Made by a program: the position numbers and the translations under genes
Notes under the pieces: model-generated
The model's input: the letters and a program-made list of their open reading frames with translations, nothing else
The model's database searches: none
Told to the model about the DNA's origin: nothing
Assembly: GCA_024277355.1 (NCBI GenBank)
Contig: JAJRVL010000011.1
Location: 30,001-62,000 of the forward strand
DNA from: an archaeon
GTDB lineage: Archaea > Iainarchaeota > Iainarchaeia > Iainarchaeales > 1-14-0-10-31-34
Direction: 5' to 3'
DNA length: 32,000 nucleotides
Shown here: positions 1-32,000 of the stretch, piece after piece
Layout: each line of letters opens with the position of its first letter
How positions within the stretch are numbered: position 1 is the stretch's first letter

Positions 1-1
1 T

Positions 2-226
2 GATTTAGTGTTTTTACTTAGAACTAAATCTGAATTACTGGAAAAAAGACTGAAAAAAAGAGATTATTCTGAAGTAAAGATTCTGGATAATGTTTTCTGT
101 GAAAAAACAGGTTATTGCAAAGAAAAATCACTTAAAAATTACAAAAAAGTGATTGAAATAAAAAACGAGAAAACTTTAAACAGTTCCATACAAAAAATAA
201 TTAAAAAAATAAAGGGGAAAAAATGA
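2..226 (+). CDS. 3' fragment of a Fap7/AK6-like adenylate-kinase-type NTPase (5' end outside window)
   Basis: Frame is open from nt 2, with no stop before the GTG listed at 8. The tail SELLEKRLKKRDYSEVKILDNVFCE resembles the RL..RGYS..KI.ENVEAE segment of archaeal Fap7/AK6 proteins as I recall them. The stop overlaps the next start (ATGA at 223-226). Confidence 0.4.
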   Translation, partial: DLVFLLRTKSELLEKRLKKRDYSEVKILDNVFCEKTGYCKEKSLKNYKKVIEIKNEKTLNSSIQKIIKKIKGKK

Positions 227-1365
227 AGAAAATTGTTTTTATTTTAGTTTTATTGATGTTAAGTTTTGTTAATGCTGAAACCATTAAAGAGGAAACTTTT
301 GCTTTGATTGGTTATTCAGATTTTTTAGTTGAAGGAACAAACCAAAAACAATGCAATGAAGTTATTTTTTATGATGAGTTTAATGGAGAAGAATTCACAA
401 TAATTTCAATTCATTCTGAATTTGTCCCAAAAATCAAAGGAGAAGCAAATATTACTGTTCACTTAAACAATGAATTAATTTCAGTTATTGATTCAGAAAC
501 TGAATTCGGAAGAATTATAATTAAAAAAGAAAAATTAAAGGAAAAAAACATAATTAAATTATGTGCTTTTACTTCTGATGCAATAACAAAAATTTCAGTT
601 AAAGATGATTCAACAATAGGGAATTACAAAACAGCTTTTTTTCCTGAAGGAAGCCTTACAAAAAAAGTTTTATCTGAAGAAATAATTATAGGAAAAGAAA
701 TTACAATTAAGACTTCATTAAAGAATTATGGGAACGAAAAAACTTCCATTGAAATCATTGACGGAGATGCAGATAGGGAAGACATTGAATTAATCAAAGG
801 AAAAAGTTCATTTAAAGGAGAAATTCTTTCAGGAGAAGAAATTTCATTTGAATACACTTACAGATTAAAAGATGAAAGAACAAGAATTCTTCCTAATGCA
901 AAAGCTTACTATTTGAATGAATTCGGAGAAAAAAAAGAAATTGAATCCAACTACCCTGAAATATTTCCTTTAACAAAACAGGCATTAGAACCAATAATAA
1001 TGCTGAAAAAACAAATTAATTTTATTGGAGAAGAAAGCGAAATAGAAATTGTAATAATAAACAATTCAGAAAATACAGTTTATAATGCAGAAATCAAATT
1101 AATTTCTGAAGTTATTACCGGTGAAAAAACAACTGAATTTGAATCAATCCAGCCAAAAGAAACAGTTTACTTTAAAACAAAAGCAAAATCTAATTCAGCA
1201 GGAGAATTTGAATTAAAATGCGAATTAAGTTACGGCAAAGAAAAAACTTTATGCGATAAAACAACAATCCTGTTTGAAGAAAACACAATAGACCAAAAAC
1301 TGATTATTGGAAGTGTAATGGTTTTAATTGGAATAATAATTTACAGTTACCTTTATTTAAGATAA
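223..1365 (+). CDS. Secreted, C-terminally membrane-anchored surface protein with CARDB/DUF11-like beta-sandwich segments
   Basis: N-terminal signal-like stretch MKKIVFILVLLMLSFVNA and C-terminal TM helix LIIGSVMVLIGIIIYSYLYL. Internal segments ITIKTSLKNYGNEKTSIEIID and IEIVIINNSENTVYNAEIKL have the alternating pattern typical of CARDB-type adhesion domains. Confidence 0.6.
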   Translation: MKKIVFILVLLMLSFVNAETIKEETFALIGYSDFLVEGTNQKQCNEVIFYDEFNGEEFTIISIHSEFVPKIKGEANITVHLNNELISVIDSETEFGRIIIKKEKLKEKNIIKLCAFTSDAITKISVKDDSTIGNYKTAFFPEGSLTKKVLSEEIIIGKEITIKTSLKNYGNEKTSIEIIDGDADREDIELIKGKSSFKGEILSGEEISFEYTYRLKDERTRILPNAKAYYLNEFGEKKEIESNYPEIFPLTKQALEPIIMLKKQINFIGEESEIEIVIINNSENTVYNAEIKLISEVITGEKTTEFESIQPKETVYFKTKAKSNSAGEFELKCELSYGKEKTLCDKTTILFEENTIDQKLIIGSVMVLIGIIIYSYLYLR

Positions 1366-2190
1366 ATTATTTACACATCTGTTTTTCATTAAAGAATCAG
1401 AAATCATATTGCATAAACTTATGTCTTTATTTTTTTCTGCAATTCTTGTAATGCAGTCATATTTAATTGAAGGTAAAGAAAAAGCAGTGCATAAATCTGC
1501 ATTGCCTATTGATAAAGCAGCATTAAACTTGCAGGTTTCTGTTGCACTTCCTTTAATTAAACTGCATATTTCCAGGTCTTTTTCCTGTGCAGCTAATTCA
1601 ATTAAACAGGAATTTTGTTCTATTGATTCAGAAAGAGTACTGCAAATGCTTGGATCAGAAGCATTTAATGCAATTTCCTTAATACAGGAAGCCTGATCAA
1701 ATTTAGTTATAAGTTCACTGCATTTACTTAATTCCTGTGAAACAACCACATATTCTTTCCAGACTAGTCTTTTGCATTTCTCTGAATCAAGATTAACTAA
1801 CTCCTCACATAAAATATCCTTATTTGATTCAATTGCTAATTTTTGTAAACATTCATCTTTTTCCTGAATTAAAGTTTTATCCATGCATGATTCATATTTT
1901 TCTTCAGGAGTTAAAGGAATTTCTTCCTGGATACAATCTTCTTCTGAAGCAACAATACTTCCATCAGGACAAGTAAAAGTTTTTTCTTCAGTTGTTTTGG
2001 TTAATCCAGGCAAAAGCATTACAAGCAGAACAATTATTACTAAAACAATTCCTCCAACTAAAAATAAATTAGAATTATTTGCTTTAGTAACAGATTTAGA
2101 AGGATTTGTTTTCTGAACAATTTTGCTTTTTTGATTTTGAACAGGATTACTGCTTTTTGCTTGAACTGGTTTCTTTACTTTGTTTTCCAT
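1357..2190 (-). CDS. N-terminally membrane-anchored protein with about six tandem two-cysteine repeats
   Basis: 277-aa ORF with a Lys/Asn/Ser-rich N-terminus and one TM helix (LFLVGGIVLVIIVLLVMLLPGL). The ectodomain has cysteines spaced alternately about 11 and about 13 residues apart. A BRE/TATA-like box lies about 25-32 nt upstream of the ATG. Confidence 0.6.
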   Translation of the reverse strand: MENKVKKPVQAKSSNPVQNQKSKIVQKTNPSKSVTKANNSNLFLVGGIVLVIIVLLVMLLPGLTKTTEEKTFTCPDGSIVASEEDCIQEEIPLTPEEKYESCMDKTLIQEKDECLQKLAIESNKDILCEELVNLDSEKCKRLVWKEYVVVSQELSKCSELITKFDQASCIKEIALNASDPSICSTLSESIEQNSCLIELAAQEKDLEICSLIKGSATETCKFNAALSIGNADLCTAFSLPSIKYDCITRIAEKNKDISLCNMISDSLMKNRCVNNLS

Positions 2191-2213
2191 AGCAGTAATT
2201 ATTGAATTAACTT

Positions 2214-2228
2214 TTATTTAAACCTTTT
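2214..2228 (-). promoter_or_regulatory. BRE/TATA-like box (minus strand AAAAGGTTTAAATAA)
   Basis: A purine-rich BRE-like AAAAGG is followed by TTTAAATA, 25-32 nt upstream of the ATG at 2190. Confidence 0.45.
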
Positions 2229-2244
2229 TAATCAGGAATTCATC

Positions 2245-5133
2245 TTAATTGCTTGAAATCTTTCTTTTAGGTTTTTTTCTTTTCTTTTTTGGTTTTCTGA
2301 ATTTTCTAAACAAGACAAAAAAAATCACTCCAAACAAAGGATAAACTTGAAAAGGCAGTTCAATTAAAGGCAAAGAAAAAAAACCCGTTGAATTTATTTC
2401 CTGTAAAACAAAAGACTCATTAATTGAATCAACATATTTCCCTTTATTAAATAATTTTTTTGCAGAAGAAATGTTTTTGCCTGATAATTTAGCTGCCAGC
2501 AAAAAAACTTTTGCATCTTCTTTCATTTTATTTAAAGAAAAAACAAGTTCTTCTTCTATTCCATTTAAATTTTTTTCAAAATCAGCTAAATCCTGTTCTG
2601 CTGAAATCAAATACTCAAAAGAATTATTATCTGAATCAAAAAAAAATTTAAGTTCATTAAAAGAATTATTTAACTGTAAAAGTCTTTTTTTTGTTATTGG
2701 AGGGAGATAAACTTCACTTTCAGACAAAGCAGTATTTAGTTCTGGGAAAATGTCTTTAATTTCAGTTTTTTTTTCATTTAAAAAAAACTGTTTTTCTTTT
2801 AAAAATTTCTTTTTTTTCTGAATTTTTTCATTAACTGATTTATTTAAATCCTTAATTTCTTCATAAAAGATTAATTCATTTAAATCAGATAAATCTTCTT
2901 TTGTTTCAGGGAATTGTATTTGCCTTAGCCTTATACCCTGTTGTTTTTCATTAAATTCAATAAATAAACCGTTTTTTGGAATACAAGAAGTAACCGCTCT
3001 TAGCTGATTTCCTTCTTTTACGATTTCTTTAATGCAGGAATCAGTAAAAATTATGTCCTCTGAATTTCCAGGAAAAATAAAAGAAAACTCTGAATTAATT
3101 TCTTCATTTAAAGGATTAGGAAAAAAAAGTTCTTTTTTATCTGAAACTGTTTTAGATAATCGTTTTGCTGAAAGGAATTTTTCCAGTGAAGAAACAAAAA
3201 AAGAATTAATTTTATAATTAAATTTTTTTAAACCAGTTAATTCTTCTGAAGAAAATTCAAGAAAATCAAAATCCAGTTTATCTGAAGAAAAATGAGATGA
3301 AATTTTAGTTAGTTTTTCATTAAAAGCAGTTGTCTCTTTTGGAGAAAAAAAAGCAGGATAAAGCTTTGATAAAAAAGAAATTTTAGATAAAAGGTTTTTT
3401 GATTTAAAAAAAAGTAAATTAACTTCAGTTATTTCCTTGTCATTTAAATAAAGGTATTTTAGTATTCTTTCTTTTAATTCAGAACAGGAGTCGTAAAGAT
3501 AAGAATAATGGATTTTTTTCATTGATTTTAATGAATAAAAAGCATCAACAAAAGGAGAAAGGTTTTTGGCATAAAAAATTCTTTCAAGCGAATCAACACA
3601 TTGATTTAATGATTTTTCTGACTTCAGAAAAAATTTTTCCTGATTTTCTAAAGCAGCAGAAAGTTTTTCATTTAACAAAATTGCGTCTTTGCAGTAAAAG
3701 AGTTTTTCTTTTTTAAGTGCTTTTTCAAAAGAAGAAATTTTAACCGCAGTCCTTAAAGCAATAAAATTTATTTCAGCTGGTTTTTCAGAGAAATTAGTTT
3801 TAGTTAAATCATCTTCAATTGATTTAATTTTTGAATCGCATAAAACATTTAATTCATCAAATAATTCAACTGAATAAAAAGCAATATCTTCTTTAAGAAA
3901 AACAATTTCAGAGTTTAATTTTTTCAATGAATTAGTTTTTTTTCCCAAAGAAATTTTATTAAAATATTCTTTTTCAATTAATTCATTAAACTGCCTTTTT
4001 GACAGTAAAAGTTTTTCTTTTGATTCAGAAACAAAATCTTCAATTTCATAAACTTCATGCTGTTTTTCAGAAATAAATGTGTTTTCAAGTTCTTCAAATA
4101 AAAAACTTAAAACATTTGAATCAAATTTATTCAAAGAAGAAAGAGATAATTCATCTAATTCAACAGAGATTTGGTTAATATTAAATTTAATTTCGGCTGA
4201 AATTTCTTTATTCCTCTGATTTAAAGCAGTTTTATGTTCTGAAATATCTGAAACTAATCCAGAAAATTCAAATGCAACAGAATTTTCAGGAGACGCAAAA
4301 TCTCCAAATAAATTGAATAATTCATTTGTAGGCATTGAATTCAAAAGTTTAACACTTCTTTCCAAATCCACAAAATCAAACAAAAAAGAAAGAACAGAAG
4401 AAAAAGTTTTTTTCAGCAAAGGAACATAAAATTTTTTTGATTTAATTAAATTTAATGCATCTTTCTGATAAAAGCTAATTAAATCATTTGAAGTGAATTC
4501 ATTTAAATACAAAGAATAAAATCCTGCTTTAGAAGAAAATTCATTGAAATTCCTTGAAGCAGTAAAATAACGTGAAACAAAAGAATCAGATGTCTTGTTT
4601 ACTTCAGGAGTTGAAAGTTCATTTAAATTCTGGTTTAATAAAATAAAATCATCAAATAACTCTTCTTCTGGAATTAATTCAATTTGCTGTTTGTCAAGGA
4701 AATTTTTTTCAATTAAAATAAAAGAAAAAGCATTAAGATTTGCTTTGTCTGTAAACTCAAACGCTTTTTCTAAAGAAAAAGCTAATTCATTTGTTTTTTC
4801 AGGAAGGAAAGAGAAATTATTGTTTTGACATAACTGGTTTATTTGTTTGACAAGAGAAAGAGATTTATTAAAATAAAGCCAAGAAGAAGCCAAATTGTTT
4901 TTATAAGAATTTAAGTTGTCTGCTGATTCAAAAGAAAAGTTATTAGGAAAAACAAACAATTGTTTTTCAACTTTATTAAAGCAGTCTTCTTGTGAACTGC
5001 ATTTAGGTATTTTCTGGAAAGAATAAGAAGTTAAAGAAAGACACGCAGATTTGTATTCAAATTGTTTTTCCTGAGAAATGCATCCTGAAAAAAAAAGTAA
5101 AACAAAAAATAAAGCTAAAATTTTTAGTTTCAT
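2245..5133 (-). CDS. Large (962 aa) lipobox-type surface protein with C-terminal TM anchor and polybasic tail; family not recognised
   Basis: Long uninterrupted ORF. The N-terminus MKLKILALFFVLLFFSGCIS is a signal plus a lipobox-like SGC. The C-terminus has a TM helix (PLFGVIFFVLF) followed by RKFRKPKKKRKKPKRK. All overlapping + strand ORFs are short and low-complexity. Confidence 0.6.
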   Translation of the reverse strand: MKLKILALFFVLLFFSGCISQEKQFEYKSACLSLTSYSFQKIPKCSSQEDCFNKVEKQLFVFPNNFSFESADNLNSYKNNLASSWLYFNKSLSLVKQINQLCQNNNFSFLPEKTNELAFSLEKAFEFTDKANLNAFSFILIEKNFLDKQQIELIPEEELFDDFILLNQNLNELSTPEVNKTSDSFVSRYFTASRNFNEFSSKAGFYSLYLNEFTSNDLISFYQKDALNLIKSKKFYVPLLKKTFSSVLSFLFDFVDLERSVKLLNSMPTNELFNLFGDFASPENSVAFEFSGLVSDISEHKTALNQRNKEISAEIKFNINQISVELDELSLSSLNKFDSNVLSFLFEELENTFISEKQHEVYEIEDFVSESKEKLLLSKRQFNELIEKEYFNKISLGKKTNSLKKLNSEIVFLKEDIAFYSVELFDELNVLCDSKIKSIEDDLTKTNFSEKPAEINFIALRTAVKISSFEKALKKEKLFYCKDAILLNEKLSAALENQEKFFLKSEKSLNQCVDSLERIFYAKNLSPFVDAFYSLKSMKKIHYSYLYDSCSELKERILKYLYLNDKEITEVNLLFFKSKNLLSKISFLSKLYPAFFSPKETTAFNEKLTKISSHFSSDKLDFDFLEFSSEELTGLKKFNYKINSFFVSSLEKFLSAKRLSKTVSDKKELFFPNPLNEEINSEFSFIFPGNSEDIIFTDSCIKEIVKEGNQLRAVTSCIPKNGLFIEFNEKQQGIRLRQIQFPETKEDLSDLNELIFYEEIKDLNKSVNEKIQKKKKFLKEKQFFLNEKKTEIKDIFPELNTALSESEVYLPPITKKRLLQLNNSFNELKFFFDSDNNSFEYLISAEQDLADFEKNLNGIEEELVFSLNKMKEDAKVFLLAAKLSGKNISSAKKLFNKGKYVDSINESFVLQEINSTGFFSLPLIELPFQVYPLFGVIFFVLFRKFRKPKKKRKKPKRKISSN

Positions 5134-5220
5134 TCCTGAATTCTTTTTGAAAACAAATAAAAAGAATTTTACACGTTAATTGACGAAAAACAATTAATTG
5201 TTTTATTGCATAAAGTATTT

Positions 5221-5781
5221 ATGGCAAAACTTTCACAAAAACAAGGAAAAGAATTAATTAAATTAGCAAGAAAAAGCATTAAGTATTTTCTTGCTTCAGG
5301 ACAAATAATGAAAGAAATTTCTCCGGAAGAATTCTCTGAAAAACAAGGAGTGTTTGTTACATTACATAACAAAAAAGGAGAATTAAGAGGCTGTGTTGGT
5401 TTTCCTTACCCAATACTTCCTTTATGGAATGCAGTAATTGAAGCAGGCGTTTCAGCTGGATTTAATGATTCAAGGTTTAATCAACTAACATTAAAAGAAC
5501 TTGAAGAAATTAAAATTGAAATTTCTGTTTTAAGTGTTCCGGAAGAAATTACAGAAAAAAAAGAATTAATTCCAGAAAAAATTGAAACAGGAAAAGATGG
5601 TTTAATTGTAAAAATTAATAATCAATCAGGTTTACTTCTGCCTCAGGTGGCAGAAGAAATGAAATGGAATTCAGAAATATTCTTGGAACAAACTTGTGTT
5701 AAAGCAGGATTAAACAAAGAAAACTGGAAAGAAAAAGAATGTAAAATATTTAAGTTTCAGGCGCAAATATTTAATGAATAA
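5221..5781 (+). CDS. AMMECR1 domain protein
   Basis: Hallmark AMMECR1 motif ELRGCVGFPYP and overall length match the family. ATG at 5221 (MAKLSQKQGKELIKLARKSI) is preferred over the TTG at 5206 given by the ORF track. Confidence 0.8.
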   Translation: MAKLSQKQGKELIKLARKSIKYFLASGQIMKEISPEEFSEKQGVFVTLHNKKGELRGCVGFPYPILPLWNAVIEAGVSAGFNDSRFNQLTLKELEEIKIEISVLSVPEEITEKKELIPEKIETGKDGLIVKINNQSGLLLPQVAEEMKWNSEIFLEQTCVKAGLNKENWKEKECKIFKFQAQIFNE

Positions 5782-6039
5782 TTATGAATTAGAACAGTTT
5801 TCAGGATTAATACTATTAGATTTAATACATGAAAGATAATTTGACACTTCTTTGTCACAGATGCTTCTGCTTGATTCACAGACAGCTAATTTTGATTTAA
5901 ATGAATCAGAATTATCAAGCAAAGGCTGAACAAACATCAACTGAATTACTGCACCTAAAATTAAACCAAAAACAAAAATTAAAATTAATTTACCTGAAAT
6001 TAATGATTTCTTTTTTTTAGAAAATTCTTCTTTAGGCAT
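5782..6039 (-). CDS. Small single-pass membrane protein with four-Cys C-terminal domain
   Basis: 85-aa ORF with a basic N-terminus, a TM helix (LILIFVFGLILGAVIQLMFV) and a C-terminal region with 4 Cys. It has its own TATA-containing promoter element at 6055-6070. Confidence 0.45.
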   Translation of the reverse strand: MPKEEFSKKKKSLISGKLILIFVFGLILGAVIQLMFVQPLLDNSDSFKSKLAVCESSRSICDKEVSNYLSCIKSNSINPENCSNS

Positions 6040-6054
6040 AAACCAAATAATAGG

Positions 6055-6070
6055 TTAAACTGATATAAAA
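6055..6070 (-). promoter_or_regulatory. Archaeal TATA-containing promoter element (minus strand TTTTATATCAGTTTAA)
   Basis: The TATA TTTTATAT lies 24-31 nt upstream of the ATG at 6039, consistent with a leaderless or near-leaderless mRNA. The 16-mer is identical to that at 7681-7696. Confidence 0.55.
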
Positions 6071-6281
6071 AACTGATGTGAAAAAAAGACAAAAAGACAA
6101 TTATACATAACTAAGGTTTGGTTTTTGGACAAATAACCCGAAGATTCTTAAAAAAACAAAGAAAATTAGAAACTGAAAAAAGACTATTTTAAAAAAGACA
6201 GCTTATGTAGAGTTGTCTTAACGCAATGTTTATAAATATGTTAAGACCTTATTCATTATATTAAAATTTAAAGGTTTGAAA

Positions 6282-6548
6282 ATGTACAAATACACTGTTG
6301 CAAGGCAATTAGCTACAAAAAGAGTTATTACAAACAGAGGAGACGAAGTAGGAAAATTAACTGATTTACTAGTTAATGAATTAACCGGAGAAATCGAAAC
6401 ATTATTAGTTGAAGTTGACAGAGACAGCAAAGTAATGAGAAGAGTCGGTGCAAAAGACAGAATCATTAATATTCCTTATTCTGCAGTAACTGCAGTAAGC
6501 GACGTCTTTATTGTTGATGAAAGAGAATTAAGCGCAATAGAAGAATAA
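6282..6548 (+). CDS. PRC-barrel domain protein
   Basis: KRVITNRGDEVGKLTDLLVNELTGEIETLLVEV fits the PRC-barrel pattern (G..V.d..G..lG.v.dl.id..tG.i..lvv), and the size matches stand-alone archaeal PRC-barrel proteins. ATG at 6282 is preceded by AGGT at 6272-6275 and is preferred over TTG at 6276. Confidence 0.7.
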   Translation: MYKYTVARQLATKRVITNRGDEVGKLTDLLVNELTGEIETLLVEVDRDSKVMRRVGAKDRIINIPYSAVTAVSDVFIVDERELSAIEE

Positions 6549-6551
6549 AAC

Positions 6552-7661
6552 TTAATTTTCCCTGAAATCCAATAAAACTTTGTTTTTAGTTAAAGCAATT
6601 AACTCTATTTCTTTTTTATTTTGTTTTAAGTAACTATTAATTTTTTCTTTTATTTCTTTATCATTTAATCCTTTAGAAAAACCTTTTTTTGCTGAATCAA
6701 TTATGTCCTGAATAATTAAATTATTTGAATAAATTGTTTCTGCTTTTTTCCTGTATTCTTCTATTTCTTTTTCAAGTTTTTTTCTATGAGTTAACTGCTG
6801 TTCAAAACTATTCTGTAAGGCAATTAGTTTTTTTGGTTTTTTTTCAGGAATTCTTTGTTTAAAAAATTCTTTTGAATAAAATTCATCTAAAAAAGAATTA
6901 ACTGAATCTTTTTCTTTAAAGTCTTTAACTAAAGCTAATTTTAACGGAAGAATTAATTTTTCTTTTCCTTTTTGGATTTCAATTGGATTTGGTTCTTTTA
7001 ATAAATACATTTTTTTTATTTCATCAAAAACTTTTTTTATTTCTTTTTCAGTTATTTTTTCTTTTTTCAGTTTTAACTTAAAAAAAACTTCTTCAGCTAA
7101 AATTGATGGAATTTCAATTGACCCCATAACAGAAGAAAAAGCATTATTTTCTTTCTTTAAATTTTTCTTAAATTTTTCTGTGAATTCTTTAAAAGACATT
7201 CCTTTTGGATTAAGTTTTCCTGATTCAGGAAAAACATAAATTTGTTTTTTTTCAATTTTTCTTTTTTCTTCTTTTTTTAAGGCAGAAATAATCTCAAGAC
7301 TTTTATCTGTTAAAATAATATTCTTATTTGCAAAAAATTCAACTATAAGAAAATAATCCTGCAGTTCAAATACAACTATTCTGTCAGAATTATGCTGTTC
7401 TATTGATGAGATTTTTTTTCCTTCAATTCTTTTCCTTAAAAAAGCACCAAAACCCGAAGTCTGTTTTCTTGCATCAATCTTGTAATCAGAAAAAAACACT
7501 GCTTCAGGGAAAAGTAAAAGATTTTTTGTTCCTTGTTTTGTTCTTAATTTTAACTTGAATTTATCTGAATCAAGTTCTTGGAGTTTATTTATATAAGACT
7601 CTTTAAGTAAAGGTTTTAATTCCTGCAACAGACAAGTTAAAGTTAAATTCAATAAGTGCAT
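6552..7661 (-). CDS. NFACT-N domain protein (Rqc2/RqcH/FbpA family), short form
   Basis: The N-terminal region FGAFLRKRIEGKKISSIEQHNSDRIVVFEL...NKNIILTD is colinear with the NFACT-N core (F...LRK.IEG..I..IEQ...DRI..F......NIILTD). It is followed by a Lys/Glu coiled-coil. At 369 aa it has no room for the NFACT-R/C parts. Confidence 0.6.
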   Translation of the reverse strand: MHLLNLTLTCLLQELKPLLKESYINKLQELDSDKFKLKLRTKQGTKNLLLFPEAVFFSDYKIDARKQTSGFGAFLRKRIEGKKISSIEQHNSDRIVVFELQDYFLIVEFFANKNIILTDKSLEIISALKKEEKRKIEKKQIYVFPESGKLNPKGMSFKEFTEKFKKNLKKENNAFSSVMGSIEIPSILAEEVFFKLKLKKEKITEKEIKKVFDEIKKMYLLKEPNPIEIQKGKEKLILPLKLALVKDFKEKDSVNSFLDEFYSKEFFKQRIPEKKPKKLIALQNSFEQQLTHRKKLEKEIEEYRKKAETIYSNNLIIQDIIDSAKKGFSKGLNDKEIKEKINSYLKQNKKEIELIALTKNKVLLDFREN

Positions 7662-7680
7662 TTTAGCCCTTTTTTAGTTT

Positions 7681-7696
7681 TTAAACTGATATAAAA
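7681..7696 (-). promoter_or_regulatory. Archaeal TATA-containing promoter element (minus strand TTTTATATCAGTTTAA)
   Basis: The TATA lies 28-35 nt upstream of the ATG at 7661. The 16-mer is identical to that at 6055-6070. Confidence 0.55.
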
Positions 7697-7796
7697 CTAA
7701 ATAAAACAATAAATATAAAAAGAACAAAAACTACAAAACTACTTGTACATAATAAATATGCATAAACAATAAAATAGTTTAAGAGAGGCGGTAAAA

Positions 7797-8315
7797 TTGA
7801 AAAAAATAATCCCAATATTTTTGCTTGCAATAATTTTAATAACAGGTTGTGTATTAAATCCTGGAAAATCTGAATCTACAGGGCAAGCAATAGCTTCAAA
7901 AACAATTAATTACTCTGAAGAAATGGAAAAATCAATTTTATCTGGAACAAAATTCCCTTATCTGAAACAAATAACTCAGCCTGGTTTTACTGCAAAAGAA
8001 AACTTAATTACCGGAAACATGAATAACACTAATGGAATAAGCTATGAAGTAACTTTTAGTCCGGGAATTGCTTTTGGAAAAACAACTAAAATTATATGGC
8101 TGCAGGAAGAAGCAAAATTAAATGCTTTAAATACAAATATTATTACAATAACTCAAAAAGGAAAAACAATTACTCTAAAAAACTTCAATAAATACAACGG
8201 CAAACTTAACACTGAATTTATTTTTAGTTCAGATGGAAAATTAAACGGAATAAAAATTTACAATACACAAAAAATAACTGCAAAAGAAGTTTCAGAAATG
8301 CTTTATTTCAAATAA
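7797..8315 (+). CDS. Putative lipoprotein, function unknown
   Basis: The N-terminus MKKIIPIFLLAIILITGCVLN is a signal plus a lipobox-like TGC. The TTG start is preceded by GAGGCGGT (SD-like). Confidence 0.5.
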   Translation: MKKIIPIFLLAIILITGCVLNPGKSESTGQAIASKTINYSEEMEKSILSGTKFPYLKQITQPGFTAKENLITGNMNNTNGISYEVTFSPGIAFGKTTKIIWLQEEAKLNALNTNIITITQKGKTITLKNFNKYNGKLNTEFIFSSDGKLNGIKIYNTQKITAKEVSEMLYFK

Positions 8316-8421
8316 AAAGCATTTTTTCCTTTTTTATTTAAATTTAGTTGGCTGACTAAACAAAAAAGAATATTAAAAGTTTTCCTTAAACTAATTACTA
8401 ATACTAAAACAAGGGAAAATT

Positions 8422-11121
8422 ATGGAAACAGACCACATAAAAATTGCCGAAAAATGGCAGGAAAAATGGAAAAAAGAAAAAATTTTTGAAGTTAAATCTG
8501 ACTTAAAGAAAAAAAAATATTATGTTTTAGAAATGTTTCCATATCCTTCAGGAAAACTGCATATGGGGCACGTAAGAAATTACTCTATTGGAGATTCTTT
8601 AGCCAGATTTAAGAGAATGCAGGGATTTAATGTTTTATATCCTACTGGTTATGATGCTTTAGGTTTGCCTGCAGAAAATGCCGCAATAAAAGGCAGAGTT
8701 AACCCAAAAAAATGGACTTATGAAAAAATAAACGAAATGAAATCACAGCAAGAAATGCTTGGGTTTAGCTATGATTGGAATAGAAGTTTTGCTACAGCCG
8801 ATACTGATTATTATAAATGGAATCAATGGTTATTCAGAGAATTTTATAAAAAAGGTTTAGCATACAAAAAAAAATCAAATGTAAATTGGTGTGATGACTG
8901 CGGAACAGTTTTGGCAAATGAACAAGTAATTAATGGAAACTGCTGGAGATGTAAAAATCAAGTTATTGAAAAAGAATTAGACCAATGGTTTTTGAAAATC
9001 ACAGAGTATGCAGACGAATTGCTTGAAGATTTAAGTAAGCTAAAATACTGGCCTGAAAGAGTTAAATTAATGCAAAAAAACTGGATTGGAAAAAGTCATG
9101 GAATAAATATTTTATTTAAAGTCAAAGATACAGAATTTGTTTTGCCTGCTTTTACTACAAGATGCGATACTTTGTTTAGTGTGACTTTTGTTGTTATGGC
9201 CCCTGAAAGCCCTTGGGTTGAAAAATTAGTTAAAGGAACAAAATATGAAGAAAAAATAAAAAAAATAATTGATGAAATAAAAAAACAAACAATAATTGAA
9301 AGGACAAGTGAAACAGGAAAAGATAAGATTGGGTGTTTTACAGGAAAATATGCAGTTAACCCTGCAAATGGAGAAGAAATTCCAATTTGGATTGCAAATT
9401 TTGCTGTTGGTTCTTATGGAACAGGAATAGTAATGGCTGATGCTCATGACAAAAGAGACTTTGAATTTGCAAATAAATATGAAATTCCATTAAAATTTGT
9501 TATTTCAAAAGATGGAAAAAAAACTGATGCAGGCAAAGCAAAACAAGCTTATACAGAAAACGGAATTTTATTTAATTCAGGAAAATTTTCAGGAATGCAG
9601 AATTTAGAAGCATTACCAAAAATAGCTGACTGGCTTGAAGAAACAAAAGGCGGAAAAAAAACAGTTAATTACAAGTTAAGAGACTGGTTAATTTCAAGGC
9701 AGAGGTTTTGGGGAACTCCAATTCCAATAGTTTACTGTAATAAATGCGGAATACAATTAGTTCCTGAAAAAGAGCTTCCAGTTAAATTGCCTGAAAACGC
9801 TGAATTTACTGGAAAAGGAAATCCTCTTGACAAAGTAAAAGAATTTGTTGAAACAAACTGTCCTAAATGCAAAGGAAAAGCCAAAAGAGAAACAGACACA
9901 ATGGATACTTTTTTTGATTCAAGCTGGTATTATTTAAGATATTGTTCACCTAAATCAGACAAAATATTTGACAAAGAAGCAGATTACTGGATGCCTGTAG
10001 ACCAATATATTGGAGGCATTGAACATGCAATACTTCATTTAATGTATGCAAGATTTTTTACTAAAGCAATAAAAGACTTAAAATTACTTAAAATAAATGA
10101 ACCATTTAAAAGATTATTAACGCAGGGAATGGTGTTAAAAGACGGAAAAGCAATGAGTAAAAGTTTAGGAAATGTAGTTGATCCTGGAGAAATAATAACT
10201 AAGTTTGGAGCAGATACTGCAAGAGTATTTATTTTATCTGTAAGCAATCCTGAAAGCGAAATGGAATGGGATGACAAAGGAACTGAAAACATCTATAAAT
10301 TTTTAAATAAAATTTATTCACTTACAGAAGACAATAAAGAAAAAATAAATAAAAAAGAAGAAAAAAAAATTCAATTAAATTCAAAGACAAAGCTTTTGCA
10401 GTCAAAAATTCAAAGAATTATAAAAAACACAACTAACTTTTTAGAAAAACTGGAAATGAATAAGGCTGTAGCAGAATTAATGAAATTAACAAACGAATTA
10501 CATAAATTTAACGAAAAAGAAAGCAAAGTTTTTTCTGACGGAGTTAAAGCATTAATTTTAATGCTAAATCCTTTTGCCCCGCATTTAAGCGAAGAATTAT
10601 GGGAAAAAATTAATGAAAAAAGTTTTTCAAGTTTAGAAAAATGGCCTGAATTTGATTTAAAGAAAATTAATTTAACTGCAGAACAACAGGAAGAATTTGC
10701 TGAAAACTTAAGAGAAGACATAATCCAAATAAAAGAATTAGTAAAAAAAGACAAAATTGAAAGAATGAAAATTTTTATTGCTCCTGAATGGAAATGGAGT
10801 TTATATAAAAAATTATTTAAAGAAAAAGAAAAAACAAAAAATAAAAGAATTGAGTTTGGTTTAGCAATGAAAAAAGCAATGGAAACAGAAGAAGGAAAAA
10901 AGCATGCAAAAGAAATTAAAGGTTTTGTTCAGGTTTCAGTTAAGAAATTAAATGAAGCACAGGAATTAACCGAAATAAATGAAGAAAAAACATTAAATGA
11001 AAATATTGAAGAATTAAAAAAAGAGTTTAACACAGAAATTGAATTAATTAAAGCAGAAAAAAGTTCAGAAAAAAAAGCAGGAAATGCTTTTCCATTAAAG
11101 CCGGCTATACTAATTGAGTGA
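8422..11121 (+). CDS. leuS: Leucyl-tRNA synthetase
   Basis: HIGH motif [20 protein letters not shown] motif [14 protein letters not shown], zinc-knuckle [24 protein letters not shown], editing-domain motif FTTRCDTLF, and [16 protein letters not shown]. Confidence 0.95.
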
Positions 11122-11191
11122 TTTTTCTAAATAAATGAGTTGAATTAAAAAACTTTCTTGTATTAATATTAGTCTGTTTAAGTGATTTCAA

Positions 11192-11680
11192 ATGATTTGT
11201 TTTATTGCATTAATTGTTTTTGCGATTTTGGGAATTTTTTCTGCTAAATACAGAGAATATGCTAAAGAAGCATTTGACTGTGTTTTTAGAAGAGTTACCT
11301 TAAGAAAATGCAATACTGCTTTTGATAAAAAAATGAAAATGAAGTTAACAGGGAAACTAATGAAAATAAGTCCTAAAGCAGGAGGAACTGTATTTAAGCA
11401 CTTTGAATTAATTTCATGGTTTTTTACTTTGCTTACAATAATAAGTTTTGTCTATGCCGCAGCAGGAGTATATAACTTTGTAGTATATGATAACTGTGAA
11501 GGGCCAAATGCAACTGCCAGTTGTATTTACTCTGAATTAACCGGAAGTGCTGAAACTGTTTCCTGCGGTTCACAGCATTGTGCTGATACAGGATGCAATT
11601 GCGATGCAGGATGCGATGAAAGCAATAATTTTGCTGAATGTGATGGGAACTGTGATTGTGTTAAAGAGGTTTGCGGCTAA
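11192..11680 (+). CDS. Membrane protein with Cys-rich C-terminal domain
   Basis: Two hydrophobic helices (MICFIALIVFAILGIF; LISWFFTLLTIISFVYAAAGV) are followed by CGSQHCADTGCNCDAGCDESNNFAECDGNCDCVKEVCG. The stop abuts the next ATG (TAAATG). Confidence 0.55.
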   Translation: MICFIALIVFAILGIFSAKYREYAKEAFDCVFRRVTLRKCNTAFDKKMKMKLTGKLMKISPKAGGTVFKHFELISWFFTLLTIISFVYAAAGVYNFVVYDNCEGPNATASCIYSELTGSAETVSCGSQHCADTGCNCDAGCDESNNFAECDGNCDCVKEVCG

Positions 11681-11905
11681 ATGTGTGTTAATATTCCTGC
11701 TTTAATTGAAAAAGACGGAAAAATCGCAGAAGTCAAAATAGGCAAAAAAACAATTAAAGTATTTAATTTTATTAAAGCAAAAAAAGGCGATTATGTTTAT
11801 CTAAACGGCAGCTCAATTGTTGAATTAATTGAAAAAGGAACAGAAAAAGAAATAATTAAAGCTTATTCTTTGAAAAGAAAAAAAAAGAAAAAATTACTTA
11901 ATTGA
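11681..11905 (+). CDS. HypC/HupF-family-like small protein
   Basis: 74 aa. N-terminal MCVNIPALI matches the invariant MC...P of HypC/HybG/HupF. DGKIAEVKIG..., V spacing and GDYVYLNGSSIV parallel DG..A.V..G......V and GDYVLVHAGFAI. The His of the usual VH.G is Asn here. Confidence 0.55.
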   Translation: MCVNIPALIEKDGKIAEVKIGKKTIKVFNFIKAKKGDYVYLNGSSIVELIEKGTEKEIIKAYSLKRKKKKKLLN

Positions 11906-12619
11906 ATTTACAAAGTTAATTGAATTTTCAGTGAATTTTTTTAGAGAATTAAACTGCTGAATGTTTATTGGCGTACAAAAAACATTCCAATGAAAAGCAA
12001 TTAAACTTCCTTTAGTAATTTTTTGGTTCCATTCAGGAAAAAAAGAAATTTCCTTTACAATTTCTTCTCCTAAAAAAAGCTTGTTGTTAACTGAAACAAC
12101 AGGATAATATTCAACCAGTAATTTTTTTGTTTCTTTGTTTTCCTGCAGAACTTTTCCAAAAGAAATTTTACAGGAATCCATAAAATCAATTGTTCCTTTA
12201 GTTTTATCAGTTAAAGAATGAAATAAAAAAACATGAAAAGAATGATGCAAATCAGTTTTTTCAGGAAGAACTGAAATTAATTCTTCTGCAGCTTCTTTAT
12301 TTAAGTAATTTGAATTAACAAGAGAAAAATAAATTTCTTCTAATTCTTTTTTTTTAAGGTCTTTAATTAAGTTATTCCCTATCCAATAACCTTCAACTAT
12401 TTTTTCATCTAAAAAATCACAAGAATTCTTTCTGGCTAAAAGAGAAAGATAAGGAAAAGCCATTTCAAAAGAAGGAATTTTTTTTCTGATTGAATTTTCA
12501 AGAGAATTATTGCCGGATAAAAACGCATTAATTAAAGAAGGAAGTTCTTTGCTTCCGCAGTAATGCAGATTATTTGGAGGAAAAGCAAACTTACAGAAAA
12601 GCCTTAATCCATCAATCAT
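11894..12619 (-). CDS. Hypothetical protein (Cys/His-containing), last gene of the gap-pgk operon
   Basis: 241-aa ORF overlapping the upstream EamA gene by 8 nt. Notable motifs are FPPNNLHYCGS and HHSFHVFLFHS. I do not recognise a family. Confidence 0.5.
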   Translation of the reverse strand: MIDGLRLFCKFAFPPNNLHYCGSKELPSLINAFLSGNNSLENSIRKKIPSFEMAFPYLSLLARKNSCDFLDEKIVEGYWIGNNLIKDLKKKELEEIYFSLVNSNYLNKEAAEELISVLPEKTDLHHSFHVFLFHSLTDKTKGTIDFMDSCKISFGKVLQENKETKKLLVEYYPVVSVNNKLFLGEEIVKEISFFPEWNQKITKGSLIAFHWNVFCTPINIQQFNSLKKFTENSINFVNSIK

Positions 12620-13517
12620 TTCTTACACTAAAAAACTTTTTCAAAAAGAAAAAATGTTTTTCCTTAGAAATTATCAGCAAAAGTCCTGCAAACATAAAAA
12701 AATAACCAAGCAACTGCATTGGAACTAAAGGACTTGATTTAAAAAAGAAATTAAGCAAAGCAGTTATTGGAAGGCCCAACAACAAAATGCTTACTGCAGT
12801 TGAAGCAGGAATTTTTGATAAACCATTATACCAGGTTAAAACATAACCTAAAAGAAATAAAGAAGTTATTCCAATCCAAAAAAAGTTTTCTAAAGTAAGG
12901 GAAAACAAAAAAGAAGTTTTTCCGCTGAATAAAATATAAATTAAAATAAATAAAGAACCAAAAAACATTCTTCCAAAAGCAACTGCATTAGGTTTAATTG
13001 AATTCATTAAATGCTTTGAATAAGTGTTTTCAATACTCCAGAATAAAACTGCAATTAAAATCATTAAGTCAGCTGAAGCAAAAGAAGTTATTTTTAATCC
13101 AAAAAGCAGGAAAACTGAAGCAAAAAGCAATAACGCACCAACAATAAACTTGGCATTTATTTTTTCTTTTAAGAAAATTACTGCTAAAACAGTTACAAAC
13201 AAAAACATGCTTTTATGAATAAACGCAGAATTAATGGAAGTAGTTGATTTTAATGCATTAAAAAACAAAACAAAAGGAATACTCCCTCCAACAAAACCAA
13301 CTGCAATTAACTGCAAAAAATTCTTTTTTGTTAACTGCTTTAAATAATTAAATTCTTTAAATAAGACAATTAATGAAAACAAAAAAAGTCCCACAACTAA
13401 GTTTTTTAAAAAAGTAAAAACAGTTGCATCAAGCGGTTTAACTGCAAAAGAATTAACAAAAATTGAAATGCCTGAAATTAAAGCAGTTAATAATACAAGC
13501 TGAATTCCTTTATTCAT
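12612..13517 (-). CDS. EamA/DMT-superfamily transporter
   Basis: 301 aa with about 10 predicted TM helices in two similar halves, typical of EamA-domain permeases. It overlaps the pgk stop by 4 nt. Confidence 0.7.
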   Translation of the reverse strand: MNKGIQLVLLTALISGISIFVNSFAVKPLDATVFTFLKNLVVGLFLFSLIVLFKEFNYLKQLTKKNFLQLIAVGFVGGSIPFVLFFNALKSTTSINSAFIHKSMFLFVTVLAVIFLKEKINAKFIVGALLLFASVFLLFGLKITSFASADLMILIAVLFWSIENTYSKHLMNSIKPNAVAFGRMFFGSLFILIYILFSGKTSFLFSLTLENFFWIGITSLFLLGYVLTWYNGLSKIPASTAVSILLLGLPITALLNFFFKSSPLVPMQLLGYFFMFAGLLLIISKEKHFFFLKKFFSVRND

Positions 13518-14746
13518 GAAAAGAAAAAAAGAACAAAATTTATGTAAAGAGTCAGCTTTGATTGTTTTAATGCTTCAATAGCAATTAATTTTTTTCCTGA
13601 AAGGAATTTTAATGACGCTTTTCCGCTTAAAGAAACAAAAGAAAAATCTTCTTTAGAAAAACCAAGAGAAGATAAAGCAGTTTCAGTATCTCCTCCTCCT
13701 AAAAAAGTAAAACCTGAATTTTCTTTCATTGCCTGTAAAATTTCTTTTGTGCCTTTAGAAAATTCTTTTTCTTCAAAGACTCCTAAAGGACCATTAAATA
13801 CAATTAATTTTGCTTTGGAAATTTCTTCAGAGAAATCCTTTATTGCATTTTCACCTAAATCTTTTGAAATAAAGTCCGCAGGCAAATCAAAAACATTAAT
13901 ATTAGTTCTTTTTCCATTTTCATCTAAAGCAAAATCTTTTGGAAAAAATATTTTTTCAGAAAACGGTTCATAAATTTCTTTTATTTCCGGAATCAAAGAA
14001 AGAAAACCTTTTTCTTCAAAAAACTTTTGTTTTTTGCCAAAATCATAACCTAAAGAAACAATAATTAATTCTCCTAATAATCCTCCGGCTAAAACTTTGT
14101 CTGTTTTGTTTTCTTTTAAGAAAAAAGCCATAGTTTTAAGTGAATCTTCAGGTTTAGCTCCTCCAAGAATTAATAATTTTGGTTTTTCTTTTGAGTTTAA
14201 CACTTTTTCAATATTAATTATTTCTGACTCTAATACTTTTCCCATAAAAGAAGGCATTAAAGGAATAAAACCTACAACTGTCGCATGGCTTCTATGGCTT
14301 ACACTAAATGCATCTAAAACAAATAAATCAGCTGAATCAGCTAAATTTTTTATTATTTCATTTTCAGAATGTTCTTTAGGAGTTTTTTCTTCTGATTCAA
14401 AATCAAGAAACCTTGTATTTTCCATTAAAAGAATTTCTTCTTCTTTTAAAGAAAAAATTTTTTCTTTAAAGTTTTCTTTCCATAAAGAAAACTGAATTTT
14501 TTTTCCAGTTAATTTTTCCAGTTCAGGCAAATGATTTTTTAATGAAACAAAATCTGGTTTCCCTTTTCTTCCTTGGTGAGATAAAACAACAATTTTTGCT
14601 TTTTTAGAAGAAAAAAAAGAAATTGTTTTTGCATGCTCTTTTAACCTTGCAGAAACAACCGGTTTTCCTTCCTGAATATTTGAATTTAAATCTACTCTTA
14701 ACAAAATGGTTTTGCCTGAAATGTTTTCGGGAACTGGTTTAAGCAA
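13514..14746 (-). CDS. pgk: Phosphoglycerate kinase (archaeal type)
   Basis: GKTILLRVDLNS, VVLSHQGRKGKPDF, VLDAFSVSHRSHATVVGF, LILGGAKPEDSL, NGPLGVFEEKEF and FLGGGDT are colinear with archaeal PGKs. The TTG start lies 2 nt after the gap stop. Confidence 0.9.
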   Translation of the reverse strand: MLKPVPENISGKTILLRVDLNSNIQEGKPVVSARLKEHAKTISFFSSKKAKIVVLSHQGRKGKPDFVSLKNHLPELEKLTGKKIQFSLWKENFKEKIFSLKEEEILLMENTRFLDFESEEKTPKEHSENEIIKNLADSADLFVLDAFSVSHRSHATVVGFIPLMPSFMGKVLESEIINIEKVLNSKEKPKLLILGGAKPEDSLKTMAFFLKENKTDKVLAGGLLGELIIVSLGYDFGKKQKFFEEKGFLSLIPEIKEIYEPFSEKIFFPKDFALDENGKRTNINVFDLPADFISKDLGENAIKDFSEEISKAKLIVFNGPLGVFEEKEFSKGTKEILQAMKENSGFTFLGGGDTETALSSLGFSKEDFSFVSLSGKASLKFLSGKKLIAIEALKQSKLTLYINFVLFFFS

Positions 14747-14748
14747 TA

Positions 14749-15735
14749 TTACACCTTTTTAATTAAATCAAGCAATCTTGCAGAATAACCCCATTCATTG
14801 TCATACCAGGACATAACTCTAACCATATTTTTGTTTACTACCTGAGTTAAATCTGAATCAACAATACTTGAATGAGAATTTCCTAAAATATCATGAGAAA
14901 CAATTGGAGCAGTAGAATATTCCAGAATTCCTTTCAGATAAGTTTCAGATGCTTTTTTAAATGCAGCATTAACTTCTTCTTTTGTTGTTTCTTTTTTAAC
15001 TAAACAAACAAAATCAGTCATTGAACCATTTGGAACAGGAACTCTTAATGAAACTCCGTCCATTTTTCCTGCTAATATAGGCAAAACTTTTCCTGCTGCT
15101 TTAGTTGCTCCAGTGGTAGTTGGAATAATCGATAAAGAAGCAGCTCTTGCTCTTCTTAAATCTTTATGGGCAAAATCTAATAATCTTTGGTCATTAGTAT
15201 AAGCATGAATTGTATTCATCATTCCTGAAACAATGCCAAATTCTTTTTCTAATACTGCAGCTACAGGAGCTAAACAATTTGTTGTACAAGAAGCATTAGA
15301 ATAAGTGTTTTTGTCTTTGGCAATTTTTTCGTCATTTACTCCAAAAACAACTGTTGCATCAACATCATCTGATGGAGCTGAAACAATTACTTTTTTTGCG
15401 CCTGCGTTTAAATGCTGATTAAAGTCTTCTTTTTTCCTGAATCTTCCGGTGCATTCTAATACTACATCAATATTTAATTCTTTCCAGGGAAGTTTTTCAG
15501 GATCTGCTATTGCAAAAGATTTAATGTTTCTTTTTCCAATTACAATACTTTCATCAGTAAAAGAAACTTCTTCTGGATAAACACCATAAACTGAATCATA
15601 TTTGAATAAATGAGCTAAAGTTTTATTATCAGTTAAGTCATTTATTGCAACCCATTCAATATCATTTCTTTTTAGTCCTTCTCTTAAGACAACTCTTCCA
15701 ATTCTTCCAAAACCATTTATTGCAACTCTAATCAT
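14749..15735 (-). CDS. gap: Glyceraldehyde-3-phosphate dehydrogenase, type I (bacterial/eukaryotic class)
   Basis: MIRVAINGFGRIGR (Rossmann), SNASCTTNCLAP (catalytic Cys) and WYDNEWGYS are hallmarks of class I GAPDH. Confidence 0.92.
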   Translation of the reverse strand: MIRVAINGFGRIGRVVLREGLKRNDIEWVAINDLTDNKTLAHLFKYDSVYGVYPEEVSFTDESIVIGKRNIKSFAIADPEKLPWKELNIDVVLECTGRFRKKEDFNQHLNAGAKKVIVSAPSDDVDATVVFGVNDEKIAKDKNTYSNASCTTNCLAPVAAVLEKEFGIVSGMMNTIHAYTNDQRLLDFAHKDLRRARAASLSIIPTTTGATKAAGKVLPILAGKMDGVSLRVPVPNGSMTDFVCLVKKETTKEEVNAAFKKASETYLKGILEYSTAPIVSHDILGNSHSSIVDSDLTQVVNKNMVRVMSWYDNEWGYSARLLDLIKKV

Positions 15736-15917
15736 TTAAAGCCCCCTAAACAAAAATAATTCTTTAATTCACTTTTTTTAACCCTTTTTTCTTTTGGGCA
15801 ACTTGCACTTTTCTTTTTCGGAAAAAAGAAAAGGACAGATTCATAAAAATTGTGAACAATAAGAAAATTAAAGAATAAGTGTTTAAAAACAAAAGGAAGG
15901 TGCTACATAATAAATAT

Positions 15918-16826
15918 TTATTCTGCGAATTGCTCGTATTCTTCTGAATTAAACCTGTATAAAAATCGCTTGATTTTTGAATTTTTAAAAGAATATTTTT
16001 CTATTACTTTTTCTTTTTTTCCTGAGAATTCCTCAAAAGGTGTTTTTTGTGAGGGGTCAAACAAATAAAAATTATTTTTGTATTCTGTAATTACAAAAGT
16101 ATGAGTAGATAAATTTTCCAGTTCTGCTACAACAACAAAAGCTTTTTCATCTCCTAAAGCATAAAGCAAAGTACATAAAAAAACCGCAATGTCTTCATCA
16201 TCTGCAATTTTATGTCTTAATATTTCTGAAGGAGCCATCCAATAATTGATTTTTAAATTTGATTCAACAAAAGAAATTTCTTTTACAACAAAGTCAAACG
16301 CTTCTTTTGCAATAGTTAAATAATTTTTTTCAAAAGAATAATCAGAAGAAATTAATTCAGCTAAAATTGCCTGAATGCTTAAATCATCAGGATCAATTAA
16401 TCCTTTGATTTCTCCAATAGTTTTCTCTTCTTTTTCATTTATTATTTCAGTGTATTTTTCAAGCAAAAAAGAATAAAGCTTGAATTTAAGTTCTTTTTCT
16501 TTTTGTTTGTAATCTATTTCTGAAACTGATCCTAAAGCCTGCCTTAATTTAGAATATTTTTCATATAAATCATTGTATTGAGATTGTTTTTTTGCTAATT
16601 CTAATTCAAAAACAGCAGTTGATTTTTTTGGTTTAGGAAACTGAATTTCATTTAACTTTAATTTTAATTTAGCTAATTTAACTTCAAGTTCAGGTTTAGA
16701 TAAATCATCTGCTTTTTTCAAAGAAGATTCTAATTCTTCAATTTTTTTCCATAATTCCTGTTCTTCTATTGCCTTTGATTTAACTGGGAACATTAAATAA
16801 AAGCCCACAGAGAATGATTTAAACAT
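15918..16826 (-). CDS. Coiled-coil protein with C-terminal transglutaminase-like (Cys-His-Asp) core
   Basis: The N-terminal half is heptad-like and Lys/Glu-rich. The C-terminal DIAVFLCTLLYALGDEKAFVVVAELENLSTHTFVITEYKNNFYLFDPS has the C...H...D order and spacing of transglutaminase-like cysteine peptidase cores. The start is uncertain (M1 or M12). Confidence 0.45.
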   Translation of the reverse strand: MFKSFSVGFYLMFPVKSKAIEEQELWKKIEELESSLKKADDLSKPELEVKLAKLKLKLNEIQFPKPKKSTAVFELELAKKQSQYNDLYEKYSKLRQALGSVSEIDYKQKEKELKFKLYSFLLEKYTEIINEKEEKTIGEIKGLIDPDDLSIQAILAELISSDYSFEKNYLTIAKEAFDFVVKEISFVESNLKINYWMAPSEILRHKIADDEDIAVFLCTLLYALGDEKAFVVVAELENLSTHTFVITEYKNNFYLFDPSQKTPFEEFSGKKEKVIEKYSFKNSKIKRFLYRFNSEEYEQFAE

Positions 16827-16896
16827 AACGAAAAGCGAGAAAATTCGTTGATTGACGAAAACGGGCTTTAATTGGCGCGGTTTGCTTTTTTAGCTG

Positions 16897-16911
16897 AAAA
16901 GGTTTTTATTA
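16897..16911 (+). promoter_or_regulatory. BRE/TATA-like box of the pilus operon (AAAAGGTTTTTATTA)
   Basis: It lies 37-51 nt upstream of the TTG at 16948, leaving a short leader that contains GGTGA (16939-16943). The BRE-like AAAAGG is the same as at 2214-2228. Confidence 0.5.
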
Positions 16912-16947
16912 GACAAGTGTGTTCTATTAAAGTAAAATGGTGATTTT

Positions 16948-17346
16948 TTGAAGGGACAAATTTCAATTGAATATCTTACTTTAACTGCAATTGTTCTCCT
17001 TATTGTAGGAGTAATGTTTGTTTTTGCAATAACAACTGTAAATGAAAACGCAAGACTTAATTCAGCTTATTATGCTACAAGAGAATTAGCTAATGCAGCA
17101 GATGAAGTAAGTACTAGAAATGGAAGCACTATTGTGGTTGAAATTGAACTGCCTTCAGATGTAACTTCTTTTTCAACTTTTGGGACAGACATTACAATTG
17201 AAATGACGTCTCTTTTAAATTCATTTCAGGTTTTTGATTCAAGCAAGGCATCATTACAGCCGACAAATTTTTCCACTTCAGAAGGAACTCATTTTATTGC
17301 AGTGAATTCAACTGATTCAAATATCACTTTTACTGAACTTAATTAA
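16948..17346 (+). CDS. Type IV pilin-like protein with class III signal peptide (DUF361/Epd type)
   Basis: N-terminus MKG|QISIEYLTLTAIVLLIVGVMFVFAI has a short basic leader, a Gly at -1, the QxSxEYLxL motif and a hydrophobic helix. TTG start with GGTGA at 16939-16943. Confidence 0.8.
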   Translation: MKGQISIEYLTLTAIVLLIVGVMFVFAITTVNENARLNSAYYATRELANAADEVSTRNGSTIVVEIELPSDVTSFSTFGTDITIEMTSLLNSFQVFDSSKASLQPTNFSTSEGTHFIAVNSTDSNITFTELN

Positions 17347-17357
17347 AGGGATTATAA

Positions 17358-17714
17358 ATGAAAGGGCAGGTTTCAATGGAAGTAATTATTGGAGCAATAA
17401 TTTTATTGCTTGTATTGGTTTTTATCTGGATTTACAGTATTCAAACAAATGAAGGAATTGATGCATTAAAAAATTCAGTTGAATCAAAATCTTACTGCAG
17501 AGAAATTGCAGATACAATTAGTTCAGTTTATGCTTCAGGAACAAAAACTACAATAGAATTTTATTCAGAAAAAGACTTTAATTTAAGCAATGGAATGGTT
17601 GATGTTAATGGTTTTCTCTGCAGTTATTATGCTGAAGCAGAAGAAAAATTTATAGCAAAAGGAAACATAAGAATAAAAGATTTGAACGGGGTTGTCGTGA
17701 TTGAAAATATTTAA
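17358..17714 (+). CDS. Type IV pilin-like protein with class III signal peptide
   Basis: N-terminus MKG|QVSMEVIIGAIILLLVLVFIWIY. It starts 11 nt after the previous pilin gene. Confidence 0.75.
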   Translation: MKGQVSMEVIIGAIILLLVLVFIWIYSIQTNEGIDALKNSVESKSYCREIADTISSVYASGTKTTIEFYSEKDFNLSNGMVDVNGFLCSYYAEAEEKFIAKGNIRIKDLNGVVVIENI

Positions 17715-18270
17715 GAGAAAATGCTCGGCTGAGCAAAGCGAATGCCGTGCACCGTCACACCCGAGCGGAATCGGGTCGCGAGCGAAATCGCGAGGGCAGT
17801 CAAGTTTAATTGATTTAGTTATTGGGTTTTTTATTTTTGCTTTGATTCTTGCTTCAATTATGGGAACTATAAATAAAAATACAAAAGATTTCACTAGAAA
17901 TTCAGAAATAGATGAAATAAATCATGATTCTTTTTTTTCAGTAAAAGAATTAACTGAAACAAAAGGTTTTCCTGAAAACTGGGAAATATTAGATGAAAAT
18001 TCAGTTGAAAAAATAGGTTTAATTGAAAGGAGAAATACAATAAGTGAAGACAAAGTTGTTGCTTTTTCTAATATGACTTACAGCAAAACAAAAGAACTAC
18101 TTAAAATAGAAGGATATGATTATTATTTTGTATTAAACGGAGTAGATAATATTACTGCAGGAATAAATCCTGTTGGGCAAACAAAATATTCAATTATTAC
18201 TAAAAGAATTGTAAATTATAAAGGAAGTGAAGCTGAAATTGAATTCAGATTATATGAACTCTGGGAATAA
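17701..18270 (+). CDS. Pilin-like protein with an unusually long (33-aa) leader
   Basis: A pilin-type core SRG|QSSLIDLVIGFFIFALILASIMG is preceded by MKIFKRKCSAEQSECRAPSHPSGIGSRAK. The only in-frame start is TTG 17701. The leader is encoded by the GC-rich island. Confidence 0.6.
   Translation: MKIFKRKCSAEQSECRAPSHPSGIGSRAKSRGQSSLIDLVIGFFIFALILASIMGTINKNTKDFTRNSEIDEINHDSFFSVKELTETKGFPENWEILDENSVEKIGLIERRNTISEDKVVAFSNMTYSKTKELLKIEGYDYYFVLNGVDNITAGINPVGQTKYSIITKRIVNYKGSEAEIEFRLYELWE
17722..17800. other. GC-rich island with two tandem 6-bp-stem hairpins
   Basis: Hand count gives 51/79 G+C, against 14/60 in the next 60 nt. Hairpins are ACCCGA-GCGGAA-TCGGGT (17759-17776) and TCGCGA-GCGAAA-TCGCGA (17776-17793). 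An alternative long-range pairing is GCTCGG (17723-17728) with CCGAGC (17761-17766). Confidence 0.6.
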
Positions 18271-20974
18271 AGGATTTACTTTTACTTTAGATTCAATTCT
18301 TGCCTTGCTTATAGTTTCAGGAATAGTTATTTCTTCAGGATTATTTTTTACTGAAGAAAAAACTGAAATTAATTTAAGCCAGGAATTAAATGATTCATTT
18401 AATGCAATGGAAGAAACAGGTTATTTGATTAGTCAAGTGGATACAAATGTTTCTGGTTCAGCACAAAATATTTACAATAAATTAATTGGTTTTTTTCCTG
18501 ACAGAATTGACTTTAATGTAACTGTAAAAGAATTAGACTTAAATAATACAAACTGCAGAGCAACACCAACTTTTAACGGCTGTTTTACTGATTCAAATGA
18601 ATTTACTTTTGGTTCAAGTGTTCCAACAGACAAAACAATTTTTTATGGAAAAAAATTAATAATAAAAAAACAACCTCCAGGAGAATGCGATACAAATATG
18701 CTTGGATTAGCAGAATATCCTTTTACATTTTATGAAAAAAACGATATCTTGTTTTTTGCGGGATCTGGAGATTTAAATTTTGTTTTTGATGTAAATGTAA
18801 CTCCTTCAACTGAAATTGAATGCGACCAGAACATTACAATAGATTTAAGTGCAGCATTTCCTCCGGGTTATAGAAGACCTGTGGACATAATGCTTGTAAT
18901 AGACAAAAGCGGTTCAATGAGCTGGGGGGGAAGATATGATACAAGCAGTGCAAGAGGAATAGATTTAGATGGAAATTATGCATATATTGCAGATTATAGC
19001 AATGGAATAAGAAGTTTTGATATTAGTGTTCCTTTAGTTCCTCAGTATTTGGATAGATATGATACTTACAGAGCATATGATGTTTTTGTTGATGGAAGTG
19101 AAGCTTATTTGGCAGATTATTCATCTGGAATACGGTCAATTGATGTAAGCGATCCAAATAATATGAGTCAGGATGACAGAGTTGATTTATCTGTAAATTA
19201 TTCTTTTGGAATAACAGTTAATGGAAATTATGCTTTTGCAGGCAATGGTTCAAGAGGAGTTGATTCCTATGACATAAGCAACCCAAACAACATGAATCAA
19301 TTAGACAGATATAATACGCCTGGAACTGCAAGAGGAATTGATGCAAACGGAGACTATGTTTATGTTGCAGATGGAGGAAGAGGATTAAGAGTATTAAATG
19401 CCTCAGATCCAAATGATTTATCTAATGAAGATTCTTTGGATTTAGGAGGATATGCTTATGATGTAAGAAATGTTGGAGATTATGCTTTTGTTGCAAATGG
19501 TTCAAGAGGATTAGATATTTTTGATGTAAGTGATCCTTCAGACATCAGTTCAAGAGGGCGGTATAATACTGCTGGAACTTCTTATGGAATTGATGTTGTT
19601 GGAAATACAGCTTATATTGCTGACGGAGGAGGAGGATTATATTCAATTGATATTAGTGATGTTGACAATCCTTCTTTAATTAAGAGATATGATACTCCTT
19701 ATACTTATTATGATGTAAGAGTGAAAAATGGTTATGCTTTTATTGCAGCAGGAAACATGGGGTTAATTACTTTGGATTTAACTTCAGGAACAAAAATGGA
19801 TGCAGTTCATGCTTCAGCTAATGCTTTTGTTGACTTTAATGAATGGACTGATAATGATCAAATGGGAATTGCAAGTTTTAATACAAGTTCAACTTTGGAT
19901 TCACAATTACTAAAATTAGATGACACAAACAAAACACAATTGAAAAATGATATTAATGCAATAACTCCTGGCGGAGGAACAAACATTGAAGAAGGAATAA
20001 GAGAAGCAACAGATGAATTAATTTCAAGCAGAGCAGATCCTTATGCAATAAAATTTATGGTGTTGCTTTCAGACGGAGTATCAACTTCAGGAGATTCACT
20101 TGATGCAGCACAAGATGCAAATGCAGAAGGAATAACAATTTATACAATTGGATTTGGCGGAGATGTAAGTGAATCAGAACTGCAGAATATTGCTAATGCA
20201 ACTGATGGAAATTATTATTTTGCTTCAGATGCAAATACATTAATAGACATCTATAATATTATTGCAGATAAAATTCAGGCTCAAGCAACTGATTCAAATG
20301 TAACAATTGTTGTTCCAAGTAATGTAACAATAATTAATGACGGAAACGCATCAATAATTGACGGCAATTTAGTTTTTGATTCAGGAAATATTACTCCTGA
20401 TACTCCCTGGCAGGGAAGTTATATCATTAATATTCCTTGTGATTCAAATTTAAGCTGCGACACTGCTTCAATTACTTTTCCCGGCCAAGGAAGCTTTTTG
20501 TCTTATGTTGATGTAAACGGAGTAACACAAACAGTTGACTGGAATAGTTTTACTGTTCCAATTCCATTTAAGAAAAGAGACATTACAGTTGAAATTACTA
20601 GTGGAGAATTGTTATCTGAAACAGATATTTTTATTGATGTAAATGTATCAAATATTGGGGATTTAAATACCGGAACAACAGACTTAAATTTTTATTTAGG
20701 AAATGATTCAATCTGCAGTATTGGAGCAGGAAGAACTCTTTTGTCAAATCATTATTTAGTTCCGGAATTATGCGGAAGCAATGATGAAAACTGTTCTTTT
20801 TCTACAACGCTTTATTTGGATGAATATATGTTAAGTCAGGGAATAATTTGTGCTGAAGTTAATCCTGACAGAAATTTAAAAGAATGTCCAAATAATAATC
20901 TTGATTCAATTCACTGTTATTTAGCTCCAAAAACACAGTTTTATGTAATTGAATACAGAGGATGGATTAAATGA
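18254..20974 (+). CDS. Pilin-signal-bearing giant adhesin candidate: vWA domain interrupted by a seven-repeat LVIVD beta-propeller, plus CARDB-like C-terminal region
   Basis: The ATG at 18254 gives MNSGNKG|FTFTLDSILALLIVSGIVI, a prepilin-like N-terminus. vWA strand beta1 and the MIDAS DxSxS are in VDIMLVIDKSGSMS (D at 18902). Seven LVIVD-type repeats follow. The vWA then resumes (KMDAVHASANAFVDF, MGIASFNTSS, PGGGTNIEEG, MVLLSDGVSTSG, TIYTIGFG). The C-terminal ITVEITSG...IDVNVSNIGDLNTGTTDLNFYLG is CARDB-like. Confidence 0.85.
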   Translation: MNSGNKGFTFTLDSILALLIVSGIVISSGLFFTEEKTEINLSQELNDSFNAMEETGYLISQVDTNVSGSAQNIYNKLIGFFPDRIDFNVTVKELDLNNTNCRATPTFNGCFTDSNEFTFGSSVPTDKTIFYGKKLIIKKQPPGECDTNMLGLAEYPFTFYEKNDILFFAGSGDLNFVFDVNVTPSTEIECDQNITIDLSAAFPPGYRRPVDIMLVIDKSGSMSWGGRYDTSSARGIDLDGNYAYIADYSNGIRSFDISVPLVPQYLDRYDTYRAYDVFVDGSEAYLADYSSGIRSIDVSDPNNMSQDDRVDLSVNYSFGITVNGNYAFAGNGSRGVDSYDISNPNNMNQLDRYNTPGTARGIDANGDYVYVADGGRGLRVLNASDPNDLSNEDSLDLGGYAYDVRNVGDYAFVANGSRGLDIFDVSDPSDISSRGRYNTAGTSYGIDVVGNTAYIADGGGGLYSIDISDVDNPSLIKRYDTPYTYYDVRVKNGYAFIAAGNMGLITLDLTSGTKMDAVHASANAFVDFNEWTDNDQMGIASFNTSSTLDSQLLKLDDTNKTQLKNDINAITPGGGTNIEEGIREATDELISSRADPYAIKFMVLLSDGVSTSGDSLDAAQDANAEGITIYTIGFGGDVSESELQNIANATDGNYYFASDANTLIDIYNIIADKIQAQATDSNVTIVVPSNVTIINDGNASIIDGNLVFDSGNITPDTPWQGSYIINIPCDSNLSCDTASITFPGQGSFLSYVDVNGVTQTVDWNSFTVPIPFKKRDITVEITSGELLSETDIFIDVNVSNIGDLNTGTTDLNFYLGNDSICSIGAGRTLLSNHYLVPELCGSNDENCSFSTTLYLDEYMLSQGIICAEVNPDRNLKECPNNNLDSIHCYLAPKTQFYVIEYRGWIK
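18950..19789 (+). repeat. Seven tandem ~40-43-aa LVIVD-type repeats (coding, protein-level periodicity ~120-126 nt)
   Basis: Repeat cores are GNYAYIADYSNGIRSFDIS, GSEAYLADYSSGIRSIDVSDP, GNYAFAGNGSRGVDSYDISNP, GDYVYVADGGRGLRVLNASDP, GDYAFVANGSRGLDIFDVSDP, GNTAYIADGGGGLYSIDISD and NGYAFIAAGNMGLITLDL. Confidence 0.8.
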
Positions 20975-21930
20975 AAAATAAAGGAATCTTTTTTCTTTTA
21001 ATGGGATTAATTCTTTCTCTTTTAGTTTTGGGTTTTGGATTTAAAATAAACCAGCAGTATCTTGAAGCAGAAAAAAAATCATTTAATTCAAATGCATTAC
21101 AACAAGTTAAAAACAAATACTCAAATATTAATTCAGTTAAAGACTTTTACAGAGAAGGAACAATAAAAACTTATTTTGAAAGAATTGTTCCGATTACTTA
21201 TTCGGTTGATGAAAATACAATAAGCATTACTCAACAGCTTCCGATAAAAAAAGCTTTAGTGCGAAATTTTTTTGATTTTGTTAATGCATTTGAAATTTTC
21301 ACTGAAACAACTGATTCATTAGTTTATGACGGAATAGATGTTGAAATTGAAACTGTTCAAAACAGTTTATGGGGAGGAACAGATGAAAACATTGTTTTAA
21401 TGATTAAACCTCAATGCAAAAAATATTCAATTACAGATTATAATTCAATGCATTTTTATGGTTCAAATGAATGCGACAATGCTTTTGATATCAGTTTAAT
21501 TGAAAGAATTGACATAAATATTACTGTAAGTTCAGATGATGATTTTAACAGATTATCCTGTAATTTCGGAGGCGATTTAGTCTGTTATCAGGAAACTTAT
21601 GTGCCTGCAAACCCAAATCCATTTATTGAAATAAACTTGATTGATTCAGCCTGCCCTAATTGCGATTTAAATTCAGATACAAGAACAATAAAAAAACATT
21701 TTACTCCTACTTCTGCAAACACAGTAATTTTTTCATGTTCAGGAACATGCACTTCTCTTCCAATAGAAATATTATTTAATGAAAATAATACTGAAATAAG
21801 GCATTCAGGAACAACAATAAGTGTTAAAACTGAATTTTTGTTTACAGACAAAATAACTGAATTTGAATTAAATGATTTAAACATAAGTTTAACTGACTCA
21901 AAATTTAGTATAACAAAAACAAATAAGTGA
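20971..21930 (+). CDS. Pilus-operon protein with N-terminal pilin-like hydrophobic segment; otherwise unknown
   Basis: N-terminus MKNKG|IFFLLMGLILSLLVLGFGF. Its ATG overlaps the upstream stop (ATGA). The mature part contains several Cys. Confidence 0.5.
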   Translation: MKNKGIFFLLMGLILSLLVLGFGFKINQQYLEAEKKSFNSNALQQVKNKYSNINSVKDFYREGTIKTYFERIVPITYSVDENTISITQQLPIKKALVRNFFDFVNAFEIFTETTDSLVYDGIDVEIETVQNSLWGGTDENIVLMIKPQCKKYSITDYNSMHFYGSNECDNAFDISLIERIDINITVSSDDDFNRLSCNFGGDLVCYQETYVPANPNPFIEINLIDSACPNCDLNSDTRTIKKHFTPTSANTVIFSCSGTCTSLPIEILFNENNTEIRHSGTTISVKTEFLFTDKITEFELNDLNISLTDSKFSITKTNK

Positions 21931-21934
21931 AAAA

Positions 21935-22996
21935 ATGAATGCCATGAATTTAATTTCAATAATTGCTTCAATAGCAATAATAATTGCAGTGTTTTTTGTC
22001 GCTAATGAAAACATTGTTAATTTTGAAAACACAAAAACACAAATAGAAATTCAATCAAAAGAAAACTTTGAACAAGGAGAAAATGCAGAATTTATAATAA
22101 ACATAGAAAGCGGAAAAGAAATAACAAAAATAATTTATATTTCTCCCACAAAAAGAGAAGAAAAAAATTGCGGAAAAAAAACATGCGTTTTGACTTTTAA
22201 GGAAATATTTACAGAAAAAGGAGTTTTTTTTATTGAAATAAAAGTTGAAATAGGAAAAGAAACATTCAGTGAAAAAAAGAAAGTTTATGTAAATGCCGCA
22301 GGAAAAAAATGTTCTGATGGAACTGCTTTTGGGTTATGCTCTTTAAACAAACCACAATACTGCAATAACGGCAAACTTGAATATAACTGTGAAAAATGCG
22401 GATGTGAACAAGGAGAATGCATTAATAATAAATGCAGTTATTCAGGAACAACTGAAATTACAGGAATTTCACTTGAAAGAACATTTTTTGAGCCAAATCA
22501 GGAAGTGAAAATTAATTTAAATTCAAAAGAAAATAGTTTAGTTAATGTTGTAATTGAATGGAAAAAAGACAATAAAACAGAAAAAACAGAAACAAAAAAT
22601 ACTTCATTAAATTATGTTCTGTCAGTTTCTCCGCCAAAAGAAGGAGTATATGAATTAAACTTAGTTTTTGAAGAAAAAGTTTTTTCAGTTGAAAACATAA
22701 CAATAAGAAATGACTCAACACCCCCAAAAACACCTGAAGGAATTATTGCAAGCAAAAGAAACGGAAAAATACTTATTGCATGGAATCCAAATACTGAAGC
22801 TGATTTAATGGAATACAGAATTTACAGGAGTAAAGAAGATAATCAGGCGTTTACAACTTATACTATGGCAGAAACTGCATCAAAAAATGAAACCGGGAAA
22901 GAACTTGAAATATGGTCAACAAATTATTTTTACATTACTTCAGTTGACTATTACGGCAATACATCAAAGCCAAGTGCAATAATTGAAGCAACGTGA
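21935..22996 (+). CDS. Membrane-anchored protein with an 8-Cys knot motif and a C-terminal fibronectin type III domain
   Basis: N-terminal TM helix (LISIIASIAIIIAVFFV). The Cys-rich block is CSDGTAFGLCSLNKPQYCNNGKLEYNCEKCGCEQGECINNKC. The FN3-like C-terminus is PPKTPEGIIASKRNGKILIAWNPNTEADLMEYRIYRS...YFYITSVDYYGNTSKPS. Confidence 0.6.
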   Translation: MNAMNLISIIASIAIIIAVFFVANENIVNFENTKTQIEIQSKENFEQGENAEFIINIESGKEITKIIYISPTKREEKNCGKKTCVLTFKEIFTEKGVFFIEIKVEIGKETFSEKKKVYVNAAGKKCSDGTAFGLCSLNKPQYCNNGKLEYNCEKCGCEQGECINNKCSYSGTTEITGISLERTFFEPNQEVKINLNSKENSLVNVVIEWKKDNKTEKTETKNTSLNYVLSVSPPKEGVYELNLVFEEKVFSVENITIRNDSTPPKTPEGIIASKRNGKILIAWNPNTEADLMEYRIYRSKEDNQAFTTYTMAETASKNETGKELEIWSTNYFYITSVDYYGNTSKPSAIIEAT

Positions 22997-23042
22997 AAAT
23001 TAAAAAGAATAAATAACTAAATATAACAACAGGTAATTAAAA

Positions 23043-24809
23043 ATGGAAAAAGAACAGCAGAAAAAAAATTTATTAATAAGCAAAATGCTTGAAGCAAAAA
23101 GAATAGAATTAGGAATCATAGAAAACCAGTTATTATACAAACTAAAAATTTTATTTAAAAAACCTGAAAAAACTAAAAGCCAAAAAATAAATGAACTAAA
23201 AAAAAGTCTTGAAAAAAAAGAAACAGACGAACTTGAATTAATGCTTGTTGAAAAAGAACACGCATTAATAAAACTTGAAACAACAGTAAAAGAAAAAAAA
23301 GACAAAGAAAAATTAAAAGAAGTAATAAAACTAGTTGAAAAAATAAAAAACAGTGAAGGCGAAAGAGGCAAAATAGGAATGGAAATAGGCTTAAAAAGAA
23401 AAGAAATAAAAGAACTCAAAAAAGAAGTAGAACAGAAATTAAAAGATATAACCAGAGAAAAAACTATTCTGACTCCAAAAAAGAAAAAAATTAAGAAAAC
23501 AGAAATAAAAAAAGGAAAAAAAACTAAAAAGAAAAAAGAAAAGAATTCTTCAACTCTTCTAAAAAAAAGAAAAAAAGAAAAAGTTTCAGGTTCATCCAGA
23601 AAATTAAAGAAAAAAACTAAAATAGAAATGAAAAAACCAAAAATTTCTTTTTCTTCACCTGAAGAAGAATTAAAAGCAAAAAGAGAACAAGAAGTAAAAG
23701 AAAAAAGGAAAAAAGCCATGGCTGCATTTCATCAGAATTTTACTTCAGGAAACGAAACTTTAATTAACATTAAAGGAAACGCTCAAATAGTTTCAGGAAC
23801 AAGAGGCACAGGAACAACAGGAATAAACAATAAAGAAACAGCAAAACAAACTGAATATGCTGAAAGCAGAAAAAATGAAGAACTTGAATTTGACATACAG
23901 AAAACAAAAGAAAAAATAAAGAACTTAAAATCCGCTTTTTTCCACAGACAAATAAATGAAGAAACATACAAGAAAAAACAGTTTGAATACCAAGAAGAAT
24001 TAAGCTCACTTGAAATGGAAAAAAAAAGGCCAAAAAAAAGAAGTTTTGCTCCTGTTCAAAAAACAGAATCTGTTTCAGCTTATGCAGGATTAAAAACAGT
24101 TCAGGATGAAAGCGTTCAGTTTGCAACAAAACACACTCAAAAAAGCAGAGCAAAAGTAAAAAATGCATTAAAGAGATTTAAAAAAGAATTTAATGCAGGT
24201 TCAAAAACAAAAGCCAATTTAGATTCCGAAGAAAAAACACGTGTTAAAACTGAACCAGAAGAAATAAAACCAACCGGAATAATAAAAAGACTTGCTCCTG
24301 GAACAAGCCAGGAAAAAGAAATGGAAATGGAAAAAAAGCTTTATAGGGTAATGCAAAAAAATCAGATTGACCAAAGCAGGATTAGAAGAGAATTTGAATT
24401 TGTTTCAGCTAAAGATTTAATGAAAAGGTTTGACAAAATACTTGATGTAATTGACAACAAGTATTCTCAAACAGAAAAACCTGCAGAAAAAGAAGAAAAG
24501 CCATTTGAAGAAGGATTGTATGTAACAAACAAACAAACTTCCCAAAAAACAGGAGAAATAAGAGACATAAAAGAAAAAATAATAGTAACTGATTTTGACA
24601 GATTACTTGAATTAGTAAATAAAAAAGGAAAAGTAAACGAAAAAGAAGCAGAAAAAACACTTAAATTAAGTCCAGAAAGAATAAAAGAATGTTATACTGT
24701 ATTAGAAAAGAATGACTTAATTAGAATAGAATACCCTATGTTTGGAGGAACACAAATTTTTTCAAAAAATTTTGTTGAACCAAAAAAAATTAAAAAGAAA
24801 AAAAAGTGA
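23043..24809 (+). CDS. Lys/Glu-rich coiled-coil or disordered protein with C-terminal winged-helix-like module
   Basis: 588-aa ORF in the pilus operon ending 4 nt before the ATPase gene. It is extremely K/E-rich. The C-terminal DFDRLLELVNKKGKVNEKEAEKTLKLSPERIKECYTVLEKNDLIRIEYP looks like a wHTH. Confidence 0.6.
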   Translation: MEKEQQKKNLLISKMLEAKRIELGIIENQLLYKLKILFKKPEKTKSQKINELKKSLEKKETDELELMLVEKEHALIKLETTVKEKKDKEKLKEVIKLVEKIKNSEGERGKIGMEIGLKRKEIKELKKEVEQKLKDITREKTILTPKKKKIKKTEIKKGKKTKKKKEKNSSTLLKKRKKEKVSGSSRKLKKKTKIEMKKPKISFSSPEEELKAKREQEVKEKRKKAMAAFHQNFTSGNETLINIKGNAQIVSGTRGTGTTGINNKETAKQTEYAESRKNEELEFDIQKTKEKIKNLKSAFFHRQINEETYKKKQFEYQEELSSLEMEKKRPKKRSFAPVQKTESVSAYAGLKTVQDESVQFATKHTQKSRAKVKNALKRFKKEFNAGSKTKANLDSEEKTRVKTEPEEIKPTGIIKRLAPGTSQEKEMEMEKKLYRVMQKNQIDQSRIRREFEFVSAKDLMKRFDKILDVIDNKYSQTEKPAEKEEKPFEEGLYVTNKQTSQKTGEIRDIKEKIIVTDFDRLLELVNKKGKVNEKEAEKTLKLSPERIKECYTVLEKNDLIRIEYPMFGGTQIFSKNFVEPKKIKKKKK

Positions 24810-24813
24810 TTAA

Positions 24814-26334
24814 ATGAAAGAAAAAGTTTTAGAAACATATAAAGTAAAATCAATTGAAACAGAAATAGAAGTAAATATTATTGAAAGAGAAAAAGAAGTA
24901 GTAAGAATTTATTTTTTAAATTTTCCTGAATTTGGAGCAGGAACAAAAGCCGTATTAAAAAATTTAAAAAGAAGCATTATAACTGATTCAACAATTCAGG
25001 CAGAAAAAATGATGGATCCTAATTTTGTTGATTCACTTAAAAGAAAATTTCAGGGAAGAGCAGAAAAAATACTTGAAAAAGAACTTCCAAATATAGCTGA
25101 AGGCTCAAAAAGTTTGTTAATAGGATTATTATTAGAAGAAATGCTTGGATTAGGCAAATTAGAGTTTTTATTAAATGACGGAAACATTGAAGAAATAGTT
25201 GTAAATACTGCAACTGAACCAGTATGGATTTATCATAAAGGATATGGCTGGCTGAAAACAAATGTTTTTATTACTCCTGAAAAAGAAATACAAAATTATG
25301 CAAGTATTATTGCAAGAAGAATTGGAAAACAAATTACAATATTAAATCCTTTGCTTGATGCACATTTAATTACAGGAGACAGAGCTAATGCAACTTTATT
25401 TCCTATTTCAAGCAAAGGAAACACTATTACAATAAGGCGTTTTAGAAGAGAACCATACACTATAACTGATTTTGTTGAAAACCGAACACTTAACACCGAT
25501 ATAATGGCTTTAGTATGGCTTGCAATGGAATATGAATTAAACATTATTTTTTCAGGAGGAACAGGTTCAGGAAAAACCACTTCATTAAATGTTTGTCTGC
25601 CTTTTATTCAGCCAAACCAAAGAATTTTAAGTATAGAGGACACAAGAGAACTTTCACTTCCAGAATATCTCCACTGGGTTCCATTAACTACAAGAGAACC
25701 AAACACTGAAGGAAAAGGCGAAGTAACAATGCTTAATTTATTAGTTAACTCTTTAAGAATGCGTCCAGACAGGCTGATTGTAGGAGAAATCAGAAGGCAA
25801 AGAGAAGCAGAAGTATTATTTGAAGCAATGCATACAGGACATTCAGCTTACACTACTTTTCACGCTAACACAGCAGAAGAAACAATCAGAAGATTAGTTA
25901 ATCCTCCAATTGAAATTCCAAAAACAATGCTTGATTCAGTTCACTTAAATATAGTAATGTTTAGAAACAGAAGATTAAATGTAAGAAGAGTGCTTCAGGT
26001 AGCTGAATATGTAACTGAAAGAAGAGGAGACACAGAAGAAGTAAAAGCAAATATTTTATATCGATGGAAAGGAGCAACAGATACAATAGAAAAACATTCT
26101 GAAAGCATTAGATTATTTGATGAATTAGGATTACATACAGGTTTAAGCAAACAGGAAATGAACAATGAATTAAAAACAAAAAAGAAAATTCTTGACTGGA
26201 TTACATCAAACAAAATTCGTTCAATACAGCATGTTGGAAGGATAATGGCAGATTATTATATGAATAAAGACAACATAATTGAATTAGCAGAAAAAAACAA
26301 AAAACCAGATTATATTTTTGAGGAGAAAAAATGA
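24814..26334 (+). CDS. Type IV filament assembly ATPase (FlaI/EpdL/TadA-like, T2SSE/VirB11 superfamily)
   Basis: Walker A FSGGTGSGKTT, Asp box ILSIEDTRELSLP, Walker B RPDRLIVGEIR and His box GHSAYTTFHAN, plus a ~230-aa FlaI-like N-terminal domain. Confidence 0.92.
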   Translation: MKEKVLETYKVKSIETEIEVNIIEREKEVVRIYFLNFPEFGAGTKAVLKNLKRSIITDSTIQAEKMMDPNFVDSLKRKFQGRAEKILEKELPNIAEGSKSLLIGLLLEEMLGLGKLEFLLNDGNIEEIVVNTATEPVWIYHKGYGWLKTNVFITPEKEIQNYASIIARRIGKQITILNPLLDAHLITGDRANATLFPISSKGNTITIRRFRREPYTITDFVENRTLNTDIMALVWLAMEYELNIIFSGGTGSGKTTSLNVCLPFIQPNQRILSIEDTRELSLPEYLHWVPLTTREPNTEGKGEVTMLNLLVNSLRMRPDRLIVGEIRRQREAEVLFEAMHTGHSAYTTFHANTAEETIRRLVNPPIEIPKTMLDSVHLNIVMFRNRRLNVRRVLQVAEYVTERRGDTEEVKANILYRWKGATDTIEKHSESIRLFDELGLHTGLSKQEMNNELKTKKKILDWITSNKIRSIQHVGRIMADYYMNKDNIIELAEKNKKPDYIFEEKK

Positions 26335-27224
26335 TTGATAAAAGTGAAATAATTCCTTTCAATATTCTTCCAGTTCCATTAATAAAAAAACTTTCAATGA
26401 AATTTTATGGTACAGGAACAAAATTATCAAAATTTTTTCCTGATTTAAAATTAGAGTTAGCTCAGGCAGAATTAGCTTACAGCGAAAAAGAATACAGTGC
26501 AATAATCATTACAATGGCAGTAATTTACGGTGTTATTGGATTAATAATTGGATTATTGTTTGGTTTCAGGCTTTTTCCTGATGGATTTATTTTAGTTGGG
26601 TTAGGCGGAGGAGCATTAGTTGGTTTTTTTGTAATGTTTCAGGTTGCTTTTTATCCAAAAATAAAAGGAAAAAAGAAAATAAGAGAAATTGAAAGAAATT
26701 TAATTTTTGCTTTAAGGACAATGAGTGTAGAAATAAAATCAGGAGTTTCATTATTTGATTCACTTAATATTATAGCACAAGGAGATTATGGTGCTTTATC
26801 AATTGAATTTGGCAAAGCAGTAAAAGAAATTGAAACAGGAACAATGGAAGAAAATGCATTAGAAAAAATTGCAAGATATAATCCTTCATTGTTTTTCAGA
26901 AGAAGTATATGGCAGATAATTAATGGAATGAAAGCAGGAGCAGATGTAAGTTCAGTAATGGAAGAATTAGTTGCAACAATGATAAGAGAAGAAAAATTAC
27001 AGATAACAAGATACGGTAATTCAATGAAATTACTTTCATTAATGTACATGATGTTAGGTGTAATAATTCCTTCTTTAGGAATAACTTTTTTGATTATATT
27101 ATCTTCTTTTCCTCAAATGCAGTTAGGAGAATTATTATTCTGGATGTTATTAGGAGTTATTATTGTAGGTGAATTTATGTATTTAGGAATATTAAAATCA
27201 AAAACACCAAATTTAATGGGATAA
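26331..27224 (+). CDS. Pilus platform membrane protein, single T2SSF domain (TadB/EpdJ-like)
   Basis: A cytoplasmic helical T2SSF-type domain (LIFALRTMSVEIKSGVSLFDSLNIIAQGDYGALSIEFGKAVKEIETGTMEENALEKIA) is flanked by TM helices. Its ATG overlaps the ATPase stop. Confidence 0.8.
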   Translation: MIDKSEIIPFNILPVPLIKKLSMKFYGTGTKLSKFFPDLKLELAQAELAYSEKEYSAIIITMAVIYGVIGLIIGLLFGFRLFPDGFILVGLGGGALVGFFVMFQVAFYPKIKGKKKIREIERNLIFALRTMSVEIKSGVSLFDSLNIIAQGDYGALSIEFGKAVKEIETGTMEENALEKIARYNPSLFFRRSIWQIINGMKAGADVSSVMEELVATMIREEKLQITRYGNSMKLLSLMYMMLGVIIPSLGITFLIILSSFPQMQLGELLFWMLLGVIIVGEFMYLGILKSKTPNLMG

Positions 27225-27225
27225 A

Positions 27226-28209
27226 ATGTATGAAAAAATTAGTTCAATGATTCCAAGAAATGTCTTAAAGGCATTTAAAAACGAATTAACATATGCAGGA
27301 ATAGACTTAGATGAAAAAAACTTTGTTGGTTTTGTGTTTGTTTTTGGTTTTGCAACAGCAATTGCAGCAGGATTTGCTTTAAATTTCTTTTTTTCACTTC
27401 ATTTTTTTATTGGATTTATTACAGGATTTATTTTAACTGTAGGGGGAATTTATTACCTGCTTAATCAGGCAGGAGACAGCAAAGCAAGATTTGTAGAAAA
27501 AATTCTGCCTGACGCACTTCAATTAATTGCTTCAAACATGAAGTCAGGATTAACAACAGAAAAAGCATTATTGGTTTCATCAAGACCTGAATTTGGTGCA
27601 TTAGCAATAGAATTAAAATAAGCAAGCAAAAAAATGATGACTGGAGAAAGAACTGAAACAGCCTTAAAAGAAATGACTTTAAAAATAAGATCAAAAATTT
27701 TCAGTAAAACAGTCTGGCTTATAACAGAAGGAATTAATTCAGGCGGAGAAATGGCTAACTTGCTTTTACAGTTGTCTAATGATTTAAGAGAGCAGAATGC
27801 ATTACAGGAAGAAGTAAAAGGAAATGTTTCAATGTATGTAATTTTGATTTTTTTTGCTTCAGTTATTGGCGCACCATTAATGTTTGGAATAAGTTCTTTT
27901 ATTGTACAGATAATGGCAAAACAAGCAGGTGGTTTATCAGGATTATCAGAAGAAAGTTTAGCTTTAGCTTCATCTCAAGGAGCATTTTCATCTGGAACAG
28001 GAATAAGTATTACAGCTGACTTTATTGTAATGTTTTCAATGATAACTTTGTTTGTTATTTCAGTTTTTGGTTCACTTACAATAGGAATAATAAGTACTAG
28101 AAGTGAAAAAGGCGTAATAAAGAATATTCCTTTAATGTTAATTTCATCTTATGTGATTTACTTTATTGTTTTAACTGTATTACAATCAACTTTTAGTTCA
28201 TTGGTTTAA
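27226..28209 (+). pseudogene. Second single-T2SSF-domain platform gene (TadC/EpdK-like) interrupted by one in-frame TAA at 27619-27621
   Basis: ORFs 27226-27621 and 27634-28209 are in the same frame, separated only by TAA plus four sense codons. Read through, PEFGALAIELK*ASKKMMTGERTETALKEM aligns to GDYGALSIEFGKAVKEIETGTMEENALEKI of the paralog, with the stop opposite a Lys codon. Confidence 0.65.
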
Positions 28210-28409
28210 AACAAAAATAACGCTAAAAAAAAAGTTAATTAATTCTTAATTCAATAAAAACATAAACAACTAAAAGAACAAAAATAATTACAATTAAAAA
28301 ATAAAAAAAAATACTAATTAAAAATATAAACAACTAAAACAGAAAAATAAATTAAAATTCAATAAATATCAATAACTAAAAAAAAATAATTATCATTAAC
28401 TAAAAAATT

Positions 28410-28430
28410 AAAAAAAAAGAAAAAGAAAAG
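28410..28430 (-). terminator. Oligo-T tracts (archaeal-type termination signal) downstream of the pilin gene
   Basis: On the minus strand, within ~15-35 nt after the stop, there are T4, T5 and T9 runs (plus-strand A-runs at 28426-28429, 28420-24 and 28410-18). Confidence 0.35.
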
Positions 28431-28443
28431 TGGAAGTTTAAGT

Positions 28444-28878
28444 TTAAACTGTTCCACTGCAAGTTGTTTTTTCTGATTTGGTTATTCCGCCTGTAACTGT
28501 ATAATTAATTGTTACGTCTTCTGTAATGTTTCCTGAAAAAGTGTTTCCGCCTAAAACAAATGTGTTTTCATCTGTTTTTGCAAGCGAGGCATCTCCTGAT
28601 GCAGAACCGTCTGCCCAAACAATAGTACCAGAACTTCCTGTAAAGCTATTAATGGTTATTGCATTAGGATTAGTGTTTTTAATTGTCAACTGAATGGTGT
28701 CTGCGTTAAAATCATAGTCTTTAATAAACAACTTTCCTCCGGTTGCAGTGCATTGTTTTGGAGTATTAAACACACCAAAAGCAAATAAGGCTGCAATTAC
28801 AATTACAATTACAACCAAAGCCCAACCATAAGTCATCAGGTATTCCAATGCAGATTGTCCTTTTGTATCTTTAAACAT
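28444..28878 (-). CDS. Type IV pilin with class III signal peptide (candidate major pilin)
   Basis: N-terminus MFKDTKG|QSALEYLMTYGWALVVIVIVIAALFAFGV (QxSxEYL motif). It is monocistronic, has a GGAGG SD 7 nt upstream of the ATG, and has oligo-T tracts just downstream. Confidence 0.85.
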   Translation of the reverse strand: MFKDTKGQSALEYLMTYGWALVVIVIVIAALFAFGVFNTPKQCTATGGKLFIKDYDFNADTIQLTIKNTNPNAITINSFTGSSGTIVWADGSASGDASLAKTDENTFVLGGNTFSGNITEDVTINYTVTGGITKSEKTTCSGTV

Positions 28879-28885
28879 TTATCTT

Positions 28886-28890
28886 CCTCC
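28886..28890 (-). promoter_or_regulatory. Shine-Dalgarno sequence (GGAGG) of the candidate major pilin gene
   Basis: The minus strand reads AAAGGAGGAAGATAAATG, giving a 7-nt spacer to the ATG at 28878. Confidence 0.6.
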
Positions 28891-29047
28891 TTTTAAATTT
28901 AAAAAACAATAAATGAATACTATTAGAAGGTTTATTGTATTTAAATGTTTTGTGGTTTAAGAAAACAAAACCACTGTTTAATAAAAAAAAAATAAATAAA
29001 AAAATGTTTAAAACTGAAAGGCAGTTATTTTAAATAACTTAAACCTA

Positions 29048-29057
29048 TTTTATTAGA
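29048..29057 (+). promoter_or_regulatory. TATA-like box of the KaiC-like gene (TTTTATTAGA)
   Basis: It lies 25-34 nt upstream of the ATG at 29082. The same 10-mer, TTTTATTAGA, occurs in the pilus operon promoter (16904-16913). Confidence 0.4.
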
Positions 29058-29081
29058 AGACTTAATTTAAAGTGAAATTTA

Positions 29082-29780
29082 ATGCCAAGATTAACTGACA
29101 GAACAAAAACAGGAGTTCCAGGATTAGATGAATTACTGGACGGCGGGATTCCAAGAGGAAATTTAGTTGTATTAGCAGGAGACCCTGGTTCAGGAAAAAC
29201 CTGTTTTTGCCTTGAATATCTATACAAAGGAGCATTGGATTACAACGAACCAGGAATATATATTTCATTAGAAGAAAGCTATGCTGAAATAATACGAAAC
29301 GGAAGAGAATTTGGATATGAATTAGAAGAATTAATAAAGAAAAAAATGCTGATAATTGAAACAGTAGAATTATATGATTTTGAAAAACTGAAAAATTTAA
29401 TTGAAGATTCAATTCAGATAATTAATGCAAAACGATTAGTAATTGATCCTGGAGTAATTTTCAGATTATATTTTGATAGAGAATTAGATGCAAGAAAAAG
29501 AATAATGAGTTTAGGAAAAATGCTTAAATTAATTGACTGCACTACTATAATAACAAATGAAATTAATTTAGACAAAACAAGAAGTTTATTTGGATTAGAA
29601 GAATATGTGGCTGACGGAGTGTTGTTGCTGTATCATACAAAAATAGAAAACAGGTTTGTAAGAAGTTTAGGTGTATTAAAAATGAGAGGAACAAAAATAT
29701 CAGAAAAACTTCATCCAGTTACAATCGGCCCAACAGGAATAAAAGTTTTATCAAAACAAGAATTATTTGAGGATATATAA
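29082..29780 (+). CDS. KaiC-like single-domain RecA-superfamily ATPase (COG0467 type)
   Basis: TGVPGLDELLDGGIPRGNLVVLAGDPGSGKTCFCLEYL (Walker A), RLVIDPG (Walker B strand) and LGVLKMRGTKISEKLHPVTIGPTGIKV (typical KaiC-family C-terminus). Confidence 0.85.
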   Translation: MPRLTDRTKTGVPGLDELLDGGIPRGNLVVLAGDPGSGKTCFCLEYLYKGALDYNEPGIYISLEESYAEIIRNGREFGYELEELIKKKMLIIETVELYDFEKLKNLIEDSIQIINAKRLVIDPGVIFRLYFDRELDARKRIMSLGKMLKLIDCTTIITNEINLDKTRSLFGLEEYVADGVLLLYHTKIENRFVRSLGVLKMRGTKISEKLHPVTIGPTGIKVLSKQELFEDI

Positions 29781-29781
29781 A

Positions 29782-30609
29782 ATGAAGAAAAAAAAAGCAA
29801 AACAAAAGGTTAAACTGAAAAAAGCAGTTAAAAAACCAAAAAACAAAAAAAAGCCAAGTTCAATTAAAGAATTAGAAAACTTACTTACAAAACCATTAAA
29901 GCAGAAAAGAACTTTTGTGACAAAAGAAGAAAAAAGTATTGTAAAACAAAAAAATAAAATAAACAGCAAAATTGAAATGAAAACAAATCTTGAACAAGAA
30001 ATCCATCCTGATGCTGAATTATCAGAATTAATTGACCCAAAAAGAGGCATTGACTTAAAGATATTAAGATATTTAGAAGAACTTCCAAAAGAACAGTTTA
30101 CTGCATTGCTTTTAGTTGAACCAACAAATTACTCTAAAATAAACTATGAATTATTAAGGCTTTTAATAAACCATACAAAAGGAAAAGGAATATATGTAAC
30201 TTTAAATCGTGCTTATGAATTTGTAGAAGAAACACTAAAAAAAGAAAAAATTGATACAGAACAAATAGTTTTCATTGATGCAATAAGCAAAGGAACAGGA
30301 AAAAACATTGTATCCAGAGAAAACGTTGAATACATTGAATCCCCAAGAGATTTAACTGCATTAAGTGTAATATTAGATGAAACATACCAGAAAATGACAG
30401 AAAAACCAAAATTTATGGTGTTTGATTCAATCAGCACTTTATTGATTTACAATGATGTTTCTTCAGTTGAAAGATTTACTCATTTAATTATAGGAAAATT
30501 AAGGGAATGGCGGATGAAAGGAGTATTATTAATGGTTAAATCAGAAGAACACAGAGGAGTAGTTAATTCATTAAGCCAGTTCTGCGACAGAATTCTTGAA
30601 ATAATATAA
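29782..30609 (+). CDS. KaiC/RecA-like paralog lacking a P-loop, with polybasic N-terminal tail
   Basis: The ATG at 29782 lies 1 nt after the upstream stop. After MKKKKAKQKVKLKKAVKKPKNKKKP... the region LLVEPTNYSKINYELL occupies the P-loop position. KFMVFDSISTLL is Walker-B-like, and GVLLMVKSEE...LSQFCDRILEI resembles the KaiC-family C-terminal strands. Confidence 0.55.
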   Translation: MKKKKAKQKVKLKKAVKKPKNKKKPSSIKELENLLTKPLKQKRTFVTKEEKSIVKQKNKINSKIEMKTNLEQEIHPDAELSELIDPKRGIDLKILRYLEELPKEQFTALLLVEPTNYSKINYELLRLLINHTKGKGIYVTLNRAYEFVEETLKKEKIDTEQIVFIDAISKGTGKNIVSRENVEYIESPRDLTALSVILDETYQKMTEKPKFMVFDSISTLLIYNDVSSVERFTHLIIGKLREWRMKGVLLMVKSEEHRGVVNSLSQFCDRILEII

Positions 30610-30625
30610 AAATCAAAAACAGAAA

Positions 30626-31204
30626 CTATAAATCAAAAACAAAATTCTTTTTCACTGAATTAAAAGGAAAAGCAGTTAATTCAACAAACAATTTTTTTTC
30701 TTTAACTTCAAAGAAAAAATTATAATCCATCATTTTTTTTATATTCATTAAAACAGCATTATCATGCAGTCTTTCATCAATAAAACACACAACTGAATAA
30801 TTCAGTTCTTTTGCTTTTCTTGTTTCAAAAAACAAAAAAGAATAAACTGCATTAGAAGGATTAAATGAAAGTAAAGAAGACAAAGAATCAAATAATAAAA
30901 TTCCTTTGTTTTCTTTTTTGCCTTGAACTGAATGAATTGAAGAAGAAATTTCAGGAAGAGAAAACCCTTCAATTTCAACTGCTTTTTTTCCAAAACCATA
31001 TTTTGATATAACAAAAAAGTCATCCATTAAAGAAGAATAATTTGATGGATTAAATAAAACTAAAATGTTTTTTTGGTTTTTGTTTTTTTTAAACATTAAT
31101 TCAATTAGTTTTTTTGCCTGAACTGACTTTCCGGAAAACATAATGCTTGAATTAGGCTTTACTCCTAATAAATCAAAAGAAAAATTCATAATAAAAAAAC
31201 ACAT
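30626..31204 (-). CDS. Short RecA/KaiC-like paralog with degenerate P-loop
   Basis: SSIMFSGKSVQAKKLIELMF is a degenerate GK[ST] motif. GILLFDSLSSLL is a Walker-B-like strand, and SVVCFIDERLHDNAVL is a later strand. The start may be the M at 31189. Confidence 0.45.
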   Translation of the reverse strand: MCFFIMNFSFDLLGVKPNSSIMFSGKSVQAKKLIELMFKKNKNQKNILVLFNPSNYSSLMDDFFVISKYGFGKKAVEIEGFSLPEISSSIHSVQGKKENKGILLFDSLSSLLSFNPSNAVYSFLFFETRKAKELNYSVVCFIDERLHDNAVLMNIKKMMDYNFFFEVKEKKLFVELTAFPFNSVKKNFVFDL

Positions 31205-31220
31205 TAAGCAAATAAAAGGT

Positions 31221-32000
31221 TTATTGCTTAAAAGAAATAATTTTGCCTGAAAACTCTGAAAGTTTTTCTTTTAAAGAGTCAGTTAAAGATAAAATTTCAT
31301 CTGAAATTTTTTTTGAGTTATTTTGCTGTCTTGCAAGTTCTTTTTCTGAATTCTGCTTTGAATTATTCAAAGAAATTATTTCTTCTTCTAAAGAAGAAAT
31401 TTTACCTGAAATTTCAGATAAACTGATTTTTCTTTCTATTTCATTAAGTGATTTCTCTGTTTCAGAAAATTCATTAAACATTAAATCAAAATTATATTCA
31501 GTTAATTCATTTAAAACAGCTGTTTTTTTTATTTTTTCTTTTTCTTTTAATGAAATTTTTCCTTCAGAAATTAATTCCTGAATATAAGAAAAAATTTTTT
31601 TTAAGATTAATGCATTATTGTCTTTTTTTAATGCAAGAAAAGGATTTGAAAGATAAGCTTCTAAAAGAGATTTTTCTTCTGGTTTAAGCAAAAAATTCTT
31701 TGATTCAGATAACTTGCTTAAAACTTTCATGGATTTTTCAATTGGAAAAAGAAGTTGAATTAATTTTGTTTTAGTTTCCTGTTTTTTATGGATTAAAACG
31801 CTTTTTTCTTCAAAAAAAGATTTCAGTTCTGCTGCTTCAGGAGAAAGTTTTAATGAATCTAATCTTTCCTGTAATTCAGTTATTTTTTTATTTAAATCAT
31901 TATTTCTTTTTTTTATTTCTGTTTCAGATAAAACAGAAGCAGAATTCAATTCATTTTTTTTCTTTAATTCAGTAAATTCTTCTTTTATTTCTGAAAGCAG
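31221..32000 (-). CDS. Coiled-coil protein (5' end probably outside window)
   Basis: Heptad-rich and Lys/Glu/Ser/Leu-rich. The frame stays open upstream of the listed TTG (31949) to the window edge (LLSEIKEEFTELKKKNE...). Confidence 0.55.
   Translation of the reverse strand: MLSEIKEEFTELKKKNELNSASVLSETEIKKRNNDLNKKITELQERLDSLKLSPEAAELKSFFEEKSVLIHKKQETKTKLIQLLFPIEKSMKVLSKLSESKNFLLKPEEKSLLEAYLSNPFLALKKDNNALILKKIFSYIQELISEGKISLKEKEKIKKTAVLNELTEYNFDLMFNEFSETEKSLNEIERKISLSEISGKISSLEEEIISLNNSKQNSEKELARQQNNSKKISDEILSLTDSLKEKLSEFSGKIISFKQ

Follow-up and report, generated by a model that had tools for sequence, protein, structure and literature searches.

A locus for a probable adhesive type IV pilus in a DPANN archaeon, with a split platform interrupted as sequenced

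The locus described here, from a tiny-genome (DPANN) archaeon, is very probably a type IV pilus operon with a role in adhesion, a function that we read from the sequence. It represents a known kind of machine, at most modestly varied, that stands out by a large predicted tip adhesin; as sequenced, one of its two platform genes is interrupted by an in-frame stop codon. It lies in the window, the 32,000-nucleotide stretch of DNA that was analyzed, which has a GC content of 27%; the closest relatives of the source are MAGs labelled 'Ca. Iainarchaeum' or Diapherotrites.

Layout and conservation of the locus

Ten genes lie on the + strand between 16948 and 28209, and in the ORF list their junctions show overlaps of at most 44 nt and gaps of at most 46 nt, which bears out the coordinates, strand, and small spacing given in an earlier sequence-only reading of this DNA. 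The features are collected in Table 1. The gene spacing suggests one operon; the promoter and terminator scan of the locus used bacterial-type models on archaeal DNA and is uninformative for operon structure. Class III (prepilin) signals are carried by five of the encoded proteins; the other five genes encode a surface protein with an N-terminal anchor, a Lys/Glu-rich protein, a T2SSE ATPase, and two platform proteins with one T2SSF domain each. A sixth class III signal protein is encoded separately, and the motifs are conserved in orthologues. The K/R-G|Q signals that had been assigned to the first three genes are present there; the operon total becomes five with the vWA protein and p5.

Table 1. 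Positions in the window and main properties of the genes and other features of the pilus locus and its neighborhood
Feature	Position	Strand	Properties
Transglutaminase-like protein	15918..16826	-	divergent; no TM segment; true start probably 11 codons in
Minor pilin 1	16948..17346	+	132 aa; TTG start; MKG|QISIEY, E+5, Y+6
Minor pilin 2	17358..17714	+	118 aa; MKG|QVSME
Minor pilin 3	17701..18270	+	189 aa as ORF; ...SRG|QSSLIDLV
GC-rich insert	17720..17800	+	63-67% GC; in leader-coding part of minor pilin 3
Modular pilin-like protein, probable adhesin (vWA/propeller)	18227..20974	+	915-aa ORF; likely start ATG 18254, giving 906 aa
Pilin-like protein p5	20971..21930	+	319 aa; MKNKG|IFFLL; 8 Cys
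N-terminally anchored surface protein p6	21935..22996	+	353 aa; 10 Cys; one N-terminal TM segment
Lys/Glu-rich protein	23043..24809	+	588 aa; cytoplasmic; winged-helix domain ~aa 510-575
Pilus assembly ATPase	24814..26334	+	506 aa; archaeal secretion ATPase family
Platform gene 1	26331..27224	+	297 aa; one T2SSF domain, E 1.7e-16; 4 TM-like segments
Platform gene 2	27226..28209	+	equivalent of FlaJ/UpsF C-terminal half; interrupted by in-frame TAA
In-frame TAA in platform gene 2	27619-27621	+	read directly from the sequence
Probable major pilin	28444..28878	-	144 aa; MFKDTKG|QSALEYLMTYGW; convergent, monocistronic
Single-domain KaiC-like ATPase	29082..29780	+	232 aa; Pfam KaiC E 2.1e-59
DUF7504 protein (degenerate KaiC/RecA-like)	29767..30609	+	DUF7504 E 2.1e-9
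Small degenerate DUF7504/ArlH-like protein	30626..31204	-	192 aa; system membership uncertain

The sequence-only reading had presented the cluster as complete and as something notable for this genome. As sequenced it is not complete, because the TAA cuts platform gene 2, and it is instead a conserved DPANN locus. The whole locus is syntenic in the Iainarchaeota-like relatives L001 (on a 364-kb contig), L002, and L003, with protein identities of 50-93%. In all 67 informative loci, drawn from several DPANN phyla, the ATPase gene is followed by two separate platform ORFs, and the one-domain split platform is the rule in this DPANN-wide family.

Several neighboring genes recur with the locus. The transglutaminase-like protein matches Pfam DUF553 (25.0 bits, cut-off 20.5) and CEPT76_peptidase (E 4.4e-6), and its gene occupies the equal position in 11 related loci, including L001, L002, and L004; transglutaminase-family genes are reported to be linked to clade 1 type IV pilus loci (Makarova 2016, PMC4858521). 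The KaiC-like ATPase shares 91-93% identity with its counterparts in the relatives, the maximum in the neighborhood, and is found beside many related loci. The gene for the DUF7504 protein, next to that of the KaiC-like ATPase, recurs near the ATPase gene in many DPANN loci. The 192-aa protein has faint matches to DUF7504 (E 0.039) and FlaH (E 0.003), and it is syntenic in L001 and L002.

The assembly ATPase and the platform

The ATPase matches Pfam T2SSE (E 4.4e-37), and the Walker A motif GGTGSGKTT is visible in its translation. Its top NCBIfam match by score is the FlaI model NF058587 (277 bits, cut-off 550), and it also matches the TadA-family model TIGR03819 (198 bits, cut-off 373) and the bindosome BasE model (144 bits, cut-off 1000). 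The best solved relative is AfGspE (PDB 2OAP, E 1.8e-69), aligned over aa 20-487, nearly the full length, while the matches to CpaF (E 5.6e-48) and to solved FlaI are limited to the core. Identities in the core are 41% to AfGspE, 39% to CpaF, and 37% to FlaI, values that do not discriminate between clades. The Pfam PilB3_C domain is matched at a faint 14 bits in this ATPase; homologues 66% identical to it reach the threshold, with 27 bits. ATPase homologues of at least 50% identity occur across DPANN; some sources name them 'FlaI'.

That name, the top rank of the FlaI model, and the KaiC-like single-domain ATPase nearby, which recalls FlaH in archaella, could suggest a motility archaellum or an archaellum-derived cluster. 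This reading is effectively refuted: the FlaI score is half of the cut-off and similarity to solved FlaI does not extend beyond the core, two one-domain proteins take the place of a two-domain FlaJ in the platform, and Pfam and NCBIfam profile searches found no archaellin, FlaF/FlaG, or FlaC/D/E genes at the locus. We also rejected the KaiC-like ATPase as an ArlH/FlaH protein (44 bits, cut-off 215). The earlier assignment to a type IV pilus, not an archaellum, thus stands.

Directly upstream of the ATPase gene, the Lys/Glu-rich protein has the composition noted previously, with 43% charged residues and no TM segment; its conserved C-terminal domain had been overlooked. In about 54 of 64 related loci that domain is kept immediately before the ATPase, and a profile of it matches IclR/Lrp winged helices in the PDB (E 9e-7).

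The two platform genes together correspond to one two-domain platform protein. The product of platform gene 1 aligns to residues 8-248 of the 555 of ArlJ and 27-242 of the 484 of UpsF, the N-terminal half of FlaJ/UpsF. Platform gene 2, read through its stop, covers positions 2-121 of the 125 in the T2SSF profile (E 3.1e-13) and aligns to residues 264-480 of the 484 of UpsF. The halves thus map to the N- and C-terminal halves of UpsF/ArlJ, which upholds the proposed TadB/TadC (EpdJ/K-like) arrangement as opposed to a fused one, and a split platform is treated as the hallmark of the clade of Epd-like and Tad systems by Denise et al. 2019 (PMC6668835). The claim of two platform genes with one T2SSF domain each holds as to the split and the single domains; the second gene is not one ORF. 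Scores are low, at 37 bits for ArlJ (cut-off 550) and 31-35 bits for the halves against UpsF (cut-off 400).

The weak UpsF matches bear on whether the filament might serve DNA or macromolecule exchange with a host, in a competence-like or Ups-like manner, rather than adhesion. Exchange via type IV pili has been a matter of speculation in DPANN papers (PMC5498576), and we consider it quite improbable here: the UpsF scores are far under the cut-off, DNA-processing and DNA-binding uptake genes are missing from the locus and, in relatives, from the 10 kb around the ATPase gene, and the vWA/propeller/Ig protein described below has a typical adhesin architecture.

With the TAA inside its T2SSF domain, platform gene 2 breaks up into ORFs of 131 and 191 aa. 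At this position a single ORF continues in 71 of the 72 related loci; the orthologues in L001 and L002 are intact, with 328-329 aa, and the codon in the nearest relatives is GAA, AAA, or CAG, so that a single base change from GAA or AAA yields the stop. Because TAA is the normal stop, used by 22 of the 31 genes in the window, recoding is unlikely. The gene as sequenced reflects either a recent nonsense mutation inactivating the machine or an assembly error. If the mutation is real, the locus would be a decaying remnant in this organism, with a platform that cannot assemble and no pilus made. We take this to be quite possible without favoring it. The location of the stop inside the domain, its near absence from related loci, and the normal use of TAA all fit a remnant, as do the public gene calls for the source contig, which likewise split the gene into 131 and 191 aa. 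Yet one base change accounts for the stop, no further stops or frameshifts occur in platform gene 2 or any other gene of the locus, and both halves keep 73-79% identity to the intact orthologues; moreover, metagenome assemblies, of which the source is one, contain single-base errors and minority alleles, and an ATG four codons past the TAA means that two fragments might still be made. The stop also serves as an annotation warning, in that 'complete' machines in MAGs need base-by-base checking.

Pilins, surface proteins, and a predicted adhesin

The first two minor pilins carry the QxSxE-type motif previously ascribed to two pilins of the operon, with Q at +1 and E at +5. Minor pilin 1 has a single N-terminal hydrophobic helix; its signal is kept in 20 of 22 homologues, some of which have large C-terminal extensions. 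The signal of minor pilin 2 is kept in all 10 homologues, and the protein has a faint match to DUF7287 (E 0.067). Membership in the DUF361 family, also proposed from the sequence, is seen in the motif by eye and by conservation and is not returned by the corresponding profile, Pfam Class_IIIsignal (former DUF361), which gives 23.2 bits for the first pilin against a cut-off of 23.7 and no match for the other pilins. The Pilin_N match at the locus is faint (E 0.037).

Minor pilin 3 is the pilin conserved most widely among these loci. Its family keeps a [KR]G|Q....D[LF] signal and a G.P..WE motif across DPANN loci, and 6 of 23 members match Pfam DUF7287 (best E 2.6e-7). The protein itself has Q at +1 but D at +6, and its leader is atypical, at 32 aa, because of a GC-rich insert in the leader-coding part. 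This insert is the sole strongly GC-rich island in the window; it is homologous in L003, degenerate in L001, and absent in L002, and it has no match in Rfam.

The fourth gene encodes, as had been recognized, a vWA/propeller protein (Pfam LVIVD, E 1.4e-34; VWA, E 3.9e-22). Its prepilin signal had been missed; a KG|F signal is present in all 13 orthologues. In the AlphaFold model (mean pLDDT 82.3), the KG|FTF signal is followed by a pilin-like helix, a small domain, a propeller-interrupted vWA domain, and two beta-sandwich domains, and the seven-bladed LVIVD propeller is inserted directly behind the first metal-binding loop of the vWA domain. Residues D217, S219, S221, T576, and D607, which are invariant in 16 homologues, are read as predicted MIDAS residues, so that the metal-binding site would be intact. 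Foldseek searches with the model retrieved beta-propellers and SpaC (E 7e-13), the tip adhesin of a sortase pilus.

By analogy, the vWA/propeller protein is a probable tip adhesin. PilY1, with a vWA domain plus a propeller, and the modular pilin PilB of Streptococcus sanguinis are pilus-associated vWA adhesins. The protein described here is like them in combining a vWA domain with a predicted metal site, a beta-propeller, and Ig-like domains, and in being encoded among minor pilins. In PilY1 the propeller comes after the vWA domain, whereas here it lies inside it, and the protein has its own prepilin signal and pilin-like helix; the likeness to PilY1, PilB, and TadG is one of architecture. A PilY-like adhesin is mentioned for some DPANN loci (2026 preprint). 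In the close relative L004 the motor is 87% identical but the pilin set is replaced, with a 164-aa KG|F pilin in place of the 915-aa protein, an arrangement consistent with a pilin scaffold that carries a grafted adhesin module. Similarity of this pilin to the N terminus of the vWA protein extends over only about 20 residues.

The next two proteins had been described as N-terminally anchored. The anchor is seen in p6, which has no prepilin cleavage motif, shows a class III motif in just 1 of 7 orthologues, and has only a faint Ig-like match in Pfam. For p5, by contrast, a prepilin-type signal (KG|IFF) is found, which 13 of its 14 orthologues share; p5 matched nothing in Pfam or NCBIfam. The residue at +1 is F in the vWA protein and I in p5.

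The separately encoded pilin at the end of the cluster is the best candidate for the major subunit, in agreement with the earlier proposal, and we regard it as the probable shaft subunit on sequence features. Its gene does have the strongest SD in the window (GGAGG), the best of the 31 genes at -10.0 kcal/mol against the assumed anti-SD. The protein has Q+1/E+5 (G|QSALEY) and is 137 aa when mature, with a beta-rich C-terminal part. Of 55 homologues, 53 keep the class III signal, and two related loci (L068, L069) have as many as three copies of the gene in tandem. The family comprises 3706 clusters at E <= 1e-3, most members having 130-170 aa, and its profile weakly matches the archaeal pilus subunit chains 8q30, 8fk7, and 8fj5 (E 9e-4 to 8e-3). 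A single-sequence structure model of the pilin is poor (pLDDT 57).

The vWA/propeller protein and p5, both large and both with prepilin-type signals, could also be displayed in the envelope by a short pseudopilus or bindosome-like assembly with no long pilus, the more so as the ATPase also matches the BasE model and class-III-signal binding proteins have been argued to widely functionalize archaeal type IV filament machines (10.64898/2026.04.22.720090). Such an assembly is unlikely, since the dedicated small pilin, with its strong translation signal and its tandem copies in relatives, speaks for a filament shaft; BasE is matched far under its cut-off, and no substrate-binding-protein domains were found. 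On the last two points we likewise rejected identity with the Sulfolobus bindosome (Bas).

All of these precursors would require a class III signal peptidase. Peptidase_A24 is absent from the window, as judged from all ORFs of at least 80 aa and by tblastn, in keeping with the earlier remark that no prepilin peptidase was in view. Among 80 related loci, one has a prepilin peptidase within 10 kb of the ATPase gene (L074:2-841), with about six TM segments and faint Arc_PepC C-terminal matches; it looks FlaK/PibD-like. A dedicated 9-TM EppA peptidase is absent from the window and the related loci, and the dependence on EppA implied by the earlier reading finds no support. Prepilin peptidase genes are commonly encoded away from pilus loci (PMC5498576).

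Assembly, comparison with known systems, and implications

In the assembly that we propose, each precursor would be cut after K/R-G by an aspartic prepilin peptidase whose gene lies elsewhere in the genome, and a hexameric ATPase on the two-protein platform would lift the pilins from the membrane and stack them via their hydrophobic N-terminal helices. The five pilin-like proteins of the operon may form a priming complex located at the tip of the finished pilus, and the highly translated 144-aa pilin would build the shaft. The 906-915-aa protein would be a minor pilin with a grafted adhesin (a vWA domain with MIDAS, an inserted seven-bladed propeller, and two Ig-like domains) that exposes a surface able to bind a host cell or substrate. 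The KaiC-like and DUF7504 proteins are probable regulators or motor partners, and so is the winged-helix protein, which appears to be translationally coupled to the ATPase.

The Epd pilus of M. maripaludis is alike in its two one-domain platform genes adjoining the ATPase gene, its five or more minor pilin-like proteins, its G-ending pilin signals with Q+1 and E+5 (PMC3875500), and its major pilin apart from the operon and linked transglutaminase-family gene (PMC4858521). It is the clade 1 of Makarova and the 'system 1' of Sivabalasarma and Albers (2026), which is reported in DPANN in a preprint. The Epd/Flp major pilin is headless and has about 60-75 aa, whereas the pilin of this locus is far longer and has a globular beta domain; EppA is often in the Epd locus, whereas there is none here and the relative's neighboring peptidase looks FlaK/PibD-like; and M. 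maripaludis pilins are stated to lack the Y/F found at +6 in the pilin family of the locus. The Epd/Tad-like label given earlier therefore suits the split platform, the Q+1/E+5 pilins, and the transglutaminase-like neighbor, and does not suit the long major pilin.

Bacterial Tad/Flp systems likewise divide the platform between two one-domain proteins, core identity of the ATPase to CpaF is 39%, and the pilin N terminus G|QSALEY fits the Flp pattern G|XXXXEY. TadG is a vWA-containing pilin-like protein of the Tad system, like the vWA protein of the locus. Unlike Tad/Flp, the TadA-family model is matched at about half its cut-off, the platform order is N-half then C-half, and the pilin is much longer than Flp; profile searches found no secretin RcpA, TadZ, TadD, or RcpB/C domains in any window ORF. 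Denise et al. 2019 (PMC6668835) trace Tad back to an Epd-like archaeal system.

Euryarchaeal system 2 (Makarova clade 2, with Haloferax PilB3-PilC3 and PilA pilins) resembles the locus in that the closest solved ATPase is AfGspE, whose alignment takes in the C-terminal helical region, in the Pfam PilB3_C domain, faint here, in the KaiC-family neighbors typical of clade 2, and in the match of the third pilin family to the uncharacterized Pfam family DUF7287. System 2 is described with a single two-domain platform gene (2026 preprint), whereas the platform here is split, and the pilins are Q+1/E+5 rather than of the Pilin_N type.

Our tentative suggestion is that the DPANN family of this ATPase and fissioned platform forms a deep archaeal Epd-like/Tad branch, and that its vWA/inserted-propeller minor pilin is an undescribed class of archaeal tip adhesin swapped between close relatives. 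The family has pilins with a complete Flp-like G|XXXXE(Y/F) N terminus and a KaiC/FlaH-like second ATPase nearby. If true, the branch would bear on how bacterial Tad pili arose, and adhesin swapping would alter host or surface specificity.

DPANN archaea attach to other cells, and the molecules of first contact are largely unknown. The locus gives candidates for them: the motor, which is conserved; the probable shaft pilin, whose family is very large; and the large vWA/propeller protein with its pilin anchor, whose variation among close relatives is what one would expect of a specificity determinant. DPANN genomes with split platforms also offer useful material to test whether bacterial Tad pili arose from archaea, as has been proposed.

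Organization and conservation of the locus

The cluster, with its gene set and conserved class III signals, is an archaeal-type locus for a type IV pilus. It lies in a window of ~27% G+C that also carries housekeeping genes (LeuRS, PGK, and GAPDH among others) and whose proteins find their nearest matches in DPANN archaea assembled from metagenomes under the labels "Candidatus Iainarchaeum," Diapherotrites, or Micrarchaeota. Ten consecutive open reading frames (ORFs) occupy the + strand from 16948 to 28209; adjacent ORFs overlap by at most 44 nt or are separated by at most 46 nt. This is the operon layout described in the sequence-only reading, which nevertheless overlooked a stop codon in platform gene 2 and two further prepilin-type proteins. 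A scan of the window for bacterial sigma-70 and intrinsic-terminator signals used bacterial-type models and is uninformative for an archaeon. More predicted surface proteins are encoded upstream of the locus, as listed with the other features in the table.

Features of the pilus locus and its surroundings. Positions are window nucleotides unless marked as residues of the vWA/propeller model; the bar in a signal marks the cleavage position.
Feature	Position	Signal, motif, or remark
Upstream surface protein, 380 aa	223-1365	N-terminal signal, C-terminal anchor, TRAP_beta-like match
Upstream surface protein, 962 aa	2245-5133	Lipobox-like N terminus and C-terminal anchor, no family match
Upstream surface protein, 172 aa	7797-8315	Lipoprotein-like
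First pilin	16948-17346	MKG|QISIEY
Second pilin		MKG|QVSME
Third pilin	17701-18270	...SRG|QSSLIDLV
vWA protein	18227-20974	...NKG|FTFTLD
p5, protein after the vWA protein	20971-21930	MKNKG|IFFLL
Winged-helix domain, ~65 aa	24570-24770	ETDxD...EEWAxILEE...YPxxGxP; C terminus of the 23043-24809 protein
ATPase	24814-26334	
Platform gene 1	26331-27224	
Platform gene 2	27226-28209	
Separate (candidate major) pilin	28444-28878	...TKG|QSALEYL
KaiC-like ATPase and two degenerate RecA/KaiC-like DUF7504 proteins	29082-31204	
Long N-terminal helix, then small alpha/beta domain	residues 12-54 (helix)	vWA/propeller model
First vWA strand and DxSxS loop	residues 210-223	vWA/propeller model
Seven propeller blades, 28 strands	residues 226-508	vWA/propeller model
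Remainder of vWA fold	residues 514-675	vWA/propeller model
Two beta-sandwich domains	residues 678-905	vWA/propeller model

The neighbors of the operon are a divergent gene for a transglutaminase-like protein, which sits beside it, a single-domain KaiC-like ATPase, and two DUF7504-type proteins. The KaiC-like/DUF7504 trio and the pilus locus stay syntenic in close relatives, where the KaiC-like ATPase is the most conserved protein nearby (91-93% identity), and such genes turn up repeatedly close to the pilus ATPase gene in further DPANN loci. KaiC-family ATPases have been associated with pilus loci before (Makarova et al. 2016, PMC4858521).

Two close relatives were found through homologues of the pilus ATPase: L001, a contig of 364 kb from GCA_964608675.1, and L002, a JGI metagenome contig. 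Gene content and order are unchanged in both, all the way from the divergent transglutaminase-like gene through the KaiC-like and DUF7504 genes. Of the window proteins, the Lys/Glu-rich protein is the least conserved in these contigs (50% identity) and the KaiC-like protein and the ATPase are the most conserved (86-93%). When each species was represented by a single genome, the scan yielded 80 loci encoding an ATPase with 50% identity or more to the query, labelled as Iain-, Woese-, Pace-, Nano-, Aenigmat-, Micr-, and Altiarchaeota metagenome-assembled genomes (MAGs), along with some mis-binned "bacterial" names. In all 67 informative loci, two distinct platform ORFs come after the ATPase gene (median lengths, 297 and 327 aa), and only an Iainarchaeota-like subset has the complete set of pilin, vWA, and accessory genes. 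Three contigs carrying the archaeal locus (L011, L019, and L020) were deposited as Falkowbacteria or Chloroflexi/Chloroflexota, names that suggest binning errors in public MAGs.

A further related locus, L004, has an ATPase 87% and a transglutaminase-like protein 79% identical to those of the window, but its pilins reach only 30-41%. Compared with window positions 16948-22996, the corresponding stretch of L004 (4565-8121) encodes a different pilin set, in which the first pilin has expanded to 473 aa and no counterpart of the sixth gene is present. The place of the 915-aa vWA/propeller protein is taken by a 164-aa KG|F pilin that resembles it over the first ~20 residues only, so that the replacement counts as positional evidence. 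Judged from these sequences, the comparison supports a modular view of the adhesin/pilin set, and this module appears to change much faster than the motor.

Motor, platform, and winged-helix partner

The ATPase matches Pfam T2SSE (E 4.4e-37), and its translation contains the Walker A motif GGTGSGKTT. We rejected an archaellum: the ATPase scores 277 bits against the FlaI equivalog model, which has a cut-off of 550, and the KaiC-like neighbor is not ArlH (44 bits versus 215). Scores against the TadA-family and BasE models were 198 (cut-off 373) and 144 (cut-off 1000). The best solved match is Archaeoglobus AfGspE (2OAP; 238 bits), whose alignment covers residues 20-487 and takes in the C-terminal helical region; the alignments with FlaI and CpaF are confined to the core. 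Neither the bit scores against the three solved ATPases nor the shared-core identities to them (AfGspE, 41%; CpaF, 39%; FlaI, 37%) discriminate the clade. AfGspE has been assigned to clade 2 (Makarova et al. 2016, PMC4858521). Pfam PilB3_C, faint in the window ATPase, reaches threshold in homologues 66% identical to it.

The ORF directly upstream of the ATPase encodes the Lys/Glu-rich protein, which has no transmembrane (TM) segment and 43% charged residues, and in which wide conservation is limited to the last ~65 residues. A profile of this segment built from locus ORFs matches winged helices of the IclR/Lrp type (E 9e-7). The domain ends the ORF preceding the ATPase gene in ~54 of 64 related loci, across DPANN phyla; the N-terminal part of that ORF varies, being Lys/Glu-rich in the window and often membrane spanning in other phyla.

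Each of the two genes after the ATPase has one T2SSF domain (Pfam/NCBIfam). Relative to ArlJ and UpsF, platform gene 1 corresponds to the N-terminal half and gene 2 to the C-terminal half, a split (fission) arrangement described as the signature of the Epd-like and Tad clade (Denise et al. 2019, PMC6668835). The second gene had been taken for one ORF, which it is not: an in-frame TAA at 27619-27621 divides it into 131 and 191 aa, and both fragments also appear in the public gene calls of the 111,364-bp NCBI source contig. The stop lies inside the T2SSF domain, since the read-through translation gives a full-length match (profile positions 2-121 of 125). The gene is intact in L001 (329 aa) and L002 (328 aa), and a single ORF spans the position in 71 of 72 related loci, the sole exception being truncated by the contig end. 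At this codon, the four relatives closest to the window carry GAA, GAA, AAA, and CAG, GAA and AAA being one base change from TAA, and an ATG-ATG follows four codons downstream of the stop. Recoding is unlikely, because TAA terminates 22 of the 31 window genes. As read from the sequence, the TAA would reflect a recent nonsense mutation or else an error in the consensus.

Pilins, the vWA/propeller protein, and the prepilin peptidase

Five operon proteins carry class III-like signals. Three had been recognized as pilin-like at the outset and remain so; the vWA protein and p5 are the additions. The motif is kept in orthologues of the first pilin (20/22), the second pilin (10/10), the vWA protein (13/13), p5 (13/14), and the separate pilin (53/55), and it is conserved in the third pilin as well. 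The sixth operon protein, p6, has a plain N-terminal anchor without a cleavage motif; an FN3-like pattern at its C terminus, seen by eye, was undetected by Pfam and was discarded.

The third pilin, whose family matches Pfam DUF7287 in 6 of 23 members, has a leader of 32 aa. It is lengthened by an 80-nt island at 17720-17800 (63-67% G+C), which lies in frame in the leader-coding part and is the only one of its kind within the window. A homologous insert is present in the related locus L003 (about 825-905), degenerate in L001, and absent from L002. We set aside a structured RNA at this site: the insert has no Rfam match, and a two-sequence alignment gave a single compensatory pair and no convincing conserved fold.

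The candidate major pilin is a convergent ORF of 144 aa, preceded by AAAGGAGGAAGATAA-ATG. With an assumed anti-Shine-Dalgarno sequence, this is the strongest Shine-Dalgarno-like site among the 31 genes, as claimed earlier. Residues Q1, A3, E5, L7, T9, Y10, and W12 of the mature N terminus are invariant in its family, which occurs as up to three tandem copies in the related loci L068 and L069 and, in the representative library, numbers 3706 clusters (E <= 1e-3). The family profile weakly matches the multi-copy PDB chains 8q30, 8fk7, and 8fj5 (E 9e-4 to 8e-3), which we take to be archaeal pilus subunits. A single-sequence AlphaFold model reached a pLDDT of 57 and was left out of fold searches. 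With E at +5 and Y at +6, the mature N termini of this pilin (G|QSALEY) and of the first operon pilin (G|QISIEY) conform to G|XXXXEY, the pattern of bacterial Flp pilins. The pilin family has either Y or F at +6, a feature reported missing from M. maripaludis Epd pilins.

In the 915-aa protein, Pfam detects a vWA domain (E 3.9e-22) as well as LVIVD repeats (E 1.4e-34); the start of the protein is likely the ATG at 18254, giving 906 aa in agreement with the public call P0121. In a model built with 16 homologues (mean pLDDT, 82.3), a complete 7-bladed LVIVD beta-propeller breaks the vWA domain right after the DxSxS loop (residues about 224-510, 906-aa form). Residues D217, S219, S221, T576, and D607, presumably the MIDAS (metal-binding) residues of the vWA domain, are invariant across all 16 homologues. 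A Foldseek search of the PDB with this model returned propellers, with the Lactobacillus pilus tip adhesin SpaC at rank 2-3. About 16 full-length proteins of this architecture were among the matches listed from a database of 5.8 billion proteins.

No window ORF matches Peptidase_A24, and strict and relaxed GxGD motif searches of 82 loci gave one true match, in L074 (2-841): an A24 peptidase (E 2.5e-8) that is FlaK/PibD-like, with ~6 TM segments and faint archaeal C-terminal domain matches. A tblastn search with it gave no further match. The sequence-only reading was thus right that no prepilin peptidase is in view, and the gene normally lies apart from the pilus genes, a situation also reported for Mia14, a DPANN archaeon (PMC5498576).

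Relation to known systems and a model of assembly

The proposed likeness to the Epd-like/Tad group holds in part. Like that group, the locus combines Q+1/E+5 pilin signals (PMC3875500) with a split platform, at least five minor pilins, and a transglutaminase-family neighbor. Unlike it, the locus has a long major pilin and no EppA, and its ATPase is at least as similar to the clade 2 AfGspE as to CpaF. A "system 1" with split platforms and, in some loci, a PilY-like adhesin have been reported in DPANN (2026 preprint).

By the established mechanism of type IV filaments, an A24 peptidase encoded elsewhere would trim six precursors, and an ATPase hexamer on the two-protein platform would polymerize the trimmed pilins. 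If modular pilins and the minor-pilin/PilY1 complexes of bacteria are a guide, the five operon pilin-like proteins may start assembly and cap the filament, displaying the vWA/propeller/Ig module at the tip as a putative metal-dependent adhesin, and the separate, probably strongly translated pilin would make the shaft. The winged-helix and KaiC-like proteins could be regulators or motor partners, as their conserved adjacency suggests.

In the papers searched, we found no description of the vWA-with-inserted-propeller pilin or of the conserved winged-helix partner; both vary known themes and do not amount to a new kind of system. The pilus is of a known kind and will not surprise a specialist, and the locus is a useful finding for DPANN biology.

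Follow-up and report, generated by a model that had tools for sequence, protein, structure and literature searches.

A vWA domain interrupted by a beta-propeller in a pilin-like protein of an Iainarchaeota type IV pilus operon

The window, a 32-kb stretch of DNA from an Iainarchaeota (DPANN) genome, encodes a 906-aa protein with one vWA domain that is split in its beta1-alpha1 (DxSxS) loop by a seven-bladed LVIVD beta-propeller, as sequence profiles and the AF2 model confirm. The architecture is conserved in relatives, the gene lies in a pilus operon kept in at least 17 Iainarchaeota genomes, and the inserted module varies between species. We propose, with a probability of roughly 60%, that the protein is a modular minor pilin serving as the adhesin at the tip of a type IV (Epd/Tad-like) pilus in Iainarchaeota. 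Dependence on contact with other cells is generally assumed for DPANN archaea, of whose attachment molecules, to our knowledge, few have been described.

Features of the gene and its pilus operon, with positions counted in the window.
Feature	Position (nt)	Strand	Basis
Whole gene, 906 aa plus stop	18254..20974	+	ORF list; identical to database protein P0001
Prepilin-like (class III-type) N-terminus	18254..18343	+	Sequence, family motif, model helix
N-terminal pilin-like module, aa 8-205	18275..18868	+	AF2 secondary structure, pLDDT about 70-80
vWA part 1, aa 206-226: strand beta1 and MIDAS DxSxS	18869..18931	+	VWA_CoxE match, 6pyo alignment, in-silico deletion, model
Nested seven-bladed LVIVD beta-propeller, aa 227-512	18932..19789	+	Pfam, repeat units, AF2, Foldseek
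vWA part 2, aa 513-680: alpha1 to alpha6	19790..20293	+	Pfam VWA, PDB vWA matches, model
Two beta-sandwich domains, aa 681-906	20294..20971	+	Model strands 681-905; conserved columns
Three small upstream genes, candidate pilins/minor pilins	16948-17346, 17358-17714, 17701-18270	+	Translations, synteny
Three conserved downstream genes	20971-21930, 21935-22996, 23043-24809	+	Translations; syntenic in relatives
Type IV filament assembly ATPase (FlaI/TadA-type)	24814..26334	+	Pfam T2SSE E 4.4e-37
Two TadC/ArlJ/UpsF-like platform genes	26331..28209	+	Pfam T2SSF, NCBIfam ArlJ/UpsF
KaiC-family ATPase	29082-29780	+	Pfam, synteny
KaiC-like/DUF7504 gene	29767-30609	+	Pfam, synteny

The vWA domain is recovered as a single fold once the insert is taken out. 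In the native protein, the Pfam VWA profile (PF00092; 79.8 bits, cut-off 23.8, E = 3.8e-22) matches only from profile position 28 to 172 (aa 525-667) and positions 1-27 are missing, while the piece with beta1 and the DxSxS motif gives a separate weak match to VWA_CoxE (aa 206-224). Deleting aa 227-512 in silico yields one contiguous match to positions 1-172 of the 174 in the profile and raises the score to 95.0 bits. The vWA structure of CLCA1 (6pyo) aligns in two collinear segments, query residues 212-230 with chain residues 9-27 and 535-670 with 44-177. The AF2 model places strand beta1 (aa 210-217, pLDDT about 95) before the propeller and continues past it in the canonical order a1-b2-b3-a2-a3-b4-a4-b5-a5-b6-a6, and the deletion match, the 6pyo alignment and the model secondary structure together indicate a complete vWA fold that includes the central beta1. 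Profile search, structure alignment and deletion agree on the discontinuous VWA match flanking the LVIVD repeats that the initial annotation had proposed.

The motifs quoted in that annotation all lie where it had placed them, namely LVIDKSGSMS (aa 214-223), KMDAVHASANAFVDF (aa 514-528), GGGTNIEEG (aa 573-581) and LLSDGVS (aa 604-610), and the E-values are far beyond chance. All residues of the MIDAS signature DxSxS...T...D are present: D217 (nt 18902-18904), S219 (18908-18910) and S221 (18914-18916) before the propeller, and T576 (19979-19981) and D607 (20072-20074) after it. These five residues are invariant across 16 homologues of 33-76% identity, and the site, said at first to be intact, proves to be conserved both there and among wider representatives.

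The propeller consists of seven tandem repeats of about 41 aa each (aa 229-512, nt 18950-19789), the number and extent first annotated. Pfam LVIVD (PF08309) matches in 7 stretches with E = 9e-33 and 111.8 bits (cut-off 20.2), and the AF2 model shows 28 strands in seven groups of four with pLDDT above 90. The first strand (aa 226-228) closes blade 7 in this model, giving a closed propeller of four-stranded blades, and Foldseek matches it to 7- and 8-bladed propellers at E about 1e-13. We know of no demonstrated function for LVIVD repeats. The linkers to the vWA domain are at most 5 residues long on each side, so the propeller must abut the MIDAS rim. Of the earlier description of a propeller over the MIDAS face, abutment at the rim is forced by the linkers, and the position "over" the face is presumed. 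The propeller might also occlude the metal site instead of extending it.

Orthologues carry other modules at this same vWA site. The inserts comprise one or two beta-sandwich modules, a propeller, a propeller that itself holds a further nested DUF4082-like module, or LamG modules. Across 18 syntenic loci with the gene in the same position, they measure 124-138, 238, 285-300 or 433-445 aa and always start directly after DxSGSM, and on a tree of the scaffold the insert classes are interleaved. The propeller is just one of several alternative modules at the site, a point absent from the initial annotation. With different modules at the same spot in related species, the insert has the look of a binding head that can be exchanged on an archaeal pilus.

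The state of the MIDAS is linked to the presence of an insert. Of the 52 insert-bearing representatives, about 47 have an intact site (DSSTD), among them all members with a simple propeller insert, whereas the site is degenerate in all four uninterrupted representatives. These four group together on the scaffold tree, and the link may therefore reflect a single evolutionary event.

The vWA gene is part of a type IV pilus operon in the genome of a DPANN archaeon, as had been recognized from the start, and the ATPase, the platform genes and synteny all support this placement. The order of pilin-like genes, vWA gene, two or three conserved unknowns, FlaI/TadA ATPase, two TadC-like genes and KaiC is kept in about 17 loci, each from a different Iainarchaeota genome. 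In the window, the ATPase and platform genes follow 3.8-7 kb downstream of the vWA gene. The ATPase matches NCBIfam models for FlaI (E = 2.8e-82) and the TadA family (E = 2.1e-58), both under the equivalog cut-offs. The three small upstream genes are syntenic in relatives and encode class III-like N-termini (MKGQISIEYL..., MKGQVSMEVI... and ...SRGQSSLIDLV...); the first of them (16948-17346) matches Pfam Class_IIIsignal (PF04021) at E = 6.6e-5, slightly under the cut-off. Two of the conserved downstream genes (20971-21930 and 21935-22996) encode hydrophobic N-terminal anchors and the third (23043-24809) a Lys/Glu-rich protein, and none of the three matched a Pfam or NCBIfam family. KaiC-like genes such as those that complete the region are regularly linked to archaeal T4P loci (PMC4858521).

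The closest parallels come from bacterial pilus tips. The top Foldseek neighbours of a family member's model include the tip adhesins SpaC, Mfa5, PilB and RrgA, which represent three pilus systems, and SpaC is also among the neighbours of the window's own 906-aa protein. PilB of Streptococcus sanguinis is a pilin-vWA minor pilin with a functional MIDAS that acts as an adhesin, presumably at the tip (PDB 7B7P; PMC8179133). As in the Iainarchaeota protein with its pilin-like N-terminal part, a vWA module is attached to an N-terminal pilin module and its MIDAS is complete; in PilB the MIDAS is flanked by extra structure in the form of "two arms" (PMC8179133). PilB ranks among the top structural neighbours of the family member's model. 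The two differ in that PilB is bacterial and has a class III signal matching IPR012902, and in that its arms are short, whereas the Iainarchaeota protein has a complete 286-residue propeller or another whole domain, together with two further C-terminal beta-sandwich domains. At the sequence level, we found no relationship between the two beyond the generic vWA fold.

CpaL/TadG is likewise a bacterial pilin-vWA tip subunit with a functional MIDAS (PMC11870444). It too joins a pilin-like N-terminus to a vWA domain with a MIDAS, and its gene accompanies those for small minor pilins (TadE/F, CpaJ/K) beside a TadA-type ATPase and TadB/C platform genes. The corresponding ATPase and platform genes of the Iainarchaeota operon belong to these FlaI/TadA and TadC types, and the Tad tip complexes are predicted ones. 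Bacterial Tad pilus tips are exchangeable and vary between paralogous sets (PMC12075869). Tad systems use alternative gene sets, whereas in the archaeal system a module is swapped inside one orthologous gene, within a vWA domain that is interrupted by the nested domain. The protein may work like TadG/CpaL by analogy, and its membership of that family is unsupported: TadE/TadG-type Pfam or NCBIfam models gave no match at E up to 1 or 0.1.

PilY1/PilC, the tip protein of type IVa pili that acts in adhesion and surface sensing, also combines a vWA-like domain with a beta-propeller. There the domains stand in series (N-terminal vWA, C-terminal propeller) instead of being nested, and PilY1, which is no pilin, is attached to the tip through a C-terminal plug, whereas the Iainarchaeota protein has its own pilin-like N-terminus. 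The Pfam search of the 906-aa protein gave no match to the Neisseria_PilC/PilY1 family. RrgA, SpaC and Mfa5 present a vWA/MIDAS with inserted arms at the pilus tip and beta-sandwich domains alongside, but they are assembled by unrelated systems (sortase or type V), lack a pilin-type N-terminus and carry small inserts. In the integrin alpha subunit, an I domain sits inside a seven-bladed propeller. Domain insertion thus joins a seven-bladed propeller and a MIDAS-bearing vWA in one ligand-binding head there as well, with the nesting reversed and with FG-GAP repeats in place of LVIVD repeats; no homology is implied. This reversed topology, which the initial annotation had pointed out, accords with established structural knowledge.

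The precedents of CpaL and PilY1 for vWA-linked surface sensing and priming (PMC11870444), and the dependence of pilus biogenesis on PilC/PilY1, raise the alternative that the protein is mainly a pilus-priming or mechanosensing subunit whose propeller is a structural cap. Such a subunit could nucleate filament assembly and/or sense tension through its vWA domain, like PilY1 with minor pilins or CpaL, and this would be compatible with adhesion. In every locus examined, the vWA gene belongs to the fixed core of the operon and has pilin-like genes as neighbours, a pattern that priming components show. However, priming leaves unexplained both the repeated replacement of the module between species on a kept scaffold and the conservation of the MIDAS wherever an insert is present, and we regard it as rather unlikely to be the main role.

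The N-terminus bears on whether the protein belongs to the pilus at all. The first 21 residues read MNSGNKG|FTFTLDSILALLIV, with a putative cleavage site after G7; the short basic leader ends in [KR]-[GA] and is followed by FTFTLD, with an acidic residue at +6 as against the +5 typical of bacterial pilins, and by a hydrophobic helix of about 20 residues (MNSGNKG|FTFTLDSILALLIVSGIVISSGLFF). Of the 94 family sequences that were scanned, 55 contain the motif [KR][GA]|F[VAT]F[ST]L[DE]A.LA; position -2 is K/R in 48 of these carriers, and position -1 is G/A in all of them. At the level of secondary structure, the AF2 model shows a long helix (aa 12-55), short helices and a beta-sheet of about five strands (aa 85-201) at pLDDT about 70-80, and the module contains four invariant cysteines (C101, C110, C145 and C190). 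The prepilin-like N-terminus of the initial annotation lies where it had been placed and its motif is strongly conserved, and the modelled helix and sheet may represent a pilin fold. Neither the gene product, in Pfam and NCBIfam searches, nor 10 family N-domains matched curated pilin or class III signal models (e.g. PF04021, archaeal pilin N-terminal), and a profile of the N-domain retrieved no solved pilin from the PDB and had no PDB or Pfam sequence match.

These negative searches, together with the lack of a prepilin peptidase gene within the window, would suit a surface protein outside the pilus that is held in the membrane by an uncleaved N-terminal segment, such as a membrane-anchored adhesin or a receptor associated with the S-layer. 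We consider this improbable, as the conserved [KR][GA], F-x-F-[ST]-L-[DE] and stretch of about 20 hydrophobic residues have the format of a prepilin beyond that of a generic anchor, the synteny within the T4P operon is strict, and the neighbouring genes have KGQ-type class III N-termini. Misassembly is possible in principle in a low-GC genome of metagenome type, but an artefactual nesting through chimeric assembly, frameshift-fused genes or chance similarity is effectively refuted by homologues and syntenic loci, as dozens of 50%-identity cluster representatives share the architecture and it recurs in independent assemblies from many studies, with a conserved SGSMSW-G junction and extreme E-values.

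As an adhesive tip subunit, the protein would be a processed pilin. A prepilin peptidase encoded elsewhere would cut after Gly7, and the hydrophobic N-terminal helix and small pilin-like module would anchor the protein in the pilus. The bulk of the protein makes a position at the tip likely, where the pilin-like proteins encoded next to it would probably accompany it. The complete MIDAS, judging from its sequence, would hold a divalent cation whose coordination is completed by an acidic group of the ligand. Since both junctions of the propeller with the vWA chain lie within about 5 residues of DxSxS and helix alpha1, it would be fixed at the rim of the metal site, where it could offer a large surface for recognition and in this way set or extend ligand specificity. 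By keeping the scaffold and swapping the inserted module, orthologues across species may have diversified what their pili bind.

A bolder and still doubtful extension is that the DxSxS loop is a docking site for repeated exchange of whole domains, and that module and MIDAS form a composite, species-specific receptor-binding "inverse integrin" head that decides the partner or surface to which the cell attaches. The initial annotation had gone on to suggest host-cell attachment in an episymbiotic archaeon. This is unsupported, and the present data show nothing about the lifestyle of Iainarchaeota.

The protein offers a concrete and testable candidate for attachment, with a single conserved gene, a conserved pilus operon and a domain in the metal-site loop that differs by species. 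Pilin-vWA tip adhesins are already known in bacteria, and we found no archaeal description of such a protein in the searchable literature; new here are orthologues with different inserts at one vWA site. The nested propeller extends the theme of arms flanking the MIDAS of pilus adhesins to full domains. If the "inverse integrin" reading is true, the protein would be the first candidate for what determines the specificity of cell attachment in the phylum Iainarchaeota, and an archaeal counterpart to the exchangeable bacterial Tad pilus tips. If the inserts set specificity, the scaffold would be a natural template for placing binding modules beside a metal site.

Some smaller observations concern the C-terminus and the gene models. 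The two C-terminal sandwiches contain conserved Cys residues and a conserved last strand ending in W904, and the second is weakly CARDB-like (E = 0.0066, under the Pfam cut-off). The second platform gene (27226-28209) has an in-frame TAA at 27619-27621, a codon that specifies E, R or N in five relatives; this stop may impair the pilus machine of this genome, or the base call may be wrong. The start codon of the vWA gene is ambiguous. The ATG at 18254 gives the 906-aa product and matches the NCBI call (P0001), and a start at the in-frame GTG at 18227 would lengthen the leader to 16 residues, similar to those of the homologues P0002 and P0005.

The vWA gene encodes a 906-aa product with the same sequence as database protein P0001, and every sequence motif that the initial annotation quoted for it is present where it was placed. 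Pfam identifies seven LVIVD repeats (E 9e-33); a chance repeat was considered as the source of this pattern and rejected. The Pfam vWA match is confined to aa 525-667 (E 3.8e-22) and begins at profile position 28 (positions 28-172 of 174), so strand β1 and the DxSxS motif are absent from it. A weak Pfam match to VWA_CoxE at aa 206-224 is exactly the absent piece. The CLCA1 vWA structure 6pyo also aligns as two collinear pieces (query 212-230 with chain 9-27, query 535-670 with chain 44-177). Deleting aa 227-512 in silico yields one vWA stretch (profile positions 1-172 of 174) and raises the score from 79.8 to 95.0 bits. We thus conclude that the repeats interrupt a single vWA domain rather than separate two unrelated pieces, and the proposed discontinuous vWA flanking LVIVD repeats is borne out by profiles, structure alignment and deletion alike.

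Residues D217, S219, G220, S221, G574, T576, D607 and G608 are invariant across 16 homologues of 33-76% identity, the nearest relative sharing 76%. When the sequence, stripped of its propeller, was searched against 1.84 billion cluster representatives, dozens of relatives aligned in two pieces that break at the same point. Among GTDB species representatives, full-length relatives come from MAGs of Candidatus Iainarchaeota/'Diapherotrites' (DPANN, kingdom Nanobdellati) or from unnamed archaeal MAGs, the sole exception being one short contig that carries a Thaumarchaeota label. The same architecture recurs in many independent assemblies, which excludes an artefact of assembly or gene fusion.

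The interpretation of a vWA domain split by a nested propeller is supported by an AlphaFold2 model built from the 16-sequence family alignment (mean pLDDT 80.8, above 90 in the vWA and propeller blocks). The predicted N-terminus is pilin-like: a long helix (aa 12-55) precedes short helices and a sheet of five strands (aa 85-201). Strand β1 (aa 210-217, pLDDT about 95) leads into the DxSxS turn, and 28 strands within aa 226-508 form seven four-stranded blades, the last completed by the first strand (226-228). Residues 514-678 follow the canonical vWA order (α1-β2-β3-α2-α3-β4-α4-β5-α5-β6-α6), and aa 681-906 form two β-sandwich domains. The propeller exits the vWA chain 5 residues past Ser221 and re-enters 5 residues ahead of helix α1. 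Judging from secondary-structure order, pLDDT and these short linkers, the modelled propeller must lie directly against the metal-site rim. The vWA halves were expected to reunite in a structure prediction; they do so in strand and helix order, and β1 would pack in its usual position. In a model of P0125, a homologue with a smaller insert, the LapA vWA structure 9no5 (194 residues) aligns over 310 columns (Foldseek, TM 0.79) and spans the insert, lending indirect support to β1 occupying its normal vWA place. Foldseek neighbours of the family models include SpaC, Mfa5, PilB and RrgA, tip adhesins from three unrelated pilus types.

The modules at the DxSxS loop vary across the family. Among representatives, the distance from the conserved β1/DxSxS anchor to helix α1 falls into discrete classes: 9-17 aa without an insert (four representatives: P0130, P0158, P0163 and P0176); 113-159 aa with one all-β module, modelled with 11 strands in P0125 and lacking a Pfam name; 230-242 aa with two all-β modules; 285-300 aa with the LVIVD propeller, the class of the window protein; 431-450 aa with a propeller in which another module (about 150 aa) is nested; and up to 1565 aa with larger combinations, LamG modules among them. 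The β-sandwich insert (about 120 aa) matched no named Pfam family, and neither did the module of about 150 aa at E up to 0.01. The insert directly follows DxSGSM in all 18 syntenic loci from distinct genomes, and measures 124-138 aa in three, 238 aa in one, 285-300 aa in seven and 433-445 aa in seven. Orthologues (P0125, P0135, P0129, P0193 and others; loci L012 and L014-L016 compared with L003-L011) differ in the module carried at this site.

A rough neighbour-joining tree built from the scaffold without inserts, only suggestive given its long branches and lack of support values, intermingles the insert classes and places the uninterrupted forms within insert-bearing groups. A full MIDAS (DSSTD) occurs in about 47 of 52 insert-bearing representatives, including every simple-propeller member, and is degenerate in all four uninterrupted ones, where the third Ser and the Thr are lost (DxSRP or DRSTG, no Thr). 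Since these four cluster together, the association between insert absence and MIDAS decay may be a single evolutionary event; their clustering and nested position suggest insert loss rather than an ancestral state.

In P0013, P0014, P0016, P0018, P0129, P0132, P0143 and others, the module of about 150 aa lies inside the propeller (alignment A1 columns about 415-600; consensus ...AAQSF...I.GV.LYLRR.GNP..L.V.LRS...G..LA...YY.VLTT.S....NYY.WG), which itself lies in the vWA domain, so the nesting is three deep. A second copy occurs in P0016 within the vWA, following the MIDAS-Thr helix; DUF4082 (PF13313) appears only in the precomputed annotation of this protein.

The initial annotation also described a pilin signal. 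Family N-termini share [KR]-[GA], then F-[VAT]-F-[ST]-L-[DE]-A-x-L-A and a hydrophobic stretch of about 20 residues. This arrangement is the prepilin format, though with the acidic residue at +6 rather than +5. Curated pilin models (Pfam, NCBIfam) match neither the window protein nor the family N-domains, and an N-terminal-domain profile finds no Pfam family and no solved structure, pilins included (best E 0.22, spurious Utp6 matches). As the 32-kb window also holds no prepilin peptidase gene, the pilin assignment is well motivated by the conserved motif but short of proof. The start codon is ambiguous, and both candidate starts overlap the 3' end of the upstream gene. The family C-termini end in a conserved last β-strand with a nearly invariant Trp, which, by analogy only, recalls the C-terminal 'plug' strand of PilC/PilY1 that docks onto a minor pilin.

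Features of the vWA gene and its neighbourhood (window coordinates unless a locus is named)
Feature	Coordinates	Strand	Remarks
Transglutaminase-like/CEP76-peptidase-like gene	15918-16826	-	Pfam E about 1e-5 to 4e-6; divergent from pilus operon
Upstream gene	17701-18270		Annotated TTG start gives unusually long leader (about 33 aa) ahead of RGQ motif
Ambiguous vWA start	18227-18270		In-frame GTG at 18227 adds MKLKLNSDY, similar to longer leaders of homologues P0002 and P0005
vWA gene	18254-20974	+	906 aa
C-terminal strand	20939-20971		aa 896-906, ...FYVIEYRGWIK
Two anchored proteins			Translation; no family match
Lys/Glu-rich protein	23043-24809	+	588 aa; extreme Lys/Glu content; directly 5' of ATPase gene
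Antisense ORFs	23000-23719, 23770-24168	-	Over Lys/Glu-rich gene
FlaI/TadA-type ATPase	24814-26334		506 aa; Pfam, NCBIfam
First TadC/ArlJ/UpsF-like platform gene			Pfam, NCBIfam
Second TadC/ArlJ/UpsF-like platform gene	27226-28209	+	Pfam, NCBIfam; in-frame TAA at 27619-27621 (IELK*ASKK)
KaiC-like ATPases			Pfam, NCBIfam; follow platform genes
ATPase of locus L001	15876-18668 (L001)		930 aa; intein with LAGLIDADG endonuclease

Three small genes upstream of the vWA gene have KGQ/RGQ-type class III N-termini, one with a Pfam Class_IIIsignal match slightly under cut-off. The gene order is kept in about 17 loci, each from a different genome: TGase-like (minus strand), two pilin-like genes, a small protein, the vWA protein, two unknowns, the Lys/Glu-rich protein, the ATPase, two platform genes and KaiC. 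Synteny and gene content support the annotated archaeal pilus operon.

The best-supported explanation, and a plausible one, is that the protein is a modular minor pilin acting as a pilus tip adhesin (probability roughly 0.6). The pilin module would anchor it, the MIDAS vWA domain would bind ligand via metal, and the entire domain that occupies the DxSxS loop, exchanged between species, could provide or tune specificity. The initially proposed attachment to host cells in an episymbiotic archaeon is hypothetical. A role in priming or mechanosensing, such as PilY1 or CpaL plays, fits the operon position but leaves the insert turnover unexplained, and we regard it as unlikely. A membrane-anchored surface protein outside the pilus is less probable still, since the prepilin-type motif is conserved and the synteny strict.

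Modular pilin-vWA tip adhesins are already known; what is unusual here is a complete propeller in the MIDAS loop and the exchange of modules there across the family. Bacteria supply all of the closest known systems: Streptococcus sanguinis PilB, a shown adhesin combining a pilin with a vWA whose functional MIDAS lies between two small arms (PMC8179133); the Tad-pilus proteins CpaL/TadG, in which a pilin-like module is joined to vWA and for which a tip complex is predicted (PMC11870444); the Kil/Tad pilus of Myxococcus, whose Tip complexes are exchangeable (PMC12075869); and PilY1/PilC. The last is not a pilin: a C-terminal plug keeps it at the tip, and its vWA and propeller are in series rather than nested. 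Membership of PilY1/PilC was rejected. A relationship to integrins past fold-level analogy was also rejected; as initially noted, the nesting order is reversed. In their census of archaeal T4P loci, Makarova et al. (2016) mention vWA proteins in two guises only, the cytoplasmic regulators of ArnB type and the bacterial TadG (PMC4858521), and Raynaud et al. limited their survey of modular pilins to the bacterial signature IPR012902. Literature searches covering LVIVD, vWA, adhesins, DPANN/Diapherotrites pili and modular pilins of archaea gave no hit for this vWA-insert family, in line with the initial remark that no described archaeal equivalent was known.

The second platform gene is uninterrupted in five relatives, which have E, R or N at the TAA codon (IEFKEASKK in the closest). 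The TAA could reflect a nonsense mutation or pseudogene, a sequencing error or a genuine gene split; either this genome's pilus machine may be impaired or the base may have been miscalled. The transglutaminase-like gene occupies the equivalent position in nearly all related loci; any link to the pilus, such as processing or cross-linking, would be hypothetical. Conservation of the Lys/Glu-rich protein is restricted to a C-terminal stretch of about 60 residues, and the antisense ORFs appear to be by-products of its biased composition. The intein-bearing L001 gene encodes the T4P ATPase of a Diapherotrites relative, and gaps after the first ATPase segment suggest inteins in L003, L005 and L010 as well.

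Follow-up and report, generated by a model that had tools for sequence, protein, structure and literature searches.

Structured repeats within and beside genes

The Rickettsia palindromic elements (RPEs), which have been reviewed together with other intragenic MITE-type repeats (PMC10969869), are short, multi-copy hairpin-forming or palindromic repeats that stand in frame within intact genes, are also found near non-coding RNA genes, and are variably present among orthologues. The archaeal repeat described here shares all of these traits, and the in-frame carriage of RPEs may be regarded as its closest described analogue. RPEs measure roughly 100–150 nt, whereas the units of the archaeal repeat measure 18–61 nt, and the host here is a DPANN archaeon. 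Unlike the RPEs, moreover, the archaeal module is read in two frames with no conservation of a peptide, and its insertions lie only in a segment that is predicted to be removed by proteolysis, not in the mature protein.

A second point of comparison is provided by the REP/BIME elements of bacteria with their RAYT transposases, REPs being extragenic. Like these elements, the archaeal module is a short, GC-rich, imperfect palindrome with conserved non-palindromic bases that is found at gene ends in both orientations; unlike REPs, it is also intragenic, and no Y1/HUH transposase homologue was found in its genome. Leaders and trailers of split and intron-bearing archaeal tRNA genes, as well as intron transposition in the Thermoproteales, were reportedly described by Fujishima et al. 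in 2009 and 2010. As in those systems, a single sequence family serves here as intron, leader and trailer, which suggests that modules move between the removable parts of RNA genes. Those systems are, however, bounded by bulge-helix-bulge (BHB) motifs and restricted to tRNA genes, whereas here one copy stands in a protein reading frame, lacks a BHB, and would be removed, if at all, as protein.

The protein in question resembles the substrates of the prepilin peptidases PibD, FlaK and EppA, whose class III signal peptides (PMC4471445) likewise consist of a basic hydrophilic leader ending in Arg/Lys-Gly and followed by Gln and a hydrophobic helix, and the genome has genes for peptidases of this kind. 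Leaders of class III stay in the cytoplasm and are removed, and a length of 6–26 residues has been described for them (PMC4471445); the leaders of the neighbouring genes measure 3 residues, whereas the leader studied here has 32 and that of a paralogous locus in a relative about 95. A literature search returned no account of this family of modules, nor of class III leaders into which repeats have been inserted.

The pilin locus and its GC-rich island

The window, i.e., the whole stretch of 32 kb that was analysed, belongs to a genome (G000) of 1.13 Mb in 11 contigs, with a G+C content of 28% and a completeness of 96%. An earlier note on this DNA had drawn attention to a GC-rich island with two adjacent hairpins near the start of a pilin-like gene, and had placed it within an unusually long leader. 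The borders of the inserted segment were set by comparison with the loci L012, L015, L017 and L010 and with the close relative L038; its length is 78 nt, or 72 nt if the codons AGA AAA are counted as ancestral. The features of the locus are as follows (a slash marks the cleavage site or the point of insertion).

16948–17346 and 17358–17714, + strand: two upstream pilin-like genes, each with an ordinary 3-residue leader, MKG/Q
17701–17715, + strand: conserved TTG start and first leader codons (M-K-I-F-K), the TTG-AAA being shared by orthologues with and without an insert
17716–17793, + strand: inserted segment, 78 nt (26 codons), as against empty-site orthologues, e.g., TTG AAA ACA TTT AAG/GGG CAG
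17717–17778, + strand: full-length two-hairpin GC-rich repeat module (covariance model R1; cmsearch 60.6 bits, E 1.7e-14, model positions 1–61 of 61)
17723–17750, + strand: module hairpin 1 (covariance-model alignment and MFE fold; covariation in the family at six of eight pairs)
17759–17776, + strand: module hairpin 2, ACCCGA-GCGGAA-TCGGGT, with a 6-bp stem and a GCGGAA loop (all six stem pairs covary in the family)
17776–17793, + strand: extra 18-nt hairpin unit, TCGCGA-GCGAAA-TCGCGA, with a 6-bp stem and a GCGAAA loop
17794–17799, + strand: GGG CAG, the Gly/Gln prepilin-peptidase cleavage site, kept in all orthologues (Ala/Gln in L038)
17797–18270, + strand: mature pilin-like protein of 157 aa plus stop codon, with a hydrophobic N-terminal helix (QSSLIDLVIGFFIFALIL...), from the list of open reading frames

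The reading frame from 17701 to 18270 does run through the island, as had been claimed, but the leader counts 32 residues before the Gln and not 33. Its TTG start overlaps the end of the upstream pilin gene (stop codon at 17712–17714), an overlap also seen in orthologues, and because the insert contains no in-frame ATG, GTG or TTG, translation must begin at 17701. The basic leader ends in [KR]-G, the Arg at position −2 being encoded by CGA, the last codon of the 17776–17793 unit, and precedes Gln and a hydrophobic helix some 20 residues long (...SRG/QSSLIDLVIGFFIFALILASIMG), an arrangement that is kept in orthologues. A Pfam search of the 189-aa reading frame gave no family at E ≤ 0.1, and the neighbouring gene at 16948 reached 23.2 bits against PF04021 (class III signal peptide), below the cut-off of 23.7. 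Two homologues of A24 prepilin peptidases (PF01478, above cut-off) are encoded in the genome, at C11:59331–59648 and C2:521150–521530.

The unusual composition of the island was confirmed by recounting: 51 of the 79 nt at 17722–17800 are G or C, against 14 of the following 60, and no other part of the window is equally GC-rich. Taken over all spans of 79 nt in the 32 kb, the mean is 21.9 G+C (sd 4.7), the highest count, 52, belongs to the span that begins at 17723, followed by 40 in the next island. The hairpins at 17759–17776 and 17776–17793 lie exactly where they had been placed, and these two belong to a set of four perfect 6-bp hairpins with at least four G/C in the stem in the entire window. 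The minimum free energy of 17717–17796 is −30.5 kcal/mol (z = −1.82 against shuffles), while a 116-nt region gives z = −1.28 and the minus strand a similar value (z = −1.47). The folding energy by itself is thus unremarkable given the composition of the island, and the case for structure is based on how the repeat family covaries instead of on stability.

In an AT-rich genome, structured RNA genes usually show up as GC-rich islands, and the hairpins covary; both points would suit an independent gene for a small RNA or riboregulator, encoded on one or the other strand, that overlaps the gene junction by chance. This option, which had also been raised in the earlier note, is nevertheless highly unlikely: Rfam searches at gathering and permissive thresholds matched no family in the island, ARAGORN called no tRNA or tmRNA there, no sign of a separate small-RNA gene was seen, and the sequence is a dispersed repeat of about 40 copies in many contexts that is missing from the close orthologue L038.

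A dispersed family of two-hairpin modules

With the island as query against its own genome, partial matches adjoining tRNA genes were obtained, and when the GC-rich islands of the genome were considered together with the flanks of all tRNAs called by ARAGORN, one sequence family emerged in three settings, i.e., immediately 5′ of tRNAs as a leader, immediately 3′ of them as the reverse complement (trailer), and within long tRNA introns. Iterative nhmmer searches of the genome recovered about 25–28 copies, some of them orphans adjoining protein genes. The covariance model R1 was seeded with 17 other copies from the genome, the window copy being left out, and it matched the window once, over the full length of the model. 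In G000 as a whole it gave 43 matches at E ≤ 1, and the genome total is put at about 31–43 copies; the suggestion of a miniature mobile or repeat element has accordingly held up in its repeat part, in the form of a dispersed multi-copy family. The family is expanded in this genus of the Iainarchaeota/Diapherotrites: at E ≤ 0.001, R1 found 17–63 matches per genome across the genus (five other genomes) versus 0–16 elsewhere in the order. A simpler count of 5-bp hairpins with NCGRAA loops, about twofold over block shuffles genome-wide, is too noisy a measure.

The island consists of one copy of this 61-nt two-hairpin module and one extra 18-nt hairpin unit. The earlier note had spoken of duplicated hairpins; these are no local duplication with a selection of its own, but belong as two units to a family of hairpins that is spread over the genome and whose stems vary. 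The extra unit is 95% identical over 21 nt to C2:239712–239732, within the leader of tRNA-Gly(CCC), and its identity to C11:63758–63782 is 92% over 25 nt; its exact reverse complement stands behind tRNA-Leu(TAG) in the sister genome G004, and it is missing from the orthologue in G001.

The structure of the module was examined by RNAalifold and by pair counting in the 17-copy alignment, in which 95.3% of cells pair as against 68.7% in shuffles, and 12 of the 14 stem pairs have changed on both sides across the family. As a control, the 3′ partner was slid out of register, which lowered the scores greatly. Hairpin 1 is made up of outer GC/GC pairs, a GGCU/A-GCC stem, tandem G.A pairs formed by the conserved CUGA...GAA motif, an inner GC/GC stem and an AAA loop, and the unpaired CUGA and GAA positions are nearly invariant among copies, although short-arm variants of the module exist that lack the second GA. 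The window copy carries all the hallmarks of the family: both hairpins, the conserved CUGA...GAA and an NCGRAA-type loop. The competing long-range stem that had been considered possible (GCTCGG at 17723–17728 with CCGAGC at 17761–17766) is present as a complementarity, but it is private to the window copy; in the family only 43% of its cells pair, no better than in shuffles.

Leader copies precede tRNA-Gly, Ser, Asn, Thr and Ala and the 23S rRNA; reverse-complement trailer copies follow tRNA-Met, Leu, Val, Ser, Gly and Pro; the module forms the body of the introns of tRNA-Arg(GCG) and tRNA-Tyr(GUA); and other copies sit at the edges of mRNAs. In every case the hairpin end faces the gene, be it at the 5′ and 3′ ends of tRNAs, in the 23S leader, at the stop codons of protein genes or in the 5′ UTR of an L24e-like gene. 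The window copy has the same polarity as the tRNA leaders, its arm being distal and its hairpins abutting GGG CAG. Among the copies in reading frames of G000, a real frame is involved only in two pilin-like genes, the rest being chance frames or copies just past stop codons. Examples of copies in trailer orientation at or within a few bases of protein-gene stops were seen at C2:363534–363594 (protein ending ...EDKMFS) and C7:12381–12442 (...PKMKEK), and the copy in the 5′ UTR of the L24e-like gene lies at C3:35488–35540.

In-frame cassettes in orthologous and paralogous pilin genes

Orthologues of the pilin gene were found in 32 of 41 related genomes. Those outside the close clade have the same TTG start and leaders of 4–10 residues, such as MKTFKG/Q, MKTFNSKG/Q, MRTSRG/Q and MKISDNRG/Q; with leaders this short in the relatives, the island is an in-frame insertion of 72–78 nt that extends the leader to 32 residues. 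The close clade comprises six orthologues (support 100/99), five of which carry a cassette at the leader site; the sixth, on the metagenome contig L038, reads MKTSETA/Q with no insert, and its mature protein is 68% identical to that of the window. The cassettes differ among genomes: G001 has a short-arm module with one hairpin, G005 another arm variant, the metagenome contig L036 two modules, and G003 an AT-richer hairpin, while G000 and G001 are separated by two indels of 9 and 12 nt. The distances from the TTG to the Gly codon, 96, 75, 93 and 144 nt, are each divisible by 3 and free of stops, and every version ends in Arg-Gly/Gln, the Arg at −2 being always retained; this speaks for translation of the inserts, given that a sense copy taken at random would be open in only about 46% of frames. 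The cassette thus reads in the sense direction and keeps the frame, with the conserved TTG start (MKIFK...) on one side and the Arg-Gly/Gln site of the minor-pilin-like gene on the other. The idea that the leader is a tolerated insertion site gains from this comparison, in which short leaders occur in relatives and the inserts are in frame and end in R-G/Q.

No flanking direct repeat indicative of a target-site duplication was found at 17715/17716 and 17793/17794 in comparison with the empty sites, no terminal inverted repeats were seen to bound the module, and searches of the 96%-complete genome for PF01797 (Y1/IS200/RAYT) and PF07282 (TnpB) gave no match. In these three respects the module is unlike a classical MITE with its terminal inverted repeats, target-site duplication and partner transposase, which counts against reading it as an inserted element, as mobility is left with no mechanism. 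Mobilisation of the REP/RAYT or IS200/IS605 kind was rejected as a candidate, there being no Y1 transposase or TnpB in the genome.

The second pilin-like gene with a module lies at C11:18500–18975 (− strand), within the locus L005:1–3024, which corresponds to G000:C11:17334–20357. Its leader of 46 residues contains the same module and further hairpins and ends ...CGA GGG CAG, and the mature protein begins QISAEFVITLV... Across the genus the leaders at this locus measure 3 (MKG/Q, in G004, locus L048), 27, 29, 46 and 95 residues and are all open, the 95-residue leader of G002 (L045) holding four to five modules. In G001 the leader is longer still, perhaps about 110 residues in a putative frame that is interrupted by a run of masked bases (L044:400–480, G001:C9). 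A comparable variability is seen behind tRNA-Leu(TAG), where three genomes of the genus, compared at the syntenic locus (L049, L050 and L051, around position 1587), share the tRNA and the gene downstream of it but have completely different cassettes: the trailer is the module in G000, a different set of hairpin units in G004, and an unrelated AT-rich palindrome in the module's place in G003 (L050), whose tRNA is 94% identical. The cassette therefore turns over fast through gain, loss or swap of hairpin units, and the repeat is dispensable at orthologous sites.

The inserts could in principle have escaped the constraints of the coding sequence if they were removed from the RNA. BHB-type splicing of an mRNA is exemplified by the Cbf5 intron of Crenarchaeota, and it has been considered whether the island is a BHB intron or another RNA-level intervening sequence, spliced by the tRNA-splicing endonuclease and ligase. 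The module does form the bodies of the two tRNA introns named above, and its removal would restore a short leader. A custom scan for the motif (helix, 3-nt bulge, 4-bp helix, 3-nt bulge, helix), for which a tRNA-Asn intron served as validation, gave no candidate cut close to 17715 and 17794, however, its only matches being pairings of A-runs with T-runs. Furthermore, splicing would free the inserts from the need to be open and a multiple of 3 in length, yet all cassettes at both loci comply. The intron reading is for these reasons very improbable.

Conservation of pairing, not of the peptide

Comparison of the inserts in G000 and G001 allowed the level of selection to be addressed. The core of the insert is identical at 40 of 45 positions, against 74% for the mature coding DNA and 65% for its third positions, and five of the six differing codons of the insert are non-synonymous. 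Two of the substitutions compensate each other, turning a C:G pair of the hairpin 2 stem into G:C. The modules in pilin leaders are, in addition, read in two different frames and encode no conserved peptide. What is conserved, therefore, is the hairpins as nucleic acid and not the peptide that they encode. The claim of selection on structure, which had been based on the compensatory change within the island, is thereby strengthened by the covariation in the family and by a peptide that changes; the contrary outcome, a leader conserved as protein without conserved pairing, is the opposite of what was found among the orthologues.

How the insertion may be carried

The island is probably best explained as an insertion-prone structured repeat that is translated in frame and removed with the cleaved prepilin leader. 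The cassette would be read by ribosomes as a stretch of a class III leader of 32 residues, which would remain in the cytoplasm and be cut off by one of the two A24 prepilin peptidases of the genome. The mature pilin would be left unchanged and the insertion tolerated, and selection at the level of the gene would pass only those versions that are free of stops, have a length that is a multiple of 3 and end in R-G/Q. The gene probably tolerates the insert because the part of the pilin that carries it would be cut off before assembly. Both translation through the insert and cleavage of so long a leader are predicted from the DNA and its comparison with relatives.

Three observations speak against a purely passive tolerance. 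The copy has 65% G+C in a genome of 28%, where a dead insert should drift towards A+T; the core of the insert is better conserved than the neighbouring coding DNA; and the modules in pilin leaders are all in sense orientation, even though a random antisense copy is stop-free more often (64% of frames) than a sense copy (about 46%, as one frame of the conserved CTGA contains the stop TGA). For the retained G+C and the conserved core, a function or an ongoing conversion from other copies is at least as good an explanation as tolerance, and the restriction to sense copies fits such conversion or a role at the RNA level in processing, stability or the control of translation.

These same observations lend weight to a different account, in which the module is a working RNA element, perhaps a protein-bound hairpin that marks RNA for processing or protects RNA ends, and which in the pilin operon would tune the expression of the minor pilin downstream of it through endonucleolytic processing, mRNA stabilisation or the slowing of ribosomes soon after initiation. 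Pairing and high G+C are held against the A+T bias of the genome, with a core more conserved than coding DNA; the CUGA and GAA positions are almost invariant across copies though unpaired; the hairpin end always points towards the gene, and all leader copies are sense. The tandem G.A motif of CUGA...GAA also appears to resemble a box C′/D′ K-loop. That likeness comes from sequence, however, and the short-arm variants lack the second GA; a canonical K-turn for hairpin 1 was ruled out, as there is no 3-nt bulge. The element is, moreover, dispensable, as seen in the G003 tRNA-Leu(TAG) that is without it, in L038 with no insert and in the 3-residue leader of the second locus in G004; the content of the cassette is different in every genome; and a cut within or after the module would part the TTG start from the coding body. 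A working RNA element is on balance regarded as possible but doubtful. Rather unlikely, too, is its broader form, in which the repeat would be a functional and probably protein-bound RNA module on segments bound for removal (the ends of pre-tRNA and pre-rRNA, introns and mRNA edges), would have provided the raw material of tRNA introns, and would be kept GC-rich and folded in the pilin operon as a processing or translation control.

If the repeat is indeed carried in a leader that is translated and then cut off, the locus reveals a niche for structured repeats inside protein genes even where an archaeal genome is streamlined and AT-rich, namely a coding segment whose product is discarded. One module family would then link tRNA and rRNA flanks, tRNA introns and a cleaved signal peptide, which bears on the origin of archaeal tRNA introns and leaders. 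The predicted prepilin leaders, with 32 residues at this locus and about 95 in a relative, exceed the described range of 6–26 and amount to a statement on the substrate tolerance of A24 peptidases: leaders of about 30–100 residues, if true, would put the length that prepilin peptidases of archaea accept far above anything described. For annotation, it follows that genes of this type may be given a wrong start or be labelled pseudogenes, and that a GC island like this one is no reason to annotate a new RNA gene.

Additional observations on the tRNA genes

A second repeat type, an AT-rich palindrome of the form AAACTTTTTT..AAAAAAGTTT.ATCAAAAA, fills many tRNA introns and intergenic spacers; an example is the intron of tRNA-Gly(CCC) (L004:1593–1755, G000:C2:239804–239966), and it is a repeat of this type that stands in place of the GC-rich module after tRNA-Leu(TAG) in G003. 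At least 15 of the 36 credible tRNA calls made by ARAGORN in G000 have introns, of 43–149 nt. The program made no call for tRNA-Asp, tRNA-Trp or tRNA-Ala(UGC) in this genome, though the rRNA spacer contains a recognisable tRNA-Ala(UGC) around C7:31787–31868, and several tRNAs were probably missed because of unusual introns or flanks. Within the window itself, a "tRNA-Lys" with a 403-nt intron at 3821–4313 (G000:C9:33821–34313) was rejected as almost certainly a false positive, lying in AT-rich, coding-like DNA and not being called without the intron option. In most archaea the AUA codon is decoded by a modified CAU anticodon; in G000, ARAGORN reported a tRNA-Ile with the anticodon UAU at C2:129311–129385 (− strand).
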